This document shows positions 1 to 64,000 of a stretch of 64,000 bases of DNA, one piece after another. The position numbers and the translations under genes were made by a program. This DNA is from an uncultured virus (IMG/VR IMGVR_UViG_3300020398_000005). Its lineage: Duplodnaviria; Heunggongvirae; Uroviricota; Caudoviricetes. Under the pieces are notes generated by a model that saw only the letters and a list, made by a program, of their open reading frames with translations, did no database searches and was not told where the DNA came from. Numbering within the stretch: the stretch's first letter is position 1; every line of letters starts with the position of its first letter. The DNA lies in IMG/VR virus record IMGVR_UViG_3300020398_000005, positions 1 through 64,000 of that record, one strand, 5' to 3'.

Positions 1-80
1 TTCCTCACTACAGGCATCTTAATCGGGTCTGGTGATTTTAGCTTTTTCGGCCTTACCGGGCCTCTGAATCTAATTGGCAT
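1..80 (-). CDS. 5' part of a fourth 'MPIRF-module' gene (runs off the window edge)
   Basis: Manual translation from ATG at 80 (TAATG overlap with the stop of 80-1246) gives MPIRFRGPVRPKKLKSPDPIKMPVVR. Confidence 0.9.
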   Translation of the reverse strand, partial: MPIRFRGPVRPKKLKSPDPIKMPVVR

Positions 81-1246
81 TACTTTGTTACCTTCATTAT
101 TCTTCCAGTACTATCTTGAAACGGGATTAGGATTTCAGTTTTACTGAGCATGGTGATGTTGTACATCATGCCACTGCGTGCCTGTGTTCCTGTATATATT
201 TCAGTCGGTAAGGTATACCAACTGTCTTGGACATATTCGGTGCCATTCCAAGTATACTCAATAATACTGAAAGCGTTTGCGTTATCTTGTTCTTTACTAC
301 CGGTACACACCACAAACATGGTACCGCCTTGGCCGCGCACAGCAATAGGCCTATAAGAGTTGCCCGGCAATGGGTACGGGTTAGGTATGCGCTGAACTTC
401 CGTCATCGTTGCAGCTACGTCGTCATACTCAAACACAGATATAAAGGCATGGGCGCCAGAGTTTTCTGATGGACTTGCGATTGCCGTCACTAGCAGTCTA
501 TCTTGATCAACACCCATAGAGCCGCCGAATAGCAAATCATCGTTCGGAAACTGATACCCTATCAATGCCGTAGACGTATATGTAGACGAATCGACGAGCG
601 TATGGGTAATTGACTTGCGTGCAGATGGATCAGTTCTAAGCCTGTACCCGATCATGCCGCCGTAATCAGTACCTTGACGCCAATGAGGCGACGACGTTAT
701 TTGCAAGTCTTTGTAAACTACGCTCTGTCGTCCTTCTAGTCCAGCAGACGATGTAAGGTCCGCACACACTACACCAGCATCAGTTACTGTACCTGTAGTA
801 AAATCAAAACCGTATCTACGTGTTTGGCCAGAGTTACTAGAGAAAGTCGGGCGGCCAATATACACACAATCATATTCACGATCAAATACTGTCTGGCCTG
901 TTATGATATTAGACAACGCCAACGTGTCAGTTTGCTGCCATGCTGAGCCGTCCCATTTGTAAAAGTACACACTAGCCGCAACGTCACCGACGTGTAGCGC
1001 CATGACGTCGCCGTCTATGACTATACAGTCAGCGCCACGTGAGCCGTCGGCAGCAGCAGGCAGGCTAAAATACTCACTTATAGATGTCCACGGGTCTGAT
1101 ACTCTTGGCATCTCACCGTGTTCTTTATAGTATTGTACTTCGGTCTTAACTCTCGTAGACCTATTGTCGCGCACTAAAGGCATATTGATTGGATCTGGTG
1201 ATTTTAGTTTACGTGGCTTCACCGGGCCTCTGAATCTAATTGGCAT
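80..1246 (-). CDS. MPIRF N-module plus beta-propeller-like (FG-GAP-like) domain; putative virion surface protein
   Basis: 388 aa, shared ~47-aa N-terminus. Repeated segments such as VYFYKWDGSAWQQ, ISVFEYD and EYTWNGTEYVQ suggest propeller blades. Confidence 0.6.
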   Translation of the reverse strand: MPIRFRGPVKPRKLKSPDPINMPLVRDNRSTRVKTEVQYYKEHGEMPRVSDPWTSISEYFSLPAAADGSRGADCIVIDGDVMALHVGDVAASVYFYKWDGSAWQQTDTLALSNIITGQTVFDREYDCVYIGRPTFSSNSGQTRRYGFDFTTGTVTDAGVVCADLTSSAGLEGRQSVVYKDLQITSSPHWRQGTDYGGMIGYRLRTDPSARKSITHTLVDSSTYTSTALIGYQFPNDDLLFGGSMGVDQDRLLVTAIASPSENSGAHAFISVFEYDDVAATMTEVQRIPNPYPLPGNSYRPIAVRGQGGTMFVVCTGSKEQDNANAFSIIEYTWNGTEYVQDSWYTLPTEIYTGTQARSGMMYNITMLSKTEILIPFQDSTGRIMKVTK

Positions 1247-1248
1247 GG

Positions 1249-1836
1249 TTACTCCATTAATTCAAGCGATCGTATTCTAAACGCTGGGCCGCCGCCGCCA
1301 GTATGTTGGCCCCTAAATACAATAAGGTTCATATCAGTAACAGAAAAATCCATCTCGTATCTTGTCCAGCTACCCTTAACCGCAAGCGGCATATGAGTGT
1401 TATTATATGCATATGTATTTTGACCAGAAGTATTATTCCACGATATACGGAATAGTCCGGTTTTCGGGCTCGTGGTATTTGACCCCACGTCAAATACGCA
1501 TCGTATTGTTCCAGTAAAAGGCAAGGTTGTTGACCACTGTGCCTTAACAAAACTACTGGTCATAGAACAATACCATCGCTCGGTGACAGTATCTGTATTT
1601 CCGTCCAATGCGTAACTGCGGGTCATGTCTGTATTTTCATCGACGTATGTTCCGCTACCCAGGGTAGATCCGAATACCAAGTGAGCGGTATCACTAGGCA
1701 TCTCGCCGTTCTCTTTGTAATACTGTACTTCGGATTTAATCTTCGGTACTTTATCATTCCTTATGGCCGGAATATTGATCGGGTCTGGTGTTATTAGTTT
1801 TTTCGGCTTCACCGGGCCTCTGAATCTAATTGGCAT
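1249..1836 (-). CDS. MPIRF N-module plus putative carbohydrate-binding (discoidin/CBM-like) domain
   Basis: 195 aa. YALDGNTDT..W near the domain start and a terminal FRIRSLELME strand resemble galactose-binding-like beta-sandwiches. Confidence 0.5.
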   Translation of the reverse strand: MPIRFRGPVKPKKLITPDPINIPAIRNDKVPKIKSEVQYYKENGEMPSDTAHLVFGSTLGSGTYVDENTDMTRSYALDGNTDTVTERWYCSMTSSFVKAQWSTTLPFTGTIRCVFDVGSNTTSPKTGLFRISWNNTSGQNTYAYNNTHMPLAVKGSWTRYEMDFSVTDMNLIVFRGQHTGGGGPAFRIRSLELME

Positions 1837-1845
1837 ACGATATCC

Positions 1846-2637
1846 TTATGCGTTCGGGTCAGTTACGGTTAGCCTAAAGTTGCCAACACGGGTAGTACTG
1901 TTATTAGCCCCTAATCTAAGAGTAGGAGCGAAGGTACTATCATACGTCCACAATGTGGTTCCGACTTGCACTGCATTAACGAATACAGTCACTACATTAC
2001 CGGTTTTAGTAATCTTAAACGTCTGCGGGTAATCGAAGTTCCACCCGCCTCCACTAGTGGGGTCGAATTCCGCATCAAGTACACCAATTGTGTTACTCGC
2101 GTAATAGGTTCCAAACGGCGTAATCTGGTTCCAAAGTCGACCGTCGTTGTTTGTTTGCCACCACCAGTAAAATAGCGGCGCACACGACGTACCTTGATAG
2201 TTTTGGTCATCCAGAGCAACGAAAGCGGATATGTTTGCTCCGTACGCGGCACGATTACATTCTAATGTCAATGTAAAATCGTGGCCGGGAAGAATCGGAA
2301 ACGTTTTTATTTGATTATCGGATACCTTAGTTAGCTGCGTAAACGCCCAATCATCGCCGTGTTGTACAGACACGTAGGTACTGCCATAAGTCTTTTCAGC
2401 GGAGCGCAACTCATCTGTTAGGTAAAATGCACCCGACGGATCGAACGAGCCCGTCTCGTTGTTACTCGATATATCATAAACCACGGCAGGTTCAGTCGGT
2501 AGTGAGCCGTGCTCTTTGTAATACAATACTTCGGATTTAATTCTTGGCACTTTGTCGTTCCTCACTACAGGCATTTTGATTGGATCAGGTGATTTTAATT
2601 TACGTGGCCTCACCGGGCCTTTGAATCTAATTGGCAT
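1846..2637 (-). CDS. MPIRF N-module plus putative concanavalin/LamG-like domain
   Basis: 263 aa. DFTLTLE...FKITKTGNVVTVFVNAVQVG...LRLG pattern is typical of LamG/ConA folds. Confidence 0.55.
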   Translation of the reverse strand: MPIRFKGPVRPRKLKSPDPIKMPVVRNDKVPRIKSEVLYYKEHGSLPTEPAVVYDISSNNETGSFDPSGAFYLTDELRSAEKTYGSTYVSVQHGDDWAFTQLTKVSDNQIKTFPILPGHDFTLTLECNRAAYGANISAFVALDDQNYQGTSCAPLFYWWWQTNNDGRLWNQITPFGTYYASNTIGVLDAEFDPTSGGGWNFDYPQTFKITKTGNVVTVFVNAVQVGTTLWTYDSTFAPTLRLGANNSTTRVGNFRLTVTDPNA

Positions 2638-2654
2638 TCTTATCCCTTAAAAGA

Positions 2655-4649
2655 TTACATGTACGAAACGCTAATTATTGCCGAACCCACAGTTGAGCCG
2701 TTTGGCTTGTAAGCAGCAATAATAACCGAGTCTGTACCGTCTCCGTTGTCTAGCACCATGTCGGATTGTATCGAATATGTACCCTCGGTTGCTAAGTCAA
2801 GCAAGTCGTTATCCATAAGTCTGTCAGGGTCAGTGCTAGGCCCTAGTGTAAGTTCAGCACTGCCGTCGAATTCCGTCGTTACCGTGACAGTAATCAACGT
2901 TATTCTTGAACCAGGCGATACACTACCGATTATTAAGGTAGGTTGAGAGTCAAAATTCAACTCAACAGTCATCGTATCAGCATCAGTGCGTGCACTGTCT
3001 TCGTCTGCGGTTCTTACCCAGTCTTGTCCAGTCCACAAGTAGATAGCCCATTCGCTATTGCCGTCGTCTATCACATATGCTTGGTCACCAACAAGTGGAT
3101 TAAGTATGTCACGACTATTTACATCGGCTACCACAGTCATGCTCGAGCCGCCCGATCCGGAAGATATGACACGTAAGCCTTGCTCAACATACATCGCTTC
3201 GGCTTTTGCACCGTTTTCTACTGTATATAAGCCGGTGTCTTCTACCGGAGTACCAGAAACGTTTCGTGTACTAATAGGACCGGCGTCACTGCCTTCTACT
3301 TTGATTTGGACGTCACTAGTACCAGATGTGCTCAACGGCAAGCCAGTAGACGAGGCAGGGCCTGCGAAGTTATTACCGGAACCGTCGGACGCGATATTAG
3401 TGATGTTAATTGCGCCACCTGTGCGATCATATAACCGCAAAAGACCATTATTGTCTTCACCGTATATGTCAGCGTTGCCGGCCGCGTTCATATCTCTTTC
3501 GATGGCAGCAATCATATCATCCACGTTGGCCGCGGTAGTGCCAAATTGCGCGGTTCCGTTGGTAGTCAAGTCGAATGTGACCAACACTCCGTTTATTTCT
3601 GCCTGTGACGTGTTGCCTATTGCGCCCGTAACACCATAAGCCAAGTCGCCTACACTACCAGTTACACTAGTCGGAGGCGCCACAGAGCTCGCAAGAACGC
3701 CAGTCGTGCCCGTTACTGCGTTAATAGAACTGATGATATCGCTTGTATCACCTACACTAAAAGTAACTTCTACGCCGTTCACAGACATTTTATTACCCGC
3801 GGTAGTTGTCGGGTTTATTACGTCAGAAATGTGTTCGGTTACCGTTGCTTCTTTAGTCTTTATGTACATAATGTGGTCAGTAACATTGGTTGTTATCTTA
3901 CCAGCATTGTTTTCGTCAAGATAAAGAATAGACGCAACGTCCCCAGGAAGAGAGTCTAAATCATCAATTATGCGCTGTACAGGTGTTACGTAGAATCCGT
4001 CAGGTCCCGGGCCTAATGCACTAACACGACCAACGATATACGGATACTCAGGCGCGGATAAAACCCAACTATTAGTAGAGGGGTCTGCCGCGACTATATC
4101 GCCTATCTGGAACGAGTGCCCTTCCTGTGTCATCGGGTAATCGTACTCGAGGTTGATGTTCTGGAAGCGACTCATCAGGTTAGCAAAGAATATAGAACTA
4201 ATAGTCCCCGGCGTCAGGCCGTCTAGTAACGGTTCGCCTTCTTCGTTTAGTGTGAATATAAGAGCAGAACCAGCTTGCGGTGCACCTGATCCTTGTGCGC
4301 CAGGATCACGATACGTGTTATAACGATCAACATCCTCTAAGATAAAAGACAGTGTTGTTTCTGACTTGCTTACTATGCCTACTATCTTATGCGCAGTACC
4401 AGTTGACGTGTTTGCTAGCCAATCACCGATGGCTACATCATAACCATTATATTCGAATGGCTTGCGTGTTAAGTGGCTAGAGTGATTTGATTTAGTGACA
4501 GTGACATCTACTGTCCAGCGATAAAAGCGAGGGCTTGAGCCCCCGCTCCAATAAGGATCACCAGTGCCGTCGTCGTATATCCAACGTTCGTATCCCGAGA
4601 TATTAGATACTTCGGCACGGATGAGCTTTGAGGGTAAAGAAATGGCCAT
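2655..4649 (-). CDS. Putative virion structural protein
   Basis: ~664 aa, G/T/S/D-rich and beta-rich. Lies in the fibre cluster with TAAATA just upstream. Likely start ATG 4649. Confidence 0.6.
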   Translation of the reverse strand: MAISLPSKLIRAEVSNISGYERWIYDDGTGDPYWSGGSSPRFYRWTVDVTVTKSNHSSHLTRKPFEYNGYDVAIGDWLANTSTGTAHKIVGIVSKSETTLSFILEDVDRYNTYRDPGAQGSGAPQAGSALIFTLNEEGEPLLDGLTPGTISSIFFANLMSRFQNINLEYDYPMTQEGHSFQIGDIVAADPSTNSWVLSAPEYPYIVGRVSALGPGPDGFYVTPVQRIIDDLDSLPGDVASILYLDENNAGKITTNVTDHIMYIKTKEATVTEHISDVINPTTTAGNKMSVNGVEVTFSVGDTSDIISSINAVTGTTGVLASSVAPPTSVTGSVGDLAYGVTGAIGNTSQAEINGVLVTFDLTTNGTAQFGTTAANVDDMIAAIERDMNAAGNADIYGEDNNGLLRLYDRTGGAINITNIASDGSGNNFAGPASSTGLPLSTSGTSDVQIKVEGSDAGPISTRNVSGTPVEDTGLYTVENGAKAEAMYVEQGLRVISSGSGGSSMTVVADVNSRDILNPLVGDQAYVIDDGNSEWAIYLWTGQDWVRTADEDSARTDADTMTVELNFDSQPTLIIGSVSPGSRITLITVTVTTEFDGSAELTLGPSTDPDRLMDNDLLDLATEGTYSIQSDMVLDNGDGTDSVIIAAYKPNGSTVGSAIISVSYM

Positions 4650-4685
4650 TTCCAATAAATCCTTTTTCTATTATTTAATAGAAAA

Positions 4686-7097
4686 TTATCCTGGGATATG
4701 GAAAAGAACAAACACCCTCGCATAGTACGTCGGCAAACCATTAAGGTTATTTGCGCCCGTGTTAGCACGTGACATTGCCATTTGCCATTGCCCCACATTC
4801 TCTTGCGTAGTCTTAGGCAAGTCTGGATCAGTATAGCTTTTGCCGTTTGGATCAGTCATAAACAATTGTTGGTCGACAATCTCTGTCGTATCTATGATGT
4901 TCCATTTACCAGTAAACAAGTTCTGAGCATAAATCATACAAGCAACGGGTGGCAAGTTATAACCAGAGAATGTAAACCCTGTTAAGTTCTGCTCGTCTGC
5001 GGTGATATATTCAATTGCCACACCTGCAGAGTGCTGTGTTGCTGCCTGATCAAATGTGTCACCTGCTTGGTACTGGAATACAGCCCATTCATAACCGCCT
5101 GAGCCACTACCACCAGATCCAGCCGGTGCTGTTAGTGCGAACGTGCCTGCGCCTAAGTCAATCGAACCAGTAACGTTACCGCCTGATTGCGACAATGTAG
5201 GTAATGCTGTAATCTCAGACCACGCATGGGTGTGAGTACTTGGCGGGAACTCAGTTGGCACATCAGTCAAGTCGTTATAACTATATGTTGCTGATCCGCC
5301 TGTTGGTGTAGCCGCTACCCACTGTCCGCTCTGATACGTTAGTACATCACCTTCACTTCCTGTAGGGAAATCCGAAATGTCACTGAATGAGTGAGTGTGT
5401 GCACTAGGTGCAAACGTACTAGGTACATTTGACAGGTTACTATAATTACCATCAAACGGTGTGTATACTTCCCATGTTAGCACGCCGTAACGTATACTCT
5501 GCCCTTGTGACGGAGACAAGTCAAACAAGTTATAAAACTGTTCGAATCCCAGCTGTCCATTACCGTCTGTTACCATTACTTGGCCAGCACTGCCGTCAGC
5601 AGTCGGTAAGTTGAATCCGTCTATAGTGAACGATCCGGTAGTCAAGTCGCCGCCTAGTACAGGGTTGGTGTCGTCAGATACTGCCGTTAAGCCGTTAGCC
5701 GAAATCGTTGCCGCTACCCACTCAGTGCCATTATATCGAAGCACCTGACCTGATGTTGCTCCAGACACGTCTGTATCAGATAGCCCTGTAAGAGATGTTG
5801 CTGCGGTTTGTGGTGCTTGTGCTAACCACTGCGTGCCGTTCCACGTTAGTAGATCACCGCTTGTGCTACCTTGCGGGAAGCCTGTAATCTGACCAAATGT
5901 ATGGGTGTGAGCACTCGGTGTAAACGACGTCGGTCTATTCTGTATGGCTGACCATTCCGGATTAGCAGATGAGTCACTGACGTTTACTACTAGTGTTCCG
6001 TTTGCTAGGTTTAGTGTGCCTGAATCAATATTCTGCCCGGTAACTGGAATATCAGTCGGTTTGTTCTGTACCAGATTCCAGTACGTTTGTCCAGTTGTGT
6101 TAGCCTGTGCTACCCAGCCGCCTGTAGCAGAGTTCCATACTAGAATCTGTCCGTTAGACGTGCCTTGCGGAATTGTGCCTTGCGGGGCGTCTGATATAAC
6201 CCATGTAGACCCATCCCAGGTAAAGATCTGTCCAGGTGACGTGCCGACCGGCAAATTGCCATTACGAATCTTGTCAAACTTTAGTGAACCGTCCGAGTCT
6301 ACAACTAATATATCACCTGCACTACCAACAGCGTCGGGGAATAAGTAGCCACTGATCCCGACACGCCCTTGATCACCGCCTTCGAGCATCAAGTCATCAC
6401 TGCCGTCAGCACGTATGGTAGACGGGCCTGCACCAGTGTCGAATATAATGCCGCCTTCACCGGTAATGGCCTGTCCGTTAGTCTTTAATGGTGCGCTAAG
6501 TGTTGGATCAGGATCACCAAACAAGCTAAACGAGCCGCCTGTGCCGCCGCCACCGCTTCCGCCTGTGCCGCCTACTTGACCCACATATACGTAACCTTCG
6601 ACTGTCAGACCTGTACCGACGTTAGGTACATTGTTTACAAATTGCAGTACTCCAGATACGTAATCAAATACCCACTCAAAACCATTGTTAAGCGGGTTTA
6701 ACGAGTTAGCAGGGTCAACTGTATTGTCGCTATAAACTTTTAATAGATAATCAGACCCAAACGACGGCGGGATCCAATTTCTTACACGGTTAGCAGGGTC
6801 AGTAGTAGAGCCATTCGGATCTACTAGAGCAAGCCATGCTTTGTTACCAGGTACCGTGGGGTCGGGCACTAACGTCACCGCGTCTGCACCCGTACGAAGT
6901 TCTATTTGTGACGTAGTGATAAGAGGGGCAGTAGTTGGTATCACTGAAGCCTCGCTCCAAACGAAACGCGCATCTACTACTATCGGACTGGCTATCGTTT
7001 CGTTAGCAGCCGCCTTACCGCCTATATTGGTGTTCGAGACACCGAATATAAGCTTCTTCCACAAATAATCAACTTTTTGACTATCACTAATTGCCAT
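4686..7097 (-). CDS. Putative tail fibre / virion protein (MAIxDSQKVDxLWKKL family)
   Basis: 803 aa with GQ/D-x-L-x-W/Y-x-G-x-x-W repeats and PSAHTH fibre motifs. Confidence 0.7.
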   Translation of the reverse strand: MAISDSQKVDYLWKKLIFGVSNTNIGGKAAANETIASPIVVDARFVWSEASVIPTTAPLITTSQIELRTGADAVTLVPDPTVPGNKAWLALVDPNGSTTDPANRVRNWIPPSFGSDYLLKVYSDNTVDPANSLNPLNNGFEWVFDYVSGVLQFVNNVPNVGTGLTVEGYVYVGQVGGTGGSGGGGTGGSFSLFGDPDPTLSAPLKTNGQAITGEGGIIFDTGAGPSTIRADGSDDLMLEGGDQGRVGISGYLFPDAVGSAGDILVVDSDGSLKFDKIRNGNLPVGTSPGQIFTWDGSTWVISDAPQGTIPQGTSNGQILVWNSATGGWVAQANTTGQTYWNLVQNKPTDIPVTGQNIDSGTLNLANGTLVVNVSDSSANPEWSAIQNRPTSFTPSAHTHTFGQITGFPQGSTSGDLLTWNGTQWLAQAPQTAATSLTGLSDTDVSGATSGQVLRYNGTEWVAATISANGLTAVSDDTNPVLGGDLTTGSFTIDGFNLPTADGSAGQVMVTDGNGQLGFEQFYNLFDLSPSQGQSIRYGVLTWEVYTPFDGNYSNLSNVPSTFAPSAHTHSFSDISDFPTGSEGDVLTYQSGQWVAATPTGGSATYSYNDLTDVPTEFPPSTHTHAWSEITALPTLSQSGGNVTGSIDLGAGTFALTAPAGSGGSGSGGYEWAVFQYQAGDTFDQAATQHSAGVAIEYITADEQNLTGFTFSGYNLPPVACMIYAQNLFTGKWNIIDTTEIVDQQLFMTDPNGKSYTDPDLPKTTQENVGQWQMAMSRANTGANNLNGLPTYYARVFVLFHIPG

Positions 7098-7107
7098 GTC
7101 TTATCCT

Positions 7108-9198
7108 TTACTTGATCTCTATGCCCGTAATAGAATCATTTGCTTCCATACGGAAACGAACATAAATCTTGTTATCCGTTGCGTTCGTAGATGTCTCAGT
7201 ACCGAAAGTGGCTCTAAATGTACCGGATGATCCAGTTGCTACTGAACCCAATGCGCACCCCGCTGTGGGAACGCCAGCGCCGCCGTATAGTTGGAACATA
7301 TCCCACCATCCAGCAACTCCCGGTATCTGTACTTCAAGGCCACTGTATGTGCCTGTGACTTGAATATCAAATAACGATACTGCCGAGCGTCTAAACTCAA
7401 CTGTAAAATACTGCACAGCAGCCTTACTAGAGTAGTCAGGGCCAGCTGGTAGATAGCCACTTGTGTAATCAGTGTTGTCGTGGCGCATAACGCCGCCCAC
7501 TACCGTCGCCTCATCTGATGCTACTAACGTAGAAGAATCCCATGCAGAAAAATCACTAGTATTTACGCGATATCCATTTGTACTTGCGCCAGAAGGAATA
7601 CTGCCTAAACTAGACCTAACCGGTATATTAAGTTCCTTTACCGGTGATGTTGGGTTGCCACTCATTACTAGCACAGTCGAGCCAAAGCTACTTGAGCCGT
7701 CTTTATCTGGATTGTGTGCCGAAACACTAATTGTAGAAGAACGATGGTGATTGCCGGATATAGTAAGGGGCATGTCTGTGATTGAGCCACTTGCATAATT
7801 CACAACAAGCGGATCAGGTAAGCCATAGTCACCAGCGCCTGCTTGAGTAGAAGCTACCGAGCCTGAAATGGATCCTACGAATATGCCTTTTTGTAGATAT
7901 GTTTGTGTAGACAAGTTAGTGGCAGACGCACTGACAAGCAACACACTACCGGCGTCATAATGCGGTACACCACTACTAAGTGATGTATTGATAGTTGAGC
8001 CTTCCGTTACAGAAACACCACTCACAGTCACAGTGTCACCCACAGTGTCTACCAAGAAATCAGCAGTATTAGTCGTACCAGTTTCACTGTGCTCTAGCAC
8101 GGCGTTGTTTAGACCAAGTGTTGTTATATTGGCTATACGTGCGCTCAAGTCCTGGAAGAAGCCGGGTGTCTGTTGCGGGAAGTCATCGTTGGCCGTGATA
8201 GTAATAAAGCCATTCGCGCTTGTGCCAGTATCATCGCCGCCTGTTAACGGTATGCTGTCAATCGAGCTGCCGTTTAACGTCGCAGATAATACACCACTAT
8301 TACCGGATCCAAAGCTGGTAACGAGTGCGCTAGATGCACTATTCGTACTTCTATTAGCCGCAGGAGATCCAGCCGCTGGACCGCTGCCTGTATTATCGGT
8401 ATACCCGTCTGCGTAATAAAGCGCACCGTTAGGTCGAGTATTAGGAAACGACAGTGTCTTAGTAGACAGATCATCGGGCCCGTCTGGTAATAATAGACCC
8501 AATATCTCATTCAAGCTATCAACCGCATCTACTATTTTTGTATTCGTTGTCCATCCAGTAACAGCAGGGGACTTGCCACCAGTTACTCTAGGTGCATCAA
8601 AGTCACCATCAGCCGGAAGCTCAGTAAAGATAGGTGTGCCGCCTGTGCCGCCGCCAGACGATCCTGTGCCGCCTACCTCACCGATATATCGGTAGCCCTC
8701 TACTATAATACCAGTGCCTGCAGGCGGGATATTATTGATGAATTGTAACACACCAGAAGCATAGTCGAATACCCACTCATTATTGGCAGCTAATAAGTTA
8801 AGGGAATTACCAGGCGCCACTGTTTGATCACTATAGACTTTGACAAGATAGTCAGGTCCAAATGATGCCGGGATCCAGTTGCCAAGCCTGTTAGCGGGAT
8901 CAGCCGGGTCGCCGTTGACATCACTTACCGCAATCCAAGTCCTGTCATTAGCCACAGTAGGATCTGGTACAAACACCACAGCATTAGCGCCCGTCAGGAC
9001 TTCTATAACACTAGTATCACTCGCAGGTGGTGTCGCTGGTATAGATGCCGCTTCGCTCCAGACATTGCGTGAGTCTACTATAACCGGACTCGGTATAGTT
9101 TCGTTAGCCGCTTGCTTAGCGGTAGTAGATGTGGAAGATTGCCCGTATATTAGCTTCTTCCATAAAAAGTCTACTTTTTGTGAATCGTTAATAGCCAT
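7108..9198 (-). CDS. Virion structural protein (MAIxDSQKVDxLWKKL family), mosaic of its two neighbours
   Basis: N-terminal ~185 aa is paralogous to 4686-7097. The remainder is paralogous to 9211-11205. Confidence 0.7.
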   Translation of the reverse strand: MAINDSQKVDFLWKKLIYGQSSTSTTAKQAANETIPSPVIVDSRNVWSEAASIPATPPASDTSVIEVLTGANAVVFVPDPTVANDRTWIAVSDVNGDPADPANRLGNWIPASFGPDYLVKVYSDQTVAPGNSLNLLAANNEWVFDYASGVLQFINNIPPAGTGIIVEGYRYIGEVGGTGSSGGGTGGTPIFTELPADGDFDAPRVTGGKSPAVTGWTTNTKIVDAVDSLNEILGLLLPDGPDDLSTKTLSFPNTRPNGALYYADGYTDNTGSGPAAGSPAANRSTNSASSALVTSFGSGNSGVLSATLNGSSIDSIPLTGGDDTGTSANGFITITANDDFPQQTPGFFQDLSARIANITTLGLNNAVLEHSETGTTNTADFLVDTVGDTVTVSGVSVTEGSTINTSLSSGVPHYDAGSVLLVSASATNLSTQTYLQKGIFVGSISGSVASTQAGAGDYGLPDPLVVNYASGSITDMPLTISGNHHRSSTISVSAHNPDKDGSSSFGSTVLVMSGNPTSPVKELNIPVRSSLGSIPSGASTNGYRVNTSDFSAWDSSTLVASDEATVVGGVMRHDNTDYTSGYLPAGPDYSSKAAVQYFTVEFRRSAVSLFDIQVTGTYSGLEVQIPGVAGWWDMFQLYGGAGVPTAGCALGSVATGSSGTFRATFGTETSTNATDNKIYVRFRMEANDSITGIEIK

Positions 9199-9210
9199 TA
9201 TTCAAAATCC

Positions 9211-11205
9211 TTATGATCTAATTTGGATGCCGCTTACTGCGTCGCCTGCTTCTAATTTAATCCTTACGTACACTTTATTGTCAGTGGCGTTTGTAGAACT
9301 CTGTGTACCGAATGTGCAAGTGAAAGTACCTGTTGAACCTGTTGCTATGCTACCCAACGCACACCCAGGGTTAGGTACGCCGGATCCGCTGTATAGTTGG
9401 TACATGTCCCACCATCCTGCAACGCCTGGTAGTTGCACCTCTATGCCTGAATACGAGCCTGTAATCTGTATATCGAATAACGATACGGCTGTTCGTCTAA
9501 ACTCAAACGTAAGATATTGGGTTGAGTTTTTGTTGCTGTAATCAGGACCAGCTGGTAGATAGCCACTTGTGTAATCAGTGTTGTCGTGTTTTAAAATACC
9601 ACCGACCACTGAAGCTTCATCCGGTGCGGTACTAGCTGATGAATCCCAAGCAGAAAAATCACTGCCGTTTACTCGATAACCGTCTGTAGCGGCACCTGAA
9701 GGAATACTCCCCAACGATGCTGATACTGGTATTTGCATTTCAATAACAGGGCCTGAGCTTGTCGGTGTAGGGTTACCTGACATCACAAGTAAGGTCTCTG
9801 CTACGTTCGCTTTAGAGGATGTTTTATCCGGGTTATGCGATACTAGACCGAGCTTACTAGTGCTATGTATATTGCCGCCTATCGTAAACACTGCACCTGT
9901 AAATGACGCACTTGCCAAGTCCTTATCAAATATAGCAGGTAGGCCATTTGAGCCAGGATTAATAGATACATTAGATCCTGTTCCGTTTGTTGCGCTGATA
10001 ACGAACACCCCGGATGATTTATATGCGTTAGTGGCCAAGTTAGTACCGGTTCCGTCTAGCGTAATAGTCGTGCCGTTTACATAATGCGGTATACCGGAAG
10101 ACTGTGTTAATACGGAATTCGTCACAGTATACGAATCGATAGTTGCTGTGGTATCAGGTGCAACCGTGTCATACAACACATGCGCTGTATTAGTCTCGCC
10201 AGTTTCACTGTGCAAGAGTTTGGCTTGGTTTAAACCAACTGACATGTTTACACCGCGCATACGCGCACTCAAGTCTTGGAAGAAGCCTGGTGTAGTAGCA
10301 GGATAGTCGTTATTGGCCGTGATGGTAAGCGACGCGTCAGTACCACTATTATCGGTACCGTCTAGTGTAACAGATCCGTCTACTACACCGTTTATCACAG
10401 CATCAAGCACACCGCTATTGCCAGAACCGAAGCCACTGATAATAGAAGTTTGCGGAACAGACGTGGTGCGTGATGGTATATCATCACCAGCAGCAGGACC
10501 CGAACCAGTATTGTCGATATAATTGTTCGCATATTTTAGGCCGTTCGTGTTACCGAACGTAAGTGTTTTGGTACTAAGTAGAGCAGGCGCGTCAGGCAAT
10601 AACAACCCGACGATTTCATTCAGACTGTCAAACGCGTCTACTATTCTACTAGTACTTAGTAGGCCTTGAACAGCAGGAGTCTTGCCGCCTGCTATCCTCG
10701 GCGCATCAAAGTCACCGTCTTGCGGCAATGCACCAAACACAGGAACGGCTTGTCCGCCTGTTCCGGTTGGCATGTCTACAGCGACCCAGGTTCCGCTTGC
10801 TGCGTCGTACGATAATACTTGTCCGTCTGTTGCTGCCGGGAATTGATCCACGGCTACCCAAGCCGAGTTGGTTGCATCCCAAGCAAGGACCTGACCGTCT
10901 GCGACATTGGTTGGCATTTGAACAGAGCTGTCTGACACTGCTACCCATTGGGCGCCATCCCATTTAATTATGTCATTGACGTTTACACCAACCGGTACAT
11001 TGCCGCCAGTACCCGACGCGGTCAGTAACACGAGGTTGTTATTTGCATCAACACCAACAACCTGGTTTGGTGTAGCCGTATCTTTACCCAGTACGTTTAA
11101 CTCACGTAAACCGACCGCGCTTTCTTGAATGTCTTCGGAGGCAACGCCACCGTCTTTAATTACTTCGGAGGTTACCCTTGTTAATCCTCGTCTAGCCATA
11201 GTCAT
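9211..11205 (-). CDS. Virion structural / fibre-like protein
   Basis: 664 aa. N-terminal GQVLxW/YD..W repeats; C-terminal ~510 aa paralogous to 7108-9198. Confidence 0.65.
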   Translation of the reverse strand: MTMARRGLTRVTSEVIKDGGVASEDIQESAVGLRELNVLGKDTATPNQVVGVDANNNLVLLTASGTGGNVPVGVNVNDIIKWDGAQWVAVSDSSVQMPTNVADGQVLAWDATNSAWVAVDQFPAATDGQVLSYDAASGTWVAVDMPTGTGGQAVPVFGALPQDGDFDAPRIAGGKTPAVQGLLSTSRIVDAFDSLNEIVGLLLPDAPALLSTKTLTFGNTNGLKYANNYIDNTGSGPAAGDDIPSRTTSVPQTSIISGFGSGNSGVLDAVINGVVDGSVTLDGTDNSGTDASLTITANNDYPATTPGFFQDLSARMRGVNMSVGLNQAKLLHSETGETNTAHVLYDTVAPDTTATIDSYTVTNSVLTQSSGIPHYVNGTTITLDGTGTNLATNAYKSSGVFVISATNGTGSNVSINPGSNGLPAIFDKDLASASFTGAVFTIGGNIHSTSKLGLVSHNPDKTSSKANVAETLLVMSGNPTPTSSGPVIEMQIPVSASLGSIPSGAATDGYRVNGSDFSAWDSSASTAPDEASVVGGILKHDNTDYTSGYLPAGPDYSNKNSTQYLTFEFRRTAVSLFDIQITGSYSGIEVQLPGVAGWWDMYQLYSGSGVPNPGCALGSIATGSTGTFTCTFGTQSSTNATDNKVYVRIKLEAGDAVSGIQIRS

Positions 11206-12761
11206 TAATCCTTATACATATTGATAATTGACCAACCAGTGCCGTTGTGATACAGCGTTACTGATGCGTATGGCTGCGTAAGTGTTAGCGACACCTGTCC
11301 ATCAATTGGCTGATTAGCGTTAATCGTTATATTACCAGTGCCCGCAACGTCTTTGATAGTCAATTGCTTGCCTGCATCAGCGATCATCATATTCGGTAAT
11401 GTGATTACTGTGTTGGGCTGTGTAACACTTATTACCCCGTCAAGAGGGTCTGCGGTGTAAGCAGAGGTAGACACACTAACGTGGCCACCAGTAAGTCTGT
11501 TGCTGATTTCGATTACATCATTGACCACACGCATACACAATCCGGGGCCAGTGCGTAGTGTTCTGATATCACCGTCTTGGTTGACTAGCTGATATCCATT
11601 TCCTGCGTTGCTTACTGCTAATTGTGTAGGCGCAGTAATGTCGCGACCGATTACCAAGTCGCCATTTACGTCAACATCTATGCGAATATCATCAGCAGCC
11701 GAAATCGACGGCACGTCTGGTATCGCATTAATTTGGTTTTTTAGTGCCTGTGATAAAGCAAAGTCAACAGTATCGGCATTCTCGGTCACGATTATATCAT
11801 CATCGCCCCGCATTCTACGCATATGAAGTTCATAGCCAGTCTTAGTTCTACGCAACTCCTTGAGGTTTCGAGCCCCGTCTTCGGTTATATAGAACGCCGC
11901 CATTGCACAGGCGCAGCCGTCAGTATCATCCACGTTGGACTCAAACGTAATGCCCAGTATTTCAACCTCTGTCTGGTTGGCTGGTATCTCATTTAGTCTG
12001 AATATAGTAGATCCGTCAGTCTGCGGTATTACTTCAAAGGTTTGTCTACCTTGTTTAATACCATCTAGTGTCAATATAATCTTAGAGCCAATTGCTGACC
12101 ACGGCACCACAAAGTCAGAGGTCGCACCATCAGCGACATAGTTGGCAACCGAGAATGTATTGTTAGGATAACCACGTAGACCGAATACCTCTATCTCAAC
12201 GCCGACCGGAATGTCTTCGACAAATCGTATTGCTGATTGACCGTCTGCCGGATAGTATAGATCATATGCGCCGATGTGCTGTATGACACCATCTAGTGTC
12301 ACTATTAGCGAAGCGGTATTAGTCGCATACCACGGCAACCCAAAGTCGCGTTGGCCACCAGGCGCTACTCGTGTGAAAAGGCCAAGTCGCGACGGTGTTA
12401 AAGTTTGGAACCCGTAAACTTCTAGTCGTTGGCCTTCTACTAAATTCTCACTGAACTCTAATACAGTAACCGAGTCGCCGATGTTTATAGAGAATGAGTC
12501 AGCGTGTTGCTTAACACCGTCAATAGTAACAAGCAAACTCGTCGTAGAGATCGCGCTCCAAGGCAATGTGAACCTTGATTCGTTGCTCATCACATCTAGT
12601 TGGAAACATTCAATAGTTTCACTTATTGTTGGTTCTTTGGTACCGCCTGGTACTTCAGGCAAGGTACCGCCATGCTCGCCCGATAAAACAAGACAGCCTT
12701 CTGCCATGATCTTTAAAGCGAGTGATTGACTGTAAAGAGTGTTGCATGCATTAATAGCCAT
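11205..12761 (-). CDS. Baseplate/fibre-associated structural protein
   Basis: Three ~75-aa repeats (FxLPW...LIVTxDGxxQ...xEVxG) like T4-type baseplate repeats, plus a fibre-tip-like C-terminus (ITLP...GKQLTIKD...IDGQ). Confidence 0.6.
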   Translation of the reverse strand: MAINACNTLYSQSLALKIMAEGCLVLSGEHGGTLPEVPGGTKEPTISETIECFQLDVMSNESRFTLPWSAISTTSLLVTIDGVKQHADSFSINIGDSVTVLEFSENLVEGQRLEVYGFQTLTPSRLGLFTRVAPGGQRDFGLPWYATNTASLIVTLDGVIQHIGAYDLYYPADGQSAIRFVEDIPVGVEIEVFGLRGYPNNTFSVANYVADGATSDFVVPWSAIGSKIILTLDGIKQGRQTFEVIPQTDGSTIFRLNEIPANQTEVEILGITFESNVDDTDGCACAMAAFYITEDGARNLKELRRTKTGYELHMRRMRGDDDIIVTENADTVDFALSQALKNQINAIPDVPSISAADDIRIDVDVNGDLVIGRDITAPTQLAVSNAGNGYQLVNQDGDIRTLRTGPGLCMRVVNDVIEISNRLTGGHVSVSTSAYTADPLDGVISVTQPNTVITLPNMMIADAGKQLTIKDVAGTGNITINANQPIDGQVSLTLTQPYASVTLYHNGTGWSIINMYKD

Positions 12762-12772
12762 GTGTCACCTCC

Positions 12773-13186
12773 TTATAGACTTAACAGAACTTTGTCTATC
12801 GCACCGTGTGTAAGCTTGAGATCAGGTATCTGTAAACTGTCAGTGCTTATGTAACTTCTGTCTTGCACAAAGCGTAAGAATGTAAAGTTACCGCAGAAGG
12901 TAAATGCCGCAACGCCAGACTCAGGGTCATCGTTTAACGGGAATTCGATGAAGGCGCCGTCACAAGAACACGTATAGCCTCGTAACGTTATATCAAACCA
13001 ATCGTCGTCGTCTGGGTTTAGTGAAAGGGTGCCTTGTATCTTTATACGGCCTATGAAATCCTGATAGTGGATAGACACGGTGTGCAGGCCATCTACACTA
13101 CCGTACCATCCGTCAGCGCGTACACGCTCACCTACATAATTCCATTCTTGACCTGTATTAGATGTAAGAAGAACGGGTTGTCTCAT
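12773..13186 (-). CDS. Hypothetical phage protein (DGWYGxxDGLHTV motif), probably late
   Basis: 137 aa, first gene of the structural block, with CTAAATA upstream. Confidence 0.6.
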   Translation of the reverse strand: MRQPVLLTSNTGQEWNYVGERVRADGWYGSVDGLHTVSIHYQDFIGRIKIQGTLSLNPDDDDWFDITLRGYTCSCDGAFIEFPLNDDPESGVAAFTFCGNFTFLRFVQDRSYISTDSLQIPDLKLTHGAIDKVLLSL

Positions 13187-13239
13187 TGGGTATCCTACTA
13201 GAAAGTTTTATCTTTCCAGTATTTAGTGATACCATTTTA

Positions 13240-14085
13240 TTAGCTGGCTACTAGGCCGTATTGTATTACCGCTAGTGTTAGTGATTCTTTCGGGATTCCT
13301 AGTACGGTGATATCGTCTAGATGAAGCTCGATGGCATCACGTAGTTCGTTAGGTAGTTGCCCTTTGTTCATGTCATGATCCATGATATAACAACCGTAGC
13401 GATAGAAGTCCATTAAATCAGCTTTGGATGGCATAAACACAGGCTTGCCCATAGTGATAGTCCAGCCTGTACTTTCTAATTTAGATTCAGTCATACCATT
13501 ACAACGACTGATCACAGTGTTAGGTATACCGATAGTGGTCTCGTCACGGACTAGTTTCACCACCGTCTCGTAGTCTTCTTTAAAGTTAAGCACAACAATG
13601 GCGTTGGCCATTCGCATACATATCTCGTCATTGCGCTTATCATTATGAAGTCCAAATGTACGGTAATGTGCTATGATATAGAAGCTGCCTGAATCAGGAT
13701 CCAGCTTTAAGATGTCGAGTGTACCGTTCATCATACGCAGGTAATACTTTTCGTCACCGTTTTGGTATGCAACATTACCATCAACGCCGGTATTCACATA
13801 CATTAAGTCGGATGCGATTTTTAATTTGCCGTCGAAGTCGTCTTCCCGTACTGCCGCTAAAAAGGTTTTAGAACTGCGGTACATCTTTACGCGCGGTGAT
13901 TTGAATTGTTGCTCAATCACATATGATGCGCCGCGCACCCACTTTTCTACGCGTGCGGTGTGGTTCTTCAAATCTAGTACCTCTGCAGGTGATAGATAAG
14001 AAGTCTCCTTTTTGTGCACGTCGAGTAAGGTAGTCAAGCAAGCAATAAACGACGGTATCGATTTTGTATACTGTTTTTGATGCAT
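13240..14085 (-). CDS. C-terminally tagged array protein (ends IPKESLTLAVIQYGLVAS)
   Basis: 281-aa ORF with C-terminal motif; no recognisable domain. Confidence 0.8.
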   Translation of the reverse strand: MHQKQYTKSIPSFIACLTTLLDVHKKETSYLSPAEVLDLKNHTARVEKWVRGASYVIEQQFKSPRVKMYRSSKTFLAAVREDDFDGKLKIASDLMYVNTGVDGNVAYQNGDEKYYLRMMNGTLDILKLDPDSGSFYIIAHYRTFGLHNDKRNDEICMRMANAIVVLNFKEDYETVVKLVRDETTIGIPNTVISRCNGMTESKLESTGWTITMGKPVFMPSKADLMDFYRYGCYIMDHDMNKGQLPNELRDAIELHLDDITVLGIPKESLTLAVIQYGLVAS

Positions 14086-14087
14086 AA

Positions 14088-14954
14088 TTAATCCACTACT
14101 TGGTACTGATCCTCAATACCGTTTAATTTGACTTGTGCTATTATATTGTTTTTAACCTCGTCGTCAAGGTTTTTAACGCGGCCAAGCTCATTTATGTTGA
14201 TAGTTTGGTTATAAGAATATCCGTGATCGTTTAATAGTTCGCTTGTCTTTGGTTTTGCCACATCACTTATGTACTCTACGGTGCTATCAAGCAACGGACC
14301 GTAACGTCTGAGTACCAGCCATCCTTTCTTATACTCGATACCATGAGTCCCAAAGCTATGGTCTATCAATGCCAGCTTCGAGTTACCGTCAGTGATATCA
14401 CTATCCGGGACTTCTTCACAGTATTGAATTGTATCAACACGACCCGTCTGCGCGACAGTATGGTACCGCACAAACTTTCTGTCGCTGCGCACTACTAGCG
14501 AACAATTACCGACTGTGCCTTTGACTGCGTGTATCTCATAGCTCGGACTGTCATCAACACCTGCCGGTGTAAGATTCATTTTGGTAGACACGTCTGGACT
14601 GCCTGCTCGGTCGGCTGTGCGCGTTATTGTTATGAAGCATTTCCCGGACTCAGGAAACCCGGTGCTAATCCTCATGATACGCCGTATGGCACTAAATGCG
14701 ACAACGTTTATCTTTGCGCCGGAACTTGTGGTGAATTTAGACTTAGTACCACGCAATATTGGCTCATTCAATTCGTTCCATTCAAACTCGCTTTCTACAT
14801 AGTCAAAAAATAGGTTAGCAGCCGTGTTCACTTGTACTATCATGTGGCGCAGTTTGGCAGCATCTGTAGCCGGGTGTTCTAGCGAAAATACCGTTTCAAG
14901 TCTCCTAACAATAATCTTTAGGTTAGCTTCGGCGATATCAAGAATACTTTCCAT
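14088..14954 (-). CDS. C-terminally tagged array protein (LDDEVKNNIIAQVKLNGIE...)
   Basis: 288-aa ORF with a variant motif. Confidence 0.8.
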   Translation of the reverse strand: MESILDIAEANLKIIVRRLETVFSLEHPATDAAKLRHMIVQVNTAANLFFDYVESEFEWNELNEPILRGTKSKFTTSSGAKINVVAFSAIRRIMRISTGFPESGKCFITITRTADRAGSPDVSTKMNLTPAGVDDSPSYEIHAVKGTVGNCSLVVRSDRKFVRYHTVAQTGRVDTIQYCEEVPDSDITDGNSKLALIDHSFGTHGIEYKKGWLVLRRYGPLLDSTVEYISDVAKPKTSELLNDHGYSYNQTININELGRVKNLDDEVKNNIIAQVKLNGIEDQYQVVD

Positions 14955-15787
14955 TATTTTAAGTCTCCCCTAAGACGCAATTTCGCTATAGTTGCAACCT
15001 TTTCTTCATCGGATAAATTGTCAATCTCCATGAAGCGATTGGCGCCTACTATGACACGGTACTGGTTGTTAAATACACCATCCAAGTCGCCTGCGACAGA
15101 GGTCAATAACGGTACCACATCCGGTGTTATCTCGTCTACTATTCTTAACTTACTACTGTCCGCATGCTTAGTCACCAACCACCCGTTGATGTGCTTGACC
15201 GGAAGAGCCGGATCCTGCGGGTAGACTGCGCAACATGACACCGGCATGCCTCGTTCATCTTTGTCCGGCTCTTCTATCCTGTATACCAAGAGTGAAGTGT
15301 CTCCCATATACATGATGTGTGTTTCACCTGGGCTACGTAATACGACTGATGCACCGCGGTGCGGTTCGCGTGCTACAAAGCATGATATATTGTTTCCAGT
15401 AGATTCAAACCCGTATAAGGTAATCTCTGAATCCATAACGAAGCTTACTATACGGTCTGGCTTGTAAGTGTAATCAGGCGGCACTGTGCTATGCGCTGCG
15501 GCGATTACATTCGCAGTAGTAAAACGGTAATAGTCAACTGTTTTTCTAAGCGTGGTGAGTGACTTGCTGGTAAAATATGCGGTGCCTTGTATATCACCGC
15601 GTGTCACGTCCCAGTACATGGTACCCATCGAATGCAAGGCAGTAACGCACCCAATTAAATCAAGAATGGTACCCGATATGGTATCTTTGATAGTTGTGCT
15701 TTTTATTGTAGCTAGCGAATCTTTGAGTACAGCAGGGGCTTCAAGAACTGCCTCTGCTATTACTCTATCCATAGACGTAGTAGTCAT
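14954..15787 (-). CDS. C-terminally tagged array protein (LSDEEKVATIAKLRLRGDLK)
   Basis: 277-aa ORF; shares a GWLV segment near the C-terminus with 14088-14954. Confidence 0.8.
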   Translation of the reverse strand: MTTTSMDRVIAEAVLEAPAVLKDSLATIKSTTIKDTISGTILDLIGCVTALHSMGTMYWDVTRGDIQGTAYFTSKSLTTLRKTVDYYRFTTANVIAAAHSTVPPDYTYKPDRIVSFVMDSEITLYGFESTGNNISCFVAREPHRGASVVLRSPGETHIMYMGDTSLLVYRIEEPDKDERGMPVSCCAVYPQDPALPVKHINGWLVTKHADSSKLRIVDEITPDVVPLLTSVAGDLDGVFNNQYRVIVGANRFMEIDNLSDEEKVATIAKLRLRGDLK

Positions 15788-16530
15788 ACCATCCCCTGTA
15801 TACGTAACATAGGCAGTGCTATATTATTGGCTAGTAAAGGTTCATATGTCGCTACTACTGATTTCAAACTATAGTACTCCACCCGCTCAATCAACCACCT
15901 GTGAACTGTCTTTAGTTCAACCGAGTCGCTGATTTTTTTCTTTTCCTGTGTTACTGCGTTGCTGTCTAATGTGTTGAAATCAAATTCAGTAGACCACGAC
16001 ACCCGATCAACATCACGGTTTTGCTCAGACGTAATTTTAATAAAACCTTGCTCCGTTGTTCCGATTGTGTCTGTCACCGTAAACGAACCGTGGTAGCCGT
16101 GAGCCGGCACCACAAGATTATAACTAAGGTAACGATCACGTTCCATATCTTTAATGATGAACTTGCTATTGTTTAATAAAGCAGTGTACTTGAGCGCCCC
16201 TCTACTATAAAGGTTAACTACATGGCTAGTAACTGTTCCGCGCTTGTACTCCACATCGTATTGGGTAACAGGAGGCTTTGTTTGCTTAGCCGAGTTTCTA
16301 AGGCACCTATGATGCATGTGCATCATCATCGCAACCATTGGACGTTTCTGCTTGTTGTGAAAGTTAAGGAACGCCCAGCGCACGAACAACATTAGACGCG
16401 ATTCGTCTGAATTTGGCAGAGACTTTAATGGCTTTCTAAAGCTGCGCGTTTTGTTATGCGCCGATGCTTGATAAGCCTTAGTCGGCAAATATACGTCGTC
16501 CCATATATGATTAATCATCTCATATCCCAA
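15784..16530 (-). CDS. C-terminally tagged array protein (NIALPMLRIQGMV)
   Basis: 248-aa ORF; true start probably the ATG in the ATGA overlap (MINH). Confidence 0.8.
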   Translation of the reverse strand: MGYEMINHIWDDVYLPTKAYQASAHNKTRSFRKPLKSLPNSDESRLMLFVRWAFLNFHNKQKRPMVAMMMHMHHRCLRNSAKQTKPPVTQYDVEYKRGTVTSHVVNLYSRGALKYTALLNNSKFIIKDMERDRYLSYNLVVPAHGYHGSFTVTDTIGTTEQGFIKITSEQNRDVDRVSWSTEFDFNTLDSNAVTQEKKKISDSVELKTVHRWLIERVEYYSLKSVVATYEPLLANNIALPMLRIQGMV

Positions 16531-17342
16531 TTTAATAATGCGTTACTTATTACTTCTTTTGAACAGAAGCCTCGTACCAATACCAATAAGTCACGTATGT
16601 TACCGAACGTCCTTATTTCATCACTACTGTCACGGTAAATCCACATAGAGCTAGTGAGTGTGAATTCTCCAGTATCGGAGTCATACGCGTAAGAGTGGTA
16701 ATTCTTATCTAGTGTGTTCCAGTCAATTACCGTAGTCCATATCGAGTACGACACCAACTTCGAAGGGAACCCGTCTCTAGTTGTGCCTTTATAGTTCATA
16801 CGGTAAACTGACGTTTCTTTATAGCTGCGCCTAGAAGTAACAGTAAATTCCATTAGCCCTGTGCTAAACAGGCCACCTCGTATGAATTCTACCAAGACCA
16901 CAGCAAAACCATCACCGGTAGCCATTTCTGTTAACGTTACGCCCCTATGCGTCGAATAATACACATTGTATACAAGTCGATCCTTAAAGTAAACATCAAT
17001 ATCAATGCCATATTCTCTAGCAGTCTGGTAGTGTACCTGTACCGTAATGTGGTAGTCGGTGTTGAAAGAAGTTTCTTCTTTTCCTATAGTCGTATTCATA
17101 ACCTTTTCGACTGATCCGCCACCGCATACTGCATAAAAGGACTTGAGCATGCGTTCTTTTAAGAGCCATGTACTGAGCGCGATGTCAGAACTATTCCCTT
17201 GTTTATTCTTCCTTAGTAGTGCACGACACACGGCGTACCAGGTTTTGCCATCTAATACTTGACTATACACATTATGCGAGTTCGTGGCGTGTTCGTGCAT
17301 TGTAGAGAACAAATTACCAAACAGTTTCAAGTCAACATCCAT
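16515..17342 (-). CDS. Array protein with degenerate tag (CSKEVISNALLNWDMR)
   Basis: 275-aa ORF; start is embedded in the upstream gene's TAT-GGA. Confidence 0.8.
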   Translation of the reverse strand: MDVDLKLFGNLFSTMHEHATNSHNVYSQVLDGKTWYAVCRALLRKNKQGNSSDIALSTWLLKERMLKSFYAVCGGGSVEKVMNTTIGKEETSFNTDYHITVQVHYQTAREYGIDIDVYFKDRLVYNVYYSTHRGVTLTEMATGDGFAVVLVEFIRGGLFSTGLMEFTVTSRRSYKETSVYRMNYKGTTRDGFPSKLVSYSIWTTVIDWNTLDKNYHSYAYDSDTGEFTLTSSMWIYRDSSDEIRTFGNIRDLLVLVRGFCSKEVISNALLNWDMR

Positions 17343-18276
17343 ACTGTAACCTCATCATAGCCATATCTTCTTCTGGCATTAATACTGTCCCGAGTTTTTC
17401 CTGTTCCACTAGTATGCGGCCGATGTGCGTACGCACAGAGTCGTAGTCGTGCGGGTTGCTAGCTGTAAGCAACCCAGACATAGAGAAGCAATCTATCTCA
17501 AGCCCATTATCATCCCGGCGGTATCTTATCGCGCCTGCGCGGTATAGCCCCTTCGCCACAATAGTGCCAGTGCCATTAACACGGTAAGCAGAAAATACCG
17601 GCCTATTAACAACGATTTCTCGCATGCACAATGACGCTGCCGCAGGACAGACTATCGGTATACTACTGAACGGCACTGTGAACTTCGCGGTGACTCGTAA
17701 GGCTAGTGTATTAGCGTCTTTTAAGAAAGGCTTCTCAGAAGGTATTGCGGCCTCTACGTGGTCGCAATTATAACCATCATGACGCAAGTAAATGGCCAAT
17801 TGCTTGATTCTTTCATATATCGGGATAGCTGGATGGCCGGTAATCGTGTACTCGATACTAGACGTTCTCACTATGCCATTCGGGGTTTTTCTGCGCAGTT
17901 CGACAGTGACTGAGTAACTTGCCTCTATACTAGTACTAACATTCGCAACGTACCGCACTTCAGCTAGGTAGTTCTTGCTAATTTGCCAGGCAACCGTCAT
18001 ACCGACATCAGCCCAATTGGCCTGTCTGGACCTTATACTAAAAGTACCCAAGTCGTTTAGCATGAAAGCTTCGTTCAAATTCTTGTAAACGGATAACTTA
18101 TCTGCTATCGCGGCTATCCCGGTACCTTCATCAGAAACAAGTTTCAAAAACATCCAAAAGTCGAACGGTTCATCTGATCCTTTACCGATAGACGCGAAAC
18201 GATATAATTGTCGGTAATCATTCATTGCGATTTCAGCAATAGCAGCACTATGCCTACAAAGTGTTTCAAATACCAT
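17332..18276 (-). CDS. C-terminally tagged array protein (MPEEDMAMMRLQYGC)
   Basis: 314-aa ORF; shares an REI..RP.F segment with 18266-19126. Confidence 0.8.
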   Translation of the reverse strand: MVFETLCRHSAAIAEIAMNDYRQLYRFASIGKGSDEPFDFWMFLKLVSDEGTGIAAIADKLSVYKNLNEAFMLNDLGTFSIRSRQANWADVGMTVAWQISKNYLAEVRYVANVSTSIEASYSVTVELRRKTPNGIVRTSSIEYTITGHPAIPIYERIKQLAIYLRHDGYNCDHVEAAIPSEKPFLKDANTLALRVTAKFTVPFSSIPIVCPAAASLCMREIVVNRPVFSAYRVNGTGTIVAKGLYRAGAIRYRRDDNGLEIDCFSMSGLLTASNPHDYDSVRTHIGRILVEQEKLGTVLMPEEDMAMMRLQYGC

Positions 18277-19126
18277 AATTGAGAGCCATAATTGTTGCGT
18301 CAGTATCGTTTAGTATTCTCAGGCCTGTTTCATCTTCTGCCTCTCGTACTTCTTTTAAGTGATGCACAGGCGTCAACCAATCACCACTTAATTCGTCGTA
18401 GCCGAACCCAGCTCTTTGGTTTACGACACGACCTTCAATGTCATAGTCCACTACTGCGCGAACCGGCTTGTACGGATTAATGACATAAAATTTAGTGCCT
18501 TTAGAAAACGGATAGTTATCGCCATATACAGCAAATGGACGGCGTAGTATTTCCCTTCGCAACAGTATGCCGACGCCGGTGTATTCTTGGTTCTTTGTTA
18601 AGTAGCGCCTTGTGTATATGTTTCCCGGAACATACGCAGGTATAGCAACATACCGCGACGCGCGAAATTCAACGGCGCCGGCTTTATACACCACCATTGT
18701 TAAATGGCGTGTGGCATTTGATCCACGATCCACGGCACGGTGCCCGCCTGGCATTGACTTATGAAGACCCATAAACAAGCGTGTACGAGATGTGCGCGGG
18801 CTGAGGCGTATAACCGCATCATATCGCTTGCCGGTACCAAAATCAATACCATCTATGTATATGCCGACTGAGCGTATTCTCTCAGAGTTGCGCACGGTAA
18901 TATTCAAGTCGCACATTTTGTATTCGTACTCAAACCCTTCACCATCGCTATCCGATGCATACGGCAGCGCTTCTAATAATTTTTCAGCAAAGTATCGGAC
19001 AGTATTCATGCGCCATTCAGTATATGTTTCATTCATACAGCGCATATAGATCCGCCCAAAGTGTCGCAAGCCGGACATAATAATACCTAGTGTGTGGTGG
19101 TTGAATGCTTCGTTTTTAGAAACCAT
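18266..19126 (-). CDS. C-terminally tagged array protein (LNDTDATIMALNYGI)
   Basis: 286-aa ORF. Confidence 0.8.
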   Translation of the reverse strand: MVSKNEAFNHHTLGIIMSGLRHFGRIYMRCMNETYTEWRMNTVRYFAEKLLEALPYASDSDGEGFEYEYKMCDLNITVRNSERIRSVGIYIDGIDFGTGKRYDAVIRLSPRTSRTRLFMGLHKSMPGGHRAVDRGSNATRHLTMVVYKAGAVEFRASRYVAIPAYVPGNIYTRRYLTKNQEYTGVGILLRREILRRPFAVYGDNYPFSKGTKFYVINPYKPVRAVVDYDIEGRVVNQRAGFGYDELSGDWLTPVHHLKEVREAEDETGLRILNDTDATIMALNYGI

Positions 19127-19871
19127 TTAATATACCCATCCATATTTCTTTAGTTTCAACTGGTGCTAGCTTTCCTGTACTTTTGCGATAGGTGTTAACG
19201 AGCGACATCCGGCGTGCGAGTGTGCTTTCTTCACCATAGTCACGTAAAACACCAGACACTTCCGGTAAGTCAGTTATTTCGAGCGGTAGGCTCCATTCCC
19301 TAGTAACTCTTGTTTCACCTGTTTCGAAGTTCTTAGAACTCACTTGTATTGCAGGAATATGTGCTTTTATCGGTGCAGCATCAGTAAATGTAACGTTGCG
19401 GTATAGGTAACGTATAGTGATCTCGTCGTTTTCGTAATCAATAATAAGCTTCGAACCGCTCAATGAGGAAAACTGAATCGAAATATATTTATATCTACCG
19501 CCTCTGGACACTATATCAAGGCTTAGCGCGGGTTTACGACAAGCAGCAAGGCCGATTCGGCCTTTAAGGAATTCATGCGATACGCGTTCTTCTACGCCTC
19601 GTTTTTGATACACTGATAACTTAACTGTGTTGAAGTAGTCGCTGACTTTGCTACCGATTCGGAGGTGTGTTTGACGATTGCCTATTTCGTGCGTTTCGCT
19701 GAACACACTACCTTTTTTGACTTGGGTAAGGATACGTGCGTTGTGCTCAACTATTGCTTCAAGCTTTTCTCGAAGCGCATCGAAATCAGGTTTACGCGCA
19801 CGAGATACGGTAGGTAGTATCTCCATCACGTAACCATAGAACTCTTTAGTTAGGCCGTACATGTCAAACAT
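19116..19871 (-). CDS. C-terminally tagged array protein (VETKEIWMGILNGF)
   Basis: 251-aa ORF with AAGGAG SD and a sigma70-like promoter upstream. Confidence 0.8.
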   Translation of the reverse strand: MFDMYGLTKEFYGYVMEILPTVSRARKPDFDALREKLEAIVEHNARILTQVKKGSVFSETHEIGNRQTHLRIGSKVSDYFNTVKLSVYQKRGVEERVSHEFLKGRIGLAACRKPALSLDIVSRGGRYKYISIQFSSLSGSKLIIDYENDEITIRYLYRNVTFTDAAPIKAHIPAIQVSSKNFETGETRVTREWSLPLEITDLPEVSGVLRDYGEESTLARRMSLVNTYRKSTGKLAPVETKEIWMGILNGF

Positions 19872-19897
19872 TAAATGCTCTCCTTTATCATAAGCAC

Positions 19898-19926
19898 AAT
19901 ATACGACACAAACAACCGTTAGTAAA
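19898..19926 (-). promoter_or_regulatory. Sigma70-like promoter inside the array
   Basis: TTTACT-N17-TATATT; the same hexamers recur at 52766-52794. Confidence 0.6.
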
Positions 19927-19943
19927 GAAAGTTTTCTAATTGA

Positions 19944-20720
19944 TTATGTGTACTGTATTCTGTTTGTGAAAATCTCAGGATAAGTTAAAGGTGGTTGGTT
20001 ATATTGTATGCGCTTTTTGTCGACATAGTCCATAGCGCTGTTGAAACTACGTTCACCGACAATTGCCCATTCTTGCTGCAATAAGCGCTCGCTAGACGGC
20101 GTGTCATTTACGAAATCGGTGTTTAATACAAACTGGCGCGGTAGGTGTACTCGTAAAGGTACCCGTTCCTCCCAAAGTCTGCGCTGGGATAGGGTTTCGT
20201 AATTGGCCAGAGTTAGCCCTTCGTCAGTTAATGTCACTGAGCGAGATCCAAAAAAGTCAGACTCGGTGCGCATGCACAAACCGGCAGAGCTAAGTTCTGA
20301 TTTCTTTGTTAAGTTAACATTCATAGAAACGTCAAGAACGCGTCTATACGGGTGTGTTTTTCGTCCACGCTTGCTAGGATACGTGCGCAGTGCGTAAACG
20401 TTGAAAGACCAGTACATGCTCGCAAGGACAGAGCGACCTACACGTATTTTAAATTCGCGGCCATTGACTACCAAATTTGGTGATGAATGCTCCCAAGTAC
20501 CAGTGCTTTCATCGTTCTGGTTCCTGAGTTCAGCACAAGCCGTCGCGATTTCAACAATAGTAGTGTGCCATTTCGTGCGAAGCGCTCTCATGGTGTCATA
20601 AGTAGCTTGCGGATCGGGGCGTCTGACTTGACTAACACCGGTAACAATACCGAAGCCAGTTTTTATGAAATCAAGTGCACAGCTTTCAGCTGCCTGTATT
20701 ATTGCTTCACTAGGCTTCAC
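19944..20720 (-). CDS. C-terminally tagged array protein (LTYPEIFTNRIQYT)
   Basis: 258-aa ORF with GTG start. Confidence 0.8.
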   Translation of the reverse strand: MKPSEAIIQAAESCALDFIKTGFGIVTGVSQVRRPDPQATYDTMRALRTKWHTTIVEIATACAELRNQNDESTGTWEHSSPNLVVNGREFKIRVGRSVLASMYWSFNVYALRTYPSKRGRKTHPYRRVLDVSMNVNLTKKSELSSAGLCMRTESDFFGSRSVTLTDEGLTLANYETLSQRRLWEERVPLRVHLPRQFVLNTDFVNDTPSSERLLQQEWAIVGERSFNSAMDYVDKKRIQYNQPPLTYPEIFTNRIQYT

Positions 20721-21432
20721 AAGTTACTCCGTGTTGTAAACAAAGCATTGAGCGCTCAGCGGGGTCAGCTACGTGCTTTAATTTGTCGTATACTTGCATT
20801 GCAAGCGATCCGCCCATATAGTTTCTACCGCGCTCAACGATAGTGCTATCCGGGTGTAAGCGCCATACAGCAAGTGTCGGTGAGTCCATAAACAGTGCGT
20901 TTTTGTTTGTAACGCCAACTTCGCGTGAAATATTGATTATTTTTTCTTTCGGCGATGTTGAGTCAAACATTTTTTTATGACTTTTTTTCAACGATGCGTC
21001 AATGTTAAATGGGAAGTGGTATGTCGCTGCTTCAAGGCTGACGTGTTTAACACGATATTTGTCGTCGCTATATGAACTGAACACTGTACTCAGCTCAACA
21101 TATGCACGGTCATGCAAGTTTACTCTGCCGTTTGAACGTTCTAACATACTAATTGTAGCAGTTACTCGCACGGTGCCCGGGCGATAATCTTCAAACGTAT
21201 TGTTTTCAGCCACATCTAAAGTCAAGCAATACTTGGTACGCTTTGTATCAAGCAATGTCATCGGGGCGCCGCGGTACAGATCAGCTTTGAGCAACGTATC
21301 ACATAAACCAGGAATCAAATTAAGGATTTCTTCAGCGCCTTCGTACGATGCACTATCACGAAGTCTAAAGTGGTGACGCGCTTTGATTAACTTTTTCACA
21401 AACGTATTGATTTCAGCAGCTAATTCTTTCAT
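20710..21432 (-). CDS. C-terminally tagged array protein (ADPAERSMLCLQHGVTCEA)
   Basis: 240-aa ORF. Confidence 0.8.
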   Translation of the reverse strand: MKELAAEINTFVKKLIKARHHFRLRDSASYEGAEEILNLIPGLCDTLLKADLYRGAPMTLLDTKRTKYCLTLDVAENNTFEDYRPGTVRVTATISMLERSNGRVNLHDRAYVELSTVFSSYSDDKYRVKHVSLEAATYHFPFNIDASLKKSHKKMFDSTSPKEKIINISREVGVTNKNALFMDSPTLAVWRLHPDSTIVERGRNYMGGSLAMQVYDKLKHVADPAERSMLCLQHGVTCEA

Positions 21433-22085
21433 AAACCTTGCAACCTTGTAAGAGTAATAAGTCTAGTCTTTTCTTCGTCAGCAATGTCTAATCTCTTTAT
21501 CTGTTCAACAACACTGCCACCGCTATAATTGGAATTATAACTGATTGTCTGTTTGGTTGTCAAGCAGATTTCTGCATTTTGTGTCATTGGTATTAGCGGA
21601 AACGTAAGACCAAGTTCAGATCGTAAGTATTCATCCTCTCTAGTCCACGATATATAAGGCTTGCCTGACACATCATACAAAACAAGAGTAATGGAACTTG
21701 TACCAAATCTTGTGTCACTCATTACCACAGTAGTAGGGCTATTATGCTTTGTGATCACCGTAAGCCTACGTGTTACATGGCGCTCTTCGTCATTTGACAG
21801 TATTTGTTTTTGTATCGATAATAACTCAAATCGCCTGGCCTCTACACGAGTTGCGGGCTTACGTGCGCTCACACCTACTTTATGTGTGTCAGTATCGTAT
21901 ATGATCGCATCGCGCATCATAGTCGCGTTCGGGCATACTTCTTTCACTGCGAGGCGACTTAAGCTTTCCATCTGCTCAATAAACAATACCATGGCATCGA
22001 TATCATCTGCTCTTCTTAGTGAACGAACATTGCTGGTTACCAGCTTGCCTATGTGGTTTACAATTTCTAATATTTCATCATACAT
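21429..22085 (-). CDS. C-terminally tagged array protein (IADEEKTRLITLTRLQGL)
   Basis: 218-aa ORF. Confidence 0.8.
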   Translation of the reverse strand: MYDEILEIVNHIGKLVTSNVRSLRRADDIDAMVLFIEQMESLSRLAVKEVCPNATMMRDAIIYDTDTHKVGVSARKPATRVEARRFELLSIQKQILSNDEERHVTRRLTVITKHNSPTTVVMSDTRFGTSSITLVLYDVSGKPYISWTREDEYLRSELGLTFPLIPMTQNAEICLTTKQTISYNSNYSGGSVVEQIKRLDIADEEKTRLITLTRLQGL

Positions 22086-22860
22086 GTTGAAGCCTTAGCA
22101 ATGCGATACGAGACGGGTCAACTTTGTCTTTATTATTACCTAGACGATTGCGTATGTGTATGTCAATATCATTTCGTATGAAATACGCATTACCGCTAAA
22201 CTGTTTATCGTCAGCGCTAAATACCGATGTTTCAATTTCCGGCGATTCCAAAAACAACGGATAGCTTTCTACATTACCTACGTTACGTTTGAACTGCATA
22301 TATGCGGTGCCTGTTTGCGACAATATTTTAATAGGTAACTTAGACATACTGTACGACACACGAATTACTGATCTCGGATCAGACCCGCTCTTACCAGGCA
22401 CATTGGCTGATCGAATAGATAACTTAAATGGTTTCTTTGCTAGGTACGAGTTGGATATTGTTACCGTAAAGCCGTTGTCGCTCTCTGAATTATAAAAGGT
22501 ACTTATTGTCAACGTGATCTCGTGTATGAATACCGATAGTGACAGGCTTTCTGCCTTAAACGGATCCTTTATAAGTTGTATCTGTCTAGGGTATAAACCA
22601 GTCGAGTGTGCTAATTCAGCATAAGACATCGCTTCCACGACTTTGCGGGCTTTGTTGGCTATCGATACATGTGCGCGTCTAGTTCGCTTATACTTGCCTC
22701 TAGTTGTAGTCAGATACAACCTGTTCTTTAACACACACTCGATCAGATCTTTAGTGGTTTTCATATACCGCTTATAGCCAGGCGTGTTATCGTATACTCT
22801 ACGATTCCTAATAGGCTCATATACTCGTTGCGAGAACGTATCTTTATCCATAATGTCCAT
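22078..22860 (-). CDS. C-terminally tagged array protein (VDPSRIALLRLQHV)
   Basis: 260-aa ORF. Confidence 0.8.
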   Translation of the reverse strand: MDIMDKDTFSQRVYEPIRNRRVYDNTPGYKRYMKTTKDLIECVLKNRLYLTTTRGKYKRTRRAHVSIANKARKVVEAMSYAELAHSTGLYPRQIQLIKDPFKAESLSLSVFIHEITLTISTFYNSESDNGFTVTISNSYLAKKPFKLSIRSANVPGKSGSDPRSVIRVSYSMSKLPIKILSQTGTAYMQFKRNVGNVESYPLFLESPEIETSVFSADDKQFSGNAYFIRNDIDIHIRNRLGNNKDKVDPSRIALLRLQHV

Positions 22861-22861
22861 G

Positions 22862-23764
22862 TTAATATTGCTCTCCGAGTACGAACAATGCTGCGGTAGA
22901 CCGCTTTAGTATAGGCCCATGCATCTCTTCAACCAATTTGGCTTCTTCTAAATACTGACGCAATGTTAGCGTTATATCAAACCCGTAACGCCAACGTCTT
23001 AGGTTTAGTTTTAGTTTGTTAGTGCCTGATACCTGCACATACGTAGAAACCACAGGCACAAACGGTCTGAACAATTCTAGTGATTCGTACATCCAATGAT
23101 CCGCGGTACATAGTGCCTTATCAGTCACAGTACATGACATCATACGGACGTCTGTATGTTTATTTGCCACAAACACTATCTCGCCAATATTAGACGAAAG
23201 ACGAACCTTTCTTTCAGCTGAAGGTATACCGTCCCAGTTAGACCATAATCCAGTGCGTGCGGTTGCTGTTACCATACGGTGCTCCATATAATGCTCATAT
23301 GAAGCCCTAGACCAGCGCCTATAGAATACCGCACTTGGTCCATATAACCTTGTCTTAACGAGTTTGCTATGTTTACTGAATGTTATTTGCACCGTATACA
23401 CGACGTCGTTATATTCAATAGTAACACCGTAACTTTCACAAGTGTAATCACCATCCACGATACATACGTTAACGGGATCAACAGTGTGTATCCGCTTACG
23501 CGTCAATGTTACTTTTACGTCAGTGCCAGGCAAACGACACAAGTAAACTGGGTTGAAGTCACCTGACTTTAAGATGGCCGGGCCAATTTCTTCATCAACG
23601 AACGTTATTAAGTCGCCCAGCATCTTATGCACTGCTTTACCTACAGCGACAACGCCTACATCTTCCCGTGGACCAAATCTAAACGACACCTTTCGTCTAG
23701 TTTCAACACGTTCTTTGCGTAGGCGCATTAGGTGCGTCAGTAGTTTGTTTCCTGGATTACGCAT
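22862..23764 (-). CDS. Array protein with degenerate tag (LKRSTAALFVLGEQY)
   Basis: 300-aa ORF. Confidence 0.75.
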   Translation of the reverse strand: MRNPGNKLLTHLMRLRKERVETRRKVSFRFGPREDVGVVAVGKAVHKMLGDLITFVDEEIGPAILKSGDFNPVYLCRLPGTDVKVTLTRKRIHTVDPVNVCIVDGDYTCESYGVTIEYNDVVYTVQITFSKHSKLVKTRLYGPSAVFYRRWSRASYEHYMEHRMVTATARTGLWSNWDGIPSAERKVRLSSNIGEIVFVANKHTDVRMMSCTVTDKALCTADHWMYESLELFRPFVPVVSTYVQVSGTNKLKLNLRRWRYGFDITLTLRQYLEEAKLVEEMHGPILKRSTAALFVLGEQY

Positions 23765-24629
23765 AATTCAACCTCATCAAGGCAAACTGTTCTTCTGTTA
23801 GACGATCACCGATGCACCACTCAGCCACTGTTTCGCAAGAATTGCTTATCTCTGGCAGGGACTCGTAATCAGCGAGATACACGTTTTCTGCTATTACGGT
23901 GTTACTAGTATCGTAATACTTGTCGAAACTAGCAAACATCATGGCAGACTCTTCATTGTTGAGAATATTAGCCCCGGGGTGGTAACGACACGAGATTGCA
24001 TTAGGACCTGGGTTATCGTAGTCAAACCGTCTCATATACACTATCTGTGACCCGTGTTTATATGCAAGTGAATGTCCACGCACCCAGATCGCACATAGCC
24101 CTCTTCTCGAGGAGGCATACGCTAGATGAATAGGGCGCTCGATAGACATGTCTTTGTTTGGGCTGCTCATGTTTATAGTCAACATGTAGTCGTTTCTGGG
24201 CTGGTGTTTATAAAAGTGTAACGTGAAGTCAACATGCACATTACCAGCGACCACAATAGTTACCCGACGAGAAAACCTGTCCCGCAAAGTTACTTTGGGA
24301 TCATACTCTGCTACTTCTTCAAGTTCGACTTTGGGAATGAAATCCACGTTGTATAGCTTAGACGCAATATAAGTAGATAACGATGAGCTGCCGACAAGTC
24401 GAAACACTGCGCGTTCAACCGGGCGGCCTTCATCATCCATTACACGGTTAATACGTTTGGCTACTGCTAGGTGAGTCATCTTGCAATCGTCGGAAAGTGC
24501 ATTGCTTATAGCCTTTATGTTGGCCACAACATCATACCCAAACACGTAGGAATCCTTATAATTTTCCATCACCGTACTCCAATTTAAGTCGTATACGTTC
24601 TTCGGCTGATACGCGGGATAGTATGTCAC
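23757..24629 (-). CDS. C-terminally tagged array protein (LTEEQFALMRLNYA)
   Basis: ORF of up to 290 aa; likely true start is ATG 24569 (MENYKD) after GGAG. Confidence 0.8.
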   Translation of the reverse strand: MTYYPAYQPKNVYDLNWSTVMENYKDSYVFGYDVVANIKAISNALSDDCKMTHLAVAKRINRVMDDEGRPVERAVFRLVGSSSLSTYIASKLYNVDFIPKVELEEVAEYDPKVTLRDRFSRRVTIVVAGNVHVDFTLHFYKHQPRNDYMLTINMSSPNKDMSIERPIHLAYASSRRGLCAIWVRGHSLAYKHGSQIVYMRRFDYDNPGPNAISCRYHPGANILNNEESAMMFASFDKYYDTSNTVIAENVYLADYESLPEISNSCETVAEWCIGDRLTEEQFALMRLNYA

Positions 24630-25296
24630 TAAACTCTACCGGCGAGTCATTTAACATCCACTGTGACCTTAGTACCTGTTTCACCTTACTAAAGTCATCA
24701 ATATCGTACTGGACTGTCATAGTAGCAGGCCGTTCTAATGAATGAATGACAAAATCAGTAGTTATTTGATCTGCATTCATATTAGCCGGATTTAGGTCGG
24801 TATTACTATAATAACCATATGACGTAACACATGGCGTATGGCCGTTAACAATTTTTTTCGTACCGTTTATGTGTTCTGTGGCAAGGTTCATTGACGTTGA
24901 CGAGTTATAAACATACTTGACCGCGTTTGACGTACCGACACCTTTAATAATCATTACAGTAGGCGGCCATTTTCCTTGGCGAGACTCTTCAAGTGAGCGG
25001 GTGGCAATCGCTGCCATTGTTTCACGAGTAAACTGGGTGTGGAATGTCATACCGATACTAGTACGCGTGGCCGGACTCGTAAACATTACGCTAGTCACCA
25101 ACCTACGATTGGCACTCACAACGATGCCGTATTGTCGTTTGATTGCAGGTGCGCGGCCGTTTATGTAAGTGACTGCACAATCATGTAGAGGCGGTACGCC
25201 CACTATGGTTGTCATTGTAGTCATCTTAAAGATAAGGTCTTCAAGATTTCTAGGCAATGCAGATAAACTGGATACCGTGTCTAGCATCGTTGTCAT
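24556..25296 (-). CDS. C-terminally tagged array protein (VSAEERIRLKLEYGDGKL)
   Basis: 246-aa ORF. Confidence 0.8.
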   Translation of the reverse strand: MTTMLDTVSSLSALPRNLEDLIFKMTTMTTIVGVPPLHDCAVTYINGRAPAIKRQYGIVVSANRRLVTSVMFTSPATRTSIGMTFHTQFTRETMAAIATRSLEESRQGKWPPTVMIIKGVGTSNAVKYVYNSSTSMNLATEHINGTKKIVNGHTPCVTSYGYYSNTDLNPANMNADQITTDFVIHSLERPATMTVQYDIDDFSKVKQVLRSQWMLNDSPVEFSDILSRVSAEERIRLKLEYGDGKL

Positions 25297-25362
25297 TAAT
25301 GTTGCCTTCTTTGTTAAACGTGTATATTATTAGATTAACAAAATCGGCAACAAGACACAAGA

Positions 25363-26187
25363 TTATCCGTAATTTAATCTATATAAGAGGTATTCTGAAG
25401 GGCTAAGGTGTCGTTTAAGATAGTAGTCACCCATGCCACCGAGTGCGGATTTCAAATCACATAAATCAATCAGTGTATATGAGCTATGCACTGGTCCATC
25501 GCTGTTCGGTGGCCTATGATGTGATTCATACATAGCAAAGCATTCGTCAACTGCAACGTTTTTTACTCTACCGCTTGGTCTAAAGTCGTCATGAAGAGGC
25601 ATCCAGAGTTTAATTGACCGCCCAAACGGCATAGGCGCGTCAGTCATTTTACGACCTAATACTTTAGCCGGGTTTGGAAGATACGATACCCGTTGGTGAT
25701 AGTCACTTATGGATATAGATAATACTGACCTCCCGCTTGATATTCGCACATCAAGAGCAGGTATACCGTGTGCATGGTTATTCAGAGTGAGCTTTGTTAT
25801 GAAACGAGCGGTATCATTTGGGTTTATTAAACTAAGATATTCTGACTTATTAATCTCCCAAACCTGATCTTTACTGGTGACTGATTTTCCGTTTATCACT
25901 AAATCAGTCATAGGCCAAGCTGGTGACACAGTATCGCCGACATACCTTATACGTGCCTTCACAATTATCCCTGACAGTTCAGTGACACAAGAGTGGATGC
26001 ATTTCAAATCATTTGCTAGTTGATCAGCAAAATTACCGAAGTCCTTTTTATGACGTGTCAGTTTACGCACTCGGCGAAAACTACCCAACACGTCATCGAA
26101 GTTAGACGACAGCTCTACTTTCTTGTCACCAAATTCTGCATAACTAATCATTGCATCTCCAAGAGTGAACAGAACCTGCTTGTACAT
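25363..26187 (-). CDS. C-terminally tagged array protein (LSPSEYLLYRLNYG)
   Basis: 274-aa ORF. Confidence 0.8.
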   Translation of the reverse strand: MYKQVLFTLGDAMISYAEFGDKKVELSSNFDDVLGSFRRVRKLTRHKKDFGNFADQLANDLKCIHSCVTELSGIIVKARIRYVGDTVSPAWPMTDLVINGKSVTSKDQVWEINKSEYLSLINPNDTARFITKLTLNNHAHGIPALDVRISSGRSVLSISISDYHQRVSYLPNPAKVLGRKMTDAPMPFGRSIKLWMPLHDDFRPSGRVKNVAVDECFAMYESHHRPPNSDGPVHSSYTLIDLCDLKSALGGMGDYYLKRHLSPSEYLLYRLNYG

Positions 26188-26741
26188 TCAGGCTTCTTGC
26201 TGACTAGATTAAAACGATTCTTAATGCGCGTGATACATAGCTTGATAAGACCTGCTTTTTGGGTAACATCTTCTGAATACTCAAGACCGCGTCGATATAC
26301 AAACCCAGCATTATACGACGCAAGGGCCATAGGATGATTGCCACCACGTATGCGTAACCAGTAGTTTATCTCGTTTATGGCTAGACGCGCACCGAGACCC
26401 TGATCCATCACCAAATCTTGGGCAAGTACGTTTGCCATAAACGATTCCCTGTCTATTCCAAGACGGCTTGTAGCTGTGTCGATATGTATTGCATAAGGAC
26501 CAAAGCTAGGGTCATTTATGTTCATCAAATACTTGCCGAGATTACTTTCCCGCCACGCAATGGCAGGAAGCACAGTCTCGAGACCGTACTCCTTGCCAAA
26601 CTCGTAGCTGGTTACCAATACGTTTGCTTGATCGCTGTTTATCCTGATGTTCGCGTCACAGAACTCATCTATAGCCTGGTGCTGTGTACTACTCACAGAT
26701 AATCCCAACGTAACTCCTACGACAGCGAATATGTTAATCAT
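26148..26741 (-). CDS. SLT-family lytic transglycosylase with N-terminal signal/anchor
   Basis: AIAWRES (catalytic Glu), SFGPYAI and ALASYNAG motifs; hydrophobic N-terminus. Confidence 0.8.
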   Translation of the reverse strand: MINIFAVVGVTLGLSVSSTQHQAIDEFCDANIRINSDQANVLVTSYEFGKEYGLETVLPAIAWRESNLGKYLMNINDPSFGPYAIHIDTATSRLGIDRESFMANVLAQDLVMDQGLGARLAINEINYWLRIRGGNHPMALASYNAGFVYRRGLEYSEDVTQKAGLIKLCITRIKNRFNLVSKKPECTSRFCSLLEMQ

Positions 26742-28045
26742 AGCGTTGTTATGTCATTAATCAAGTGGGCTTCAAACTTGTTGCCGCCGTTCGCTTCTTC
26801 ATCAATAAGACGCTTGGCGAACATAGTTATCTCGCGCACGGTTTCGTAGGGGCTGCACTTGTTTTCTTTTGACAACAAGAGAATCGCTTTAATCATTGCC
26901 GCTTGTGCTTGGTGTGTATGCAACTCAGGATCGTAGTTGTCTGCCACTTCCAAGTAACCGTAGTACTGCATCATACTGAACACAGTGTTATCGAGCCGGA
27001 AACTAGAATCGTACATCGATCTTCCATTGTTGCGAAGAATTTGTATTCCCTCGTTGGCAGCCTGTAGTCCAACTGTCGCAACAATTATATCGTATGCTGT
27101 CTGTACCACATATCCGGAGAATGACATAAACGGATCACTAGGTGCGCCCGGTAGTTCACTAAGAGCAAGACCAAGCAATGCCCCGCTCTGGCCGCAACTC
27201 GAGTGCATCGGATTAGTAAACCAGTGTATGGTATTGTGAAAGGACGCGTGTGCATCTGTACGGTAGTACTCGTTGTTCTTGAATACCTCGGCTTTTAGGC
27301 TTTCGTCAAAACCGATGAATTTTTTCTTATAACTCATGAACGCGTTAACCAAAGACTGTGTTCTGCGGGTAGCTTCCCTGGAGTCATATAGGTGCCCGAT
27401 TTTTGCGCATGACTGCGTCATTTCGATTGGCGAAAACCCGGTCAGCAAAGCTTGTGTTATATTGTCGGCGTACGGCCATTTGGTCAGGTTACAAAAGCCA
27501 CTCAACGTGGCCGCGTGGTTGAATAACAGTGACACCTCGCACGAGTCAGCATAAGAGAAAGTATTAGAGTTCACTTTATTCAAAAAGGTGCCGCAGTCCT
27601 CTCGATCAGCCAGCAGGCGCTCAGCAGTCGTTAAACCGGTTTTATCAGCACGGATCATTCCGTATACGAGCATCGACAGAAGCTTGTACGGGAAGATTGT
27701 CGTACCACGTTCCGTATCATTTGTGCTGTGCATGCCCGGGTGCTCAGGAATAAACGGATCCGGTTTATGTGCTGCCTTTGCCAAAAAGCTTTCAGAATGA
27801 GGTTCTTGGTTAACTGACGCTAGCTTGTCAGCAAGTGCGTTAGACAGTTCAAGCTGTTTGAGTACTTCTTTCTTCTCGTTCGCCTCTCTGATAGACTGCA
27901 CGGTGACCCTGGGCTGCACTACCGAATCAGAGTCGTGTAATTCTGTAGCCAATCGGTACGGTGTTAAGACACCATGTGCGTTCATCTCTTGCATGCTAAA
28001 TTCCTTTGTCTTAGCCGATGCGATGGGTTGGTTTCCGGTGTTCAT
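26738..28045 (-). CDS. Hypothetical protein
   Basis: 435-aa ORF with ATGA coupling. Confidence 0.7.
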   Translation of the reverse strand: MNTGNQPIASAKTKEFSMQEMNAHGVLTPYRLATELHDSDSVVQPRVTVQSIREANEKKEVLKQLELSNALADKLASVNQEPHSESFLAKAAHKPDPFIPEHPGMHSTNDTERGTTIFPYKLLSMLVYGMIRADKTGLTTAERLLADREDCGTFLNKVNSNTFSYADSCEVSLLFNHAATLSGFCNLTKWPYADNITQALLTGFSPIEMTQSCAKIGHLYDSREATRRTQSLVNAFMSYKKKFIGFDESLKAEVFKNNEYYRTDAHASFHNTIHWFTNPMHSSCGQSGALLGLALSELPGAPSDPFMSFSGYVVQTAYDIIVATVGLQAANEGIQILRNNGRSMYDSSFRLDNTVFSMMQYYGYLEVADNYDPELHTHQAQAAMIKAILLLSKENKCSPYETVREITMFAKRLIDEEANGGNKFEAHLINDITTL

Positions 28046-28689
28046 CGTCTATCCTTACTTTTTCTAACCAATGTGAGTATGGTATCGGATATATCTCTGA
28101 ATGGCTGGATTATATCATGCTGAGCAATATCCGGGTTATTGTATCGCGCAACCAATGCGTAATACTTACGGTATAATTCATACATTTCGTTCCAGTCATC
28201 ACACAAACGAAGATAATCTGCGTGAAATTCGGAATCGGTTTTACTGCGTATGAATCCAGTAATGTTAGAGTCGTTGGTGACGTTCATATCCAGCATAGGC
28301 CAATTGTCTGCGCCAGTGCGTATACCAGCAGCGTCTAGGAAGTCTAGATACTCGTGTAACAAGCGAATACTGGCCGAAGTGTCTAACACCTTAATGCCGT
28401 GTACTTTACGATATAGGGTTTCACTGAACGCGATAATTTGATCATCACTGTTAATCGGTACGTCTTCTGATTCGGATTCAGAGTAACGCTGTATAACTTT
28501 TTGATCAACGAGGCTCGCAGCAAGCATGGCTGGATCACCAACTGACGGAGCGCCTGCGGGTGATAGTATAGACATTAGTCTACAAAAGTAAGGACACTCG
28601 CTGTGGTCGTTTGTGCTGAACATCACCACACGTTCGCTGGCCAACGCCTTTAGGTTGGCTTCGATATATTCATCCGGATCTAAAATCAT
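28042..28689 (-). CDS. Hypothetical protein
   Basis: 215-aa ORF with ATGA coupling. Confidence 0.7.
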   Translation of the reverse strand: MILDPDEYIEANLKALASERVVMFSTNDHSECPYFCRLMSILSPAGAPSVGDPAMLAASLVDQKVIQRYSESESEDVPINSDDQIIAFSETLYRKVHGIKVLDTSASIRLLHEYLDFLDAAGIRTGADNWPMLDMNVTNDSNITGFIRSKTDSEFHADYLRLCDDWNEMYELYRKYYALVARYNNPDIAQHDIIQPFRDISDTILTLVRKSKDRR

Positions 28690-29192
28690 CTACTATACTC
28701 CACACAAGTATGGTCTAAGCCGACCAAGTAGGTATCAATAATGAATTCAACTATGCGCCAGTCACCGCCGGCAAGACCGCAGCCGATTTGAGGGTATGCA
28801 ATTCGTATCGGCGGCACTCCGTTAGCTTCGCGTTCAGCGGCAGAGTCACGTAAATCATTACCCAACTCCCTAAAGAAGTCAACCAAAGCAGTGTAGTCGA
28901 CAGGACAGTCTTCAGGTGAAGTTCGCGGGGCGTACTGTGTGTAAGCATTAAGGACAACAAACTCGTGATCGTTTATTGTTAACATCGCAGCCGAAAAGCT
29001 GCCTAGCTTAGAACGATCACCTTTTTCAGTCTGTTCTTTATCAGCTTGCAGCACTGCTTGCCAGCCAGGTCGTCGTGCTATTTGACCCGCTATACCGGAG
29101 CCCATCGCATGCAGACAATTACAGCCGTGAACCATAATGTCGAACTGCGCGTTCTCCATCATTTCGAGTAAATCACCTTTAACTTTTTTCAT
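28686..29192 (-). CDS. Macro domain protein (ADP-ribose / Appr-1-p processing, T4 Tk.4-like)
   Basis: KGDLL, HGCNC..MGSGIA, NAYTQ and PQIGCGLAGGDW motifs. Confidence 0.9.
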   Translation of the reverse strand: MKKVKGDLLEMMENAQFDIMVHGCNCLHAMGSGIAGQIARRPGWQAVLQADKEQTEKGDRSKLGSFSAAMLTINDHEFVVLNAYTQYAPRTSPEDCPVDYTALVDFFRELGNDLRDSAAEREANGVPPIRIAYPQIGCGLAGGDWRIVEFIIDTYLVGLDHTCVEYSR

Positions 29193-29454
29193 ACTTCACC
29201 TTTTCTAAGTACGCTTCGTACTCAATTTCATCTATATAGACAAATACACTGCCTTCTTGTACGGCAAGTCCATAGTCAGCCAAGTTGTCGGCTACACTAT
29301 GTTGTAATTCGTCTCCGCCCCAAATCAACGCAACTAAGTAGGCTTGAAACCACATAAAGCGTTCTTCAGGGTCATTAATCCACAGCCATACAAAGGCTTC
29401 AGTATTACTGAGCTCGTCGTATTTCTTGACTGACCGATGCTTCTTCTTGCTCAT
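29179..29454 (-). CDS. Hypothetical protein
   Basis: 91-aa coupled ORF. Confidence 0.6.
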   Translation of the reverse strand: MSKKKHRSVKKYDELSNTEAFVWLWINDPEERFMWFQAYLVALIWGGDELQHSVADNLADYGLAVQEGSVFVYIDEIEYEAYLEKVKYEKS

Positions 29455-29846
29455 GGCACGTACATTGTATCAACGGTAAACCCACACTCGTTGCTCAACA
29501 CAGCAAGAAATTCAACAAGCATAGGATCCAACAATTCATCAGCGGTGGCCGGAACAACCATTGTCTCGCCACTGATTGTTTCTTCTTTACCTAGGTAAAC
29601 ACCAACGATAAAAGGAGGCTCACCAAAATGTCTACCTTCGACTTTTAAGTCAGTAACGAACAGCCTTTCGCCGGCACATAAGTTATGGGACAGAAATAAA
29701 CTGATCGTGTTGCGAAGCTCAGACATGTTCGGTCTTATCTCTGTCACTTCACGCACGTACTCAGTGGAGTACCTGTTCTTCTTGCTAATTTTAGCTGACA
29801 TTGCTTTCCCCTTTGTAACGCCACACAACACGCGTATCGCGGTCAT
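29451..29846 (-). CDS. Hypothetical protein
   Basis: ORF; true start probably MSAKI. Confidence 0.6.
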   Translation of the reverse strand: MTAIRVLCGVTKGKAMSAKISKKNRYSTEYVREVTEIRPNMSELRNTISLFLSHNLCAGERLFVTDLKVEGRHFGEPPFIVGVYLGKEETISGETMVVPATADELLDPMLVEFLAVLSNECGFTVDTMYVP

Positions 29847-30105
29847 AAACTGCGTCTTTTGTTTTTAAAACTACATTATTGCCATCACGCACCGCAACAC
29901 CGTCGGCAACTTCGCCAGAACTAGAGATCACTTCAATCTCACTATCGTCTAAAGGAATTGCAAACGGGAAAGTATCATAAGCTGCGGTATAAGAACTGAT
30001 TGATTGCATGGATCGCGCTCCGGTATATAGATCACTGAATACGCGCCGACTTACGACGGCGTCGTAAACAAGTCGGTTAATTTGAGTCAGTAAGTTGGTC
30101 TGCAT
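29791..30105 (-). CDS. Hypothetical protein
   Basis: 104-aa ORF in the operon. Confidence 0.55.
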   Translation of the reverse strand: MQTNLLTQINRLVYDAVVSRRVFSDLYTGARSMQSISSYTAAYDTFPFAIPLDDSEIEVISSSGEVADGVAVRDGNNVVLKTKDAVYDRDTRVVWRYKGESNVS

Positions 30106-30454
30106 AGTTGCGGTAGTGCTCGTATGAAGCCTGCATGTTTTCAGCGCCGATTGGGTTCCTGGTATGAATCATGATCGGCGGTAGCGGTAGTTCAGCGGCA
30201 ATATACTCCTCACACATGAATTTAAGACAGTCGTGTCCTGTGCGTTCTACTCTGCGGCCTCGGCCTTCTTTAAAATCTTGTATATCGTGGTCAAAGCTAT
30301 AAACACACTCTTCCTCTGACTGCACCACATCAAGAACAGCATCTACGAAGTCATCGTACGTGCGCACTACTGTCCATTCAACATCTTGCCATAATGAAAC
30401 CCACACTACGTCAGCAACATTGCGTTCGTCGTCTAAGAATATGCCTTTACGCAT
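30077..30454 (-). CDS. Cyclic-phosphate-processing receiver-like domain protein
   Basis: IFLDDER, SFDHD, TGHDC and HTRNPIGAENM motifs. Confidence 0.75.
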   Translation of the reverse strand: MRKGIFLDDERNVADVVWVSLWQDVEWTVVRTYDDFVDAVLDVVQSEEECVYSFDHDIQDFKEGRGRRVERTGHDCLKFMCEEYIAAELPLPPIMIHTRNPIGAENMQASYEHYRNYADQLTDSN

Positions 30455-30483
30455 ATAATTTCATCCTTTTTATACTTTTTTAT

Positions 30484-30511
30484 ATTGTAGCATCTGGGAA
30501 AAGTTTTACAA
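30484..30511 (-). promoter_or_regulatory. Sigma70-like promoter
   Basis: TTGTAA-N16-TACAAT with TGn extended -10. Confidence 0.5.
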
Positions 30512-30564
30512 GTAGAAAACACAAATGAAAAACTTTTATTTGTTGTGTGAAAACGAAAGATGAA

Positions 30565-30586
30565 GAAAGGGGCAATTGCCCCTTTC
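30565..30586 (-). terminator. Intrinsic terminator after clpA
   Basis: Perfect palindrome GAAAGGGGCAATTGCCCCTTTC followed by a U-rich tail on the minus strand. Confidence 0.75.
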
Positions 30587-30588
30587 AA

Positions 30589-32844
30589 TTATTCTGCGCT
30601 GGCTTCTTCTTGCTTGGCTCGCTGCGCTTTGCGATCTAATGTCACGTTAACCACTAGTTCGTTATTAGCAACTTCTAAGCGCACAATACCGCCTTCGGTT
30701 AACTTACCGTACAAGACTTCCTTGGCAATCGGCTTACGGACCGCAGTCTTAAACAAGCGTTTAAGAGGTCGTGCACCGTACTTATCGTCAATCCCGTTGT
30801 CACGCAACCAACGAGTAGCGTCAGGTGTTACGGATACTTGGATATTCTTAGTACTCAAGTCTTGATTTAACTCAGTAATGTACGTTTTAAGGATTCGATT
30901 AATGCTAATCTCGTCGAGCGGTGCAAACACGTGAATATCATCAACACGGTTAATCAGTTCCGGCTTAAAGAAGCGTTTCACTTCCGCGTCAATTTCTGAT
31001 GTCATGTTTGCACTGCTAGATGCAAAGCCTATACGACTGCCGCTTGCTTTGGCTGCGCCCGGGTTACCGGTATAAAAGATAACCGTATTAGAGAAGTCTG
31101 CGACTACGCCTGACGACGACGTAAGCTTACCGTGATCATGTATCTGTAAAAATAAATCATATACGCTTCGGTGCGCTTTTTCAGATTCATCCATCAGTAT
31201 TACGCAAACAGGGTTTTCAGATACTTCTGTAACCAACTTACCATTCTTGTAGCGACCTTCGCCGTGGCCCTTATAGCCAGGAGGTGCGCCAATTAGTAAC
31301 GCGTCGGAGTGTTCAGCTGAATACTCACTCATATCGTAGCGCAGTAACGGCACGCCCCATTCTTCCGCAAGTACTTTCACCAGGTGTGTTTTACCAGTAC
31401 CTGTGATACCAGCAATAATACCACCGTAAATAGGTCCTTCGGAATTGTCAAGGCCAGCTTTGCGCGTTTCAATAGCTTCAACCACTGTGTCAATAACATC
31501 GTCATGCCCAAACACACGATCCTTAACACGGGCAGCAAGTGTCGACATGCTGTCACTGTCGTTTGCTGTTAAGTCTTTTTCAGGAATGCCTGTAGTCAAA
31601 CTTAGTGCGCGAGTGATGTTCTCGTCGGTTACTTCGTCTTGACCTTTAATCTTAGCGTTAATCATCGCTAAATCAAGTAGGTCAAAACTTCTGTCCGGGT
31701 TGTGCTTTTGTTGCACATATTTGGTAGCCAAATCAACCAGCTTCGGTAAGGCGGCCATGTTAAACGACACGTTATGAAAGTCTTCGTACGAGAACAGGCT
31801 CTGGGCAAGTATACGCACAGTTTCATCACGTGATGGCTCAGGCACATCAACTAATGCAAAGCGGCGCACAAGTGCTCTATCACTTTCAATTTGTTCGTAA
31901 TACTCAGCGTTAGTAGTAGCGCCGATTACTTTAATTTCACCGTTTGCTAGTTTAGGCTTAAGCATATTGCCCAAGTCAAGCGCTGAATCTTTAGTTTGTC
32001 CAGCTGACATCGCAGAGTGCATCTCGTCAATAAACAAGATAACTTTGTCCTTAGAACACAGCTCGTCAATAATTGACTTAATACGTTCTTCAGCATCACC
32101 ACGGAACTTGGTACCTGCCATCAGGGCAGCAACATCAAGTGAATAAATTTCGTAGTCTTTTAGTGAATCTGGAATTTCACCGTCTACAATTCGTTTAGCC
32201 AGGCCTTCGACGATTGCTGTTTTACCAACGCCGGCTTCGCCTGTCAAAATTGCGTTTGACTTTTTGCGACGTCCTAGCACGTGAACTAGTTGATCAATAA
32301 TGTCGTCGCGACCGACAAGCGGATCAATTTTCTCAGCTTGTTCAGTCAAGTTTACACAGTATGCGCCTAAAGGATCAGTTACGTTTGATCCAGTACCAGT
32401 TCCGGATTGAAGGGCAGGCTCCAGGATTTCTAAAATCTTTTCACGAGTAACGCCATGCTTTTTAAGATATGCGGCCGAGTGCGAGCGCTCTTCGGTAACC
32501 ATCATTAATACCAGCGATACAAGTGTCAAATCAGAATTGCCTGAAATCGCGTCTTGTGCTGATGCACGACGGATAAGTTCAATTAGGCGCTTGGATTCTT
32601 TGGGTTCAATGTCAGTGCCAGTCCATGGTGAGCGTAGCGACTCGCTTGACAAATAAGTTTCAACATCAGTGATAAGGCCGTTAAGCGTGCCTTTACAGCG
32701 CGTAACTAAATCAGTGAATGTTTTTTCTTGTGTAAGGGATAAGAGCAAATGCTCGGTAAGTAGGTATTCGTGATAGCGGCTAACCGCCTCGTTTGTAGCG
32801 CGTTCCATAACACGCTTGATGAACTGTAAGTCTTTATCAGCCAT
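30589..32844 (-). CDS. clpA: ATP-dependent Clp protease ATPase subunit ClpA-like
   Basis: Clp-N (EHLLL), two AAA modules ([31 protein letters not shown]), IGF loop, GARPL. Confidence 0.92.
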
Positions 32845-32869
32845 ATTTTGCTCCTTGTGTTTAATCTAT

Positions 32870-33259
32870 TTATTCACCCGATTGTGAATTATTCTGTATT
32901 TGTTGCTCATATGCTTTTATCACAGCTTGCTGGTCCTTAATATAACGTAATAAGTCAGCGGTGTTATACGACAGATTTTCATAGTCCTTTGCACTCAATA
33001 CAAAGTACGCTTGATCGTCTGTCATATTATCAGTTAAGTCAACCATAATAGCCCGGTTGGCAACCTTGAATTCGACTGCGGCCATATTAACTGGCTCGGG
33101 TCTGCCGAACGTGCCGTATATAGGGCATATAGCGTCACTGACGTCCACAGTCTGCGTCTGTTCCTCATCCGTTAAAGTACAAGCCGGCGTCGTAAGAATA
33201 ATTCCTACGGTTATACCGAGCACGATAATAGACTTCACACCGTTATTCAGTTTCTTCAT
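32870..33259 (-). CDS. Putative o-spanin lipoprotein
   Basis: Lipoprotein-like signal ending TPAC; YENLSYN..DLLRYIKDQQAVIxxY as in T4-type o-spanins; overlaps the i-spanin. Confidence 0.7.
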   Translation of the reverse strand: MKKLNNGVKSIIVLGITVGIILTTPACTLTDEEQTQTVDVSDAICPIYGTFGRPEPVNMAAVEFKVANRAIMVDLTDNMTDDQAYFVLSAKDYENLSYNTADLLRYIKDQQAVIKAYEQQIQNNSQSGE

Positions 33260-33692
33260 CGATTTTAGTCACTTCTTCAATGTCAGTACCCAGCTTAGCT
33301 ATGGCTCGATTTACTCGAGTTTCTATTAAGCCTGGCTTTTTGCTGGCTAGATATTCAAGGTCATGTTTACGCAACACATCTTTGATCTTGTTCTGTTCAG
33401 CTACGTTTTCGTTATACAGTTCACGTAACTCAGAATGCTGTTTCAACAGTTGCTCAACTTTGGTTGCTTGGACCCCAAGCCGTTTGACTAAGTTTTCATT
33501 CTTATTTGTAACATTAGTGATTTCGGTTGTCAAGGTATTAACTTCTTTTTGTAACTCAGTGTTATCTTCAATTACAGAAGTTAAGTACGAGTAGCCAAGG
33601 TAAACAGCAAACAGAACACCCGCAAAGGCGGCGAGCACGGCTATTGTACCCCAAGTCTTTTTAGATCCTAATGCGGCGAGTCCTGCTAACAT
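33243..33692 (-). CDS. Putative i-spanin
   Basis: N-terminal TM helix, coiled coil, and HDLxxLAxxKPGLIExRVN motif. Confidence 0.75.
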   Translation of the reverse strand: MLAGLAALGSKKTWGTIAVLAAFAGVLFAVYLGYSYLTSVIEDNTELQKEVNTLTTEITNVTNKNENLVKRLGVQATKVEQLLKQHSELRELYNENVAEQNKIKDVLRKHDLEYLASKKPGLIETRVNRAIAKLGTDIEEVTKIDEETE

Positions 33693-33693
33693 G

Positions 33694-34428
33694 TTATCCG
33701 TTCCTTGTTACTTTAAGACAGTGGTTGTCATCGTTAACCACTAATATATGCGAGTCGCCCGTGCCGAATACAGAATAGCTGGCACCTAGCGAGCGCTCTA
33801 AGAATACTATATCAGTACCGCTCGAAAACGGTGATACCTGACTATGAAATCCTTTAAAGTCGCCTTCATCGACAACACGATAAGAACTCCCCTCCAACGA
33901 GAATGTAGATTTCTTCGTAGTTGTACGGCTAGCGGCTTTAGCAAGAAACTTGGCTATTGCGGCTTGGCCTTTGTTAGCCAAATACTTTTTGTGAGTCATG
34001 TACTTATCAGGATCGAGAGGTAAGTCAGCATATGGATGTCCTGGGCGGTATTGCTTAACTTCGCCTGTCATATAAAAACTAAGACTCCATTTCACCTTAT
34101 CAGTCATATTTTCAATGTCGGCAATCATCTCGTCAAAGTTCTTCCAAAAGTCACGATCACGTCTATACTCAACGTGCACTTTCCACATGTTGTTGGTGTC
34201 GCTAAGTTCAGTGAACTCTGTATCAATCGTATCATACGGCGACATTTCAATAAACATTGCAAAATCACGAGCGGCAGCTTCGTCTACTACATTAAACGTC
34301 ACTACTACCACTTCTTCAGGTGTCCCTGACTTGGGCTTAAAGGAATCAATTAGAATGACCGGATCAACCATATGCTCAAGTTGATGGCGTCTAAACCTTT
34401 CGTTTAACTGTCTTTTTTTATACTTCAT
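33694..34428 (-). CDS. Hypothetical jumbo-phage protein
   Basis: ORF track gives 33694-34524; probable start ATG 34428 (MKYKKRQLNE). Confidence 0.65.
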   Translation of the reverse strand: MKYKKRQLNERFRRHQLEHMVDPVILIDSFKPKSGTPEEVVVVTFNVVDEAAARDFAMFIEMSPYDTIDTEFTELSDTNNMWKVHVEYRRDRDFWKNFDEMIADIENMTDKVKWSLSFYMTGEVKQYRPGHPYADLPLDPDKYMTHKKYLANKGQAAIAKFLAKAASRTTTKKSTFSLEGSSYRVVDEGDFKGFHSQVSPFSSGTDIVFLERSLGASYSVFGTGDSHILVVNDDNHCLKVTRNG

Positions 34429-34963
34429 CGTCGCCTTCATCCTGTGTTGGTTCCTGGTCATCATCGATGTCGTCATCGCCAAATATGTCATCAGTGTCGT
34501 CGATTTTCTCATCTCGATAATCAACGCCGCTTAGCGCAGTAGACAGATTTAAGTAATCAGCAATGTTGCTGGCAATTAGACGTTTGGGGAATTTCAAATC
34601 AACTACTGATACCCTATAAAGCTCGCTCTTAATCGGAGCAGTAGGATTATCGTCAAACTCTTCAGCAGTCGGTACACCTGTCATATTGAACGCTTCGTTT
34701 CGCAGGGTATACTTAATGCCGAACTTCTCCAAACGCGGCAGGCCCTTTACATCAGGCGGCCTAGACTTGGGGTACATAATAGACACGTCAACCCAGTACT
34801 CTGTGATCTCAGGCCCTGCTATAACTTCGCCTTCTTCCCAGTTCTCATACGCATAGACACCGGTCTCGCCAAGGATACTCTCGCACTCTAGCAAGTAATC
34901 CATAGCAGTAATGTCGCCCATAATATACTGGTAGTTTTGTTGTAATGAATCAAATTCTATCAT
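34418..34963 (-). CDS. Hypothetical jumbo-phage protein with acidic tail
   Basis: 181 aa, YxNWxxGExxxGP..YWV motif, CTAAATA upstream. Confidence 0.65.
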   Translation of the reverse strand: MIEFDSLQQNYQYIMGDITAMDYLLECESILGETGVYAYENWEEGEVIAGPEITEYWVDVSIMYPKSRPPDVKGLPRLEKFGIKYTLRNEAFNMTGVPTAEEFDDNPTAPIKSELYRVSVVDLKFPKRLIASNIADYLNLSTALSGVDYRDEKIDDTDDIFGDDDIDDDQEPTQDEGDDEV

Positions 34964-34988
34964 TATATCGCCTGTTTAGTCTTTACCA

Positions 34989-35051
34989 TATTTAGTGCTT
35001 GAGCAAATGTAAAGAAAGATTAATCTACAAAATGGATTCTGGTCGTAAATA
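34989..35051. promoter_or_regulatory. Divergent pair of TAAATA late-type promoters
   Basis: TAAATA on the minus strand at 34989-34994 and on the plus strand at 35046-35051. Confidence 0.6.
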
Positions 35052-35188
35052 CTTTTGAACACTACGGTGTTCAAGGAACCCCGGATGATAGTAAATTCAT
35101 ATACTTACAATCCATGCAACACGCCAAAGACTCTTGTTACTAGAACGAAGGGTCACCACTTCTTTAACCCTAATAAAGGAACTATTTT

Positions 35189-35944
35189 ATGGCAAAACAG
35201 GCTAAGTACGACCAAAATTCAACCAAGCACGGTAAACATAATCAAAAAGCAACTGTTTACGATATAAACTCGCTTACTAAGAAGAGCCCGCCGTCTACTA
35301 AAGACGTGCGTCCGATTCCTAGAAACGTTGCTCAGGAAGAATACGTACAATACCTCAATAACGAAAGCGTTCGTCTAGTTTTCGGCACAGGGCCTGCAGG
35401 TACCGGTAAAACACTACTAGCTACACTGAAGGCAATTCAACTATTTTTAGAAGGCCATGTTACCAAAATTATCATTACTCGCCCTGCTGTGGCAGTAGAC
35501 GGAGAATCACACGGTTTCCTACCTGGCGATATATTCGCTAAATTAGAGCCGTGGACAAAACCTATCTTGGATGTATTTTTAAAGTTCTTTTCACATTCCC
35601 AGATAGCAGATATGATCGACACCGATGTTTTAGAAATTTGCCCGCTTGGTTTCATGCGTGGCAGAACATTTGATAACGCGGTGCTTTTACTTGACGAAGC
35701 ACAAAACTCAACTGACGTACAGATGAAAATGTTCTTAACTCGTATAGGTACCGGCACGCGTGCGTTTATTACAGGTGACTTAGAACAAAGTGACCGCGAA
35801 AAAGGCATCAACGGCCTAGAAGACTTTGCACGCCGAGCTAACGACCGTGCACCGGACAGTATTAAGTTCGTTAATTTTCAACGCAAAGACGTGGAGCGTG
35901 ATGCGATTGTAGAGACTGTATTGGCGCTATACGAAGACGAGTAA
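35189..35944 (+). CDS. phoH: PhoH-family ATPase
   Basis: GPAGTGKT, GFLPG, FMRGRTF, LLDEAQN and TGDLEQSD motifs. Confidence 0.95.
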   Translation: MAKQAKYDQNSTKHGKHNQKATVYDINSLTKKSPPSTKDVRPIPRNVAQEEYVQYLNNESVRLVFGTGPAGTGKTLLATLKAIQLFLEGHVTKIIITRPAVAVDGESHGFLPGDIFAKLEPWTKPILDVFLKFFSHSQIADMIDTDVLEICPLGFMRGRTFDNAVLLLDEAQNSTDVQMKMFLTRIGTGTRAFITGDLEQSDREKGINGLEDFARRANDRAPDSIKFVNFQRKDVERDAIVETVLALYEDE

Positions 35945-35953
35945 TATGATGTG

Positions 35954-35980
35954 AAAAAGCCGCATTTAATGCGGCTTTTT
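35954..35980. terminator. Bidirectional intrinsic terminator
   Basis: AAAAAGCCGCATT-T-AATGCGGCTTTTT between convergent genes. Confidence 0.85.
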
Positions 35981-35995
35981 TGTCTTTGGATTTTA

Positions 35996-36598
35996 TTATG
36001 CTGCGGCCGCGTCTACTGCGCCAATCACATCAGACCAGCTATTGACAACCGGAAATTTGTCTACATGTACGCCGCTGTTATACTCTTGATAAAAGTTTAA
36101 AACTTTTAAGCCATATTCGTGCGCTGCTAGTGCATGTTTTAGATGATCTTCTACATAAAACAAACCAGTGTCTTTATAATGGTCAAACGCTTCTTCTTTG
36201 TGGTGGTGAATATCCACAGCCCAAAGCTTGTCAAAATCAAAGGCGACCGCGCCAAACACAGCGGTAAGATTATCGATGCGATGTTGACGTGTTTCAGGTG
36301 ACGTTCCCATTAACGTAATAGGCACAAGCGTATAACCGCGTTTTACTAACTCTTTGACACCTTCTACTGCGTCCAAATGTGGTTTTAGTTGTGCGAACTT
36401 ATCACTGCCGTTAAACTCTTTAATGAGCGCTATGGCGTCCTGAATAGTATCTATACCTTCGAATCGGTCGTTTACGTTATAAAGGTGACCGGTATCTGGG
36501 ATGGGTGTGTAGCCTTTATCAACCATCCACTCGGTAAAGCCGCCAAACCAGTCAAGCAGGCATCCATCAACATCTGTTAAAAATAGTTTTTTACTCAT
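35996..36598 (-). CDS. HAD-family phosphatase / 5'(3')-deoxyribonucleotidase (T4 30.2-like)
   Basis: LTDVDGCLLDW and YVEDH motifs. Confidence 0.8.
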   Translation of the reverse strand: MSKKLFLTDVDGCLLDWFGGFTEWMVDKGYTPIPDTGHLYNVNDRFEGIDTIQDAIALIKEFNGSDKFAQLKPHLDAVEGVKELVKRGYTLVPITLMGTSPETRQHRIDNLTAVFGAVAFDFDKLWAVDIHHHKEEAFDHYKDTGLFYVEDHLKHALAAHEYGLKVLNFYQEYNSGVHVDKFPVVNSWSDVIGAVDAAAA

Positions 36599-37496
36599 CT
36601 GAGATTCTCTCTCTTATTATTGTTGTCATTAAGTAGTCAACAGCTTCGTCGCTAAAAGCCGATTTAAGACGCGAATGTCGGCGAATCTTAATCGGGTCTG
36701 AAGTTTTGAGTCTGTTGTCGAGACGGCCTTCGTACAACTCACCATCCATATCCAGGCCTAAGATATGCAAACGTGATCCGGGGTTGTGTTCAAGTACTAC
36801 TGACGCGAACGCTCGTTCAGCCGGAATTTCAGTAGTGCGCTTGATGCCGTGAGTCAAGTACTTCACGACACGCTCGATACGCGATGTATCTGTCACATAC
36901 ATGTTACCTTTGTTGAGTATTTGGCCAGGCATCATATTAGTGTTGATCCACGATACGGTGTCAACTGCCAAGCTTAAGGCAGCAATCGCGGGGTCATAAC
37001 TCATTGACATCATGTCTTTTACCTTAAGCGACATCCTAGCCGTATAAGGCATGTTGCCGCAATTATTGTAAAAGTTTGTCTCAAAGTCGCCGACCACGCA
37101 GGGGTTTAACTCTCGGTACATTTCGTCGTTAAAAGCACGAACCTCGTCCAAGTACCCAACAAGGTTATACATTTTGTGTCTACTATCCATCTTACAGGAA
37201 GCAACATTGCTGGGCGGGCCGAGGCGTCTTCCAGTCGACACAAATAGCGAATTTATAGGCATCATCGGAGTAGTCCGTAGCGCGAAAATTTCGGGCTCGA
37301 GGCTGTCCCATTTACCGACAGCAATTCTACTAGACACCATAGCGTAAGGATCCGTAAACGGCGTGTGAAAGGGACGTCTGGGCATCGCATAAATGACAGA
37401 ACCATCGTTGCGTTCCAAGCCATACATTACCCGTGGGCAATTCTTAGTTGACATGAAATGCATCTGATCCGGTACACTCATAAAGATACCCAGCAT
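36591..37496 (-). CDS. Hypothetical protein
   Basis: 301-aa ORF. Confidence 0.7.
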   Translation of the reverse strand: MLGIFMSVPDQMHFMSTKNCPRVMYGLERNDGSVIYAMPRRPFHTPFTDPYAMVSSRIAVGKWDSLEPEIFALRTTPMMPINSLFVSTGRRLGPPSNVASCKMDSRHKMYNLVGYLDEVRAFNDEMYRELNPCVVGDFETNFYNNCGNMPYTARMSLKVKDMMSMSYDPAIAALSLAVDTVSWINTNMMPGQILNKGNMYVTDTSRIERVVKYLTHGIKRTTEIPAERAFASVVLEHNPGSRLHILGLDMDGELYEGRLDNRLKTSDPIKIRRHSRLKSAFSDEAVDYLMTTIIRERISDE

Positions 37497-37497
37497 A

Positions 37498-38436
37498 TTA
37501 CGCGCCTTCTACTGCGAGCTCTAACTCAACCAAAGTTGCTGCTAGATTAAGTTCAGGGTCAGCACACAGCGGTGCCTTAGCCATGCCGTTGCGCAGTGCC
37601 ACAACACAGCTTCTTTCAATATTAGGATCACCATTAGACCAGAAATTGATATTGTTATACAAAAAAGTCCAGATCTCGTCGTACTCGTTGGGCTGTGCCT
37701 TAGCGCACATCAATTTACGTCCTTCCACGTATTGCTTTTCACGGAAGTAAGCCACGGCATGTACGCGCCAGTCTTCTGTATCACCACCTTTAGACGACGG
37801 TGATTCAAGCTTGCCATTCACTGTGTTTTGTTGTAGTAAATTTAGGCACTTACGCAAGTCAGGATAAGTTGAGTCTATCACTTCGCCAAGCGCGTCTGGA
37901 TCTATCTCTACTTGTTCTTCAAGCAGTACACGAACCGCACGCTCTTCAAACTGCGGCTTGTCTGGCTTTGAAATCTCATACTCTTGTAAACGAGATTTAA
38001 GCGCAGGAATAATGCGGTTAGGGTAGTTACACGTCATAACGAAACGACACTGGTGTGCATATGTTTCCATCAAGTTACGAAGTGTGGCTTGTGCTTCCGG
38101 ACTTAAGTGATCAGCCTCGTCAAGCAGAATATAACTGAACTGGCTCATAAAAGGCATGTTAGATGCAAAGCCCTCAACCGTTGTTCTGATATACTCGACA
38201 CCGTTTTTCAATGACGCGTTGATAATTTTGATGTTCGACTTATCCACGCCCAGCATGTTGAACAATACTTTTGCAAGTGTGGTCTTGCCGGTACCTGGAC
38301 CGCCGTGGAATAGCAAGTGCGGAATGGTTTGTTCAGACACCCACTGGTGTATTTTGTTTTTGAGACTTTCGTCTTTAAGAACATACCCGTCTAAGGTAGC
38401 AGGTCGGTACTTTTCAACCCATAAATCAGTTGCCAT
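37498..38436 (-). CDS. Clamp loader AAA+ subunit (RFC small / T4 gp44-like)
   Basis: LWVEKYRP, GGPGTGKTT, LDEAD, CNY..IIPALKSR motifs. Confidence 0.92.
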   Translation of the reverse strand: MATDLWVEKYRPATLDGYVLKDESLKNKIHQWVSEQTIPHLLFHGGPGTGKTTLAKVLFNMLGVDKSNIKIINASLKNGVEYIRTTVEGFASNMPFMSQFSYILLDEADHLSPEAQATLRNLMETYAHQCRFVMTCNYPNRIIPALKSRLQEYEISKPDKPQFEERAVRVLLEEQVEIDPDALGEVIDSTYPDLRKCLNLLQQNTVNGKLESPSSKGGDTEDWRVHAVAYFREKQYVEGRKLMCAKAQPNEYDEIWTFLYNNINFWSNGDPNIERSCVVALRNGMAKAPLCADPELNLAATLVELELAVEGA

Positions 38437-38465
38437 GTGTTTGTATTCCTCTAAGGAAGGGGAGG

Positions 38466-38831
38466 TTACTCCCCTGTGTTTCTCTTGTTGTATTCATGTA
38501 ATTGTGATATGGCGCGTACCACAACACGTGAAATTTCGATATCAACACCGTATGACGCAATACGCGGCACAAGCTCGCCAGCTGCTTCGCTGTCGTTGGG
38601 GACAATCTCTACCAGCTGAATAAACATGTCTTTGTCTTCATCTGAAAGAGTTTCCCAAGTAGGTTCAGCGAACGCTATGCCGTAAACGATACGTGCTATT
38701 TCGTTATTACTCAGGGGTGCTTTCAAAGAACTCTCCCCATGATTCGTCGCCTGGATAGGTGTCTGAGACGGCGATGACTGACTTCGGATACTCGAGCATA
38801 TAGACTCGTAAAGGTTCTTTAGTTTCTTCAT
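38466..38831 (-). CDS. Hypothetical protein
   Basis: ORF; true start probably downstream of the 125-nt overlap with the GroES-like gene. Confidence 0.45.
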   Translation of the reverse strand: MKKLKNLYESICSSIRSQSSPSQTPIQATNHGESSLKAPLSNNEIARIVYGIAFAEPTWETLSDEDKDMFIQLVEIVPNDSEAAGELVPRIASYGVDIEISRVVVRAISQLHEYNKRNTGE

Positions 38832-39078
38832 CTATGATTTCCGGGATTTTACGTGAGCGCGTCCAGCGCCCGTGCTCTACTAGAACCCAATTACCAGGTT
38901 CTATATCAACAACGTCGTCACCAACAGCGAAGACGTGTGCCCAACGATTACGTACACCGTGCGCTTTACCATCATCATTAGCGATAATGATACTGCCCAC
39001 CTTACGCTCGCCGTGGACTATTTTGTCTACTAGCACTCTACCGGGTAGAGGTTTTACTATGGGATTCAAAGTTTTCAT
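38707..39078 (-). CDS. groES: GroES-like co-chaperonin
   Basis: KPLPGRVLV, GSIII mobile loop, VFAVG, GxxVLV. Confidence 0.8.
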   Translation of the reverse strand: MKTLNPIVKPLPGRVLVDKIVHGERKVGSIIIANDDGKAHGVRNRWAHVFAVGDDVVDIEPGNWVLVEHGRWTRSRKIPEIIDEETKEPLRVYMLEYPKSVIAVSDTYPGDESWGEFFESTPE

Positions 39079-39109
39079 ATTTTTATTCTTATTATTACTT
39101 TGTCTGTCT

Positions 39110-39137
39110 ATTTTACACTAAATTCATTTTTTATCAA
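39110..39137 (-). promoter_or_regulatory. Sigma70-like promoter
   Basis: TTGATA-N16-TAAAAT upstream of the GroES-like gene. Confidence 0.5.
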
Positions 39138-39151
39138 GATGAATTTGCGTT

Positions 39152-39973
39152 TTACCAAACATCAGTGTATGAGTGCCCTTTGATATTGTGAGTTTTGATA
39201 TGCGATCGACGCGTAGAAACAAGGGTGCTCAACGGTACTTTGTCCTTTGCTACTATGTCATAGGTTAAGTGCCCGGCTAACAACAAGGAACCCAATTCCT
39301 CACGCGTCATGTAATCATCAGTTTCTTTGGCTTTTGCAGCACACAACACAAAGTCAGACTCACAATCATACACCAACTCATGGTAATCAAGACTATGTTC
39401 AAATACAGATATTTTAAGGATATCGTCTGTGTTCTCTTTGAACTCAACAACGATATTTTTATCACTGGCGCCTATGTTACCGACTGTGTCGAAATACATT
39501 GTGTGGCTGTGCAACACACACAAGATACACTGGTTGTCCGAGTAAAGTGCCGCGGTGGGTATATCGAAGGTCATTGGATTCTCGTAAACCAATGTCTTGC
39601 CATGGCTTTTTAAGATAAAGTGACCCTGGGAATATATATCACGTGGCCTTCCACTTGCGGCTTCCTCACTATAAAGGATTTGACTTAATGTCTGCATCGA
39701 AGCTCGATCAGTTGCTTTGGCCATAGCCTTCGTCAGATCCCAAATCTGCCCGAATACTTTATCTATCATGTCGTTTTCGAAGATATGATTTTCATACCGC
39801 GCGTAACCGTGCAATTCAGAAAGTCGAAATTCACACGAGCTAAAACCCGGCAAGTCTTGATGGCCATTATCGGATTGTTCGACTCTAATACGAACAGTCA
39901 TATCAACAGGGTTTTTTATAGCCCTAAGCCGTAGTGTTCCTAGCTCTAGTGTATTTGGGTTAGTGGTTGCCAT
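39152..39973 (-). CDS. Hypothetical protein
   Basis: 273-aa ORF. Confidence 0.7.
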   Translation of the reverse strand: MATTNPNTLELGTLRLRAIKNPVDMTVRIRVEQSDNGHQDLPGFSSCEFRLSELHGYARYENHIFENDMIDKVFGQIWDLTKAMAKATDRASMQTLSQILYSEEAASGRPRDIYSQGHFILKSHGKTLVYENPMTFDIPTAALYSDNQCILCVLHSHTMYFDTVGNIGASDKNIVVEFKENTDDILKISVFEHSLDYHELVYDCESDFVLCAAKAKETDDYMTREELGSLLLAGHLTYDIVAKDKVPLSTLVSTRRSHIKTHNIKGHSYTDVW

Positions 39974-39983
39974 TCGGTGTCCC

Positions 39984-40442
39984 TTATACTTCTCTGTATA
40001 TTACGCCAGTCTCGTGAAACATTTCAAGCGAAGCGCTATAGCCGTCAGAGTGTCTTGCAGCGTACCAGTTAGATCCTACACCACCGTTCTTGTCTACAAT
40101 CACCTCGGCTATTTGTACCTGAATGATAGCACGGGCACAATCAGCGCACGGTGTGTGGGTGACGTAGATTCGACAACCAACAAGTGACTGGCCTTGGTTT
40201 TGATAAATAGCGTTCCGTTCCGCGTGCTCAAAATAAGATCGTTTAGTCGGGCGTTCATGACGTGCAGGTACATCATCATTTACGCCCCTAGGAAAGCCAT
40301 TGTAACCAGCAGAAACCATCGTATTCCTGCTGTCTACAATTACACTACCTACCTGGGTACTCTCGTCTTTGGACCAAGTGGCTATTAGACGAGCAACGTC
40401 GATGAAGCGCTGGTCCCATTTCTCTTGTCTAGTAACGGTCAT
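39984..40442 (-). CDS. dCMP deaminase
   Basis: SKD.STQVG, GYNGFPRG, HAE and PCxxC motifs. Confidence 0.93.
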   Translation of the reverse strand: MTVTRQEKWDQRFIDVARLIATWSKDESTQVGSVIVDSRNTMVSAGYNGFPRGVNDDVPARHERPTKRSYFEHAERNAIYQNQGQSLVGCRIYVTHTPCADCARAIIQVQIAEVIVDKNGGVGSNWYAARHSDGYSASLEMFHETGVIYREV

Positions 40443-40801
40443 TCTCCTACGATCTCGTCAGGCGCTTCGTCGCCGGAGTCAGCCTTTGGCTTTGATTTAG
40501 AACGTGATCTCGGCGCAGGTTTTTCTTCCGTTTTCTCTTCGGCTTTGGTCTCTTCAACCTTAGTCTTAATCTCCGCTTCGTCCGCATCTGGTTTAATGCT
40601 TACGTTTTTAACCGAGTTAGGAGATCGCGAGTAATACTCTTCCGACACTTGCTTGGCTGTTTTAATAATTTTGCCTTGGCTGTCGATAATATCACCGCGT
40701 GCGTTCATGGATGCGTTGCCTACGGCAGGTACAGTGTCATTACTGCGCATTAGTTGACCGAAATCAATATCACGGCCGCGTTTGGTTTTAACTTTCTTCA
40801 T
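40439..40801 (-). CDS. Hypothetical jumbo-phage protein
   Basis: 120 aa with AVGNxxxNARGD motif. Confidence 0.65.
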   Translation of the reverse strand: MKKVKTKRGRDIDFGQLMRSNDTVPAVGNASMNARGDIIDSQGKIIKTAKQVSEEYYSRSPNSVKNVSIKPDADEAEIKTKVEETKAEEKTEEKPAPRSRSKSKPKADSGDEAPDEIVGE

Positions 40802-41348
40802 CGTTGTTCCCTAAGTCTTTTGCAAATTCTGCGAAATCTAGATCGTAAAGCATCGAATCTACATCATGTAGGCCTAACTTATACAGCAAGTAAGAACTAA
40901 CACTTGATCCACGCCCTACTCCCCACGTTACGTTTGAAACTTCACATACATAAAGTACGTAAAGCAAATATTTAAGAAGCGGTATCGAGTCGCACTCAAG
41001 GAAATAGTCATATTCCATTTTAATGCGTTCTTTTTCTTCGTCAGTTGTGCACAACCCGTATAAGTAATCAAGCAAATCAAGGTCAGCAAATTCAGGCGGT
41101 GTAAGCCATTCGGACTTACATCTTTCAAGGAATGGTAAAGTTTTTTCGTAGTCGTAATCAGGCGTGGTTATTGCCATCTTGTCGAACAAGTCGGCAGCTT
41201 CATGATACCGTTTGACTTCGTCTTCGTCGCTTACTACTACAACGTCAGTCGGTTTGACGCCTTCTAGAATCGCGTTCACTACGTCGGCTCGGTCGAATAT
41301 TGGCCGAGCGAGAGCGTCTAGCTTTCTTACTTTTGCGTTCATCTGCAC
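40788..41348 (-). CDS. Truncated DNA polymerase III alpha (DnaE)-like fragment
   Basis: GVGRGSSVSSYLLYKLGLHDVD matches DnaE GxGRGS; only 186 aa. Confidence 0.8.
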   Translation of the reverse strand: MQMNAKVRKLDALARPIFDRADVVNAILEGVKPTDVVVVSDEDEVKRYHEAADLFDKMAITTPDYDYEKTLPFLERCKSEWLTPPEFADLDLLDYLYGLCTTDEEKERIKMEYDYFLECDSIPLLKYLLYVLYVCEVSNVTWGVGRGSSVSSYLLYKLGLHDVDSMLYDLDFAEFAKDLGNNDEES

Positions 41349-41538
41349 CGTTCATCTTATCTTCAATTTCTTTCTGTTGTTTTTCTTCCAGATCAGAAAT
41401 AAGTACGTCAAGCTGGGCTAACATTTGATGATAGCCCTTGCTCATCGCGTTGGCACGGCGCTGTCTCAAATGCATGAGTTTTTGCTGAGTATTCAGCTTA
41501 TCCACATCTAGTTGATTTTCATCGCCGTTACCGTTCAT
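41245..41538 (-). CDS. Small helical hypothetical protein
   Basis: 97-aa ORF; its 3' end overlaps the DnaE-like gene. Confidence 0.5.
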   Translation of the reverse strand: MNGNGDENQLDVDKLNTQQKLMHLRQRRANAMSKGYHQMLAQLDVLISDLEEKQQKEIEDKMNGADERKSKKARRSRSANIRPSRRSERDSRRRQTD

Positions 41539-41541
41539 TGA

Positions 41542-41991
41542 TTAGACATCCGTCTTAGTACGCTTTTCAGAACGATCCACGTCAAATCCTGTCGGGAATC
41601 GTGCTTCTAGTTTTGCTCGGTTAAGTTCCATGAGTTCACTAGGTTTCATACCCAGCGCCATCACAGCCTGTACCCAGTAAAAGATAACATCACCGAGTTC
41701 TTTCTTGAGGTGGTCGGTGGTTTTCTCGTCAAGGTCCTTGCCTTGGAACAGCACTTTCTTCATGATATCAAGTGCTTCGCCTGATTCTGAAGAAAGGCCA
41801 ATAACACCGGTCATTAGACGAGAAAGTGATTCGTGCTCTTGTAAAGAGATTAAGCGATGGATAACTTTGAGAAGTTCATCGCTGTCTTTTGTAGGCAGCG
41901 ATGACACCGAGTCTACAAATCTTGAGTATTCGTGTATATCAAAGTTATCCGGAGTGCTTAGGTCAGTTTGTTTAATAGGAGTTGATGACAT
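41542..41991 (-). CDS. mazG: MazG-like NTP pyrophosphohydrolase
   Basis: GLSSESGE..D..KK, ELGDV, N..KL..RF motifs. Confidence 0.9.
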   Translation of the reverse strand: MSSTPIKQTDLSTPDNFDIHEYSRFVDSVSSLPTKDSDELLKVIHRLISLQEHESLSRLMTGVIGLSSESGEALDIMKKVLFQGKDLDEKTTDHLKKELGDVIFYWVQAVMALGMKPSELMELNRAKLEARFPTGFDVDRSEKRTKTDV

Positions 41992-42026
41992 CTTTATTAT
42001 TATCCTTAGTGTGTCTTTAATGCGTA

Positions 42027-42078
42027 TATTTAATGTTGTACTAACTTATATGATACAAAAATGCATCACTTTTGTCAA
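42027..42078 (-). promoter_or_regulatory. Tandem sigma70-like and late-type promoters for mazG
   Basis: TTGACA-N17-TATCAT (42050-42078) and TAAATA (42027-42032). Confidence 0.6.
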
Positions 42079-42509
42079 TACTCGTTGTGTCTTTCGCTTC
42101 TTATAAACTGGAAAAGCATATCTAATGTCTTTTCTACTTTTTGCTCTACTCGAGCAATTTTCACATCGTTCGCATCATGTGAACGTTGAATTTCTTGACG
42201 CAATTGTGCCTGATAGTCGTTATTGTTTTCTCTAGTTTGATCAACACGACCGTTAAGCGCGTCAATCCTAGATACTAACTCATTATAATTGTTAACAGAC
42301 CCCGTTTCTAATTTAGATAGGCGCTCTTTTAACTCTGTTAATGTACTATCGACATCCTTCTTATACTGCTCATTGAAATCGGATTTGCTCTGCAAGCTTT
42401 TTTCTTTGGACTGGTGTTTAACCAGCGTAATTATTCCAATTACTACAGCTATAACCGAGCCAACTATTGCGATGCCTGCGCCGAGCGTTATAGTTGTTGG
42501 TTCTGCCAT
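42075..42509 (-). CDS. Membrane-anchored coiled-coil protein
   Basis: N-terminal TM (LGAGIAIVGSVIAVVIGIITLV) followed by a heptad-rich region. Confidence 0.7.
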   Translation of the reverse strand: MAEPTTITLGAGIAIVGSVIAVVIGIITLVKHQSKEKSLQSKSDFNEQYKKDVDSTLTELKERLSKLETGSVNNYNELVSRIDALNGRVDQTRENNNDYQAQLRQEIQRSHDANDVKIARVEQKVEKTLDMLFQFIRSERHNEY

Positions 42510-42516
42510 GACTACC

Positions 42517-42951
42517 TCACATAGACTTAATTTTTGTTAACTCTTCCAACATCAGGTCGAGTTGATTTTTGCGTGATGTTCTTGCTTTTTGGAGGTATGT
42601 ATGTGTTTTATCATATGCCCACTGTACCAATTCCTTGGCGTATTTGGTGCACAACAAGTCAACGGGTAATAAACAATTCTTACTACGAGTTACTTTCAGT
42701 TCATCATTAGTAATATACGCCGCTGGTACTCCTTTACTGTTAATCAGTGTCGCGTAATTACTAGTTACCATATCTTGATCGATTAAGATAACCGCGGTAA
42801 TTACGCCATCCGCATAACGGAGCGCACGGTCAATATCATTAAAAGATACCACCGCTATTTCAGTGACAAACGATTCTAAATTTTGAACGACTTCTTCGTA
42901 CTGAGTGACAATGATAACTTCTAATATAGGATGTTTTTCTGTAGATACCAT
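42517..42951 (-). CDS. Degenerate receiver (REC)-like protein
   Basis: Alternating beta/alpha pattern: VIIV, VVSF...AL, VILID, VPAAYIT, LLPVD. Confidence 0.4.
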   Translation of the reverse strand: MVSTEKHPILEVIIVTQYEEVVQNLESFVTEIAVVSFNDIDRALRYADGVITAVILIDQDMVTSNYATLINSKGVPAAYITNDELKVTRSKNCLLPVDLLCTKYAKELVQWAYDKTHTYLQKARTSRKNQLDLMLEELTKIKSM

Positions 42952-42994
42952 ACTTAGTTTACCACGTTTTGTTTAACTTTATTTAGCTAAAGAC

Positions 42995-43023
42995 AAAGAA
43001 GCCGCTTTAAAAGCGGCTTCTTT
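42995..43023. terminator. Intrinsic terminator after clpP
   Basis: AAAGAAGCCGCTTT-A-AAAGCGGCTTCTTT. Confidence 0.8.
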
Positions 43024-43041
43024 CTTAATGTTTGTGTACAG

Positions 43042-43608
43042 TTATTTTAAGTCGTTGATAGACTTGATTACCTCGTCAATCAAGCCATACTCCTTGGCTT
43101 CAGCTGCTGACATAAAATTGTCGCGGTCAGTATCAGCTTCAATCTTATCGAGCGGCTGTTTGGTGAAATCAGCGAGCATTCGGTTTAGTTTGTCTTTAAT
43201 AGACAGAATCTCTTTGGCGTGTATTTCAAAGTCAGATGCTTGGCCTTGGAATCCACCTAAAGGCTGATGAATCATTACACGGCAATTAGGTAGCGCGTAA
43301 CGGACATCGCCGGCTGCCAATAAGAACGAACCCATCGAACAACACTGACCGGTGCCAACTGTAATAATACGAGAGTTCACAAACTTCATCGTATCATACA
43401 TGGATAAGCCCGCAGTTACGGCGCCGCCTGGTGAATTAACGTATACGTAAATGTCAGCTTCCATCTTGGATTCAAGGTAAAGTATCTGAGCATTTACCGA
43501 CTCAGCCATGTGATCATTTACAGGACCGTTAATTAGTACAATGCGGTCTTCCAAAAGTCGTGAAGCCAAGTCAACTACACGGTTATTCTCTATGATCATT
43601 GGAATCAT
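43042..43608 (-). CDS. clpP: ATP-dependent Clp protease proteolytic subunit
   Basis: SRLLxDRI, NSPGG, CSMG (Ser), MIHQP (His), DRD (Asp). Confidence 0.96.
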
Positions 43609-43617
43609 ATATTTTCC

Positions 43618-44394
43618 TTATTGTGGTAAAACTTTGTCAATAGTAGCTAGTAAATCCGGATCAAACGCTAGCTTGTTTTCTGGATTAAGTGAATCCATAT
43701 TCTCAATACACCATAACCAGTAATCAGCCGGAACTTCTGAGAACGGTTTGCCTTTGTGTTTTCCAAAAGGCACTGTTTGGTATATTGTCGGTTCTTGCGC
43801 GTACTGAACAACGTCGGCGAGCATATCAGGTCCGGGCTCTATGATACCGCGTACGAGCATCGTTTCTACCATGACCTCTAGTAATCTGGCAGTGAAATAC
43901 GCATCGTGCGGGGCTCTGTGAAGCTGCAAATTATCTAATTCAGGGCGGTCTTCCGACAGGTCGAAGTGATATCGCATGTCAGGCAAATTGTATGATTCCA
44001 ACTCCGGGAACAACTTGCGGCCTAAACGTAGAGTACAGATAAACTGTTCTTCAGGGATATTTGCGCCATAAGCGTCCGATACAAGGAATTCATACTTTGC
44101 ATTGTGTGCAACAATAAAACGATCTCTGATAGAGTCAAAAAACTCGTTACGCTTGTATATGAACTCTTCGCGCCCTTCGAGCATACGCGGGGTAATCAAG
44201 CACACTGATTGGGTTTTAACAGGTAGGGCTCCTGCTACGTTGAATAGCTCGCCTTCCATTGACCACGTATTGCCATCAAAACTAGAAGTACCAGTTTCAA
44301 TAACTTCGACATCGTACGGGTCCAACCCGGTGGTCTCATAGTCTATTACGACTAATGATTTATAGAAATTCTTAACAAATAAATTCATTGACAT
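43618..44394 (-). CDS. DEDDh 3'-5' exonuclease (ExoX/DnaQ-like)
   Basis: DYETTG, VAHNAxYE, HRAxxD, and a C-terminal PFGKHKG..VPxDY domain. Confidence 0.9.
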   Translation of the reverse strand: MSMNLFVKNFYKSLVVIDYETTGLDPYDVEVIETGTSSFDGNTWSMEGELFNVAGALPVKTQSVCLITPRMLEGREEFIYKRNEFFDSIRDRFIVAHNAKYEFLVSDAYGANIPEEQFICTLRLGRKLFPELESYNLPDMRYHFDLSEDRPELDNLQLHRAPHDAYFTARLLEVMVETMLVRGIIEPGPDMLADVVQYAQEPTIYQTVPFGKHKGKPFSEVPADYWLWCIENMDSLNPENKLAFDPDLLATIDKVLPQ

Positions 44395-44621
44395 ATTCTC
44401 GTGTGTAGTCTAGATATATAGGACTCCGACTTAGTAGACAATTCTTCGTAACTATAGCGCGGATTAAAAGGATCTTCAACGGCGTAGTAATCAACAATTT
44501 CTTGCACTTGTTGATCAAAACTATCTAGTTGGGTCAAGACATGGTGGTTTACCGACCCGCGGCCGAGGTCGTCAAATACGGTTAAGTCTAAGCGATCGTC
44601 AAACTCGATATCGTCGTCCAT
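44385..44621 (-). CDS. Small acidic hypothetical protein
   Basis: 78-aa ORF. Confidence 0.6.
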   Translation of the reverse strand: MDDDIEFDDRLDLTVFDDLGRGSVNHHVLTQLDSFDQQVQEIVDYYAVEDPFNPRYSYEELSTKSESYISRLHTRICQ

Positions 44622-44656
44622 AATATATACTCTTTGTGTTTGTTATTATATCTAGC

Positions 44657-44698
44657 GCACATAATGATTATGTGTGAATTTTTTTAATCATTATGTGC
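44657..44698. repeat. Nested inverted repeat (possible operator)
   Basis: GCACATAATGATTA (44657-44670) pairs with TAATCATTATGTGC (44685-44698); inner CACATAAT-G-ATTATGTG. Confidence 0.8.
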
Positions 44699-44745
44699 AA
44701 CATACACAAAAAGTGGTCAACGGTCAAACTGTTTTTAAAAACTTT

Positions 44746-45093
44746 TTAAAGTTTTTTACCTAGTGCTTCATTCTCCAAGCGCACAGCGCCAATCTCTTTT
44801 AAGACACTAAACGGATTAATACTGGATTCTATCATATCCATTATGCATTCTACTTCACTTGCCAAATCATTTACCGGAAAATCTCGATGACTCTCGTCCC
44901 AGTAAGCGTATATGTGTTCGGGTTTCATATCCCTGAGTATTTCACTAAACTGGTCGTCTTGCATGGCAATGTTGAAGTTATTATACACGCCCGCATCTGC
45001 TATAAGGCGATTAGGTTCGTTTTCTTCGTGGCGTAACGAAATCAAAAGTACAGGTATATCTAGCGCTGATTTCAAGGTTGTTATTGTTGTCAT
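44746..45093 (-). CDS. Hypothetical protein
   Basis: 115-aa ORF. Confidence 0.65.
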   Translation of the reverse strand: MTTITTLKSALDIPVLLISLRHEENEPNRLIADAGVYNNFNIAMQDDQFSEILRDMKPEHIYAYWDESHRDFPVNDLASEVECIMDMIESSINPFSVLKEIGAVRLENEALGKKL

Positions 45094-45101
45094 TCTGTAT
45101 C

Positions 45102-45455
45102 CTAGCTAATATTACTGACGTCAACACCAATGGTAACTACAGTGTTGGTCTTCTCCGCAATTGCGGTATTCATCGCGTCTATGACTTTTTCCATGTCTGT
45201 CTCAGCCGTGCCATAATATGCGTTATAAACTGAAAAATTCCAACCGTTGAGGTCTTGGCCTGCAAGGGCTACCGCTTCATTGAAAAGCTTCGGTGTGATA
45301 TCCTTATAAGACTTAATTCGGTCAACTTTAAGATATTTAATGAGCCTTTCCATAGGTAGTATTAGAAACGTGCCAATTTCTCTGCCGGCGTCATCGCGTC
45401 CGTGGACTAGGCGACCAATGCTTTGTATGCTTGAGCTCATATAACTTCTCCTCAT
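45102..45455 (-). CDS. Hypothetical protein
   Basis: ORF; likely start ATG 45440 after GAGGAG, with GTAAATA upstream. Confidence 0.65.
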   Translation of the reverse strand: MRRSYMSSSIQSIGRLVHGRDDAGREIGTFLILPMERLIKYLKVDRIKSYKDITPKLFNEAVALAGQDLNGWNFSVYNAYYGTAETDMEKVIDAMNTAIAEKTNTVVTIGVDVSNIS

Positions 45456-45483
45456 TATACAATAAGTATTTACGCCACAGATG

Positions 45484-45512
45484 AAAAAGCCAGCTAGTAA
45501 ACTAACCGGCTT
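45484..45512 (-). terminator. Probable terminator
   Basis: Minus strand AAGCCGGTTAG-TTTA-CTAGCTGGCTTTTT (G-U pairs). Confidence 0.6.
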
Positions 45513-45558
45513 CGCCTTAGTGTTTTACACATGTTGACCCCAGTTTAGGGAGCCTGTA

Positions 45559-45681
45559 TTAAACAGCCAGAACGGCAAGTACAATAACAGTCGTCACGAC
45601 TAGTAAAGTACCGTTCAATACAGCTTCTTCCCATCGTGATACCTGTGAAAAATTAAACTTATTCACAAGATTTTTAAGCAT
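45559..45681 (-). CDS. 40-aa single-TM small protein (not in the ORF track)
   Basis: MLKNLVNKFNFSQVSRWEEAVLNGTLLVVTTVIVLAVLAV*; TAATG coupling to the clpS stop. Confidence 0.6.
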   Translation of the reverse strand: MLKNLVNKFNFSQVSRWEEAVLNGTLLVVTTVIVLAVLAV

Positions 45682-45992
45682 TATTCTTCCTCAATAGATA
45701 CCTTTAATTTTGCCCCATTGAGTTTGTTGGCACTGTCAACTTCATTTACTTTAGTCTCAGCGATCTCGTAGGGGTAAGAGCCCACAACGCCGCGCTCACC
45801 GTTGTGCACAGTAAACATAAAGTTTATAGCTTTTTCTTGGCTGTAACCGAAAACGTTAACTAAGATGAATATGACATAGTCCATATGCGTTACTTCGTCA
45901 TTATGCATGACTACCACTACGTCTTTAGGAATTTCAAAGTCTTCGTTAGTGTCGATATCGGTTCTTTGGATAGTATCTGTTTGTTGAGCCAT
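45681..45992 (-). CDS. clpS: ClpS N-degron adaptor
   Basis: VVMHNDEVTHMDYV, VH..xGVVGxYPYEIAETK; GAGG SD before ATG 45992. Confidence 0.9.
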   Translation of the reverse strand: MAQQTDTIQRTDIDTNEDFEIPKDVVVVMHNDEVTHMDYVIFILVNVFGYSQEKAINFMFTVHNGERGVVGSYPYEIAETKVNEVDSANKLNGAKLKVSIEEE

Positions 45993-46041
45993 TGTTACCT
46001 CTTTAATAAGATTTTTTAACAATCTCTACTACAAAACTGAG

Positions 46042-46134
46042 TAGAGCGTGATAGTTACATATCACGCTCTAATTATACTGATTTCACCAAGCATTGTCTA
46101 GACTTTACGATCACGTCGTTGCTATCTTTATTTA
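46042..46134 (-). promoter_or_regulatory. clpS upstream region: late TAAATA, sigma70-like promoter and a 12-bp inverted repeat
   Basis: TAAATA at 46129-46134; TAGACA-N17-TATAAT at 46072-46100; TAGAGCGTGATA-N6-TATCACGCTCTA at 46042-46071. Confidence 0.6.
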
Positions 46135-46214
46135 CGTAAATCAGTTACAGATTTGAGCATTTTTGTTTAAAATTAAAACTATATTTTCTAATACAGTGTA
46201 TTAGGAAAACTTAT

Positions 46215-47018
46215 TCATCCGTAATTTAATCGCAACATAGCAAGCTCGGATTCACTGAGCTCAGTGTGTTGCGCAAATTCAAGGACATCTTTACACCAGA
46301 GACCATTATAGTGAAATTCAGCGATACTATCGCCGCTAGCGGATTCAACTACTACCGCAGGAGAGTGTGTATGATGCATTCTACCAAAACGATGATAGAC
46401 AATCCCTTCTTTGCAATCTACTGTACCCAATGAATTGACATATATTGTGCCGCCGTATTGTACCAAAGAAGGGATGCCGTTGAAAGAATGAGGGCGCCAG
46501 CGGACAGACGAAGAACGATTTTTGTTATAAGGGTGCCTACTATCCATCCCGTTTGTGTCGGCAATGAAAGTAGATAACCTTTCATAATAAACTTCAGTCT
46601 CACCGGGCGCAGTATTAAAGACGCTATGTTCGATTTTTTTGAACTCACTACCTAGTTCGTCAGTGTATACCTCCACAGTAGCATTTTTAACAGGACCTGC
46701 ATACTCTTCAATTATGGCAGCTTTACCGCCATCTCTTACAAAATTAGATCCGTTAAACCACGAGTGGGTGACAATACTGTATTCTTTTGTCTGGTTCGTG
46801 TACTTGGTAATAAACGCAGGTTCGTCGTTCTCCGACTTCACTTCACCTGTCTTGTCACGTATCCAGGTTTCTAGCACTATCTTTTCATTTATTTTCTGGG
46901 GCCTTTTTGCATCGTCGTCCATAAAAATGCTTGGTGCTATACCTAAAGTTTGAACAATGTGTTTGTTATCTGATTTAGTATACTCACGTATACTGTAAGA
47001 GTAGTTATCCATACTCAT
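46215..47018 (-). CDS. Orphan member of the C-terminally tagged family (LSESELAMLRLNYG)
   Basis: 267 aa; contains G.MHH..SPAV / RDGGKAAI segments reminiscent of phage GxLHRxDGPA repeats. Confidence 0.75.
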   Translation of the reverse strand: MSMDNYSYSIREYTKSDNKHIVQTLGIAPSIFMDDDAKRPQKINEKIVLETWIRDKTGEVKSENDEPAFITKYTNQTKEYSIVTHSWFNGSNFVRDGGKAAIIEEYAGPVKNATVEVYTDELGSEFKKIEHSVFNTAPGETEVYYERLSTFIADTNGMDSRHPYNKNRSSSVRWRPHSFNGIPSLVQYGGTIYVNSLGTVDCKEGIVYHRFGRMHHTHSPAVVVESASGDSIAEFHYNGLWCKDVLEFAQHTELSESELAMLRLNYG

Positions 47019-47043
47019 ACCTGATGTGTAGCTTTTTGAGTCT

Positions 47044-47081
47044 ATTATACTGACGAACTACGTTTTCAGCAAGACTAAATA
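47044..47081. promoter_or_regulatory. Back-to-back sigma70-like (minus) and late TAAATA (plus) promoters
   Basis: TTGCTG-N17-TATAAT on minus (47044-47072); TAAATA on plus (47076-47081). Confidence 0.6.
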
Positions 47082-47110
47082 TTATAAAATCCACAAACAC
47101 GAGTCCGTCC

Positions 47111-48739
47111 ATGAAAGATATTGTATATTACTCAAAGTCGTTGTCTGCCTTAGAATCATTTAAAAAACAATGGCCCCATGCCTTAATAGTAAACACGTCT
47201 GATATGGCGGAGGCAGTGCGAGTTTTAAAAAATACTTTTACTTCTGTAAGATACCTTATCGCAGAGGGTGACGAAGACTTCCTACAGTATGTGCCTACGG
47301 GCAGTGATGCTGACTTAATCCACACCTTTAATAACTCTCTTATTGTGCCCTGGCACACTGAAGTCACAAGCGACTTTCATGGTTTCGGCATAGCTGTTTC
47401 AGCTAACATGAATCCAGAGTATGTCGAATTTGAAGGATTACAAAACATAACAGAGCCGGTTGATTACGTGCCGACCGATTCTATTACTGTGGTATACGGC
47501 ACCGAAGAACGTTTTTATAGTGAGGATGTAATACACATACCGTCGTTAGGCGAGGATGCATTATGGCCATCACTTGCCACCCAACCAAAGTCATGGATCC
47601 ATTTTCAACATGTGTCGGTTGCTCAATCTGATACTACCTTGCGCAGTAAACTTGACCCCAACTCTATACACAGACGCGGGTCTAATTACTGCTTCACAAT
47701 GCACAAGGACTTGATCGACACCAATCGTAAGTTTAAATTGGCACACTTAAAAGTTAAGGACCATCACGCGCCTAATACAGTAGTGAACCGAGCTTCATGG
47801 CCTGTTTATCAAGATATCAATAAACTAGAAGCCAGCAATCACACCGAAGCACTCTTAGTGCCGATCGGATCTACTGTCAACGACACTGCGTTAGAGTATG
47901 TGCCAGAGATACACGAGCACGAAGCATCTGTCTTAATGAGGGAAACTGATTCACGTGGTTTTAGCATCGGCGGAGGCGGCGTCAAACTAGTCAACAAAGG
48001 CACTAATAAGTCAGTATACAGCAAAGCAATCGGCTCTTCCATTGCTGAGTTTGATATCATATTCTTATCAAACAACGAGTCGTTTGCTGACGATCACTAC
48101 GCTCAATTGAAAGAACGGTTCCCGCGTGCTAAACGAGTTAACGGCGTGAAGGGAATCGGCAAAGCACACCAAGTGTGTGCCGAAGTCGCCAACACTGATA
48201 TGTTCTGGGTAGTAGACGCCGACAGCGTAATTGTCCCAGATTTCAAGTTTGATTTTATCCCGCCTCGTAGCGCATGGCACAAGGTGTACGTATTCAGGAG
48301 TAAGAACCCTGTTAATAATTTAATATACGGCCACGGCGGCGTCAAGCTTTTTCCAAGGAACAGAGTTCTAGATGCAGAGACTGATGTAGTAGACTTCACT
48401 ACTAGTTTAGGTGACTTCTGTGCTGTCAGTGTACTGAGCAACGTCAACGCGTACGATAAAAGCGGCTGGCATGTGTGGCGTACTGCCGTTCGAGAAGCGG
48501 CAAAGTTACAGAACCAAGTAAAACATAATCCAGAAGACCTCGTATCGGCACGTCGGCTAGAACAATGGCTAACGGTAGGTGAAGGCGAGTACGGTAGCAT
48601 TTCATTAAAAGGCGCTCGTTTTGGTGCTGACCTATCACTAAATACGATTAGCATATCTCCGATAAACAACGACGGGTGGCTACGAGGATATTATGATGAG
48701 GTTCATGAATATGGAGATGACGTTTCTGAATTGGAGTGA
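47111..48739 (+). CDS. GT-A glycosyltransferase-like protein
   Basis: C-terminal domain FDIIFLS..E, GVKGI..AH, FWVVDAD (DxD), YGHGGVKL; degenerate N-terminal copies (GGGGVKL). Confidence 0.65.
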   Translation: MKDIVYYSKSLSALESFKKQWPHALIVNTSDMAEAVRVLKNTFTSVRYLIAEGDEDFLQYVPTGSDADLIHTFNNSLIVPWHTEVTSDFHGFGIAVSANMNPEYVEFEGLQNITEPVDYVPTDSITVVYGTEERFYSEDVIHIPSLGEDALWPSLATQPKSWIHFQHVSVAQSDTTLRSKLDPNSIHRRGSNYCFTMHKDLIDTNRKFKLAHLKVKDHHAPNTVVNRASWPVYQDINKLEASNHTEALLVPIGSTVNDTALEYVPEIHEHEASVLMRETDSRGFSIGGGGVKLVNKGTNKSVYSKAIGSSIAEFDIIFLSNNESFADDHYAQLKERFPRAKRVNGVKGIGKAHQVCAEVANTDMFWVVDADSVIVPDFKFDFIPPRSAWHKVYVFRSKNPVNNLIYGHGGVKLFPRNRVLDAETDVVDFTTSLGDFCAVSVLSNVNAYDKSGWHVWRTAVREAAKLQNQVKHNPEDLVSARRLEQWLTVGEGEYGSISLKGARFGADLSLNTISISPINNDGWLRGYYDEVHEYGDDVSELE

Positions 48740-49310
48740 CGTCGACATATACAACGCACAACACACAATGTCCGCTAAACTGACAAATTTCTTGTCAAGT
48801 AATTTTTCAGACTACGACAATATTTTAAACGACAAAGCAAGGCTCGCCACTATGTTTTGGATTTCCGCCGCCATACGTGATATGGATATTCTAAACGACA
48901 AAAACATGGTTATATGCGGCGATAACGGTATACTGGGATCACACTTGGCAAGTACTACAGAGCTTCGCAGAATAGTCACGGTCGGCCACGGACTGTGTAG
49001 TGATCTACAACACATAAACCGCGCCAACGTAATTGAAACACCTATTAACCACACCCATGATTACGAGTCCAGCGATTTTATTTTACACTGTTCATTTGAC
49101 TCAATTGAAAATGCAGGTGACTGGTTTTCTGGAACTACAAGAAAACCATTATTTGGTCTTGTCGCAACGCACGCTAGTGAAGGATCAACACAACCTATAA
49201 AGTGCGCTGATGACCTTATACGCTTGTCTGGATTAAATACCGTATATTACAATGGCACTATACACTTTCCCGGTCAATCTAAGACGATGATAATAGGTAA
49301 ATTCGAATGA
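48693..49310 (+). CDS. Rossmann/methyltransferase-like protein (degenerate)
   Basis: VICGDNGILG glycine-rich loop; position between the GT and GNAT genes. Confidence 0.35.
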   Translation: MMRFMNMEMTFLNWSDVDIYNAQHTMSAKLTNFLSSNFSDYDNILNDKARLATMFWISAAIRDMDILNDKNMVICGDNGILGSHLASTTELRRIVTVGHGLCSDLQHINRANVIETPINHTHDYESSDFILHCSFDSIENAGDWFSGTTRKPLFGLVATHASEGSTQPIKCADDLIRLSGLNTVYYNGTIHFPGQSKTMIIGKFE

Positions 49311-49768
49311 CAGTAAATGTGGTAAAGATCAGTTTTGACGAAATCAAAGAGATATGGTCGAATGAACTATGGCCGGGACGAAAAGATGTGAATCCTTTCA
49401 GTACTATGCTACCATACGGCGGTAACGATATCGATATGGATAAGATTGCTAGGCCTGTATTTATTGCAGTCATGCATGACGACTTATTAGCTGGTGTGAA
49501 TAGTGTGCATTATACAGGCCACGGCATGGCTCGTAGTCGCGGGCTGTATGTTCGTCCAGCATACAGAGGAAAAGGTTACGGTGTGACCTTACTCAACGAA
49601 AGTAAAAAGGCAGCAAGGGATGAATATAACGCCGATTACTTGTGGTCGTTACCGAAGAAGTCGGGGTGGAAAACATATTCAGCCGCTGACTTCGTAAAGT
49701 ACAGCGACTGGCTTTCGGGTTTTGAGTACGGCCCTAACGCATACGCCATGGCCAAACTATCTGGTTGA
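49307..49768 (+). CDS. GNAT-family acetyltransferase
   Basis: GLYVRPAYRGKGYG acetyl-CoA motif A. Confidence 0.88.
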   Translation: MTVNVVKISFDEIKEIWSNELWPGRKDVNPFSTMLPYGGNDIDMDKIARPVFIAVMHDDLLAGVNSVHYTGHGMARSRGLYVRPAYRGKGYGVTLLNESKKAARDEYNADYLWSLPKKSGWKTYSAADFVKYSDWLSGFEYGPNAYAMAKLSG

Positions 49769-50062
49769 GGCCCATACCTTTTCTTCTATTTCGCGCGCCA
49801 AACGGAGAACGTGGTCGACGTCTATGACCACTTTCACCATCATTATATCATTCTTGCTTAACTTTTCGTTAATCATTTCTAATAACGAAACCCTCGCATC
49901 AGGTTCGTAATCAACTTCAGTTACTTCCCCGCTTACGTGTATTAAATCAATCCTGACAATGAACTTGAACGATAGCTGCTTTATAGACAAACTAGATATG
50001 AGCTCACTCGCCTCGTATGGATCCGCTGTACAAAAGTCAGCCGCGGCGAGTACTATGTTCAT
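49757..50062 (-). CDS. Hypothetical protein
   Basis: 101-aa coupled ORF. Confidence 0.55.
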   Translation of the reverse strand: MNIVLAAADFCTADPYEASELISSLSIKQLSFKFIVRIDLIHVSGEVTEVDYEPDARVSLLEMINEKLSKNDIMMVKVVIDVDHVLRLAREIEEKVWASTR

Positions 50063-50724
50063 CGAGTAGACGCTCGCTTGCCGCCTTTGCGCAAATCAGG
50101 CTCAAGTTCATACGCACGTTTGCGAAGTTCTTTGCCTGCTTTTTCCAAGTCACGTGCCATTTCGATAATAACACGAGCGTCGCTTTTGGCAGTGTATTGC
50201 TCAACCACAGTAGTTAGCTCAAACTCAGTACCGGATGACCCAGTAGTTGGCGCAGTGGTGTTGTCAGCTTGCGTCACGGATTCTTGAATGTTTTCTACTT
50301 TACCGGCTTGGGCTAGTTCGGCGACGGCTTCAGCTGCGCCAATATCGTCGCCGTGCATCTTTGCGTTGAGTTCACGCAGGCCAATTGACTTGGCATCGTT
50401 TAAAATCATCACAACGGTGTCCACAGGAACCTTTTTAATGTAGCCGTAGTCTTGTAGAGTTTTAAGCACATTACCTTTGTTTGTACTGAAAACACAGTCA
50501 CGAGAACCAAGATAAGTCGCAACGTCATTTGCTTGTTGTCCAGCAGTGCTACGGACAAACGTCATCATTTCAGTGTCATACGGGGCTGTAAGAGACTCAA
50601 ACGGACATACCAGCGCATGCTCGTTATCATACGTATTCGGTGTAAGCGGAACACGGTGCCACAGCACGACATACTTCGTTCCGGTATTCGCGCATTTGGC
50701 TAAGTGTTTAGTAATTGTTTGCAT
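50059..50724 (-). CDS. Hypothetical jumbo-phage protein
   Basis: Likely start ATG 50724 (GGAG SD); C-terminal coiled coil ...AYELEP. Confidence 0.65.
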   Translation of the reverse strand: MQTITKHLAKCANTGTKYVVLWHRVPLTPNTYDNEHALVCPFESLTAPYDTEMMTFVRSTAGQQANDVATYLGSRDCVFSTNKGNVLKTLQDYGYIKKVPVDTVVMILNDAKSIGLRELNAKMHGDDIGAAEAVAELAQAGKVENIQESVTQADNTTAPTTGSSGTEFELTTVVEQYTAKSDARVIIEMARDLEKAGKELRKRAYELEPDLRKGGKRASTR

Positions 50725-50725
50725 G

Positions 50726-51160
50726 TTATTCTCCGGTTTCTTCTTGTTCTTCTTGTTCTTGTTCCTTCGACTGTTCGGCGTTGGAACGATCAACTGACAT
50801 TAACAAGCCTTTGAGCTTAGAAGCAACGACACCTATTTGTGCAAATTCTTCTAGCTGGAACGCACCTCTGTTCGCAGCCAAAGACAGCGCTTCAAGTAAT
50901 ATTCTCAAGTCAGCTACTGTTAACGAAGCTTGGTGTTGACTAACGGCAGCGGCTTGTGCAGGCGCATCATTAGACGTTTGTGTTTCTAGCGCCGCGGTTA
51001 AGTCGGAAATCATCACCTTAATATCTTTAAGGCGGAGTTTCTCCGTGCCGTTTACTGTGTATTGACCACCTTTAAAAATTTCAATACTGGGTTCTTCACC
51101 ATGAACTTGCTTGTATAGATCACTGAACTCGGCGATAATTTTCTCAGATTGTTTTGACAT
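50726..51160 (-). CDS. Hypothetical jumbo-phage protein (RGAF motif)
   Basis: LTVADL...AANRGAF..EE..IG; GTAAATA upstream. Confidence 0.65.
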   Translation of the reverse strand: MSKQSEKIIAEFSDLYKQVHGEEPSIEIFKGGQYTVNGTEKLRLKDIKVMISDLTAALETQTSNDAPAQAAAVSQHQASLTVADLRILLEALSLAANRGAFQLEEFAQIGVVASKLKGLLMSVDRSNAEQSKEQEQEEQEETGE

Positions 51161-51228
51161 TTTATATTTCTCACTGTGAATATGTTTTGTTGTATGTGTT
51201 ATTTACGCGATGCGTTTTTCAGGGCATG

Positions 51229-51251
51229 AAAAAGCCGCTCAAAAGCGGCTT
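51229..51251 (-). terminator. Intrinsic terminator after the vWA gene
   Basis: Minus strand AAGCCGCT-TTTG-AGCGGCTTTTT. Confidence 0.75.
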
Positions 51252-51261
51252 GCAAAAATGT

Positions 51262-51297
51262 GTAACATTTTAAAATGTTACTAGATCTTGTAACATT
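51262..51297. repeat. Palindromic GTAACATT triple element
   Basis: 20-bp perfect palindrome GTAACATTTTAAAATGTTAC plus a third GTAACATT at 51290-51297. Confidence 0.75.
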
Positions 51298-52732
51298 ATT
51301 TCTTGGTACTGTCGTACCATACTGTTTTGCCGAACGGTGCTTCGATATTATGCTCCGGATCGTCACAGATCAACCAAATAGTCTCACAGTACTTCGGGTC
51401 GCCCCAGCTGCCGTACGGGTAGCCGTCAGTAGCAACAAGCAGGATCTTAGGTACTTCACGCTCACGCTTCAAATAATCGAAGATTGATGTAAAGCTGGTA
51501 CCACCACAGCCCACGAACTCAACTTTTTCTACATCAGCGATGTTGTTACGTGTAAAGTGGAAAATATTACGCGAATCAACTTCATCATCAAACGCAAACA
51601 CCTTCAAGCTAATTTGACTAAACTGAGAAAGCATGCCTTTAACTTCTGAAAGGAACTCGTTAAGGTTGCGTTGACTAATTGATCCTGAGTTGTCAATCGC
51701 AATTACTACTTCAACCTCATCGTCATACTCTTGCCCGGGTAGTACAAATGTACCGCGTCCAAATTGACGTCTATTAGGGCGAGCGTATGTGTGTAAGTTG
51801 CGGATATAACCTTTAGTGCGAGCCATAAAGTATTGTTTCCAATTCACTTGCGGCTTTCTCAAGTCACGCACAAAACGACGCACGTTGCCAGGAACGTTGC
51901 CTGCTCCTTTGCCTTGTGTCATATCAGCGTTGTCGTGTGCCTGTTGTACAGCACCAACGATCTCGCGTTGCAATTCTTGAATCTCGGCACGGGTTAATTT
52001 GTTGCCTTTACCGTCACCTTCTTGATCGCCGTCTTTGGAGTCGCCTGACTGGCTTTCTGCGTGATCGTCAAGTGTTGAACCGTAAGCTTCTCTGAGCAAC
52101 TGTTCTAGTTCTTCACGCGTAATTTGCTGTGAGCCTTCATCACTACCATCACCGCCGTCGCCGCCTTGGCCGCCGCCTTGGCCGCCGCCGGGTACTTTCA
52201 ACCCTCCGCCTTGGCCTGAGCCAGATTCATCAACGTCAATGCCGTGCTCGTTCTTCAGTTCATCTTTTAACAAGTCATAAACTTGCTCTGAAGTCATGCC
52301 ACTATACTTAGGGTCATACAAGCCAGTTGTTTCACCGTTAATAGTAGGTAGCGAGGTACCAAAGATTGTTGAGTTGAGTTCAATCATCTCACCATTAATA
52401 ACATAGTCGGTTGCCCAACCCCATAACGTGTGGTTGCGATTACCCACGCGAGCAATACCACCGTGTTCGTATACGTTATGCATGATTTCATGGCCAATAA
52501 CAAACGTTACGCCTTTTTGGTCATCAATTGACTCAGTCCACTTTTCGTTGAACTTAACCCATCGGCCGTTTGTTGCCATAGTATGAATGCGCGGGTCATC
52601 ACCGGGCACTTGAGAAAATGCTAAGCGGCTAACTAATACACCGAAAAACGGTTCGCTTAACATGATGTTTACTACGGCCTGCTTGACTCGAAACTTCGCG
52701 TCATGCTTGTCTTTACTAAACGGGTTTCTCAT
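51296..52732 (-). CDS. DUF2201-type metallopeptidase-like plus vWA domain protein
   Basis: HEIMH (HExxH), ATDYVIN, Gly/acidic linker, MIDAS DNSGS, GGTSF, TDG. Confidence 0.88.
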   Translation of the reverse strand: MRNPFSKDKHDAKFRVKQAVVNIMLSEPFFGVLVSRLAFSQVPGDDPRIHTMATNGRWVKFNEKWTESIDDQKGVTFVIGHEIMHNVYEHGGIARVGNRNHTLWGWATDYVINGEMIELNSTIFGTSLPTINGETTGLYDPKYSGMTSEQVYDLLKDELKNEHGIDVDESGSGQGGGLKVPGGGQGGGQGGDGGDGSDEGSQQITREELEQLLREAYGSTLDDHAESQSGDSKDGDQEGDGKGNKLTRAEIQELQREIVGAVQQAHDNADMTQGKGAGNVPGNVRRFVRDLRKPQVNWKQYFMARTKGYIRNLHTYARPNRRQFGRGTFVLPGQEYDDEVEVVIAIDNSGSISQRNLNEFLSEVKGMLSQFSQISLKVFAFDDEVDSRNIFHFTRNNIADVEKVEFVGCGGTSFTSIFDYLKREREVPKILLVATDGYPYGSWGDPKYCETIWLICDDPEHNIEAPFGKTVWYDSTKK

Positions 52733-52765
52733 AATCTTAAACCTTATTTGTTATTAAGTACGTCG

Positions 52766-52794
52766 AATATAACAAAGGCAACCAAAGTAGTAAA
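52766..52794 (-). promoter_or_regulatory. Sigma70-like promoter
   Basis: TTTACT-N17-TATATT. Confidence 0.6.
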
Positions 52795-52826
52795 CACTTC
52801 TGGTCACTTTTTATATTTTTTTTATT

Positions 52827-53162
52827 TTACTCGTCGTTTCCGCAGTGAACACAAATATATGAGCGGTGTGTTGGTTTCTTGCAAGCTCTGCAACGCGCAG
52901 TGGGAACAAAAGCGTCGACTAGGGTGCGCAGAAGCTCGTTTTCTTCGCGTAGCGACTTCAATTCGTTTTCCAAGTCGCTGTTAGCTCGAGCGGGCGAGGC
53001 ATCCGTTGTTGGTGCCTGCGGCGCTTGGAGATCTTCTAGCTCAGCAATCTTTGTTTTCATCTGCTCAAGACATGTGGTAGTTGCTGCGTTGAGCTCGCGT
53101 AACTTCTTTAAATATTCCATTTTATTCCTCGTCAGCAAACGTAACACAAAGCAACTTGTCAC
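52827..53162 (-). CDS. Coiled-coil plus zinc-ribbon protein
   Basis: CxxC...CxxC at the C-terminus; true start probably MEYLK. Confidence 0.6.
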   Translation of the reverse strand: MTSCFVLRLLTRNKMEYLKKLRELNAATTTCLEQMKTKIAELEDLQAPQAPTTDASPARANSDLENELKSLREENELLRTLVDAFVPTARCRACKKPTHRSYICVHCGNDE

Positions 53163-53466
53163 CGCACCATGCGTGAGCTGTGGCTTCTTCTAGCGCTGTA
53201 TCAGTTGTGTGAGTTACTAAGTCCGCTGGTATATCGAACGTAGCTAGTAGGGTTTCTGCGGCGCTGCGCCAGTTGTTGGTTGCAGCCATATCGAAAGTAC
53301 ATTTGAGTTTCGAAAAGCTATGCTCTAGAACTTCAACAGTAACAACGGGACGAGTAAATTTTTCAGTAACCATAATATTATGCTCCTTAGTCAGCAGGGA
53401 GGCCTTATGCCTCCGCTCCTTTGTTTGCTTTTTTCTCTTCAAGCAGGAATCTGAACTTAGCTTCAC
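53122..53466 (-). CDS. Hypothetical protein
   Basis: ORF; true start probably MVTEK after AAGGAG. Confidence 0.55.
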   Translation of the reverse strand: MKLSSDSCLKRKKQTKERRHKASLLTKEHNIMVTEKFTRPVVTVEVLEHSFSKLKCTFDMAATNNWRSAAETLLATFDIPADLVTHTTDTALEEATAHAWCGDKLLCVTFADEE

Positions 53467-54616
53467 GACGCATCAAGCTGTACACCGCGCTCTTTTTCCA
53501 CGCGTTCGGGTTGCGGCGCGCTAGTCCGCCAATTTTAAGCGCTGTTCGGATACTAACTTCATCCAAGTCATGCATATACACATTCAGGAAGTCAACGATT
53601 TCTTGCTTCATTTCGTCGTTCAACTCTAAACGGTTCTTCTCAAACAGGCCTGTACTAACAAGGCTTTTAATTCTGCGAATTTTATCTTCAACTGTACCGA
53701 TTTCCAAATCATAGTACAAGCTTCTTGACTTAAGTGCATCCAAGTGAGGTTTAATACGCACGCTACGAACACGATCAAAGTCAAGGTTAGAGATAAATAT
53801 CACACTACCGCAGAAGTCAAACTGTCTCGGAACGCCCTCTTCTTCAAGGATACGTGACTCAGCCATCCAGCTAATTGTACGTTTATGGTCAGTATCAAGC
53901 GCCGCTTTTAAAATGTTTAGGCTAACGTCGTCATAAAACAAAGTATCACAGTCATCAAACACCAATACTTGGCCTTTGTCTCTGTACTGAAATAGCTCTT
54001 GATAAAGCGCTATCGGGGTAATTGTGCCTTTAATAACGCGATATGTGCGTTCTTCAGAACCAAACGGGTTGGTTGCTGTGTGGTCACCTGTCAGGAACAT
54101 GCCGTTCGTGCACAAAAAGCGATAATACTCTTTGGCCACCGCGTTCACTAAGTGGCTTTTACCAATACCTGCCGGGCCACTAATAATCATGCTTGACACG
54201 TCACCTTCACACACTGACCAAGCAATGTCGCGTAATATATCAAAGCTCTGTTCAATACGCTCTAGAGCTTCTTCTTCAGTTTCAGAGTTACGGTATGCTA
54301 GCTCGTAACTTGTTTCGTCGCATGCTTCGCCAACCGCTTCAGCGATCGCTGTTTTCTGCGCTTGTGCTTTTTTAGCGTCTTTCATTGCTTTGCTTTGCAA
54401 AGTAATTGTTTCACCGTCATATTCTTCTAAAAACTCGAAGTTTTCAACGTCGTCAGAAAAAACACGCTTGCCTTTCTTTTGCATTGGAACAGGAACAGTA
54501 ACGTAATATGAATTTTTAACAGGAAGAAAAGTTGCAGAATTAGAGGTAGTTTCTAAAACACCGTTTAGTTCAGAATCGCCAGTAGTAGTCCAGCCATCAA
54601 CAATACGTACAAACAT
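53405..54616 (-). CDS. Phage AAA+ ATPase
   Basis: GPAGIGKS, VLVFDDCD, LKAALD, IFISN, ALKSR motifs. Confidence 0.85.
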   Translation of the reverse strand: MFVRIVDGWTTTGDSELNGVLETTSNSATFLPVKNSYYVTVPVPMQKKGKRVFSDDVENFEFLEEYDGETITLQSKAMKDAKKAQAQKTAIAEAVGEACDETSYELAYRNSETEEEALERIEQSFDILRDIAWSVCEGDVSSMIISGPAGIGKSHLVNAVAKEYYRFLCTNGMFLTGDHTATNPFGSEERTYRVIKGTITPIALYQELFQYRDKGQVLVFDDCDTLFYDDVSLNILKAALDTDHKRTISWMAESRILEEEGVPRQFDFCGSVIFISNLDFDRVRSVRIKPHLDALKSRSLYYDLEIGTVEDKIRRIKSLVSTGLFEKNRLELNDEMKQEIVDFLNVYMHDLDEVSIRTALKIGGLARRNPNAWKKSAVYSLMRREAKFRFLLEEKKANKGAEA

Positions 54617-54673
54617 AATTTCACCTTTAAATTCTGCGTTACTGCCTAATTGCTGTAACGCGTCAATATCTTA

Positions 54674-54702
54674 ATAGTAGACTATTAGGTGGTTGGTAGC
54701 AA
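54674..54702 (-). promoter_or_regulatory. Sigma70-like promoter
   Basis: TTGCTA-N17-TACTAT with an AT-rich upstream tract. Confidence 0.55.
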
Positions 54703-54740
54703 GAAAAGATTAAAAGAAAAGTGAAGTTTTTTTCAAACAT

Positions 54741-54767
54741 AAAAAAAGGCTGCAATATTGCAGCCTT
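54741..54767 (-). terminator. Intrinsic terminator after the MoxR gene
   Basis: AAGGCTGCAATATTGCAGCCTT followed by a T run on the minus strand. Confidence 0.8.
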
Positions 54768-54802
54768 CAAAGGGTAGGGCGTAGCCGCCCTTGTCAGAAA
54801 TC

Positions 54803-55939
54803 TTAAGCTAAGCCAAGCATTGGGCCGTACTCAGTAATAAATTTCGCAAAGTTCTTGTTTTGGGGCGGTACAATTTGTTCGCGGTTTGCCGCTGTCATGT
54901 ACTTCGCTCTCCAGCGTCTGATTAGTGAACTAACAGTAAAGAACGTCATTTCTGAAGTACAGAACTTTTCACAGAACTCGTATAAGTTGTCGAACATGAC
55001 ACTTGTGTTAGTGTTACCGATGCCCGTTTCCTTTTTGTCCTTGTCGTACTGCTCAATCATCTCAAGCACAGCACCGTAAGTCAAGCTATAAAACGCTGAT
55101 TGCTTTTCGATTTTTAAGTTCTTGTCGTAGTTGCCTTCAAGGATTTGTCGCGGAGTCGGTAGCGAGCTAATATACTCCATGTGCACAACAAACTCGTTCG
55201 CAATACCGTCACCGACAGCACCGGCAACCATCAAGTCAAGTGTTTCGTTGTCAGCTTCACCTTTTAGTAGGATGTCGCTAACCACTTCCCATGAACGCGG
55301 TGTTGCAAAGCTGTACGACTCGTTTTTAAGCGCTTCGTCAAATGTGTTCAAGTGGCTCTTACGGTGCATCAAGTAAGCAATAACCTCACGTGCCAAGCCG
55401 TTTTCGATTGCCCATTCTTGCCATTCTTCGAAGTTAACTTCAAGATTTACAAAGATAAAGCGGTTACGTAGCGGCATAGCCATGTCGAAAGTAGCGCCGC
55501 GATCTTCTGTTCTGTTACCGGCAGCAACAATGTCAACACCCGGCGGAAGTTCGTAATCACCTAACTTGCGATCAAGTACTAGCTGATAAGCTGCCGACTG
55601 TACAAGAGGCGGTGCAGTGTTAAGCTCGTCAAGGAAAATAATAGCGTTCGCTAGTTTTTCGTTAGTAGGAAGCGTTGACGGCTCTGCCCATTCCATCTTT
55701 TTAGTTTCTGGGTCAAAGTAAGGTACACCACGAATATCGGTGCTGTCAAACTGTGCCAAGCGCATGTCAATTACCGGACGGTTTGAGCGGTTTGCAATTT
55801 GTGCAATAATTTGAGATTTACCTACGCCAGGCTGTCCCATAATCATAATAGAACGCTTGATACGGAATGCTGTTTCAACGCACTTAACAAGTGATTTCGG
55901 CGTTGCTTTGCGTGCGGTGTCTATACTATTCTCTGACAT
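54803..55939 (-). CDS. MoxR-family AAA+ ATPase
   Basis: GQPGVGKS, DIRG.P, IFLDELN, AAGN, PLRNRF, TPRSWE motifs. Confidence 0.9.
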   Translation of the reverse strand: MSENSIDTARKATPKSLVKCVETAFRIKRSIMIMGQPGVGKSQIIAQIANRSNRPVIDMRLAQFDSTDIRGVPYFDPETKKMEWAEPSTLPTNEKLANAIIFLDELNTAPPLVQSAAYQLVLDRKLGDYELPPGVDIVAAGNRTEDRGATFDMAMPLRNRFIFVNLEVNFEEWQEWAIENGLAREVIAYLMHRKSHLNTFDEALKNESYSFATPRSWEVVSDILLKGEADNETLDLMVAGAVGDGIANEFVVHMEYISSLPTPRQILEGNYDKNLKIEKQSAFYSLTYGAVLEMIEQYDKDKKETGIGNTNTSVMFDNLYEFCEKFCTSEMTFFTVSSLIRRWRAKYMTAANREQIVPPQNKNFAKFITEYGPMLGLA

Positions 55940-55981
55940 TTTCTAACCCTTTTTAATGTTGGTTTGTTTAAGACAGTACCT

Positions 55982-56009
55982 AGTATAGACATCCATATTT
56001 TTTTGTCAA
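55982..56009 (-). promoter_or_regulatory. Strong sigma70-like early promoter
   Basis: TTGACA-N16-TATACT with an A-rich UP-like tract. Confidence 0.7.
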
Positions 56010-56033
56010 CTAGTTTTTCTATTTTTTTAAAAA

Positions 56034-59000
56034 TTATTTTTTGTCGACACTCCCGTCTATATTGATTACGAACTGATCACTGTTAATTGGGTTGTCTATC
56101 TGCTTAAGTACACCCAAGTCGCCAGGTATTGTTCTATCTACTCTCAATTCCCATACCTCTGTATCGAAGTTATAAACGTAAACTTGGTCAGTTTGCACTA
56201 CATATACAGTGCCTTGGTCAAAAGCGCCTTCTAAATATATGTTGGACCAAGTACTCTTTGGCTGGCTGCGGTTCGCATATCCATAACTATGTGGCTCATT
56301 TCCTACCCATGCTAATTCCGGGTATTCTTCAGTGTTAACTTCTATTAGTGAGTTAGGATTATCCTTGGGATCACCGTTTGGATTGCCGCGCGTTGTTACC
56401 CACATACGTATAATAGGACCGTCACGTTCTATACGACAGCGCCTTGCACTGGGACGCCACTCGTTTATCCCGTTATGTGTAGCAGTATAAGTCGCTCTAA
56501 TAGTAAGCGGCGCTTCTACCAAGTCATCAGGGTTTGCCGCATTTGATCGAGTATACACAAAAGCCCAACCGGTGGCCAAGCTCATGCCTCTATAGCCAGC
56601 GCCGTTTTGTGTATTAAATGCGAGTATGGCATGGTTAACTGAGCCTTCACGCTTAAAGGCAGCAATCATATCAATCTCGTCGTCATCGTTGTGGTCAGAA
56701 GAAAGAGTAGCCTCAAAAGTCAAGCTACTTGTTTTATCCGGACTAACAAAGCCAGTCAAGTTAGGGTGGTTCTCTGTTCCGATTATTTGCTCAAGCGATG
56801 CGTCATAATAATATGAGTCGGCGCCGTTAGCCGCAGCGGTGCCGCCAGGATAGAAGTGACCGTTAGAAAAACGGTCCCAATTGTTGAACACCTCAGCCGG
56901 AGTAGGCGCGTTGTAATCGCGCATGTACGCTTGAGCTTCAGATAATGTTTCGAACATAAGAGCTTGTTGAATAGGTAACACCGCTGCTGAAATTGTAACT
57001 ATACCTTCATGATTGGAAGCCAACATCCTTTCTTCTAAGTTTGTTATAGCCACACGGAACTGTTCTTCTGTTTCGGTAACGTTGTCGCGCAACACACGAA
57101 CGGATATATTCTTAACGCTGTCACCTTCATTAAACGTTACTGACGCATTAGTCACATTGAAGTCCGGTTCAAGCACGGTGTTGTAGTTCTCAATCTCTGC
57201 TGTATTTGACAACCCAGCATGACTACCTGTCAACTGCTCTAGCCCGTCTATAATAGGGTTGCCACCGTATGTTGCTCGATAGTTGTCAAAGTTAGTAGCG
57301 ACAAGTGAGCGGTGCACGCTGCCCTTAAAGTTAGCATAAAACCTACGAGCAAGGTTATTGGCGTTGGCAACGTACCCGGATGATCCTGTGTCATTCCCGT
57401 TAGACGTCACTATATACAGACCCACTTTATCACGACGAACGGCACTTTCAATAGCATCACCTAGTAAACTAGATATGTTGCCAGGGTAATCCTGCGACAA
57501 GCTACTAACGAAAATAATTGCACCATAGTCAGTAAGCGTGGTTGAATCCACTTCACTAATATATTTGGTGTTCACTGTATAACCGGCTTCGTTTAACAAA
57601 TTGCGCATAGCTTTGCCATATGACGTACCCGATGTAGAATCCTTTACACTCAGCGAGCTTTCATTATCACCAAGTATAAGTACGTTGGATTTGCCAGTGC
57701 CGTATGTTAGGAAATCCATAATATTCCTAAACATTTTGTATTCAACAGTGTTGTTCGAAGGACGGTTATCCCATGTATTGTTCCTGTACTTTTGCACAGA
57801 CGGATCAAACACAACTTTAATATCGCTGAAGTCACAATACATTAACCCAGTTCTTCCCGAGGTGTCACTAAATGCTTCTAACGGGCGAGATTCTGTACTG
57901 TTAGACCTAGCCGTTTCATCTACGGTAGCGTAATTAACAGTTATATTACGTCCCTCGACAGGCTCACTCGCAATTATCTGCAAGTCAACGTCAATATACG
58001 CACTATCTTCTGGTTCCGACACAGTGGCTGATGTGATACGGAACTTAGGATAGTTAACAAGGTTTCGTATTGTTAAGGTTGCGTTGCCGTCAACTACTTC
58101 TCCGGTGTCATTATCTGTTACTGCTAAATTAATAGTTACTTCAGTATCATCCGGCACATCAAAAGTAGTAAGAAGCGCGTTTAATAAGTGCGGGGCTGAT
58201 ATGCTGTAAAAACTATTGCCAGATACTTGGCTCCACTGGTAGCTAAAATTACCGCTGCCGCCCGTAATAACCGGCACCAATCCAAGACCTGCGTCTTGTT
58301 GATTCTCATCCACTGACATTGAGTTCATACGCAGAGATAGCCGTCCGCGTGTGTCGATCACATTTATAGTCGACTCTGCTAGGTACTCTTCCCATGAATA
58401 CAAATCAATAACGCGCACTTGCAACACCAGGGACTCATTCTGGTAAAATACAGGGTTGGTGCCTGCGTTCAATACGGCCGAGAGTTGGTCAGGATCTGTT
58501 ATAGTAAGGTCCATGCCGGGCTCACTCGTACTCAAAATCCTCCATGCATAGTTAAACGCTTCAGATCCACCAGTAACAGTAACCAAATTTGACAGGTTTA
58601 GCGACGAGCGGTGATCCATAGTTGCGCCTTCCAACGTAACTACGGCTTCTGATACCTCGTAACCGTCTTGTTCATCTAAGTGCGTAACAACCGTATACTC
58701 TGGCTTAGAGTCAGTCATGTCAATATTAGCCACACTATACGAGTGGTCAACATTTATTCTGAACTCGCCACCTATCGGTTGCGTCTCCGGGTCACTATGA
58801 CATAACACTCTAAACGAAACAAAGTTAGCCTGGACTGCCGTCTGTAGCGCGTTCAGTTGTATACCAGGATCGCCCGGGCCAAATTTGGCTTGGACTTCAA
58901 TGCGATTGGAGGTACCCGCGTCGTAATATCCGCTTGGTAAACTATACTCGTATACAGTTTGATACTCGTTAGTCAGGTCATAAAATCCCAGTATATTACC

Positions 59001-59819
59001 TGTGCCCACGTTGTTCTCAGAAGACATGCCATACACAGTGAACTTGAGCGCGCCTACGTTATCAACTAGCGTTTGCCACTTTGCATTTTCTGCAGGGTCT
59101 CCCGGCGGTGCACCCTCAAGCGGATCAGTGTCGTAATAGCTAGGCGCATCGTATGAATTGGGTTCAGTATAAGTAGGCGTAACAATAATACTTGACCCGG
59201 CGTTAAAGAAATACCTAGCCAGATTATACTCATCCCAGACGGCCTCGAACTCAAATTCCAAACTTTCAGACCATAACTTTGTACGAGTACTAGACGCGCC
59301 GAACCCATCAACTGTGGTTAGCAAGTTGCCGGGTTCTACAGTAAAGCGCTTCGCAGCAATATTCTCCAAGAGCGCAGTAAGCGGTGATGCGGTGCGCTGA
59401 TCGTGGGCGTAAATCAGATCGCCTTGTTGTATATCAGCAGGGAACGAATCCGTGATTGTTTGCCTTTCAGTTTCACTCAAGTTAATGTGATTAACTAACT
59501 TACGAATTATACCTGCAAGTGTACCCCACTCTTGCTGAAACTTGTACTTGTAGTCAGCAGTAGACCCTGTCGTTGTGCCTGACACGAGGTCTGAAATATC
59601 ACTTACTTCGCCCGAGCCGTCACTCGCATTTTCAGGAGCAATGACATCTGAACGACCGTAACCAAAGCCACCGTCGTTTATGCCTGTTTCGCCCAGGTGA
59701 CGATCGTTGTAAAGTTCGTTAACAATAAACGCAAAGCCGTTATAGTCTTCAGCATCTATCGATCCGCCTTCTACATAAGACGCCATTAATTCTAAAATGT
59801 TATTTTTTGTTGCTGCCAT
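56034..59819 (-). CDS. Large virion protein with RYFFNxG domain, PKD/Ig repeats, split Calx-beta and C-terminal lectin-like domain
   Basis: 1261 aa; ARYFFNAG, GGSxxFxYxW repeats, ITVNYATVD...DF..VTF..G..K.I.V.V..D...E..EQF. Confidence 0.65.
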   Translation of the reverse strand: MAATKNNILELMASYVEGGSIDAEDYNGFAFIVNELYNDRHLGETGINDGGFGYGRSDVIAPENASDGSGEVSDISDLVSGTTTGSTADYKYKFQQEWGTLAGIIRKLVNHINLSETERQTITDSFPADIQQGDLIYAHDQRTASPLTALLENIAAKRFTVEPGNLLTTVDGFGASSTRTKLWSESLEFEFEAVWDEYNLARYFFNAGSSIIVTPTYTEPNSYDAPSYYDTDPLEGAPPGDPAENAKWQTLVDNVGALKFTVYGMSSENNVGTGNILGFYDLTNEYQTVYEYSLPSGYYDAGTSNRIEVQAKFGPGDPGIQLNALQTAVQANFVSFRVLCHSDPETQPIGGEFRINVDHSYSVANIDMTDSKPEYTVVTHLDEQDGYEVSEAVVTLEGATMDHRSSLNLSNLVTVTGGSEAFNYAWRILSTSEPGMDLTITDPDQLSAVLNAGTNPVFYQNESLVLQVRVIDLYSWEEYLAESTINVIDTRGRLSLRMNSMSVDENQQDAGLGLVPVITGGSGNFSYQWSQVSGNSFYSISAPHLLNALLTTFDVPDDTEVTINLAVTDNDTGEVVDGNATLTIRNLVNYPKFRITSATVSEPEDSAYIDVDLQIIASEPVEGRNITVNYATVDETARSNSTESRPLEAFSDTSGRTGLMYCDFSDIKVVFDPSVQKYRNNTWDNRPSNNTVEYKMFRNIMDFLTYGTGKSNVLILGDNESSLSVKDSTSGTSYGKAMRNLLNEAGYTVNTKYISEVDSTTLTDYGAIIFVSSLSQDYPGNISSLLGDAIESAVRRDKVGLYIVTSNGNDTGSSGYVANANNLARRFYANFKGSVHRSLVATNFDNYRATYGGNPIIDGLEQLTGSHAGLSNTAEIENYNTVLEPDFNVTNASVTFNEGDSVKNISVRVLRDNVTETEEQFRVAITNLEERMLASNHEGIVTISAAVLPIQQALMFETLSEAQAYMRDYNAPTPAEVFNNWDRFSNGHFYPGGTAAANGADSYYYDASLEQIIGTENHPNLTGFVSPDKTSSLTFEATLSSDHNDDDEIDMIAAFKREGSVNHAILAFNTQNGAGYRGMSLATGWAFVYTRSNAANPDDLVEAPLTIRATYTATHNGINEWRPSARRCRIERDGPIIRMWVTTRGNPNGDPKDNPNSLIEVNTEEYPELAWVGNEPHSYGYANRSQPKSTWSNIYLEGAFDQGTVYVVQTDQVYVYNFDTEVWELRVDRTIPGDLGVLKQIDNPINSDQFVINIDGSVDKK

Positions 59820-62800
59820 TATGACCTTTCACTTATTGTTCTTGTAGACACTGCTCGTATTTCATAATACTCGGTACCGCTTACCACCACAGCCAGAGTG
59901 TCTGCAACTGAATCCCATTCGATAAATATACCTGCGCTCGGCGCAGTGTGCGGGTTACCCTTAGACGACATGGTATAGCCGTTGGGTGCTACCATGTAAT
60001 ATTTATTACCAGTGGCGTTCGCATTAGTGAGCACATTAGTAAACAAGTCACGATAATTACTTGGCAAATAAAAGTAACCAAAAGTTAAAAACTCTGCATT
60101 TTCTAGTGTTGTGCCTCCGTGTGAGTTTGTTCCTCTACACTGTGCCCATACACATATTTCTATGTCATTTGTTGCGCTTGCTACTGATGCAGGCAAGTCG
60201 TACTCAACATTTACCTTATTCCATGTATCGACTGATGTCGATTGCAATAGTAAGGCAGAGTAGTCAACCGGCGCGTAAGACCTTTCCATAACACTAACAA
60301 TATTAGGCAGCGGTGTGCCGGTATTATCCAATAGCTCACATAACCTAACAGTGCCATCAAACGTAAGTACCAAACGATACGTTGGCGAGCACTCAATAAC
60401 CGCGACATAATTGTCAGTGCTGCGCACGTCATAAGCAGTCATACCGCTTGAGCTGAATATATTGTCGTCTAAAACAAAGTGATACTGTGTGGATAAAATA
60501 TCAGTATTGCCGAGCGCACTCGTGTCAACTGTTATTACATACTCTTTACCCGAGTCCCAATTAAATGAGCTTACATTAGGCGCGACAACTTCTGTCCAAA
60601 TCTGGTTGGGTGCAGTGCCTGCAGGTGCTGTATTACCTGCGTTATCGTAATAAACAGGCCTTTCGTTCAGTTCTAGTATCTGTGACCCGGTGCTAATATC
60701 AGGAATAGTTTTAAATTTAGACCTATTTGTCTTCCAGTCAGTGTCAGTATCTCTATTAGACGATCCCCTAAATATAGCCGATATGCCAACCGACTGGCTG
60801 CGTGACGAGCCACCTATCACTATTTCGCTTGCATGCGTTGCTGACGAATTAAACGGCTGTAATACTTCATAAGCAGGGACTATTCTGTTCGAAACTAAAC
60901 TTACCAAATCAGTATTCGATGCGCCTCTATCAGTTACACTTAATAAGGCATATTCGTGGATGCCGCCTCTAAATGTATTGTGATTCACTGCGAAACCATC
61001 TTGCTCTTGATAAGGTTGTGTACGTTCAGTTTTTGGCTCAACCCAAATAGTAGCAGGATAGTCGCCATTGTCGATTGTGCTCAAGCCAGATCCACTGTAA
61101 TAGTTTACCCAACTAAAGTTAGCGTTTTCAATCGTTACCGTAGCACTGAAGTTAGCTGAACGACTCGCAGTAGTATCGGTAACCGTTACATCAACAGTAA
61201 TTGTCTGCGATACACCAAGATCAGGAATAGTTAACGTTGGGTTAGCTGCGGCTGGATCATCAATTGTAATGCCTTGATTACTAGGATTAAATGACCAAGC
61301 GTAGGTGTAATCACCGGATCCACCAGCTAAATTATCAATTGACATCACGGTAGTGTCATCATCATTGACAGATTTGTCGTTTAGTGTACCAGTAATCTGT
61401 GGCCAATTGTATTTGACATCGAAAATAATCTCATTACTAGACTGCACTGTGCCTTCGTCGTCAGTTACCACTAATGTTAGTGTTTTAGACTGCGGTGTAC
61501 TGTCACCGTCTATAGCACCGGTAAACGTCAAATCAGTCCCGTTAACATTTACGTCAGCCGGGGTAGTCCATGCGTACGAGTAAGGCGAGTAACCACCGCT
61601 GATTGATATTAGCGAACTCAAATTATACGTTGCATCATGTAACATAGTAAACGAAGGCGATGCGTTATTACCATTACCTAGCGTAACAGATAACGGTGTT
61701 GTTTGATCACTAACTGTAATCTCGGATACAACTTGCTCTACTTCGCCGGTATTATCGTCTGTCACGGTTACGCGTACCGGTAGCACAAACGTATAGTCAA
61801 CATAGTCGACATCAATTACCGGTGTGCTACCGGAGTCGGACACGTTATACACGTCAATAAAACGAGCAGTGTTGCCTGCTGAATCAAGTACCGGTGCATT
61901 TTTATCGTATGCCCAGCTTACACTGTAAGAACCAGAACCGCCGGTCACCCCTAAATAATCACCAAGAGTTATTGCTGATTTTTCAGTCATGTTGTTAGCG
62001 GTAAACACCACTTCAAGAGGCGGCACATTGTTGTTTATTGTTATTGTGCTTGTCGCGGTTGCCACTTCGCCGGGCTCAGCCAAGTCAGTCACTGTGATTT
62101 GGTAATCAACTGTCTGAGGCTCGGTGCCGCCAATATAGTTACTTGTGTAAACTGACCCTACAAGATTGCCGTATCCCGGCGTTAGAATTTCATAAACCAC
62201 GTCTAACGGTCCGTGCCCGCCCGAATATGATACAACTGTACTCAAGTCAACGCTCTGTGTCTCGTCAACTGAAATAGTACCCGCACTCGCAGTAACGGGC
62301 GGCGTTAAATCATACACGTTCACGGTGGCTGTATCGGTAACAGTTGTGCCGTCACCTGTATCGGTTACTTCGACAATAAGAGTAAACGCCTTGTCGCCTA
62401 TGGCTTCTGTTACTTGGATTTGCGGTGCTTCTATATCACTAGCAGTTATGAACGAGTACAAGGAGTTATTGTCAGGGAATACGGACCACTCATAAGTGAA
62501 AGGACCTATACCGCCAGTAAGGTTCAGTTTGCCTGCCATGTCAAGCACCGTATTTTCATCCACATCGTACGAGTCTTGATTTAAACTCGCACTGAATGGC
62601 GCAGTTGTATCTTTAACAAGAACTACTCCGTAGCCCGTTACTTGTTCATTTAAGATGGTATCAGTAACAGTAAGGGTCATTTGAACTGCGCGATCACTGT
62701 TCACGTTGGATGCGGTGAGTTGCGCGTTAAGGCTGGCACTGTCGTCTATTGTCAGGAAACTAGCAGAGTATGACCAACTGTACGCATAAGAACCGGAGCC

Positions 62801-64000
62801 ACCAGTTAAGGTAACAAGACTCCCCAAGTTGTAACTTGTACCTTCATCTATTGTCACATCGTCGACTGATAAATCCATTTCCGGCGTAGTATCAGTGACC
62901 GACAACGTAACAGTGAAATCGTAATTTTGGCGCGTTACTGTATCATAGACGTTGAGATTAAAATCAACATCGTATGCGAAATAATAACTACCGTTGTATG
63001 TCGGGGTAAACAAGGCGCGTAATTTGTCGGCGTCAGTTAACGTATAGCCTGCAGGAAGTACACTAGGCGGTGACGGAATTGACCAAATGAACTCAAAGTC
63101 GCCAGAGCCGCCTAGTACAGAAACTACCGTTGACATATCAACGTCAACATCATCCTCAGTTATTGATAGTACTTGCTGCGACACCTGCACCGGCTGATAT
63201 ACCACTGCGTCTACCGAATCTAGACCGGTAACAATAATAGACGAAGGTAGTAATGGTCTAAATTCATCATTAGCATACACCAAGTCAATATTCACGTACA
63301 ACTCAGTACCAACCGGATTGCCCGAAATGTCTAAGTACCTCACACGGATGTATATATCCTTGTCAACTCTACGTAGTTGCACATTTACTGAGTTCCCGTC
63401 AGCGTCTTCCAAACGATATATTGTGCTGAACGTACTACTTAGCGAGTAAAACCCGATGTTATCGACAGGCTGTTCACTATTAGACAATGTTGTGTTATTA
63501 AAGTCAACTACTATTTCAGGGAAGTCAGGCAATAATGATTCCCAGGCCGCGTTGCTTGTTGGGTTACCTGTACTACCGGGCGCAAAGTCTGCGTTAATCT
63601 TTATCTTGCCACCAGTGTTAAAGAAGTAACGCATATCCTTATAACTATTGAACACTAATCGTGACTCATGTTGGACTGCACTTTCCCAGAGCTCTGTTCT
63701 CGAAGATGCGCCGTATACGCCTCCAGAGCTGCTAGAAACTCTATTAACGGCAACGTTAAACCTATTGTCGCTAATTTGATCTAGAGCATCTGTGATCTTC
63801 TTCGGGTCACTTACGAATGCACTAATAATGTCGTTTACTGCCGGATTATTGTCATCAGTTAACACATCATCAACTGAAATATCATCTTCCAACACTGTGC
63901 CTTGATGTGCCGCAATACGATTAATATTGTTAATTAATTCAACCCATTCACTAGCGGTTATGAGTTGCTCATCAAACTTAGTCGCAAAAGTCTCGACTTT
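59819..64000 (-). CDS. Very large virion protein with RYFFNxG domain and about 7 Ig/PKD-like repeats (5' end outside the window)
   Basis: Frame stays open from 63895 to the edge (KVETFATKFDEQLITASEW...); repeated GG-x-G-x-Y/F-x-Y-x-W and L-x-VTD. Confidence 0.7.
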   Translation of the reverse strand, partial: KVETFATKFDEQLITASEWVELINNINRIAAHQGTVLEDDISVDDVLTDDNNPAVNDIISAFVSDPKKITDALDQISDNRFNVAVNRVSSSSGGVYGASSRTELWESAVQHESRLVFNSYKDMRYFFNTGGKIKINADFAPGSTGNPTSNAAWESLLPDFPEIVVDFNNTTLSNSEQPVDNIGFYSLSSTFSTIYRLEDADGNSVNVQLRRVDKDIYIRVRYLDISGNPVGTELYVNIDLVYANDEFRPLLPSSIIVTGLDSVDAVVYQPVQVSQQVLSITEDDVDVDMSTVVSVLGGSGDFEFIWSIPSPPSVLPAGYTLTDADKLRALFTPTYNGSYYFAYDVDFNLNVYDTVTRQNYDFTVTLSVTDTTPEMDLSVDDVTIDEGTSYNLGSLVTLTGGSGSYAYSWSYSASFLTIDDSASLNAQLTASNVNSDRAVQMTLTVTDTILNEQVTGYGVVLVKDTTAPFSASLNQDSYDVDENTVLDMAGKLNLTGGIGPFTYEWSVFPDNNSLYSFITASDIEAPQIQVTEAIGDKAFTLIVEVTDTGDGTTVTDTATVNVYDLTPPVTASAGTISVDETQSVDLSTVVSYSGGHGPLDVVYEILTPGYGNLVGSVYTSNYIGGTEPQTVDYQITVTDLAEPGEVATATSTITINNNVPPLEVVFTANNMTEKSAITLGDYLGVTGGSGSYSVSWAYDKNAPVLDSAGNTARFIDVYNVSDSGSTPVIDVDYVDYTFVLPVRVTVTDDNTGEVEQVVSEITVSDQTTPLSVTLGNGNNASPSFTMLHDATYNLSSLISISGGYSPYSYAWTTPADVNVNGTDLTFTGAIDGDSTPQSKTLTLVVTDDEGTVQSSNEIIFDVKYNWPQITGTLNDKSVNDDDTTVMSIDNLAGGSGDYTYAWSFNPSNQGITIDDPAAANPTLTIPDLGVSQTITVDVTVTDTTASRSANFSATVTIENANFSWVNYYSGSGLSTIDNGDYPATIWVEPKTERTQPYQEQDGFAVNHNTFRGGIHEYALLSVTDRGASNTDLVSLVSNRIVPAYEVLQPFNSSATHASEIVIGGSSRSQSVGISAIFRGSSNRDTDTDWKTNRSKFKTIPDISTGSQILELNERPVYYDNAGNTAPAGTAPNQIWTEVVAPNVSSFNWDSGKEYVITVDTSALGNTDILSTQYHFVLDDNIFSSSGMTAYDVRSTDNYVAVIECSPTYRLVLTFDGTVRLCELLDNTGTPLPNIVSVMERSYAPVDYSALLLQSTSVDTWNKVNVEYDLPASVASATNDIEICVWAQCRGTNSHGGTTLENAEFLTFGYFYLPSNYRDLFTNVLTNANATGNKYYMVAPNGYTMSSKGNPHTAPSAGIFIEWDSVADTLAVVVSGTEYYEIRAVSTRTISERS

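Follow-up and report, generated by a model that had tools for sequence, protein, structure and literature searches.

A 16-gene phage array of probable old paralogs whose C-terminal helix recurs on other proteins of group 2.2 phages

The pairing of a variable protein body with a constant terminal handle is known from the poxvirus ankyrin/PRANC-F-box proteins, which are encoded at a multigene locus and whose partner, Skp1, is eukaryotic. The internal proteins of phage T4, which are late proteins, carry a capsid targeting sequence that is N-terminal and cleaved. Jumbo phages can contain expanded sets of paralogs, with RaK2 being described as having "nearly 10% paralogues" (PMC3622015) and Bacillus phage G as having about 35 zinc ribbons (PMC7824862). 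The SPO1 host-takeover module groups clustered early genes of unassigned function, one product of which, Gp53, binds ClpC (PMC6873191).

Here we describe an array of 16 genes within a window of 64,000 nucleotides from an uncultured marine jumbo phage of the Caudoviricetes (IMG/VR record IMGVR_UViG_3300020398_000005). The array resembles the poxvirus and T4 systems in joining a variable body to what may be a constant terminal handle, but has no sequence relation to either. Identity with T4-type internal proteins was rejected, since the array motif is C-terminal and the genes have sigma70-type sites and no intergenic TAAATA. Like the expansions of RaK2 and phage G, the array appears to comprise many diverged, unannotated, phage-specific copies; unlike them, its products are 218–314 aa long, lie below ordinary sequence detection and end in a helix that is also found on other families. 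It shares with the SPO1 module the clustering of (here putatively) early genes, and Gp53 offers a precedent for a phage Clp adaptor, although in SPO1 this is a single adaptor and not a family, and the accessible part of that source describes no common end motif. Our literature search, which left most subscription journals outside its scope, found no paper on the motif or the array, and the initial annotation knew of no matching system; supplements, notably that of PMC7824862, may list such families.

The 16 ORFs, all intact and on the minus strand, fill positions 13240–26187, and their number, sizes and ends are as first annotated. The next-longest run of 200–330-aa genes in the complete genome G001 is four. 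Thirteen of the 15 junctions overlap or have a gap of at most 2 nt, bearing out the proposal that translation is mostly coupled, and the remaining two are gaps of 66 and 72 nt. From the overlap pattern and the ORF in the relative G002, three genes likely start at 26151, 24569 and 16518, not at 26187, 24629 and 16530. As had been noted, recognizable domains are absent: searches of Pfam, PHROGs and PADLOC gave a meaningful family score for none of the 16 (best E 0.018). The genes are as follows.

25363..26187, minus strand: array gene 1, probable start 26151, 262 aa; end YRLNYG; downstream uncoupled
24556..25296, minus strand: array gene 2, 246 aa; LKLEYG plus 4 residues
23757..24629, minus strand: array gene 3, probable start 24569, 270 aa; end MRLNYA
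22862..23764, minus strand: array gene 4, 300 aa; degenerate end FVLGEQY, resembling two G001 repeat genes
22078..22860, minus strand: array gene 5, 260 aa; end LRLQHV (LRLQYA in G002)
21429..22085, minus strand: array gene 6, 218 aa; end TRLQGL
20710..21432, minus strand: array gene 7, 240 aa; end LCLQHG
19944..20720, minus strand: array gene 8, 258 aa; end NRIQYT; downstream uncoupled
19116..19871, minus strand: array gene 9, 251 aa; end GILNGF
18266..19126, minus strand: array gene 10, 286 aa; end MALNYG
17332..18276, minus strand: array gene 11, 314 aa; end MRLQYG; fastest-diverging (73% to G002)
16515..17342, minus strand: array gene 12, 275 aa; degenerate end ALLNWD
15784..16530, minus strand: array gene 13, probable start 16518; end LRIQGM
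14954..15787, minus strand: array gene 14, 277 aa; end LRLRGD; full-length alignment with gene 15
14088..14954, minus strand: array gene 15, 288 aa; end VKLNGI; low-confidence model with three helices, a six-strand meander and an end helix
13240..14085, minus strand: array gene 16, 281 aa; end AVIQYG

Scored with a leave-one-out profile, the 16 ends rank above the ends of 438 other G001 ORFs (p=1.7e-10), so the end motif is enriched over non-array ORFs, as an "RL[QN]YG" tag would demand; the literal string, however, occurs in only 2/16. Thirteen ends lie above the 95th percentile of the G001 background and three (16515, 19944 and 22862) below it, one more than the two degenerate ends originally counted. 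The core consists of [L/I] in all 16, then N/Q in 13, then Y/H/W in 10 or G in five; R/K precedes it in 10, and up to 8 residues may follow it.

The initial annotation regarded the genes as united only by this tag. Searched pair by pair, the 16 indeed show little mutual similarity (best E 0.001), but this does not extend to architecture. All 16 bodies have the layout helix, beta-meander, helix, with which the low-confidence model of gene 15 agrees, and helix-type periodicity at the front with strand-type periodicity mid-protein distinguishes them from 82 size-matched controls (p=5e-8), in a heuristic test whose deciles were picked after the sequences had been read. When the final 28 aa are left out, adjacent pairs outscore non-adjacent ones (mean z 1.08 versus 0.16; 15 versus 105 pairs; p=0.006), while all array pairs against array-unrelated pairs give p=0.055, with 11 of 120 exceeding the control 95th percentile. 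Genes 14 and 15 align along their length at 21–22% identity. Because of the common layout, the resemblance of neighbors and this alignment, the genes look like old tandem duplicates, and it is most likely that all 16 descend from one gene; union by the tag alone is thus probably wrong. Homologue searches with genes 1 and 15 returned near-strains only, so deep alignments were not obtained for these genes or for the gene at 46215 (below), and the gene-15 model (pLDDT 38), unusable for fold comparison, matched nothing in a fold search.

The tag is not exclusive to the array, being present also on five further G001 genes and on a 17th gene of the window:

46215..47018, minus strand: HRxDGPA beta-hairpin-repeat protein outside the array, 267 aa; end MLRLNYG; sigma70-like site of its own

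In this phage the helix closes five genes of the HRxDGPA beta-hairpin-repeat type, namely 46215 and four in G001; the repeat is present in 46215 and in G001:133991-138114, with 135079 recognized by cap profile only. A profile built from 10 outside proteins having both repeat and helix picked five G001 genes as its top five matches (E 2e-7 to 5e-5), and reached E 0.77 or worse on array genes. These repeat proteins are like the array proteins in length, layout and C-terminal helix, but differ in carrying the repeat, which is not detectable in the 16 array genes (best E 6). The strand that precedes the helix weakly resembles the repeats' last strand (p=0.04 and 0.02). The array is probably kin to the repeat genes.

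In a model of the last 121 aa of 46215 (pLDDT ~90 at residues 50–120), a sheet is followed by helices at 99–103 and 110–120, and the end helix is thus predicted to be ordered after the sheet. Searches with this model gave MORN rows in BFVD at E 0.02 or worse, a best PDB alignment (VIA-align) of Z 4.1 (rmsd 3.3, 63 aligned), and Z 2.9 against MORN4 (rmsd 5.1, 80 aligned); Foldseek found no match in the PDB, which rules out no family. A search of solved chains with the repeat profile gave no match (best E 0.16), and homologues of 46215 and G001:133991 were near-strains only. We found no Pfam model specific to the HRxDGPA proteins, which partially overlap DUF6745 (PF20530) and may have a MORN-like single-layer sheet.

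The phage has ClpA, ClpP, MoxR plus a vWA-metallopeptidase and a genome >200 kb, which places it with the T4-like group 2.2 (PA5oct/Atu_ph07/Phosso-like) jumbo phages. Among them a wider form of the helix can be recognized (an acidic start, then A-M-L-[F/L/M]-[K/R]-L-x-[Y/W/F]-G), and Sinorhizobium phage Phosso (PV764938) has dozens of small proteins, mostly encoded in clusters, that end in AMLFKLxW/Y. With a profile trained on 40 Phosso ends and no others, the array ends stand out (p=1.2e-7; 10/16 above the 95th percentile). The small proteins of Phosso and of PA5oct (EST35_0274/0275), which have no Pfam or PHROG name, thus share with the array the same end helix by cross-scoring and a clustered gene arrangement; unlike the array proteins they are 60–160 aa long, place the helix directly after a strand, and have bodies without similarity to the array, and Phosso-type ends have F/K/W where the array has L-M/R/Y. 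Scored ends number 66 in Phosso, 18 in G001, four in Atu_ph07, four in PA5oct and none in GAP32, the Phosso and G001 counts being partly circular as their own ends were in the training set. The eight repeat proteins of Atu_ph07 include none scored as tagged, and the helix closes only 10 of the 145 repeat proteins from outside; one phrog_8792 protein of Phosso carries the tail, which is missing from all six homologues checked. The helix, optional on the repeat proteins and added to one phrog_8792 member, therefore appears transferable. Scans with DNA patterns of the tag returned either the two relatives alone or mostly chance matches (2/23 loci with small tagged ORFs), and P0103 gave no viral loci.

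The array lies in a 17-kb unit, preceded there by cREC, Macro and other genes, for which we identified the following features.

30589..32844, minus strand: phage ClpA, with a TAAATA 28 nt upstream and a Clp_N domain; unsupported as candidate partner
30565..30586, no strand: terminator-like hairpin separating ClpA from the array unit
30484..30511, minus strand: extended sigma70-like site at the start of the 17-kb unit; conserved in G002
21534..21563, minus strand: sigma70-type site (12/12) inside gene 6; both hexamers conserved in G002
19898..19926, minus strand: sigma70-like site (9/12) within the 72-nt gap; one base nearer consensus in G002
13220..13225, minus strand: TAAATA preceding a conserved 137-aa structural gene (12773-13186), where the array unit ends

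The site at 21563-21534 corresponds to the promoter first noted inside the array, and the lack of intergenic TAAATA noted there was confirmed. Taken together, promoter-like sites are no more frequent than expected (38 versus 37.7). Contigs at least 99% alike cover array genes in four RNA libraries of two studies, which may contain DNA. RNA cover of the structural genes at 11000–12980 is thin and was left out of the argument. Of the early cargo or effector library with a shared helix originally proposed, a host-facing unit of early/middle type, with putatively early timing, and a transferable helix were supported, and the notion of unrelated cargoes was not.

G002, the only independent relative compared, has a counterpart of each of the 16 genes in unchanged order, with no gain, loss or reordering. 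The array genes are under purifying selection, about fourfold weaker than the constraint on typical genes: their dN/dS is 0.13–0.37 (median 0.20) against 0.055 for 190 other genes, with dS alike. The two genes that bound the 17-kb region, ClpA and the structural gene, are 117 bp apart in PA5oct. A search with the flanking gene found two loci among viral contigs and two among metagenome contigs, in both cases the same two sequences. An Atlas search returned unnamed clusters at 0.87–0.90, a lead only.

The best explanation, which we hold tentatively, is one very old tandem family of soluble early/middle variable binders with a common helix as handle. The array proteins would begin with helices, continue with an antiparallel beta-meander and close with a single C-terminal helix, and would be made from a single coupled message by host RNA polymerase; the variable sheets would each bind a different host target, while the constant helix would be the handle for one common, putative partner. 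Since array ends and quite different proteins bear the same helix, it may be a shared handle, but the three degenerate ends of 16 count against this, as a strict docking code would resist degeneration. In a broader form that is possible but doubtful, the portable helix would be an addressing code of group 2.2 phages read by one conserved receptor, with beta-repeat, small alpha/beta and phrog_8792 proteins and a CCA-adding enzyme as carriers and the array as 16 variable binders plugging into it, which would be the equivalent in a bacterial virus of the F-box adaptors of poxviruses; among genes exclusive to the two tag-rich phages (400 of 469 kb of Phosso covered) we found one weak match and no receptor candidate. 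We consider it comparably doubtful that the helix merely caps a folded domain, has no common partner and was spread by duplication and recombination at coupled junctions, whose bases also supply the next gene's ribosome site and start. A cap would fit the ordered helix immediately after the sheet in the 46215 model, the tolerance of degenerate ends, the mostly clustered tagged genes of Phosso, and a tag that evolves like the body (24/240 versus 566/4006 changes, p=0.08; dN/dS 0.22 versus 0.24); moreover, the next ATG lies in the tag's last two codons at 5/15 junctions, three of which use AGG for Arg. It fits poorly with the 135/145 repeat proteins and the phrog_8792 homologues that end without the helix, with a single sequence pattern across three different upstream contexts, and with the unaltered gene set of G002. 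That the motif is only a by-product of translational coupling, with no protein role, is suggested by the AGG-N7-ATG geometry of coupled ends, but this has a very slim chance and is largely refuted: uncoupled ends (46215, 25363, 19944 and 13240) keep the residues with other codons, the Tyr/His codons at ends not giving the next start are TAC/CAC in 6/6 (genome TAT:TAC 732:646), and the full motif is absent from the ends of the other closely spaced genes compared.

Recognition of the helix by a Clp-type or other AAA+ protease, of phage or host, is improbable, whether as a degron limiting the life of early proteins or as the docking end of adaptors delivering host proteins for destruction. In its favor are phage ClpA with its Clp_N domain, ending ~4.4 kb upstream of the array, the presence of ClpP, the proximity of tagged genes to clpP (2.6 kb here, 0.5 kb in PA5oct) and the Gp53-ClpC precedent (PMC6873191). 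However, TAAATA and a terminator intervene between ClpA and the array unit, and residues past the motif mean that a free end is not needed. Tag number does not follow phage ClpA/ClpP, which are present alike in five phages, a small sample, with 66, 18, 4, 4 and 0 scored ends, and ClpAP is not favored as partner. The partners originally named (ClpA, MoxR, a scaffold, a packaging route) are unsupported. Still less probable is that these are unrelated cargoes which a C-terminal signal would have packaged in the virion and ejected into the host. The unit does end directly at structural genes and nine of 16 proteins are basic (pI at least 8.8; control median 5.5), but the sigma70-type sites, the lack of intergenic TAAATA and the common architecture speak against it, as do the two tagged PA5oct genes, without the ESI-MS/MS note that their neighbors carry.

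In T4-like jumbo phages the majority of genes lack annotation, and one helix joins about 20 genes here and dozens in Phosso, a cultured phage whose host, Sinorhizobium meliloti, is a harmless laboratory organism, so that a single pulldown could assign a common pathway to much of this dark matter. As a portable handle, the helix would represent a phage addressing or adaptor system of a new sort and might serve as an engineering tag; as a mere cap, it would still be a marker exposing paralog families that lie below sequence detection.

The array and flanking proteins that we compared are 100% identical between the window, which is the opening 64 kb of a 115.8-kb viral record, and a complete 310,672-bp relative (G001). 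A second complete relative of 306,500 bp (G002) retains all 16 array genes in order at 73–95% identity. These 16 consecutive ORFs have the sizes and ends described in the initial annotation, and 13 of their 15 junctions are translationally coupled, in keeping with its 'mostly'. Array dN/dS is 0.13–0.37; its median of 0.20 compares with 0.055 in 190 other genes whose dS is equal, indicating real genes that are evolving fast rather than decaying. Part of the array stretch is present in five RNA runs from two studies, labelled marine metagenome; the four examined hold contigs at least 99% alike to array genes (one covering 15933-18224), with the proviso that such libraries can hold DNA. Nine of the 16 array proteins have a pI of at least 8.8 (control median 5.5; five repeat genes considered below, 5.0–6.1), and nucleic-acid or acidic targets are possible.

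The window phage's ClpA shares 36–40% identity with those of the cultured phages Phosso (a Sinorhizobium phage), Atu_ph07 and PA5oct. Further genes of this kind are present:

window 43042-55939: ClpP, vWA-metallopeptidase, a further AAA ATPase and MoxR

ClpA, ClpP, MoxR and vWA-metallopeptidase are the set given for group 2.2 jumbo phages in the available text of Iyer et al. (PMC7824862). Elsewhere, three genes at window 80-2637 have nearly the same N-terminal sequence, MPIRF[RK]GPV[KR]P, and belong to a nine-member G001 family; the sequence is possibly an N-terminal tag by which fibre or decoration proteins attach. Two paralogous structural genes at window 7108-11205 have a single 695-aa counterpart in G002 (L003:11982-14069), which best matches the upstream paralogue but ends like the downstream one, pointing to deletion or duplication through recombination. 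A 236-aa G001 ORF (G001:22591-23301; L007:4591-5301) ends, unusually for a phage, in VPEP followed by a run of hydrophobic residues and a basic C-terminus, which we take to resemble a PEP-CTERM sorting signal.

By leave-one-out profile scoring, the array ends outscore the 438 other ORFs of G001 (p=1.7e-10), and 13 of the 16 exceed the 95th percentile of these; scores of 324 windows taken from inside the array proteins stay at background. A shared C-terminal motif is thus upheld, although the literal RL[QN]YG of the initial annotation occurs at only two of the 16 ends. Pairwise searches among array genes found little similarity, as had been noted, but the claim that the tag alone unites them is probably wrong, since their bodies look paralogous. 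An alignment of genes 14 and 15 runs over their whole length (21–22% identity), and adjacent genes outscore non-adjacent ones with the last 28 residues removed (p=0.006); counting against paralogy, the 120 pairs taken together barely outscore unrelated controls (p=0.055). The hydrophobic residues follow a helical period over the first fifth of the proteins and a strand-type one mid-protein, differing from 82 same-size controls (p=5e-8) in a heuristic test whose bins were picked after the sequences had been read. A low-confidence model of gene 15 (pLDDT 38) agrees with this order, placing helices first, then a six-strand meander and a closing helix. The searches run returned array-gene homologues from near strains only, leaving a common fold putative.

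Nor is the tag confined to the array. The same helix ends these genes:

window 46215-47018: HRxDGPA beta-hairpin-repeat gene
G001:133991-138114 (L013:7991-12114), minus strand: four adjacent HRxDGPA-type genes, 327–363 aa, sigma70-like site upstream
G001:85265: 145-aa gene

The five repeat proteins (267–363 aa) show a front-helix, middle-strand signal similar to that of the array. A profile of the last repeat plus helix matched 1,996 proteins at E ≤0.001; among the 150 matches listed, 145 lie outside this clade and 10 of these finish with this helix (7 identified by score and 3 by eye), a count in which some matches are possibly fragments and the ranking favours proteins with many repeats. In a confident model built on an alignment of matched repeat proteins, the C-terminal 121 residues of 46215 form a beta-meander and a short helix, the tag being helix 110–120 (pLDDT mean 77, ~90 from residue 50); by structure it comes closest to small proteins, all uncharacterised, that uncultured phages encode (four at E ≤0.001). 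Because a profile search detected no HRxDGPA repeat in the 16 array genes and the strand before the helix is only weakly alike, we infer rather than demonstrate kinship between the two groups.

Dozens of Phosso ORFs of 60–160 aa end in AMLFKLxW/Y, and a profile built solely from 40 of them gives the array ends higher scores than 432 other ORFs of G001 (p=1.2e-7).

Tagged ORFs by combined profile (Phosso and G001 counts are partly circular)
Phosso: 66 of 745; control 9
G001: 18 of 433; control 2
Atu_ph07: 4 of 871; control 2
PA5oct: 4 of 451, two convincing; control 0
W04: 2 of 964; control 1
GAP32: 0 of 566; control 1

In Phosso the tail also occurs on one protein of phrog_8792, a widespread family; it is absent from all six homologues examined (of 131 matching records). 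The Phosso CCA-adding enzyme (L105:7954-9522) has a ~115-aa C-terminal extension ending in a tag-like helix; tagged mini-genes adjoin it, and it may be a fusion with a neighbour. Two tagged PA5oct mini-genes (L132:1850-3688) lie 0.5 kb from clpP, whose record is annotated ESI-MS/MS.

The array makes up the last part of a 17-kb unit, which begins after a terminator-like hairpin behind ClpA and includes:

window 28686-30454: cREC receiver (PF20274) and Macro-domain genes, at the head of the unit
window 26148-26741: phrog_600 gene, coupled to array gene 1

The phrog_600 gene had no match in a Pfam search; by eye, its product resembles a transglycosylase of the lysozyme fold and has a hydrophobic N-terminus. 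ClpA adjoins the structural gene that follows the array in PA5oct and is separated from it by four genes in Phosso, marking the unit as a lineage-specific insertion. Sigma70-type sites at its head and within it are kept in G002, and a site scan confirmed a sigma70-like promoter in the array and no intergenic TAAATA there. TAAATA, the late signal of T4-type phages and a putative one here, precedes ClpA and the structural gene after the array, with just one, intragenic, between; ClpA looks late. PA5oct relies on host RNA polymerase, with promoters TTGAC/TATAATA, according to the available text of PMC7318152.

That the motif is a coupling artefact is barely credible. At five of the 15 junctions the last two tag codons contain the ATG of the following gene, in three cases preceded by an AGG Arg codon, but uncoupled ends keep the tag residues with other codons, so coupling makes use of the tag without accounting for it; the motif belongs to the protein and serves an additional function at the DNA level. 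A Clp degron or adaptor end is improbable: the SPO1 protein Gp53 offers an analogy that makes phage ClpAP attractive, as far as the available text of PMC6873191 goes, but tag numbers run from 0 to 66 in phages alike in having ClpA and ClpP, and the window ClpA appears to be expressed late, so the initially proposed ClpA partnership is not borne out. That array proteins are virion cargo is very unlikely. A structural cap, spread through duplication and junction recombination, is a less likely reading than a shared handle, though ahead of these; the helix behaves as a module, being present on only some members of one family and appended to others, which is the main argument for a handle over a mere cap.

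Paralog expansions are known for these phages from the available text of PMC3622015 and PMC7824862; a search of literature listings found no publication on Phosso, the end motif or the repeat family. This analysis adds evidence for array paralogy, the helix link to repeat proteins with a confident model, and evidence for one helix across several families. We regard as not quite an even bet that the array is an early library in which variable beta-sheets would act as binders and the constant end helix as their common handle; that one helix serves as a portable handle across families is a more tentative proposal. With cREC and Macro domains among its upstream genes, the unit fits a role in host conflict.

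Follow-up and report, generated by a model that had tools for sequence, protein, structure and literature searches.

A recurrent, probably helical motif at the ends of jumbo-phage proteins whose codons coincide with the start of the next gene

Results

The short motif that ends most members of an ORFan array in an uncultured marine jumbo phage is probably a docking helix that is portable between proteins and has been put to use in ordinary translational coupling, in an array that would derive from old tandem duplication. The overlap between tag and following start is itself ordinary tight gene packing, whereas the tag, judged from its sequence, appears to be an undescribed handle that many proteins of related giant phages carry at one end or the other.

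The array and its genome

The array lies in a window of 64,000 nucleotides, the whole stretch of DNA analyzed. It belongs to a complete record of 310,672 bases (G001) whose capsid protein is 67% identical to that of PA5oct and 60% to that of 121Q/GAP32; by its capsid and core genes and its genome size of ~300 kb, G001 is classed as a PA5oct/RaK2-like jumbo phage. The window also encodes ClpP and a ClpA-type ATPase. All array members are ORFans. The consensus of their C-terminal tag is E-[ED]-x-h-h-[RK]-L-[QNK]-[YH]-G, with weak versions in the genes ending at 14088, 15784, 16515, 19116 and 22862. None of 17 tagged proteins matched a PHROG family, or a Pfam family above the cut-off, and no relatives of the array proteins were found beyond near-identical strains.

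The array genes appear to evolve fast, because the amino-acid difference between G001 and a relative that is 89% identical (G002) is 12.5% versus 3.8% at an equal four-fold-site difference. The tag core is conserved only mildly better than the bodies (7-10% versus 10-16% change). Stripped of the tag, the bodies are slightly alike (mean Z 0.77 versus 0.02, p=1e-5), with a best pair at Z 5.2 and an adjacency effect of p=0.11; paralogy outside the shared motif is clear only for a second cluster in G001. Contigs in RNA runs cover 24 and 26 of 30 bins, which is coverage by contigs and shows neither transcription nor a single transcript.

Junctions within the array

Starts are predictions from our own ORF and SD script, with an SD consensus of the E. 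coli type that may not be the host's. The features are as follows.

13240..26187, minus strand: 16-gene ORFan array; listed ORFs of 218-314 aa, the helix tag closing most of them
17332..17376, minus strand: tag PEEDMAMMRLQYG; GAGGT at 17349-17353, ATG 17340-17342 as predicted downstream start, overlap 11 nt; codons identical in G002
18266..18310, minus strand: tag ending MALNYGI; ATG 18274-18276, overlap 11 nt
19116..19157, minus strand: weak tag ending GILNGF; ATG 19124-19126 out of AAT GGT, overlap 11 nt; weak GGA
19872..19943, minus strand: AT-rich gap of 72 nt that carries an AAGGAG SD of its own and one weak promoter-like site; tag upstream without overlap
20710..20766, minus strand: tag LCLQHG plus tail; GGAG 20727-20730, predicted GTG start 20718-20720, overlap 11 nt
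21429..21470, minus strand: tag TRLQGL; AGG codon as predicted SD, ATGA overlap of 4 nt
22078..22119, minus strand: tag LLRLQHV; AAGG 22093-22096, ATG 22083-22085 (CAT GTA), overlap 8 nt
23757..23798, minus strand: tag EEQFALMRLNYA; GAGGT 23771-23775, ATG 23762-23764 (TAT GCG), overlap 8 nt
24556..24609, minus strand: tag RLKLEYG plus tail DGKL; GGAG 24577-24580, ATG 24567-24569 (GAT GGA), overlap 14 nt
25297..25362, minus strand: 66-nt AT-rich gap after tag RLNYG (TAC GGA TAA), no overlap
46215..47018, minus strand: solo tagged gene, SESELAMLRLNYG, with CGA and TAC codons; next gene >200 nt off

Thirteen of the 15 internal joints are spaced between -14 and +2, with 11 overlaps (seven of 8-14 nt versus four of 1 or 4 nt) and two gaps of 1-2 nt. 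An SD-like match to the E. coli-type consensus, which may not be the host's, precedes 12 of these 13 starts, several of the matches being weak. ATGA joints also occur at the genes ending at 16515 and 15784, and a TAATG at 14954. Overall, promoter-like sites are about as frequent as chance predicts (38 versus 37.6), and the late-promoter word ATAAATA is below chance.

The original prediction, that the next gene's ATG sits within the tag codons, holds for all five cases named (17342, 18276, 19126, 22085 and 23764): the overlaps are 8-11 nt and every ATG is retained in G002. The further claim that the tag also supplies the SD stands at 17342, where the joint reads ATG AGG TTA CAG TAT GGA TGT TGA with GAGGT 7 nt upstream of the ATG, and at 23764, but no SD of the E. 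coli-type consensus was found upstream of 18276. Tags said to use TAC or CAC codons where no start is embedded (genes ending at 13240, 19944, 20710, 24556, 25363 and 46215) do have those codons, but two of the six genes are probably overlapped after all. In the last codons of the 24556 gene, ATG 24569 is the predicted next start, preceded at 6-7 nt by a GGAG that belongs to the tag; the alternative is a GTG at 24629, 74 nt upstream. The 20710 gene is probably overlapped from a GTG start, its GGAG being the Gly codon of the tag; G002 has GGTG and GTG there. The 19944 tag reads TAC ACA, and therefore no ATG is possible; G002 has TAT at this position and no overlap.

Codon usage in tags

A contrast of TAT with TAC according to overlap, proposed as a test of the coupling idea, carries no weight and is circular, because a used ATG forces TAT and TAC-GG is the genome default (before Gly: TAC-GG 183, TAT-GG 79, CAC-GG 82, CAT-GG 46). 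Non-embedded tags do not avoid NAT (14 of 26, with 15.1 expected); NAT in one of seven non-embedded Y/H-G tags gives p=0.29, and one of eight against the wider NAT-before-G rate gives p=0.08. Beyond the window, the G001 tag with its stop at 137131 contains a CAT-GG ATG that is not used, and G002 has CAC there.

The valid codon test is the Arg codon of the tag. Among tags lying 4-13 nt before the next ATG, AGG is used in 15 of 16, versus 5 of 21 elsewhere, a count in which SD was not used to pick starts and in which six cases are paralogues from one genome (G003) and hence not independent; the AGG background is ~9% (8-12%). Tag codons thus do serve as a predicted SD, but this is a general habit of overlapping genes, as untagged junctions lean to AGG too (19/33 at 7 nt, 19/59 at 11 nt). 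At 7 nt, AGG is found in 6/6 tags versus 19/33 untagged junctions (p=0.04), and stronger selection on tag joints may have contributed.

Overlaps of 8-23 nt occur at 8 of 21 tagged junctions versus 30 of 336 others (p=6e-4), an enrichment that is not significant among overlapping pairs only (8/14 versus 30/85, p=0.14). An ATG can be spelled at -8, -11 or -14 in 11 of 22 tags versus 58 of 318 other C-termini, and tight ends use it in 7/7 tags versus 18/32 others (p=0.03), a comparison that is partly circular. The idea of a ready-made start is borne out to that extent, but in other genomes only 6 of 114 tags contain the start of the next gene.

The tag in related phages

In five other genomes we found 124 C-terminal motif matches (36-37 proteins in G003, 31 in G006, 43 in G007, seven in PA5oct and six in Vibrio 2.275.O) versus 0-4 in mid-protein windows. 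Tags were hand-anchored and the profile iterated, so that homology across genomes is judged solely from the motif score. The motif contains Phe or Trp in 38 of 114 of these tags and, in arrays of G006 and G007, is N-terminal. The bodies that carry it are of no fewer than four types, namely 70-aa minis, proteins with His-Arg-x-Asp-x-Pro-Ala repeats, a protein of phrog_1843 and the N-tagged arrays. Together with the long tails, this spread upholds the view that the motif is selected at the protein level.

Scanning 28 tagged proteins of related phages against Pfam and PHROG gave no family for the motif, and Atlas look-alikes were unnamed. Both structure models place the tag in a helix, each at low confidence (pLDDT 57 and 40); a fold search with the former was uninformative (best Z 2.1). 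Presence and absence against GAP32 left 30 candidate partners, among which none stood out. No published description of the motif was found in the literature searched, which did not extend to the supplementary paralogue table for CBB or the supplementary tables for PA5oct.

Discussion

The tag is probably an amphipathic helix, selected as protein, that acts as a docking handle and joins very different, fast-evolving and probably non-virion proteins to one common partner, while old tandem duplication within a tightly packed operon would have expanded the array. Tag codons coincide with the initiation region of the next gene because the helix occupies the extreme end of each gene. Arg-Leu can spell AGGT, and Tyr, His or Asn followed by Gly, Ala or Val can spell ATG; ordinary termination-reinitiation would select AGG and NAT-G where the next start is in range, with default codons staying elsewhere. 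In line with this, the arrays of G003 and G007 form their joints in other ways, described below.

A DNA-level need for SD and ATG could instead have created the Y/H/N-G ending as a by-product of overlap, and every ATG at -8 or -11 does force [YHND][GAVED]. At the 22078 joint the ATG is kept while QHV becomes QYA in G002 (CAT GTA to TAT GCG), and the account applies to the tail of the N-tagged G007 array, where 14 of 19 junctions take an ATG at -8 from an unrelated tail and residues vary (YE, YG, HA, NE) round it. Perfect tags with CGA or AGA and TAC in the non-overlapped genes ending at 25363 and 46215 argue against it, as do the Phe/Trp variants of related phages; the 30 untagged G001 overlaps of 8-23 nt yield no tag by score, although a single one carries a faint VHYG. 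N-terminal and non-overlapped tag copies largely refute this reading, which we consider very improbable. The original prediction also saw each gene as a stackable cassette, on which reading the tag-coding joint would be a standard module for stacking, gain, loss and swap of genes that arrive pre-coupled. The excess of 8-23 nt overlaps at tagged junctions is in keeping with this, as are two joints that share 36 nt at 75% and the uniform joints of related phages, in G007 and in G003, where nine genes end in xYL with an ATGA joint (TAC TTA TGA). The array itself argues otherwise: nine different spacings occur among the 15 internal joints, and mean column identity is 54% over 13 aligned ends, with no standard repeated DNA joint. 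G001 and G002 agree in all 16 genes and in their order, and a third strain (run X15) covers the array in a single contig with 0 gaps (joint in 0/4 runs), so that gene content and order are identical in three strains, all close, with no gain or loss at a joint. Searches for diverged relatives of the array, for a deeper gain/loss comparison, found none; a database search for copy number in the G007 array returned just that genome's own record, and the G003 joint DNA pattern gave 11 stretches and two other contigs with tagged genes, with no orthologous array. The stackable module is not supported by this array and seems quite unlikely.

Other roles for the helix would need no docking partner, or a different one. 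It could be a structural, self-associating element from a common ancestor, with coupling balancing the subunits of mixed complexes. The array bodies do look like remote paralogues, the monomer model of a family of 118 sequences with the motif at their end is poor (pLDDT 57), and short overlaps are enriched for heteromeric complexes according to PMC10666635; the presence of the motif on at least four body types is hard to square with the core of one fold, and we regard self-association as unlikely. The tag might also be a capsid-packaging signal like that on internal proteins of T4, or serve as a degron recognized by the ClpA/ClpP that the phage itself encodes, and the ClpP and ClpA-type genes in the window would suit the latter as terminal tags common to variable proteins suit the former. 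However, the tagged PA5oct proteins gp202, gp209, gp210 and gp237 lack the ESI-MS/MS note that their neighbors have, although small proteins are easily missed, and GAP32 has ClpA and ClpP yet only one weak C-terminal match in 521 proteins. A packaging or degradation signal is thus a doubtful prospect.

Returning to the docking helix, the junction itself teaches little new, since an SD and start in the last codons of the upstream gene are standard; the motif, in the PA5oct/RaK2-like group, is a predicted helix shared by tens of unannotated proteins per genome. If the docking handle is real, a large share of jumbo-phage dark genes would fall into one system. Possible, if somewhat unlikely, is a modular adaptor system of RaK2/PA5oct-like jumbo phages in which the portable 13-residue helix, set at either terminus of dozens of fast-evolving recognition domains per genome, docks them on a single machine of phage or host, such as an unfoldase-protease, like F-box helices in eukaryotic viruses, and in which helix codons spell SD and start, so that duplicates are born coupled and arrays expand. 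Because PA5oct is a cultured phage and carries the motif, a partner can be sought directly.

Comparison with known systems

The capsid-targeting sequence of T4 is an N-terminal, cleaved tag on internal proteins. The tag described here is likewise short, common to variable proteins and found at a hypervariable locus, but it occurs at either end of proteins, and none of four tagged PA5oct genes has a virion MS note. The tandem paralogue arrays of 121Q and G (PMC5646251) and the RaK2 paralogues (PMC3622015) are similar in being lineage-specific ORFan arrays in a RaK2-like genome; the available text of these reports describes 'very similar genes' and does not mention a shared terminal helix, whereas the bodies here are barely alike.

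Overlapping pairs typically have the SD inside the upstream gene (Huber et al. 2019, PMC6728339). The array joints match termination-reinitiation pairs (Huber et al. 2019, PMC6728339; 2023, PMC10666635), with starts a few bases from the upstream stop and the SD in the last upstream codons, and coupling is predicted for them; unlike in those systems, the putative coupling codons encode a conserved peptide motif repeated across the array, and overlaps of 8-14 nt are more numerous than the usual kind of 1 or 4 nt (7 versus 4). Long phase-1 unidirectional overlaps of 8, 11 and 14 nt arise from the frequency of ATG in the +1 frame, and Fonseca et al. (PMC3887535) argue that they require no selection of a special kind. 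In the array, unlike in such overlaps, the opportunity stems from one conserved motif (11/22 versus 58/318).

The array and its phage

The window covers the first 64 kb of a virus record 116 kb long; a complete genome of 310,672 bases (G001) is identical to the window over 13000-27000, and a relative (G002) is 89% identical. Since its capsid protein shares 67% identity with that of PA5oct and about 60% with those of 121Q and GAP32, the window phage is a PA5oct/RaK2-like jumbo phage. Gene calls and starts are predictions from our own scripts, based on stop-to-stop ORFs and on an E. coli-type Shine-Dalgarno (SD) consensus.

Features of the window and of related jumbo phage genomes (L-numbers are pieces of the G-genomes)
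Window 13240-26187, minus strand: array of sixteen genes, 218-314 codons each, from ORF calls
Window 28686-29192: macrodomain gene, adjacent to the array on its upstream side
Window 30589-32844 and 43042-43608: ClpA-type ATPase and ClpP, both encoded by the phage
Window 51296-55939: cluster of MoxR-type AAA ATPase, second ATPase and DUF2201/VWA metallopeptidase
Window 80-2637; G001 1-2181 and 97882-102498: tandem proteins with common N-terminus MPIRFRGPV, near tail-fibre-like genes
G001 133991-138114 (L014): four tagged paralogues of His-Arg-x-Asp-x-Pro-Ala repeats
G003 1-4300 and 319000-328096 (L183, L199): both genome ends, tag on nearly every small gene
G006 262544-268346 (L158): about 16 small genes with the tag at their very start (MNxEDKLFLKLKY), mixed junctions
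G007 269635-275596 (L139, L140): about 17 paralogues with N-terminal tag and a conserved other tail, W..I.EEIYE
PA5oct gp210, G007 L128:4261-4509 and G006 L146:4730-4960: strongly conserved tagged protein, 77-85 aa, 129 homologues

None of 17 proteins (the 16 array genes and solo gene 46215, genes being named by stop coordinate) had a PHROGs match or a Pfam match passing the cut-off, and wide searches with three of them returned nothing beyond the queries and close strains. The PA5oct homologue of the window's 12773 gene lies directly next to ClpA, so the array sits in a lineage-specific insertion of 17 kb.

A protein-level motif across the family

The C-terminal tag of these genes is selected at protein level and occurs family-wide, with homology across genomes judged solely by motif score. 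One condition set beforehand for refuting the original prediction was that overlapped genes elsewhere show this peptide ending equally often; 0/30 untagged overlaps of 8-23 nt scored as a tag, so the prediction passed this check. G001 has a second tagged cluster (four genes) and another solo tagged gene. The iterated profile, E-[ED]-x-h-h-[FL]-[KR]-L-x-[YFWH]-G, matched close to the C-terminal end of 36-37 G003, 31 G006, 43 G007, seven PA5oct and six Vibrio phage 2.275.O proteins, against 0-4 matches in mid-protein control windows; Atu_ph07 gave five terminal matches in the 390 of 490 kb scanned, and GAP32 one weak match among 521 proteins. Carriers include small proteins of 65-115 aa, His-Arg-x-Asp-x-Pro-Ala repeat proteins, one phrog_1843 protein and the window's ORFans. 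In 38/114 tags of other genomes Phe or Trp takes the aromatic position, which makes an ATG there impossible, and the next gene starts inside the tag in only 6/114. The motif also occurs N-terminally (18 matches in G006, 16 in G007), opening tandem arrays directly after Met, a position from which it cannot serve the next gene.

Proteins of G001 133991-138114 have distant matches to long His-Arg-x-Asp-x-Pro-Ala-type repeat proteins, and one is identical to a protein filed under a Sphingobium MAG, perhaps mis-binned.

Embedded starts and SD sequences

The original prediction held that tag codons double as the SD and start of the next gene. All five ATGs that it named are present, in frame with the next gene and kept in G002 (5/5), including 22085, where QHV has become QYA with the ATG unchanged. 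Its list of genes lacking an embedded start was right in part, but wrong for 24556 and 20710, in which a GGAG inside the tag is followed by the predicted next start, an ATG 14 nt and a GTG 11 nt before the gene end, respectively. At 19944 the tag cannot form an ATG; G002 has TAT at the same place. The array's 15 internal junctions show nine different spacings: -14, -11 (four), -8 (two), -4 (three), -1, +1, +2, +66 and +72, negative values being overlaps in nt. Overlaps of 8-23 nt occur at 8/21 tagged versus 30/336 untagged junctions (p=6e-4), and at 8/14 versus 30/85 among overlapping pairs only (p=0.14). The tag offers an opportunity for an embedded start, as 11/22 tagged versus 58/318 other ends can spell ATG at -8 to -14. 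PMC3887535 argues that no particular selection is required to explain long phase-1 overlaps.

The SD role was borne out. With starts chosen without regard to SD, the Arg codon preceding the core Leu of the tag reads AGG in 15/16 cases lying 4-13 nt before the next ATG (six being G003 paralogues) versus 5/21 elsewhere (p=3e-5), AGG making up 6-12% of Arg codons. The window phage has AGG in 4/4 cases in range, and CGA, AGA and AGA in its three non-overlapped RL/RI tags. Untagged junctions lean likewise (94/269 overall, 19/33 at 7 nt, 19/59 at 11 nt), so the skew is common to tightly packed genes at large and only a little more marked in tags (p=0.04).

The accompanying Tyr-codon argument did not survive. 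TAT is forced where the ATG is used, which makes the TAT/TAC contrast circular for embedded tags, and TAC/CAC in non-embedded tags is the genome default (Tyr-Gly in gene bodies: TAC-GG 183, TAT-GG 79; His-Gly: CAC 82, CAT 46). NAT occurs in 1/7 non-embedded G001 tags (p=0.29; 1/8 against the wider rate, p=0.08). In a 136-tag set (22 hand-picked G001 tags and 114 of 124 profile hits from five other genomes, 10 scoring under 13 being left out), it occurs in 14/26 non-embedded Y/H/N-G tags versus 15.1 expected (p=0.69); here the 19126 start was not scored as embedded, owing to the anchoring of its weak tag.

History of the array

The proposal that each gene is a stackable cassette found no support. 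The 16 genes keep their order between G001 and G002, a single contig from a third strain covers 12500-27000 without gaps and differs by 273 substitutions, none of four runs checked showed a joint across the array region, and the closest DNA match between junctions is 36 nt at 75%. Array bodies minus the tag show a faint mutual likeness (mean Z 0.77 vs 0.02), which fits an old duplication whose junctions have since drifted.

The junction of the G007 N-tagged array is much more uniform than the window's, with an ATG at -8, spelled by the unrelated tail (codons TAT GAA TAA), starting the next gene in 14/19 junctions. At the G003 ends many tags are followed by tails of 10-40 residues, and nine genes have xYL endings (TAC (T/C)TA TGA-type) with an ATGA overlap. 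Such uniform junctions are consistent with a joint copied along at each tandem duplication.

Possible roles and relation to known systems

Between G001 and G002, tagged genes differ at 12.5% of residues and others at 3.8%, with equal four-fold-site difference, as would be expected for host-facing proteins. Two structure models, both low-confidence, show the tag as helical. We rank docking of this helix onto a single shared partner ahead of other roles, tentatively and at somewhat short of even odds; our search for such a partner singled out no candidate. A helix for self-association seems unlikely, and a structural one is doubtful to the same degree. A packaging signal is the least probable, four tagged PA5oct genes carrying no virion MS note. 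The gp210-type protein, which lies near ClpP in PA5oct and G007, is the best bait for the partner.

Literature searches, supplements not covered, found no paper on the tag motif; the portable helix is undescribed and worth follow-up. The tagged junction is real but ordinary, and such coupling is already known. SD motifs inside the upstream gene are described as typical of overlapping pairs in PMC6728339, and tandem arrays in PA5oct/RaK2-like phages appear in PMC5646251, PMC3622015 and PMC5259590 (see also PMC7824862, PMC7318152 and PMC10666635).
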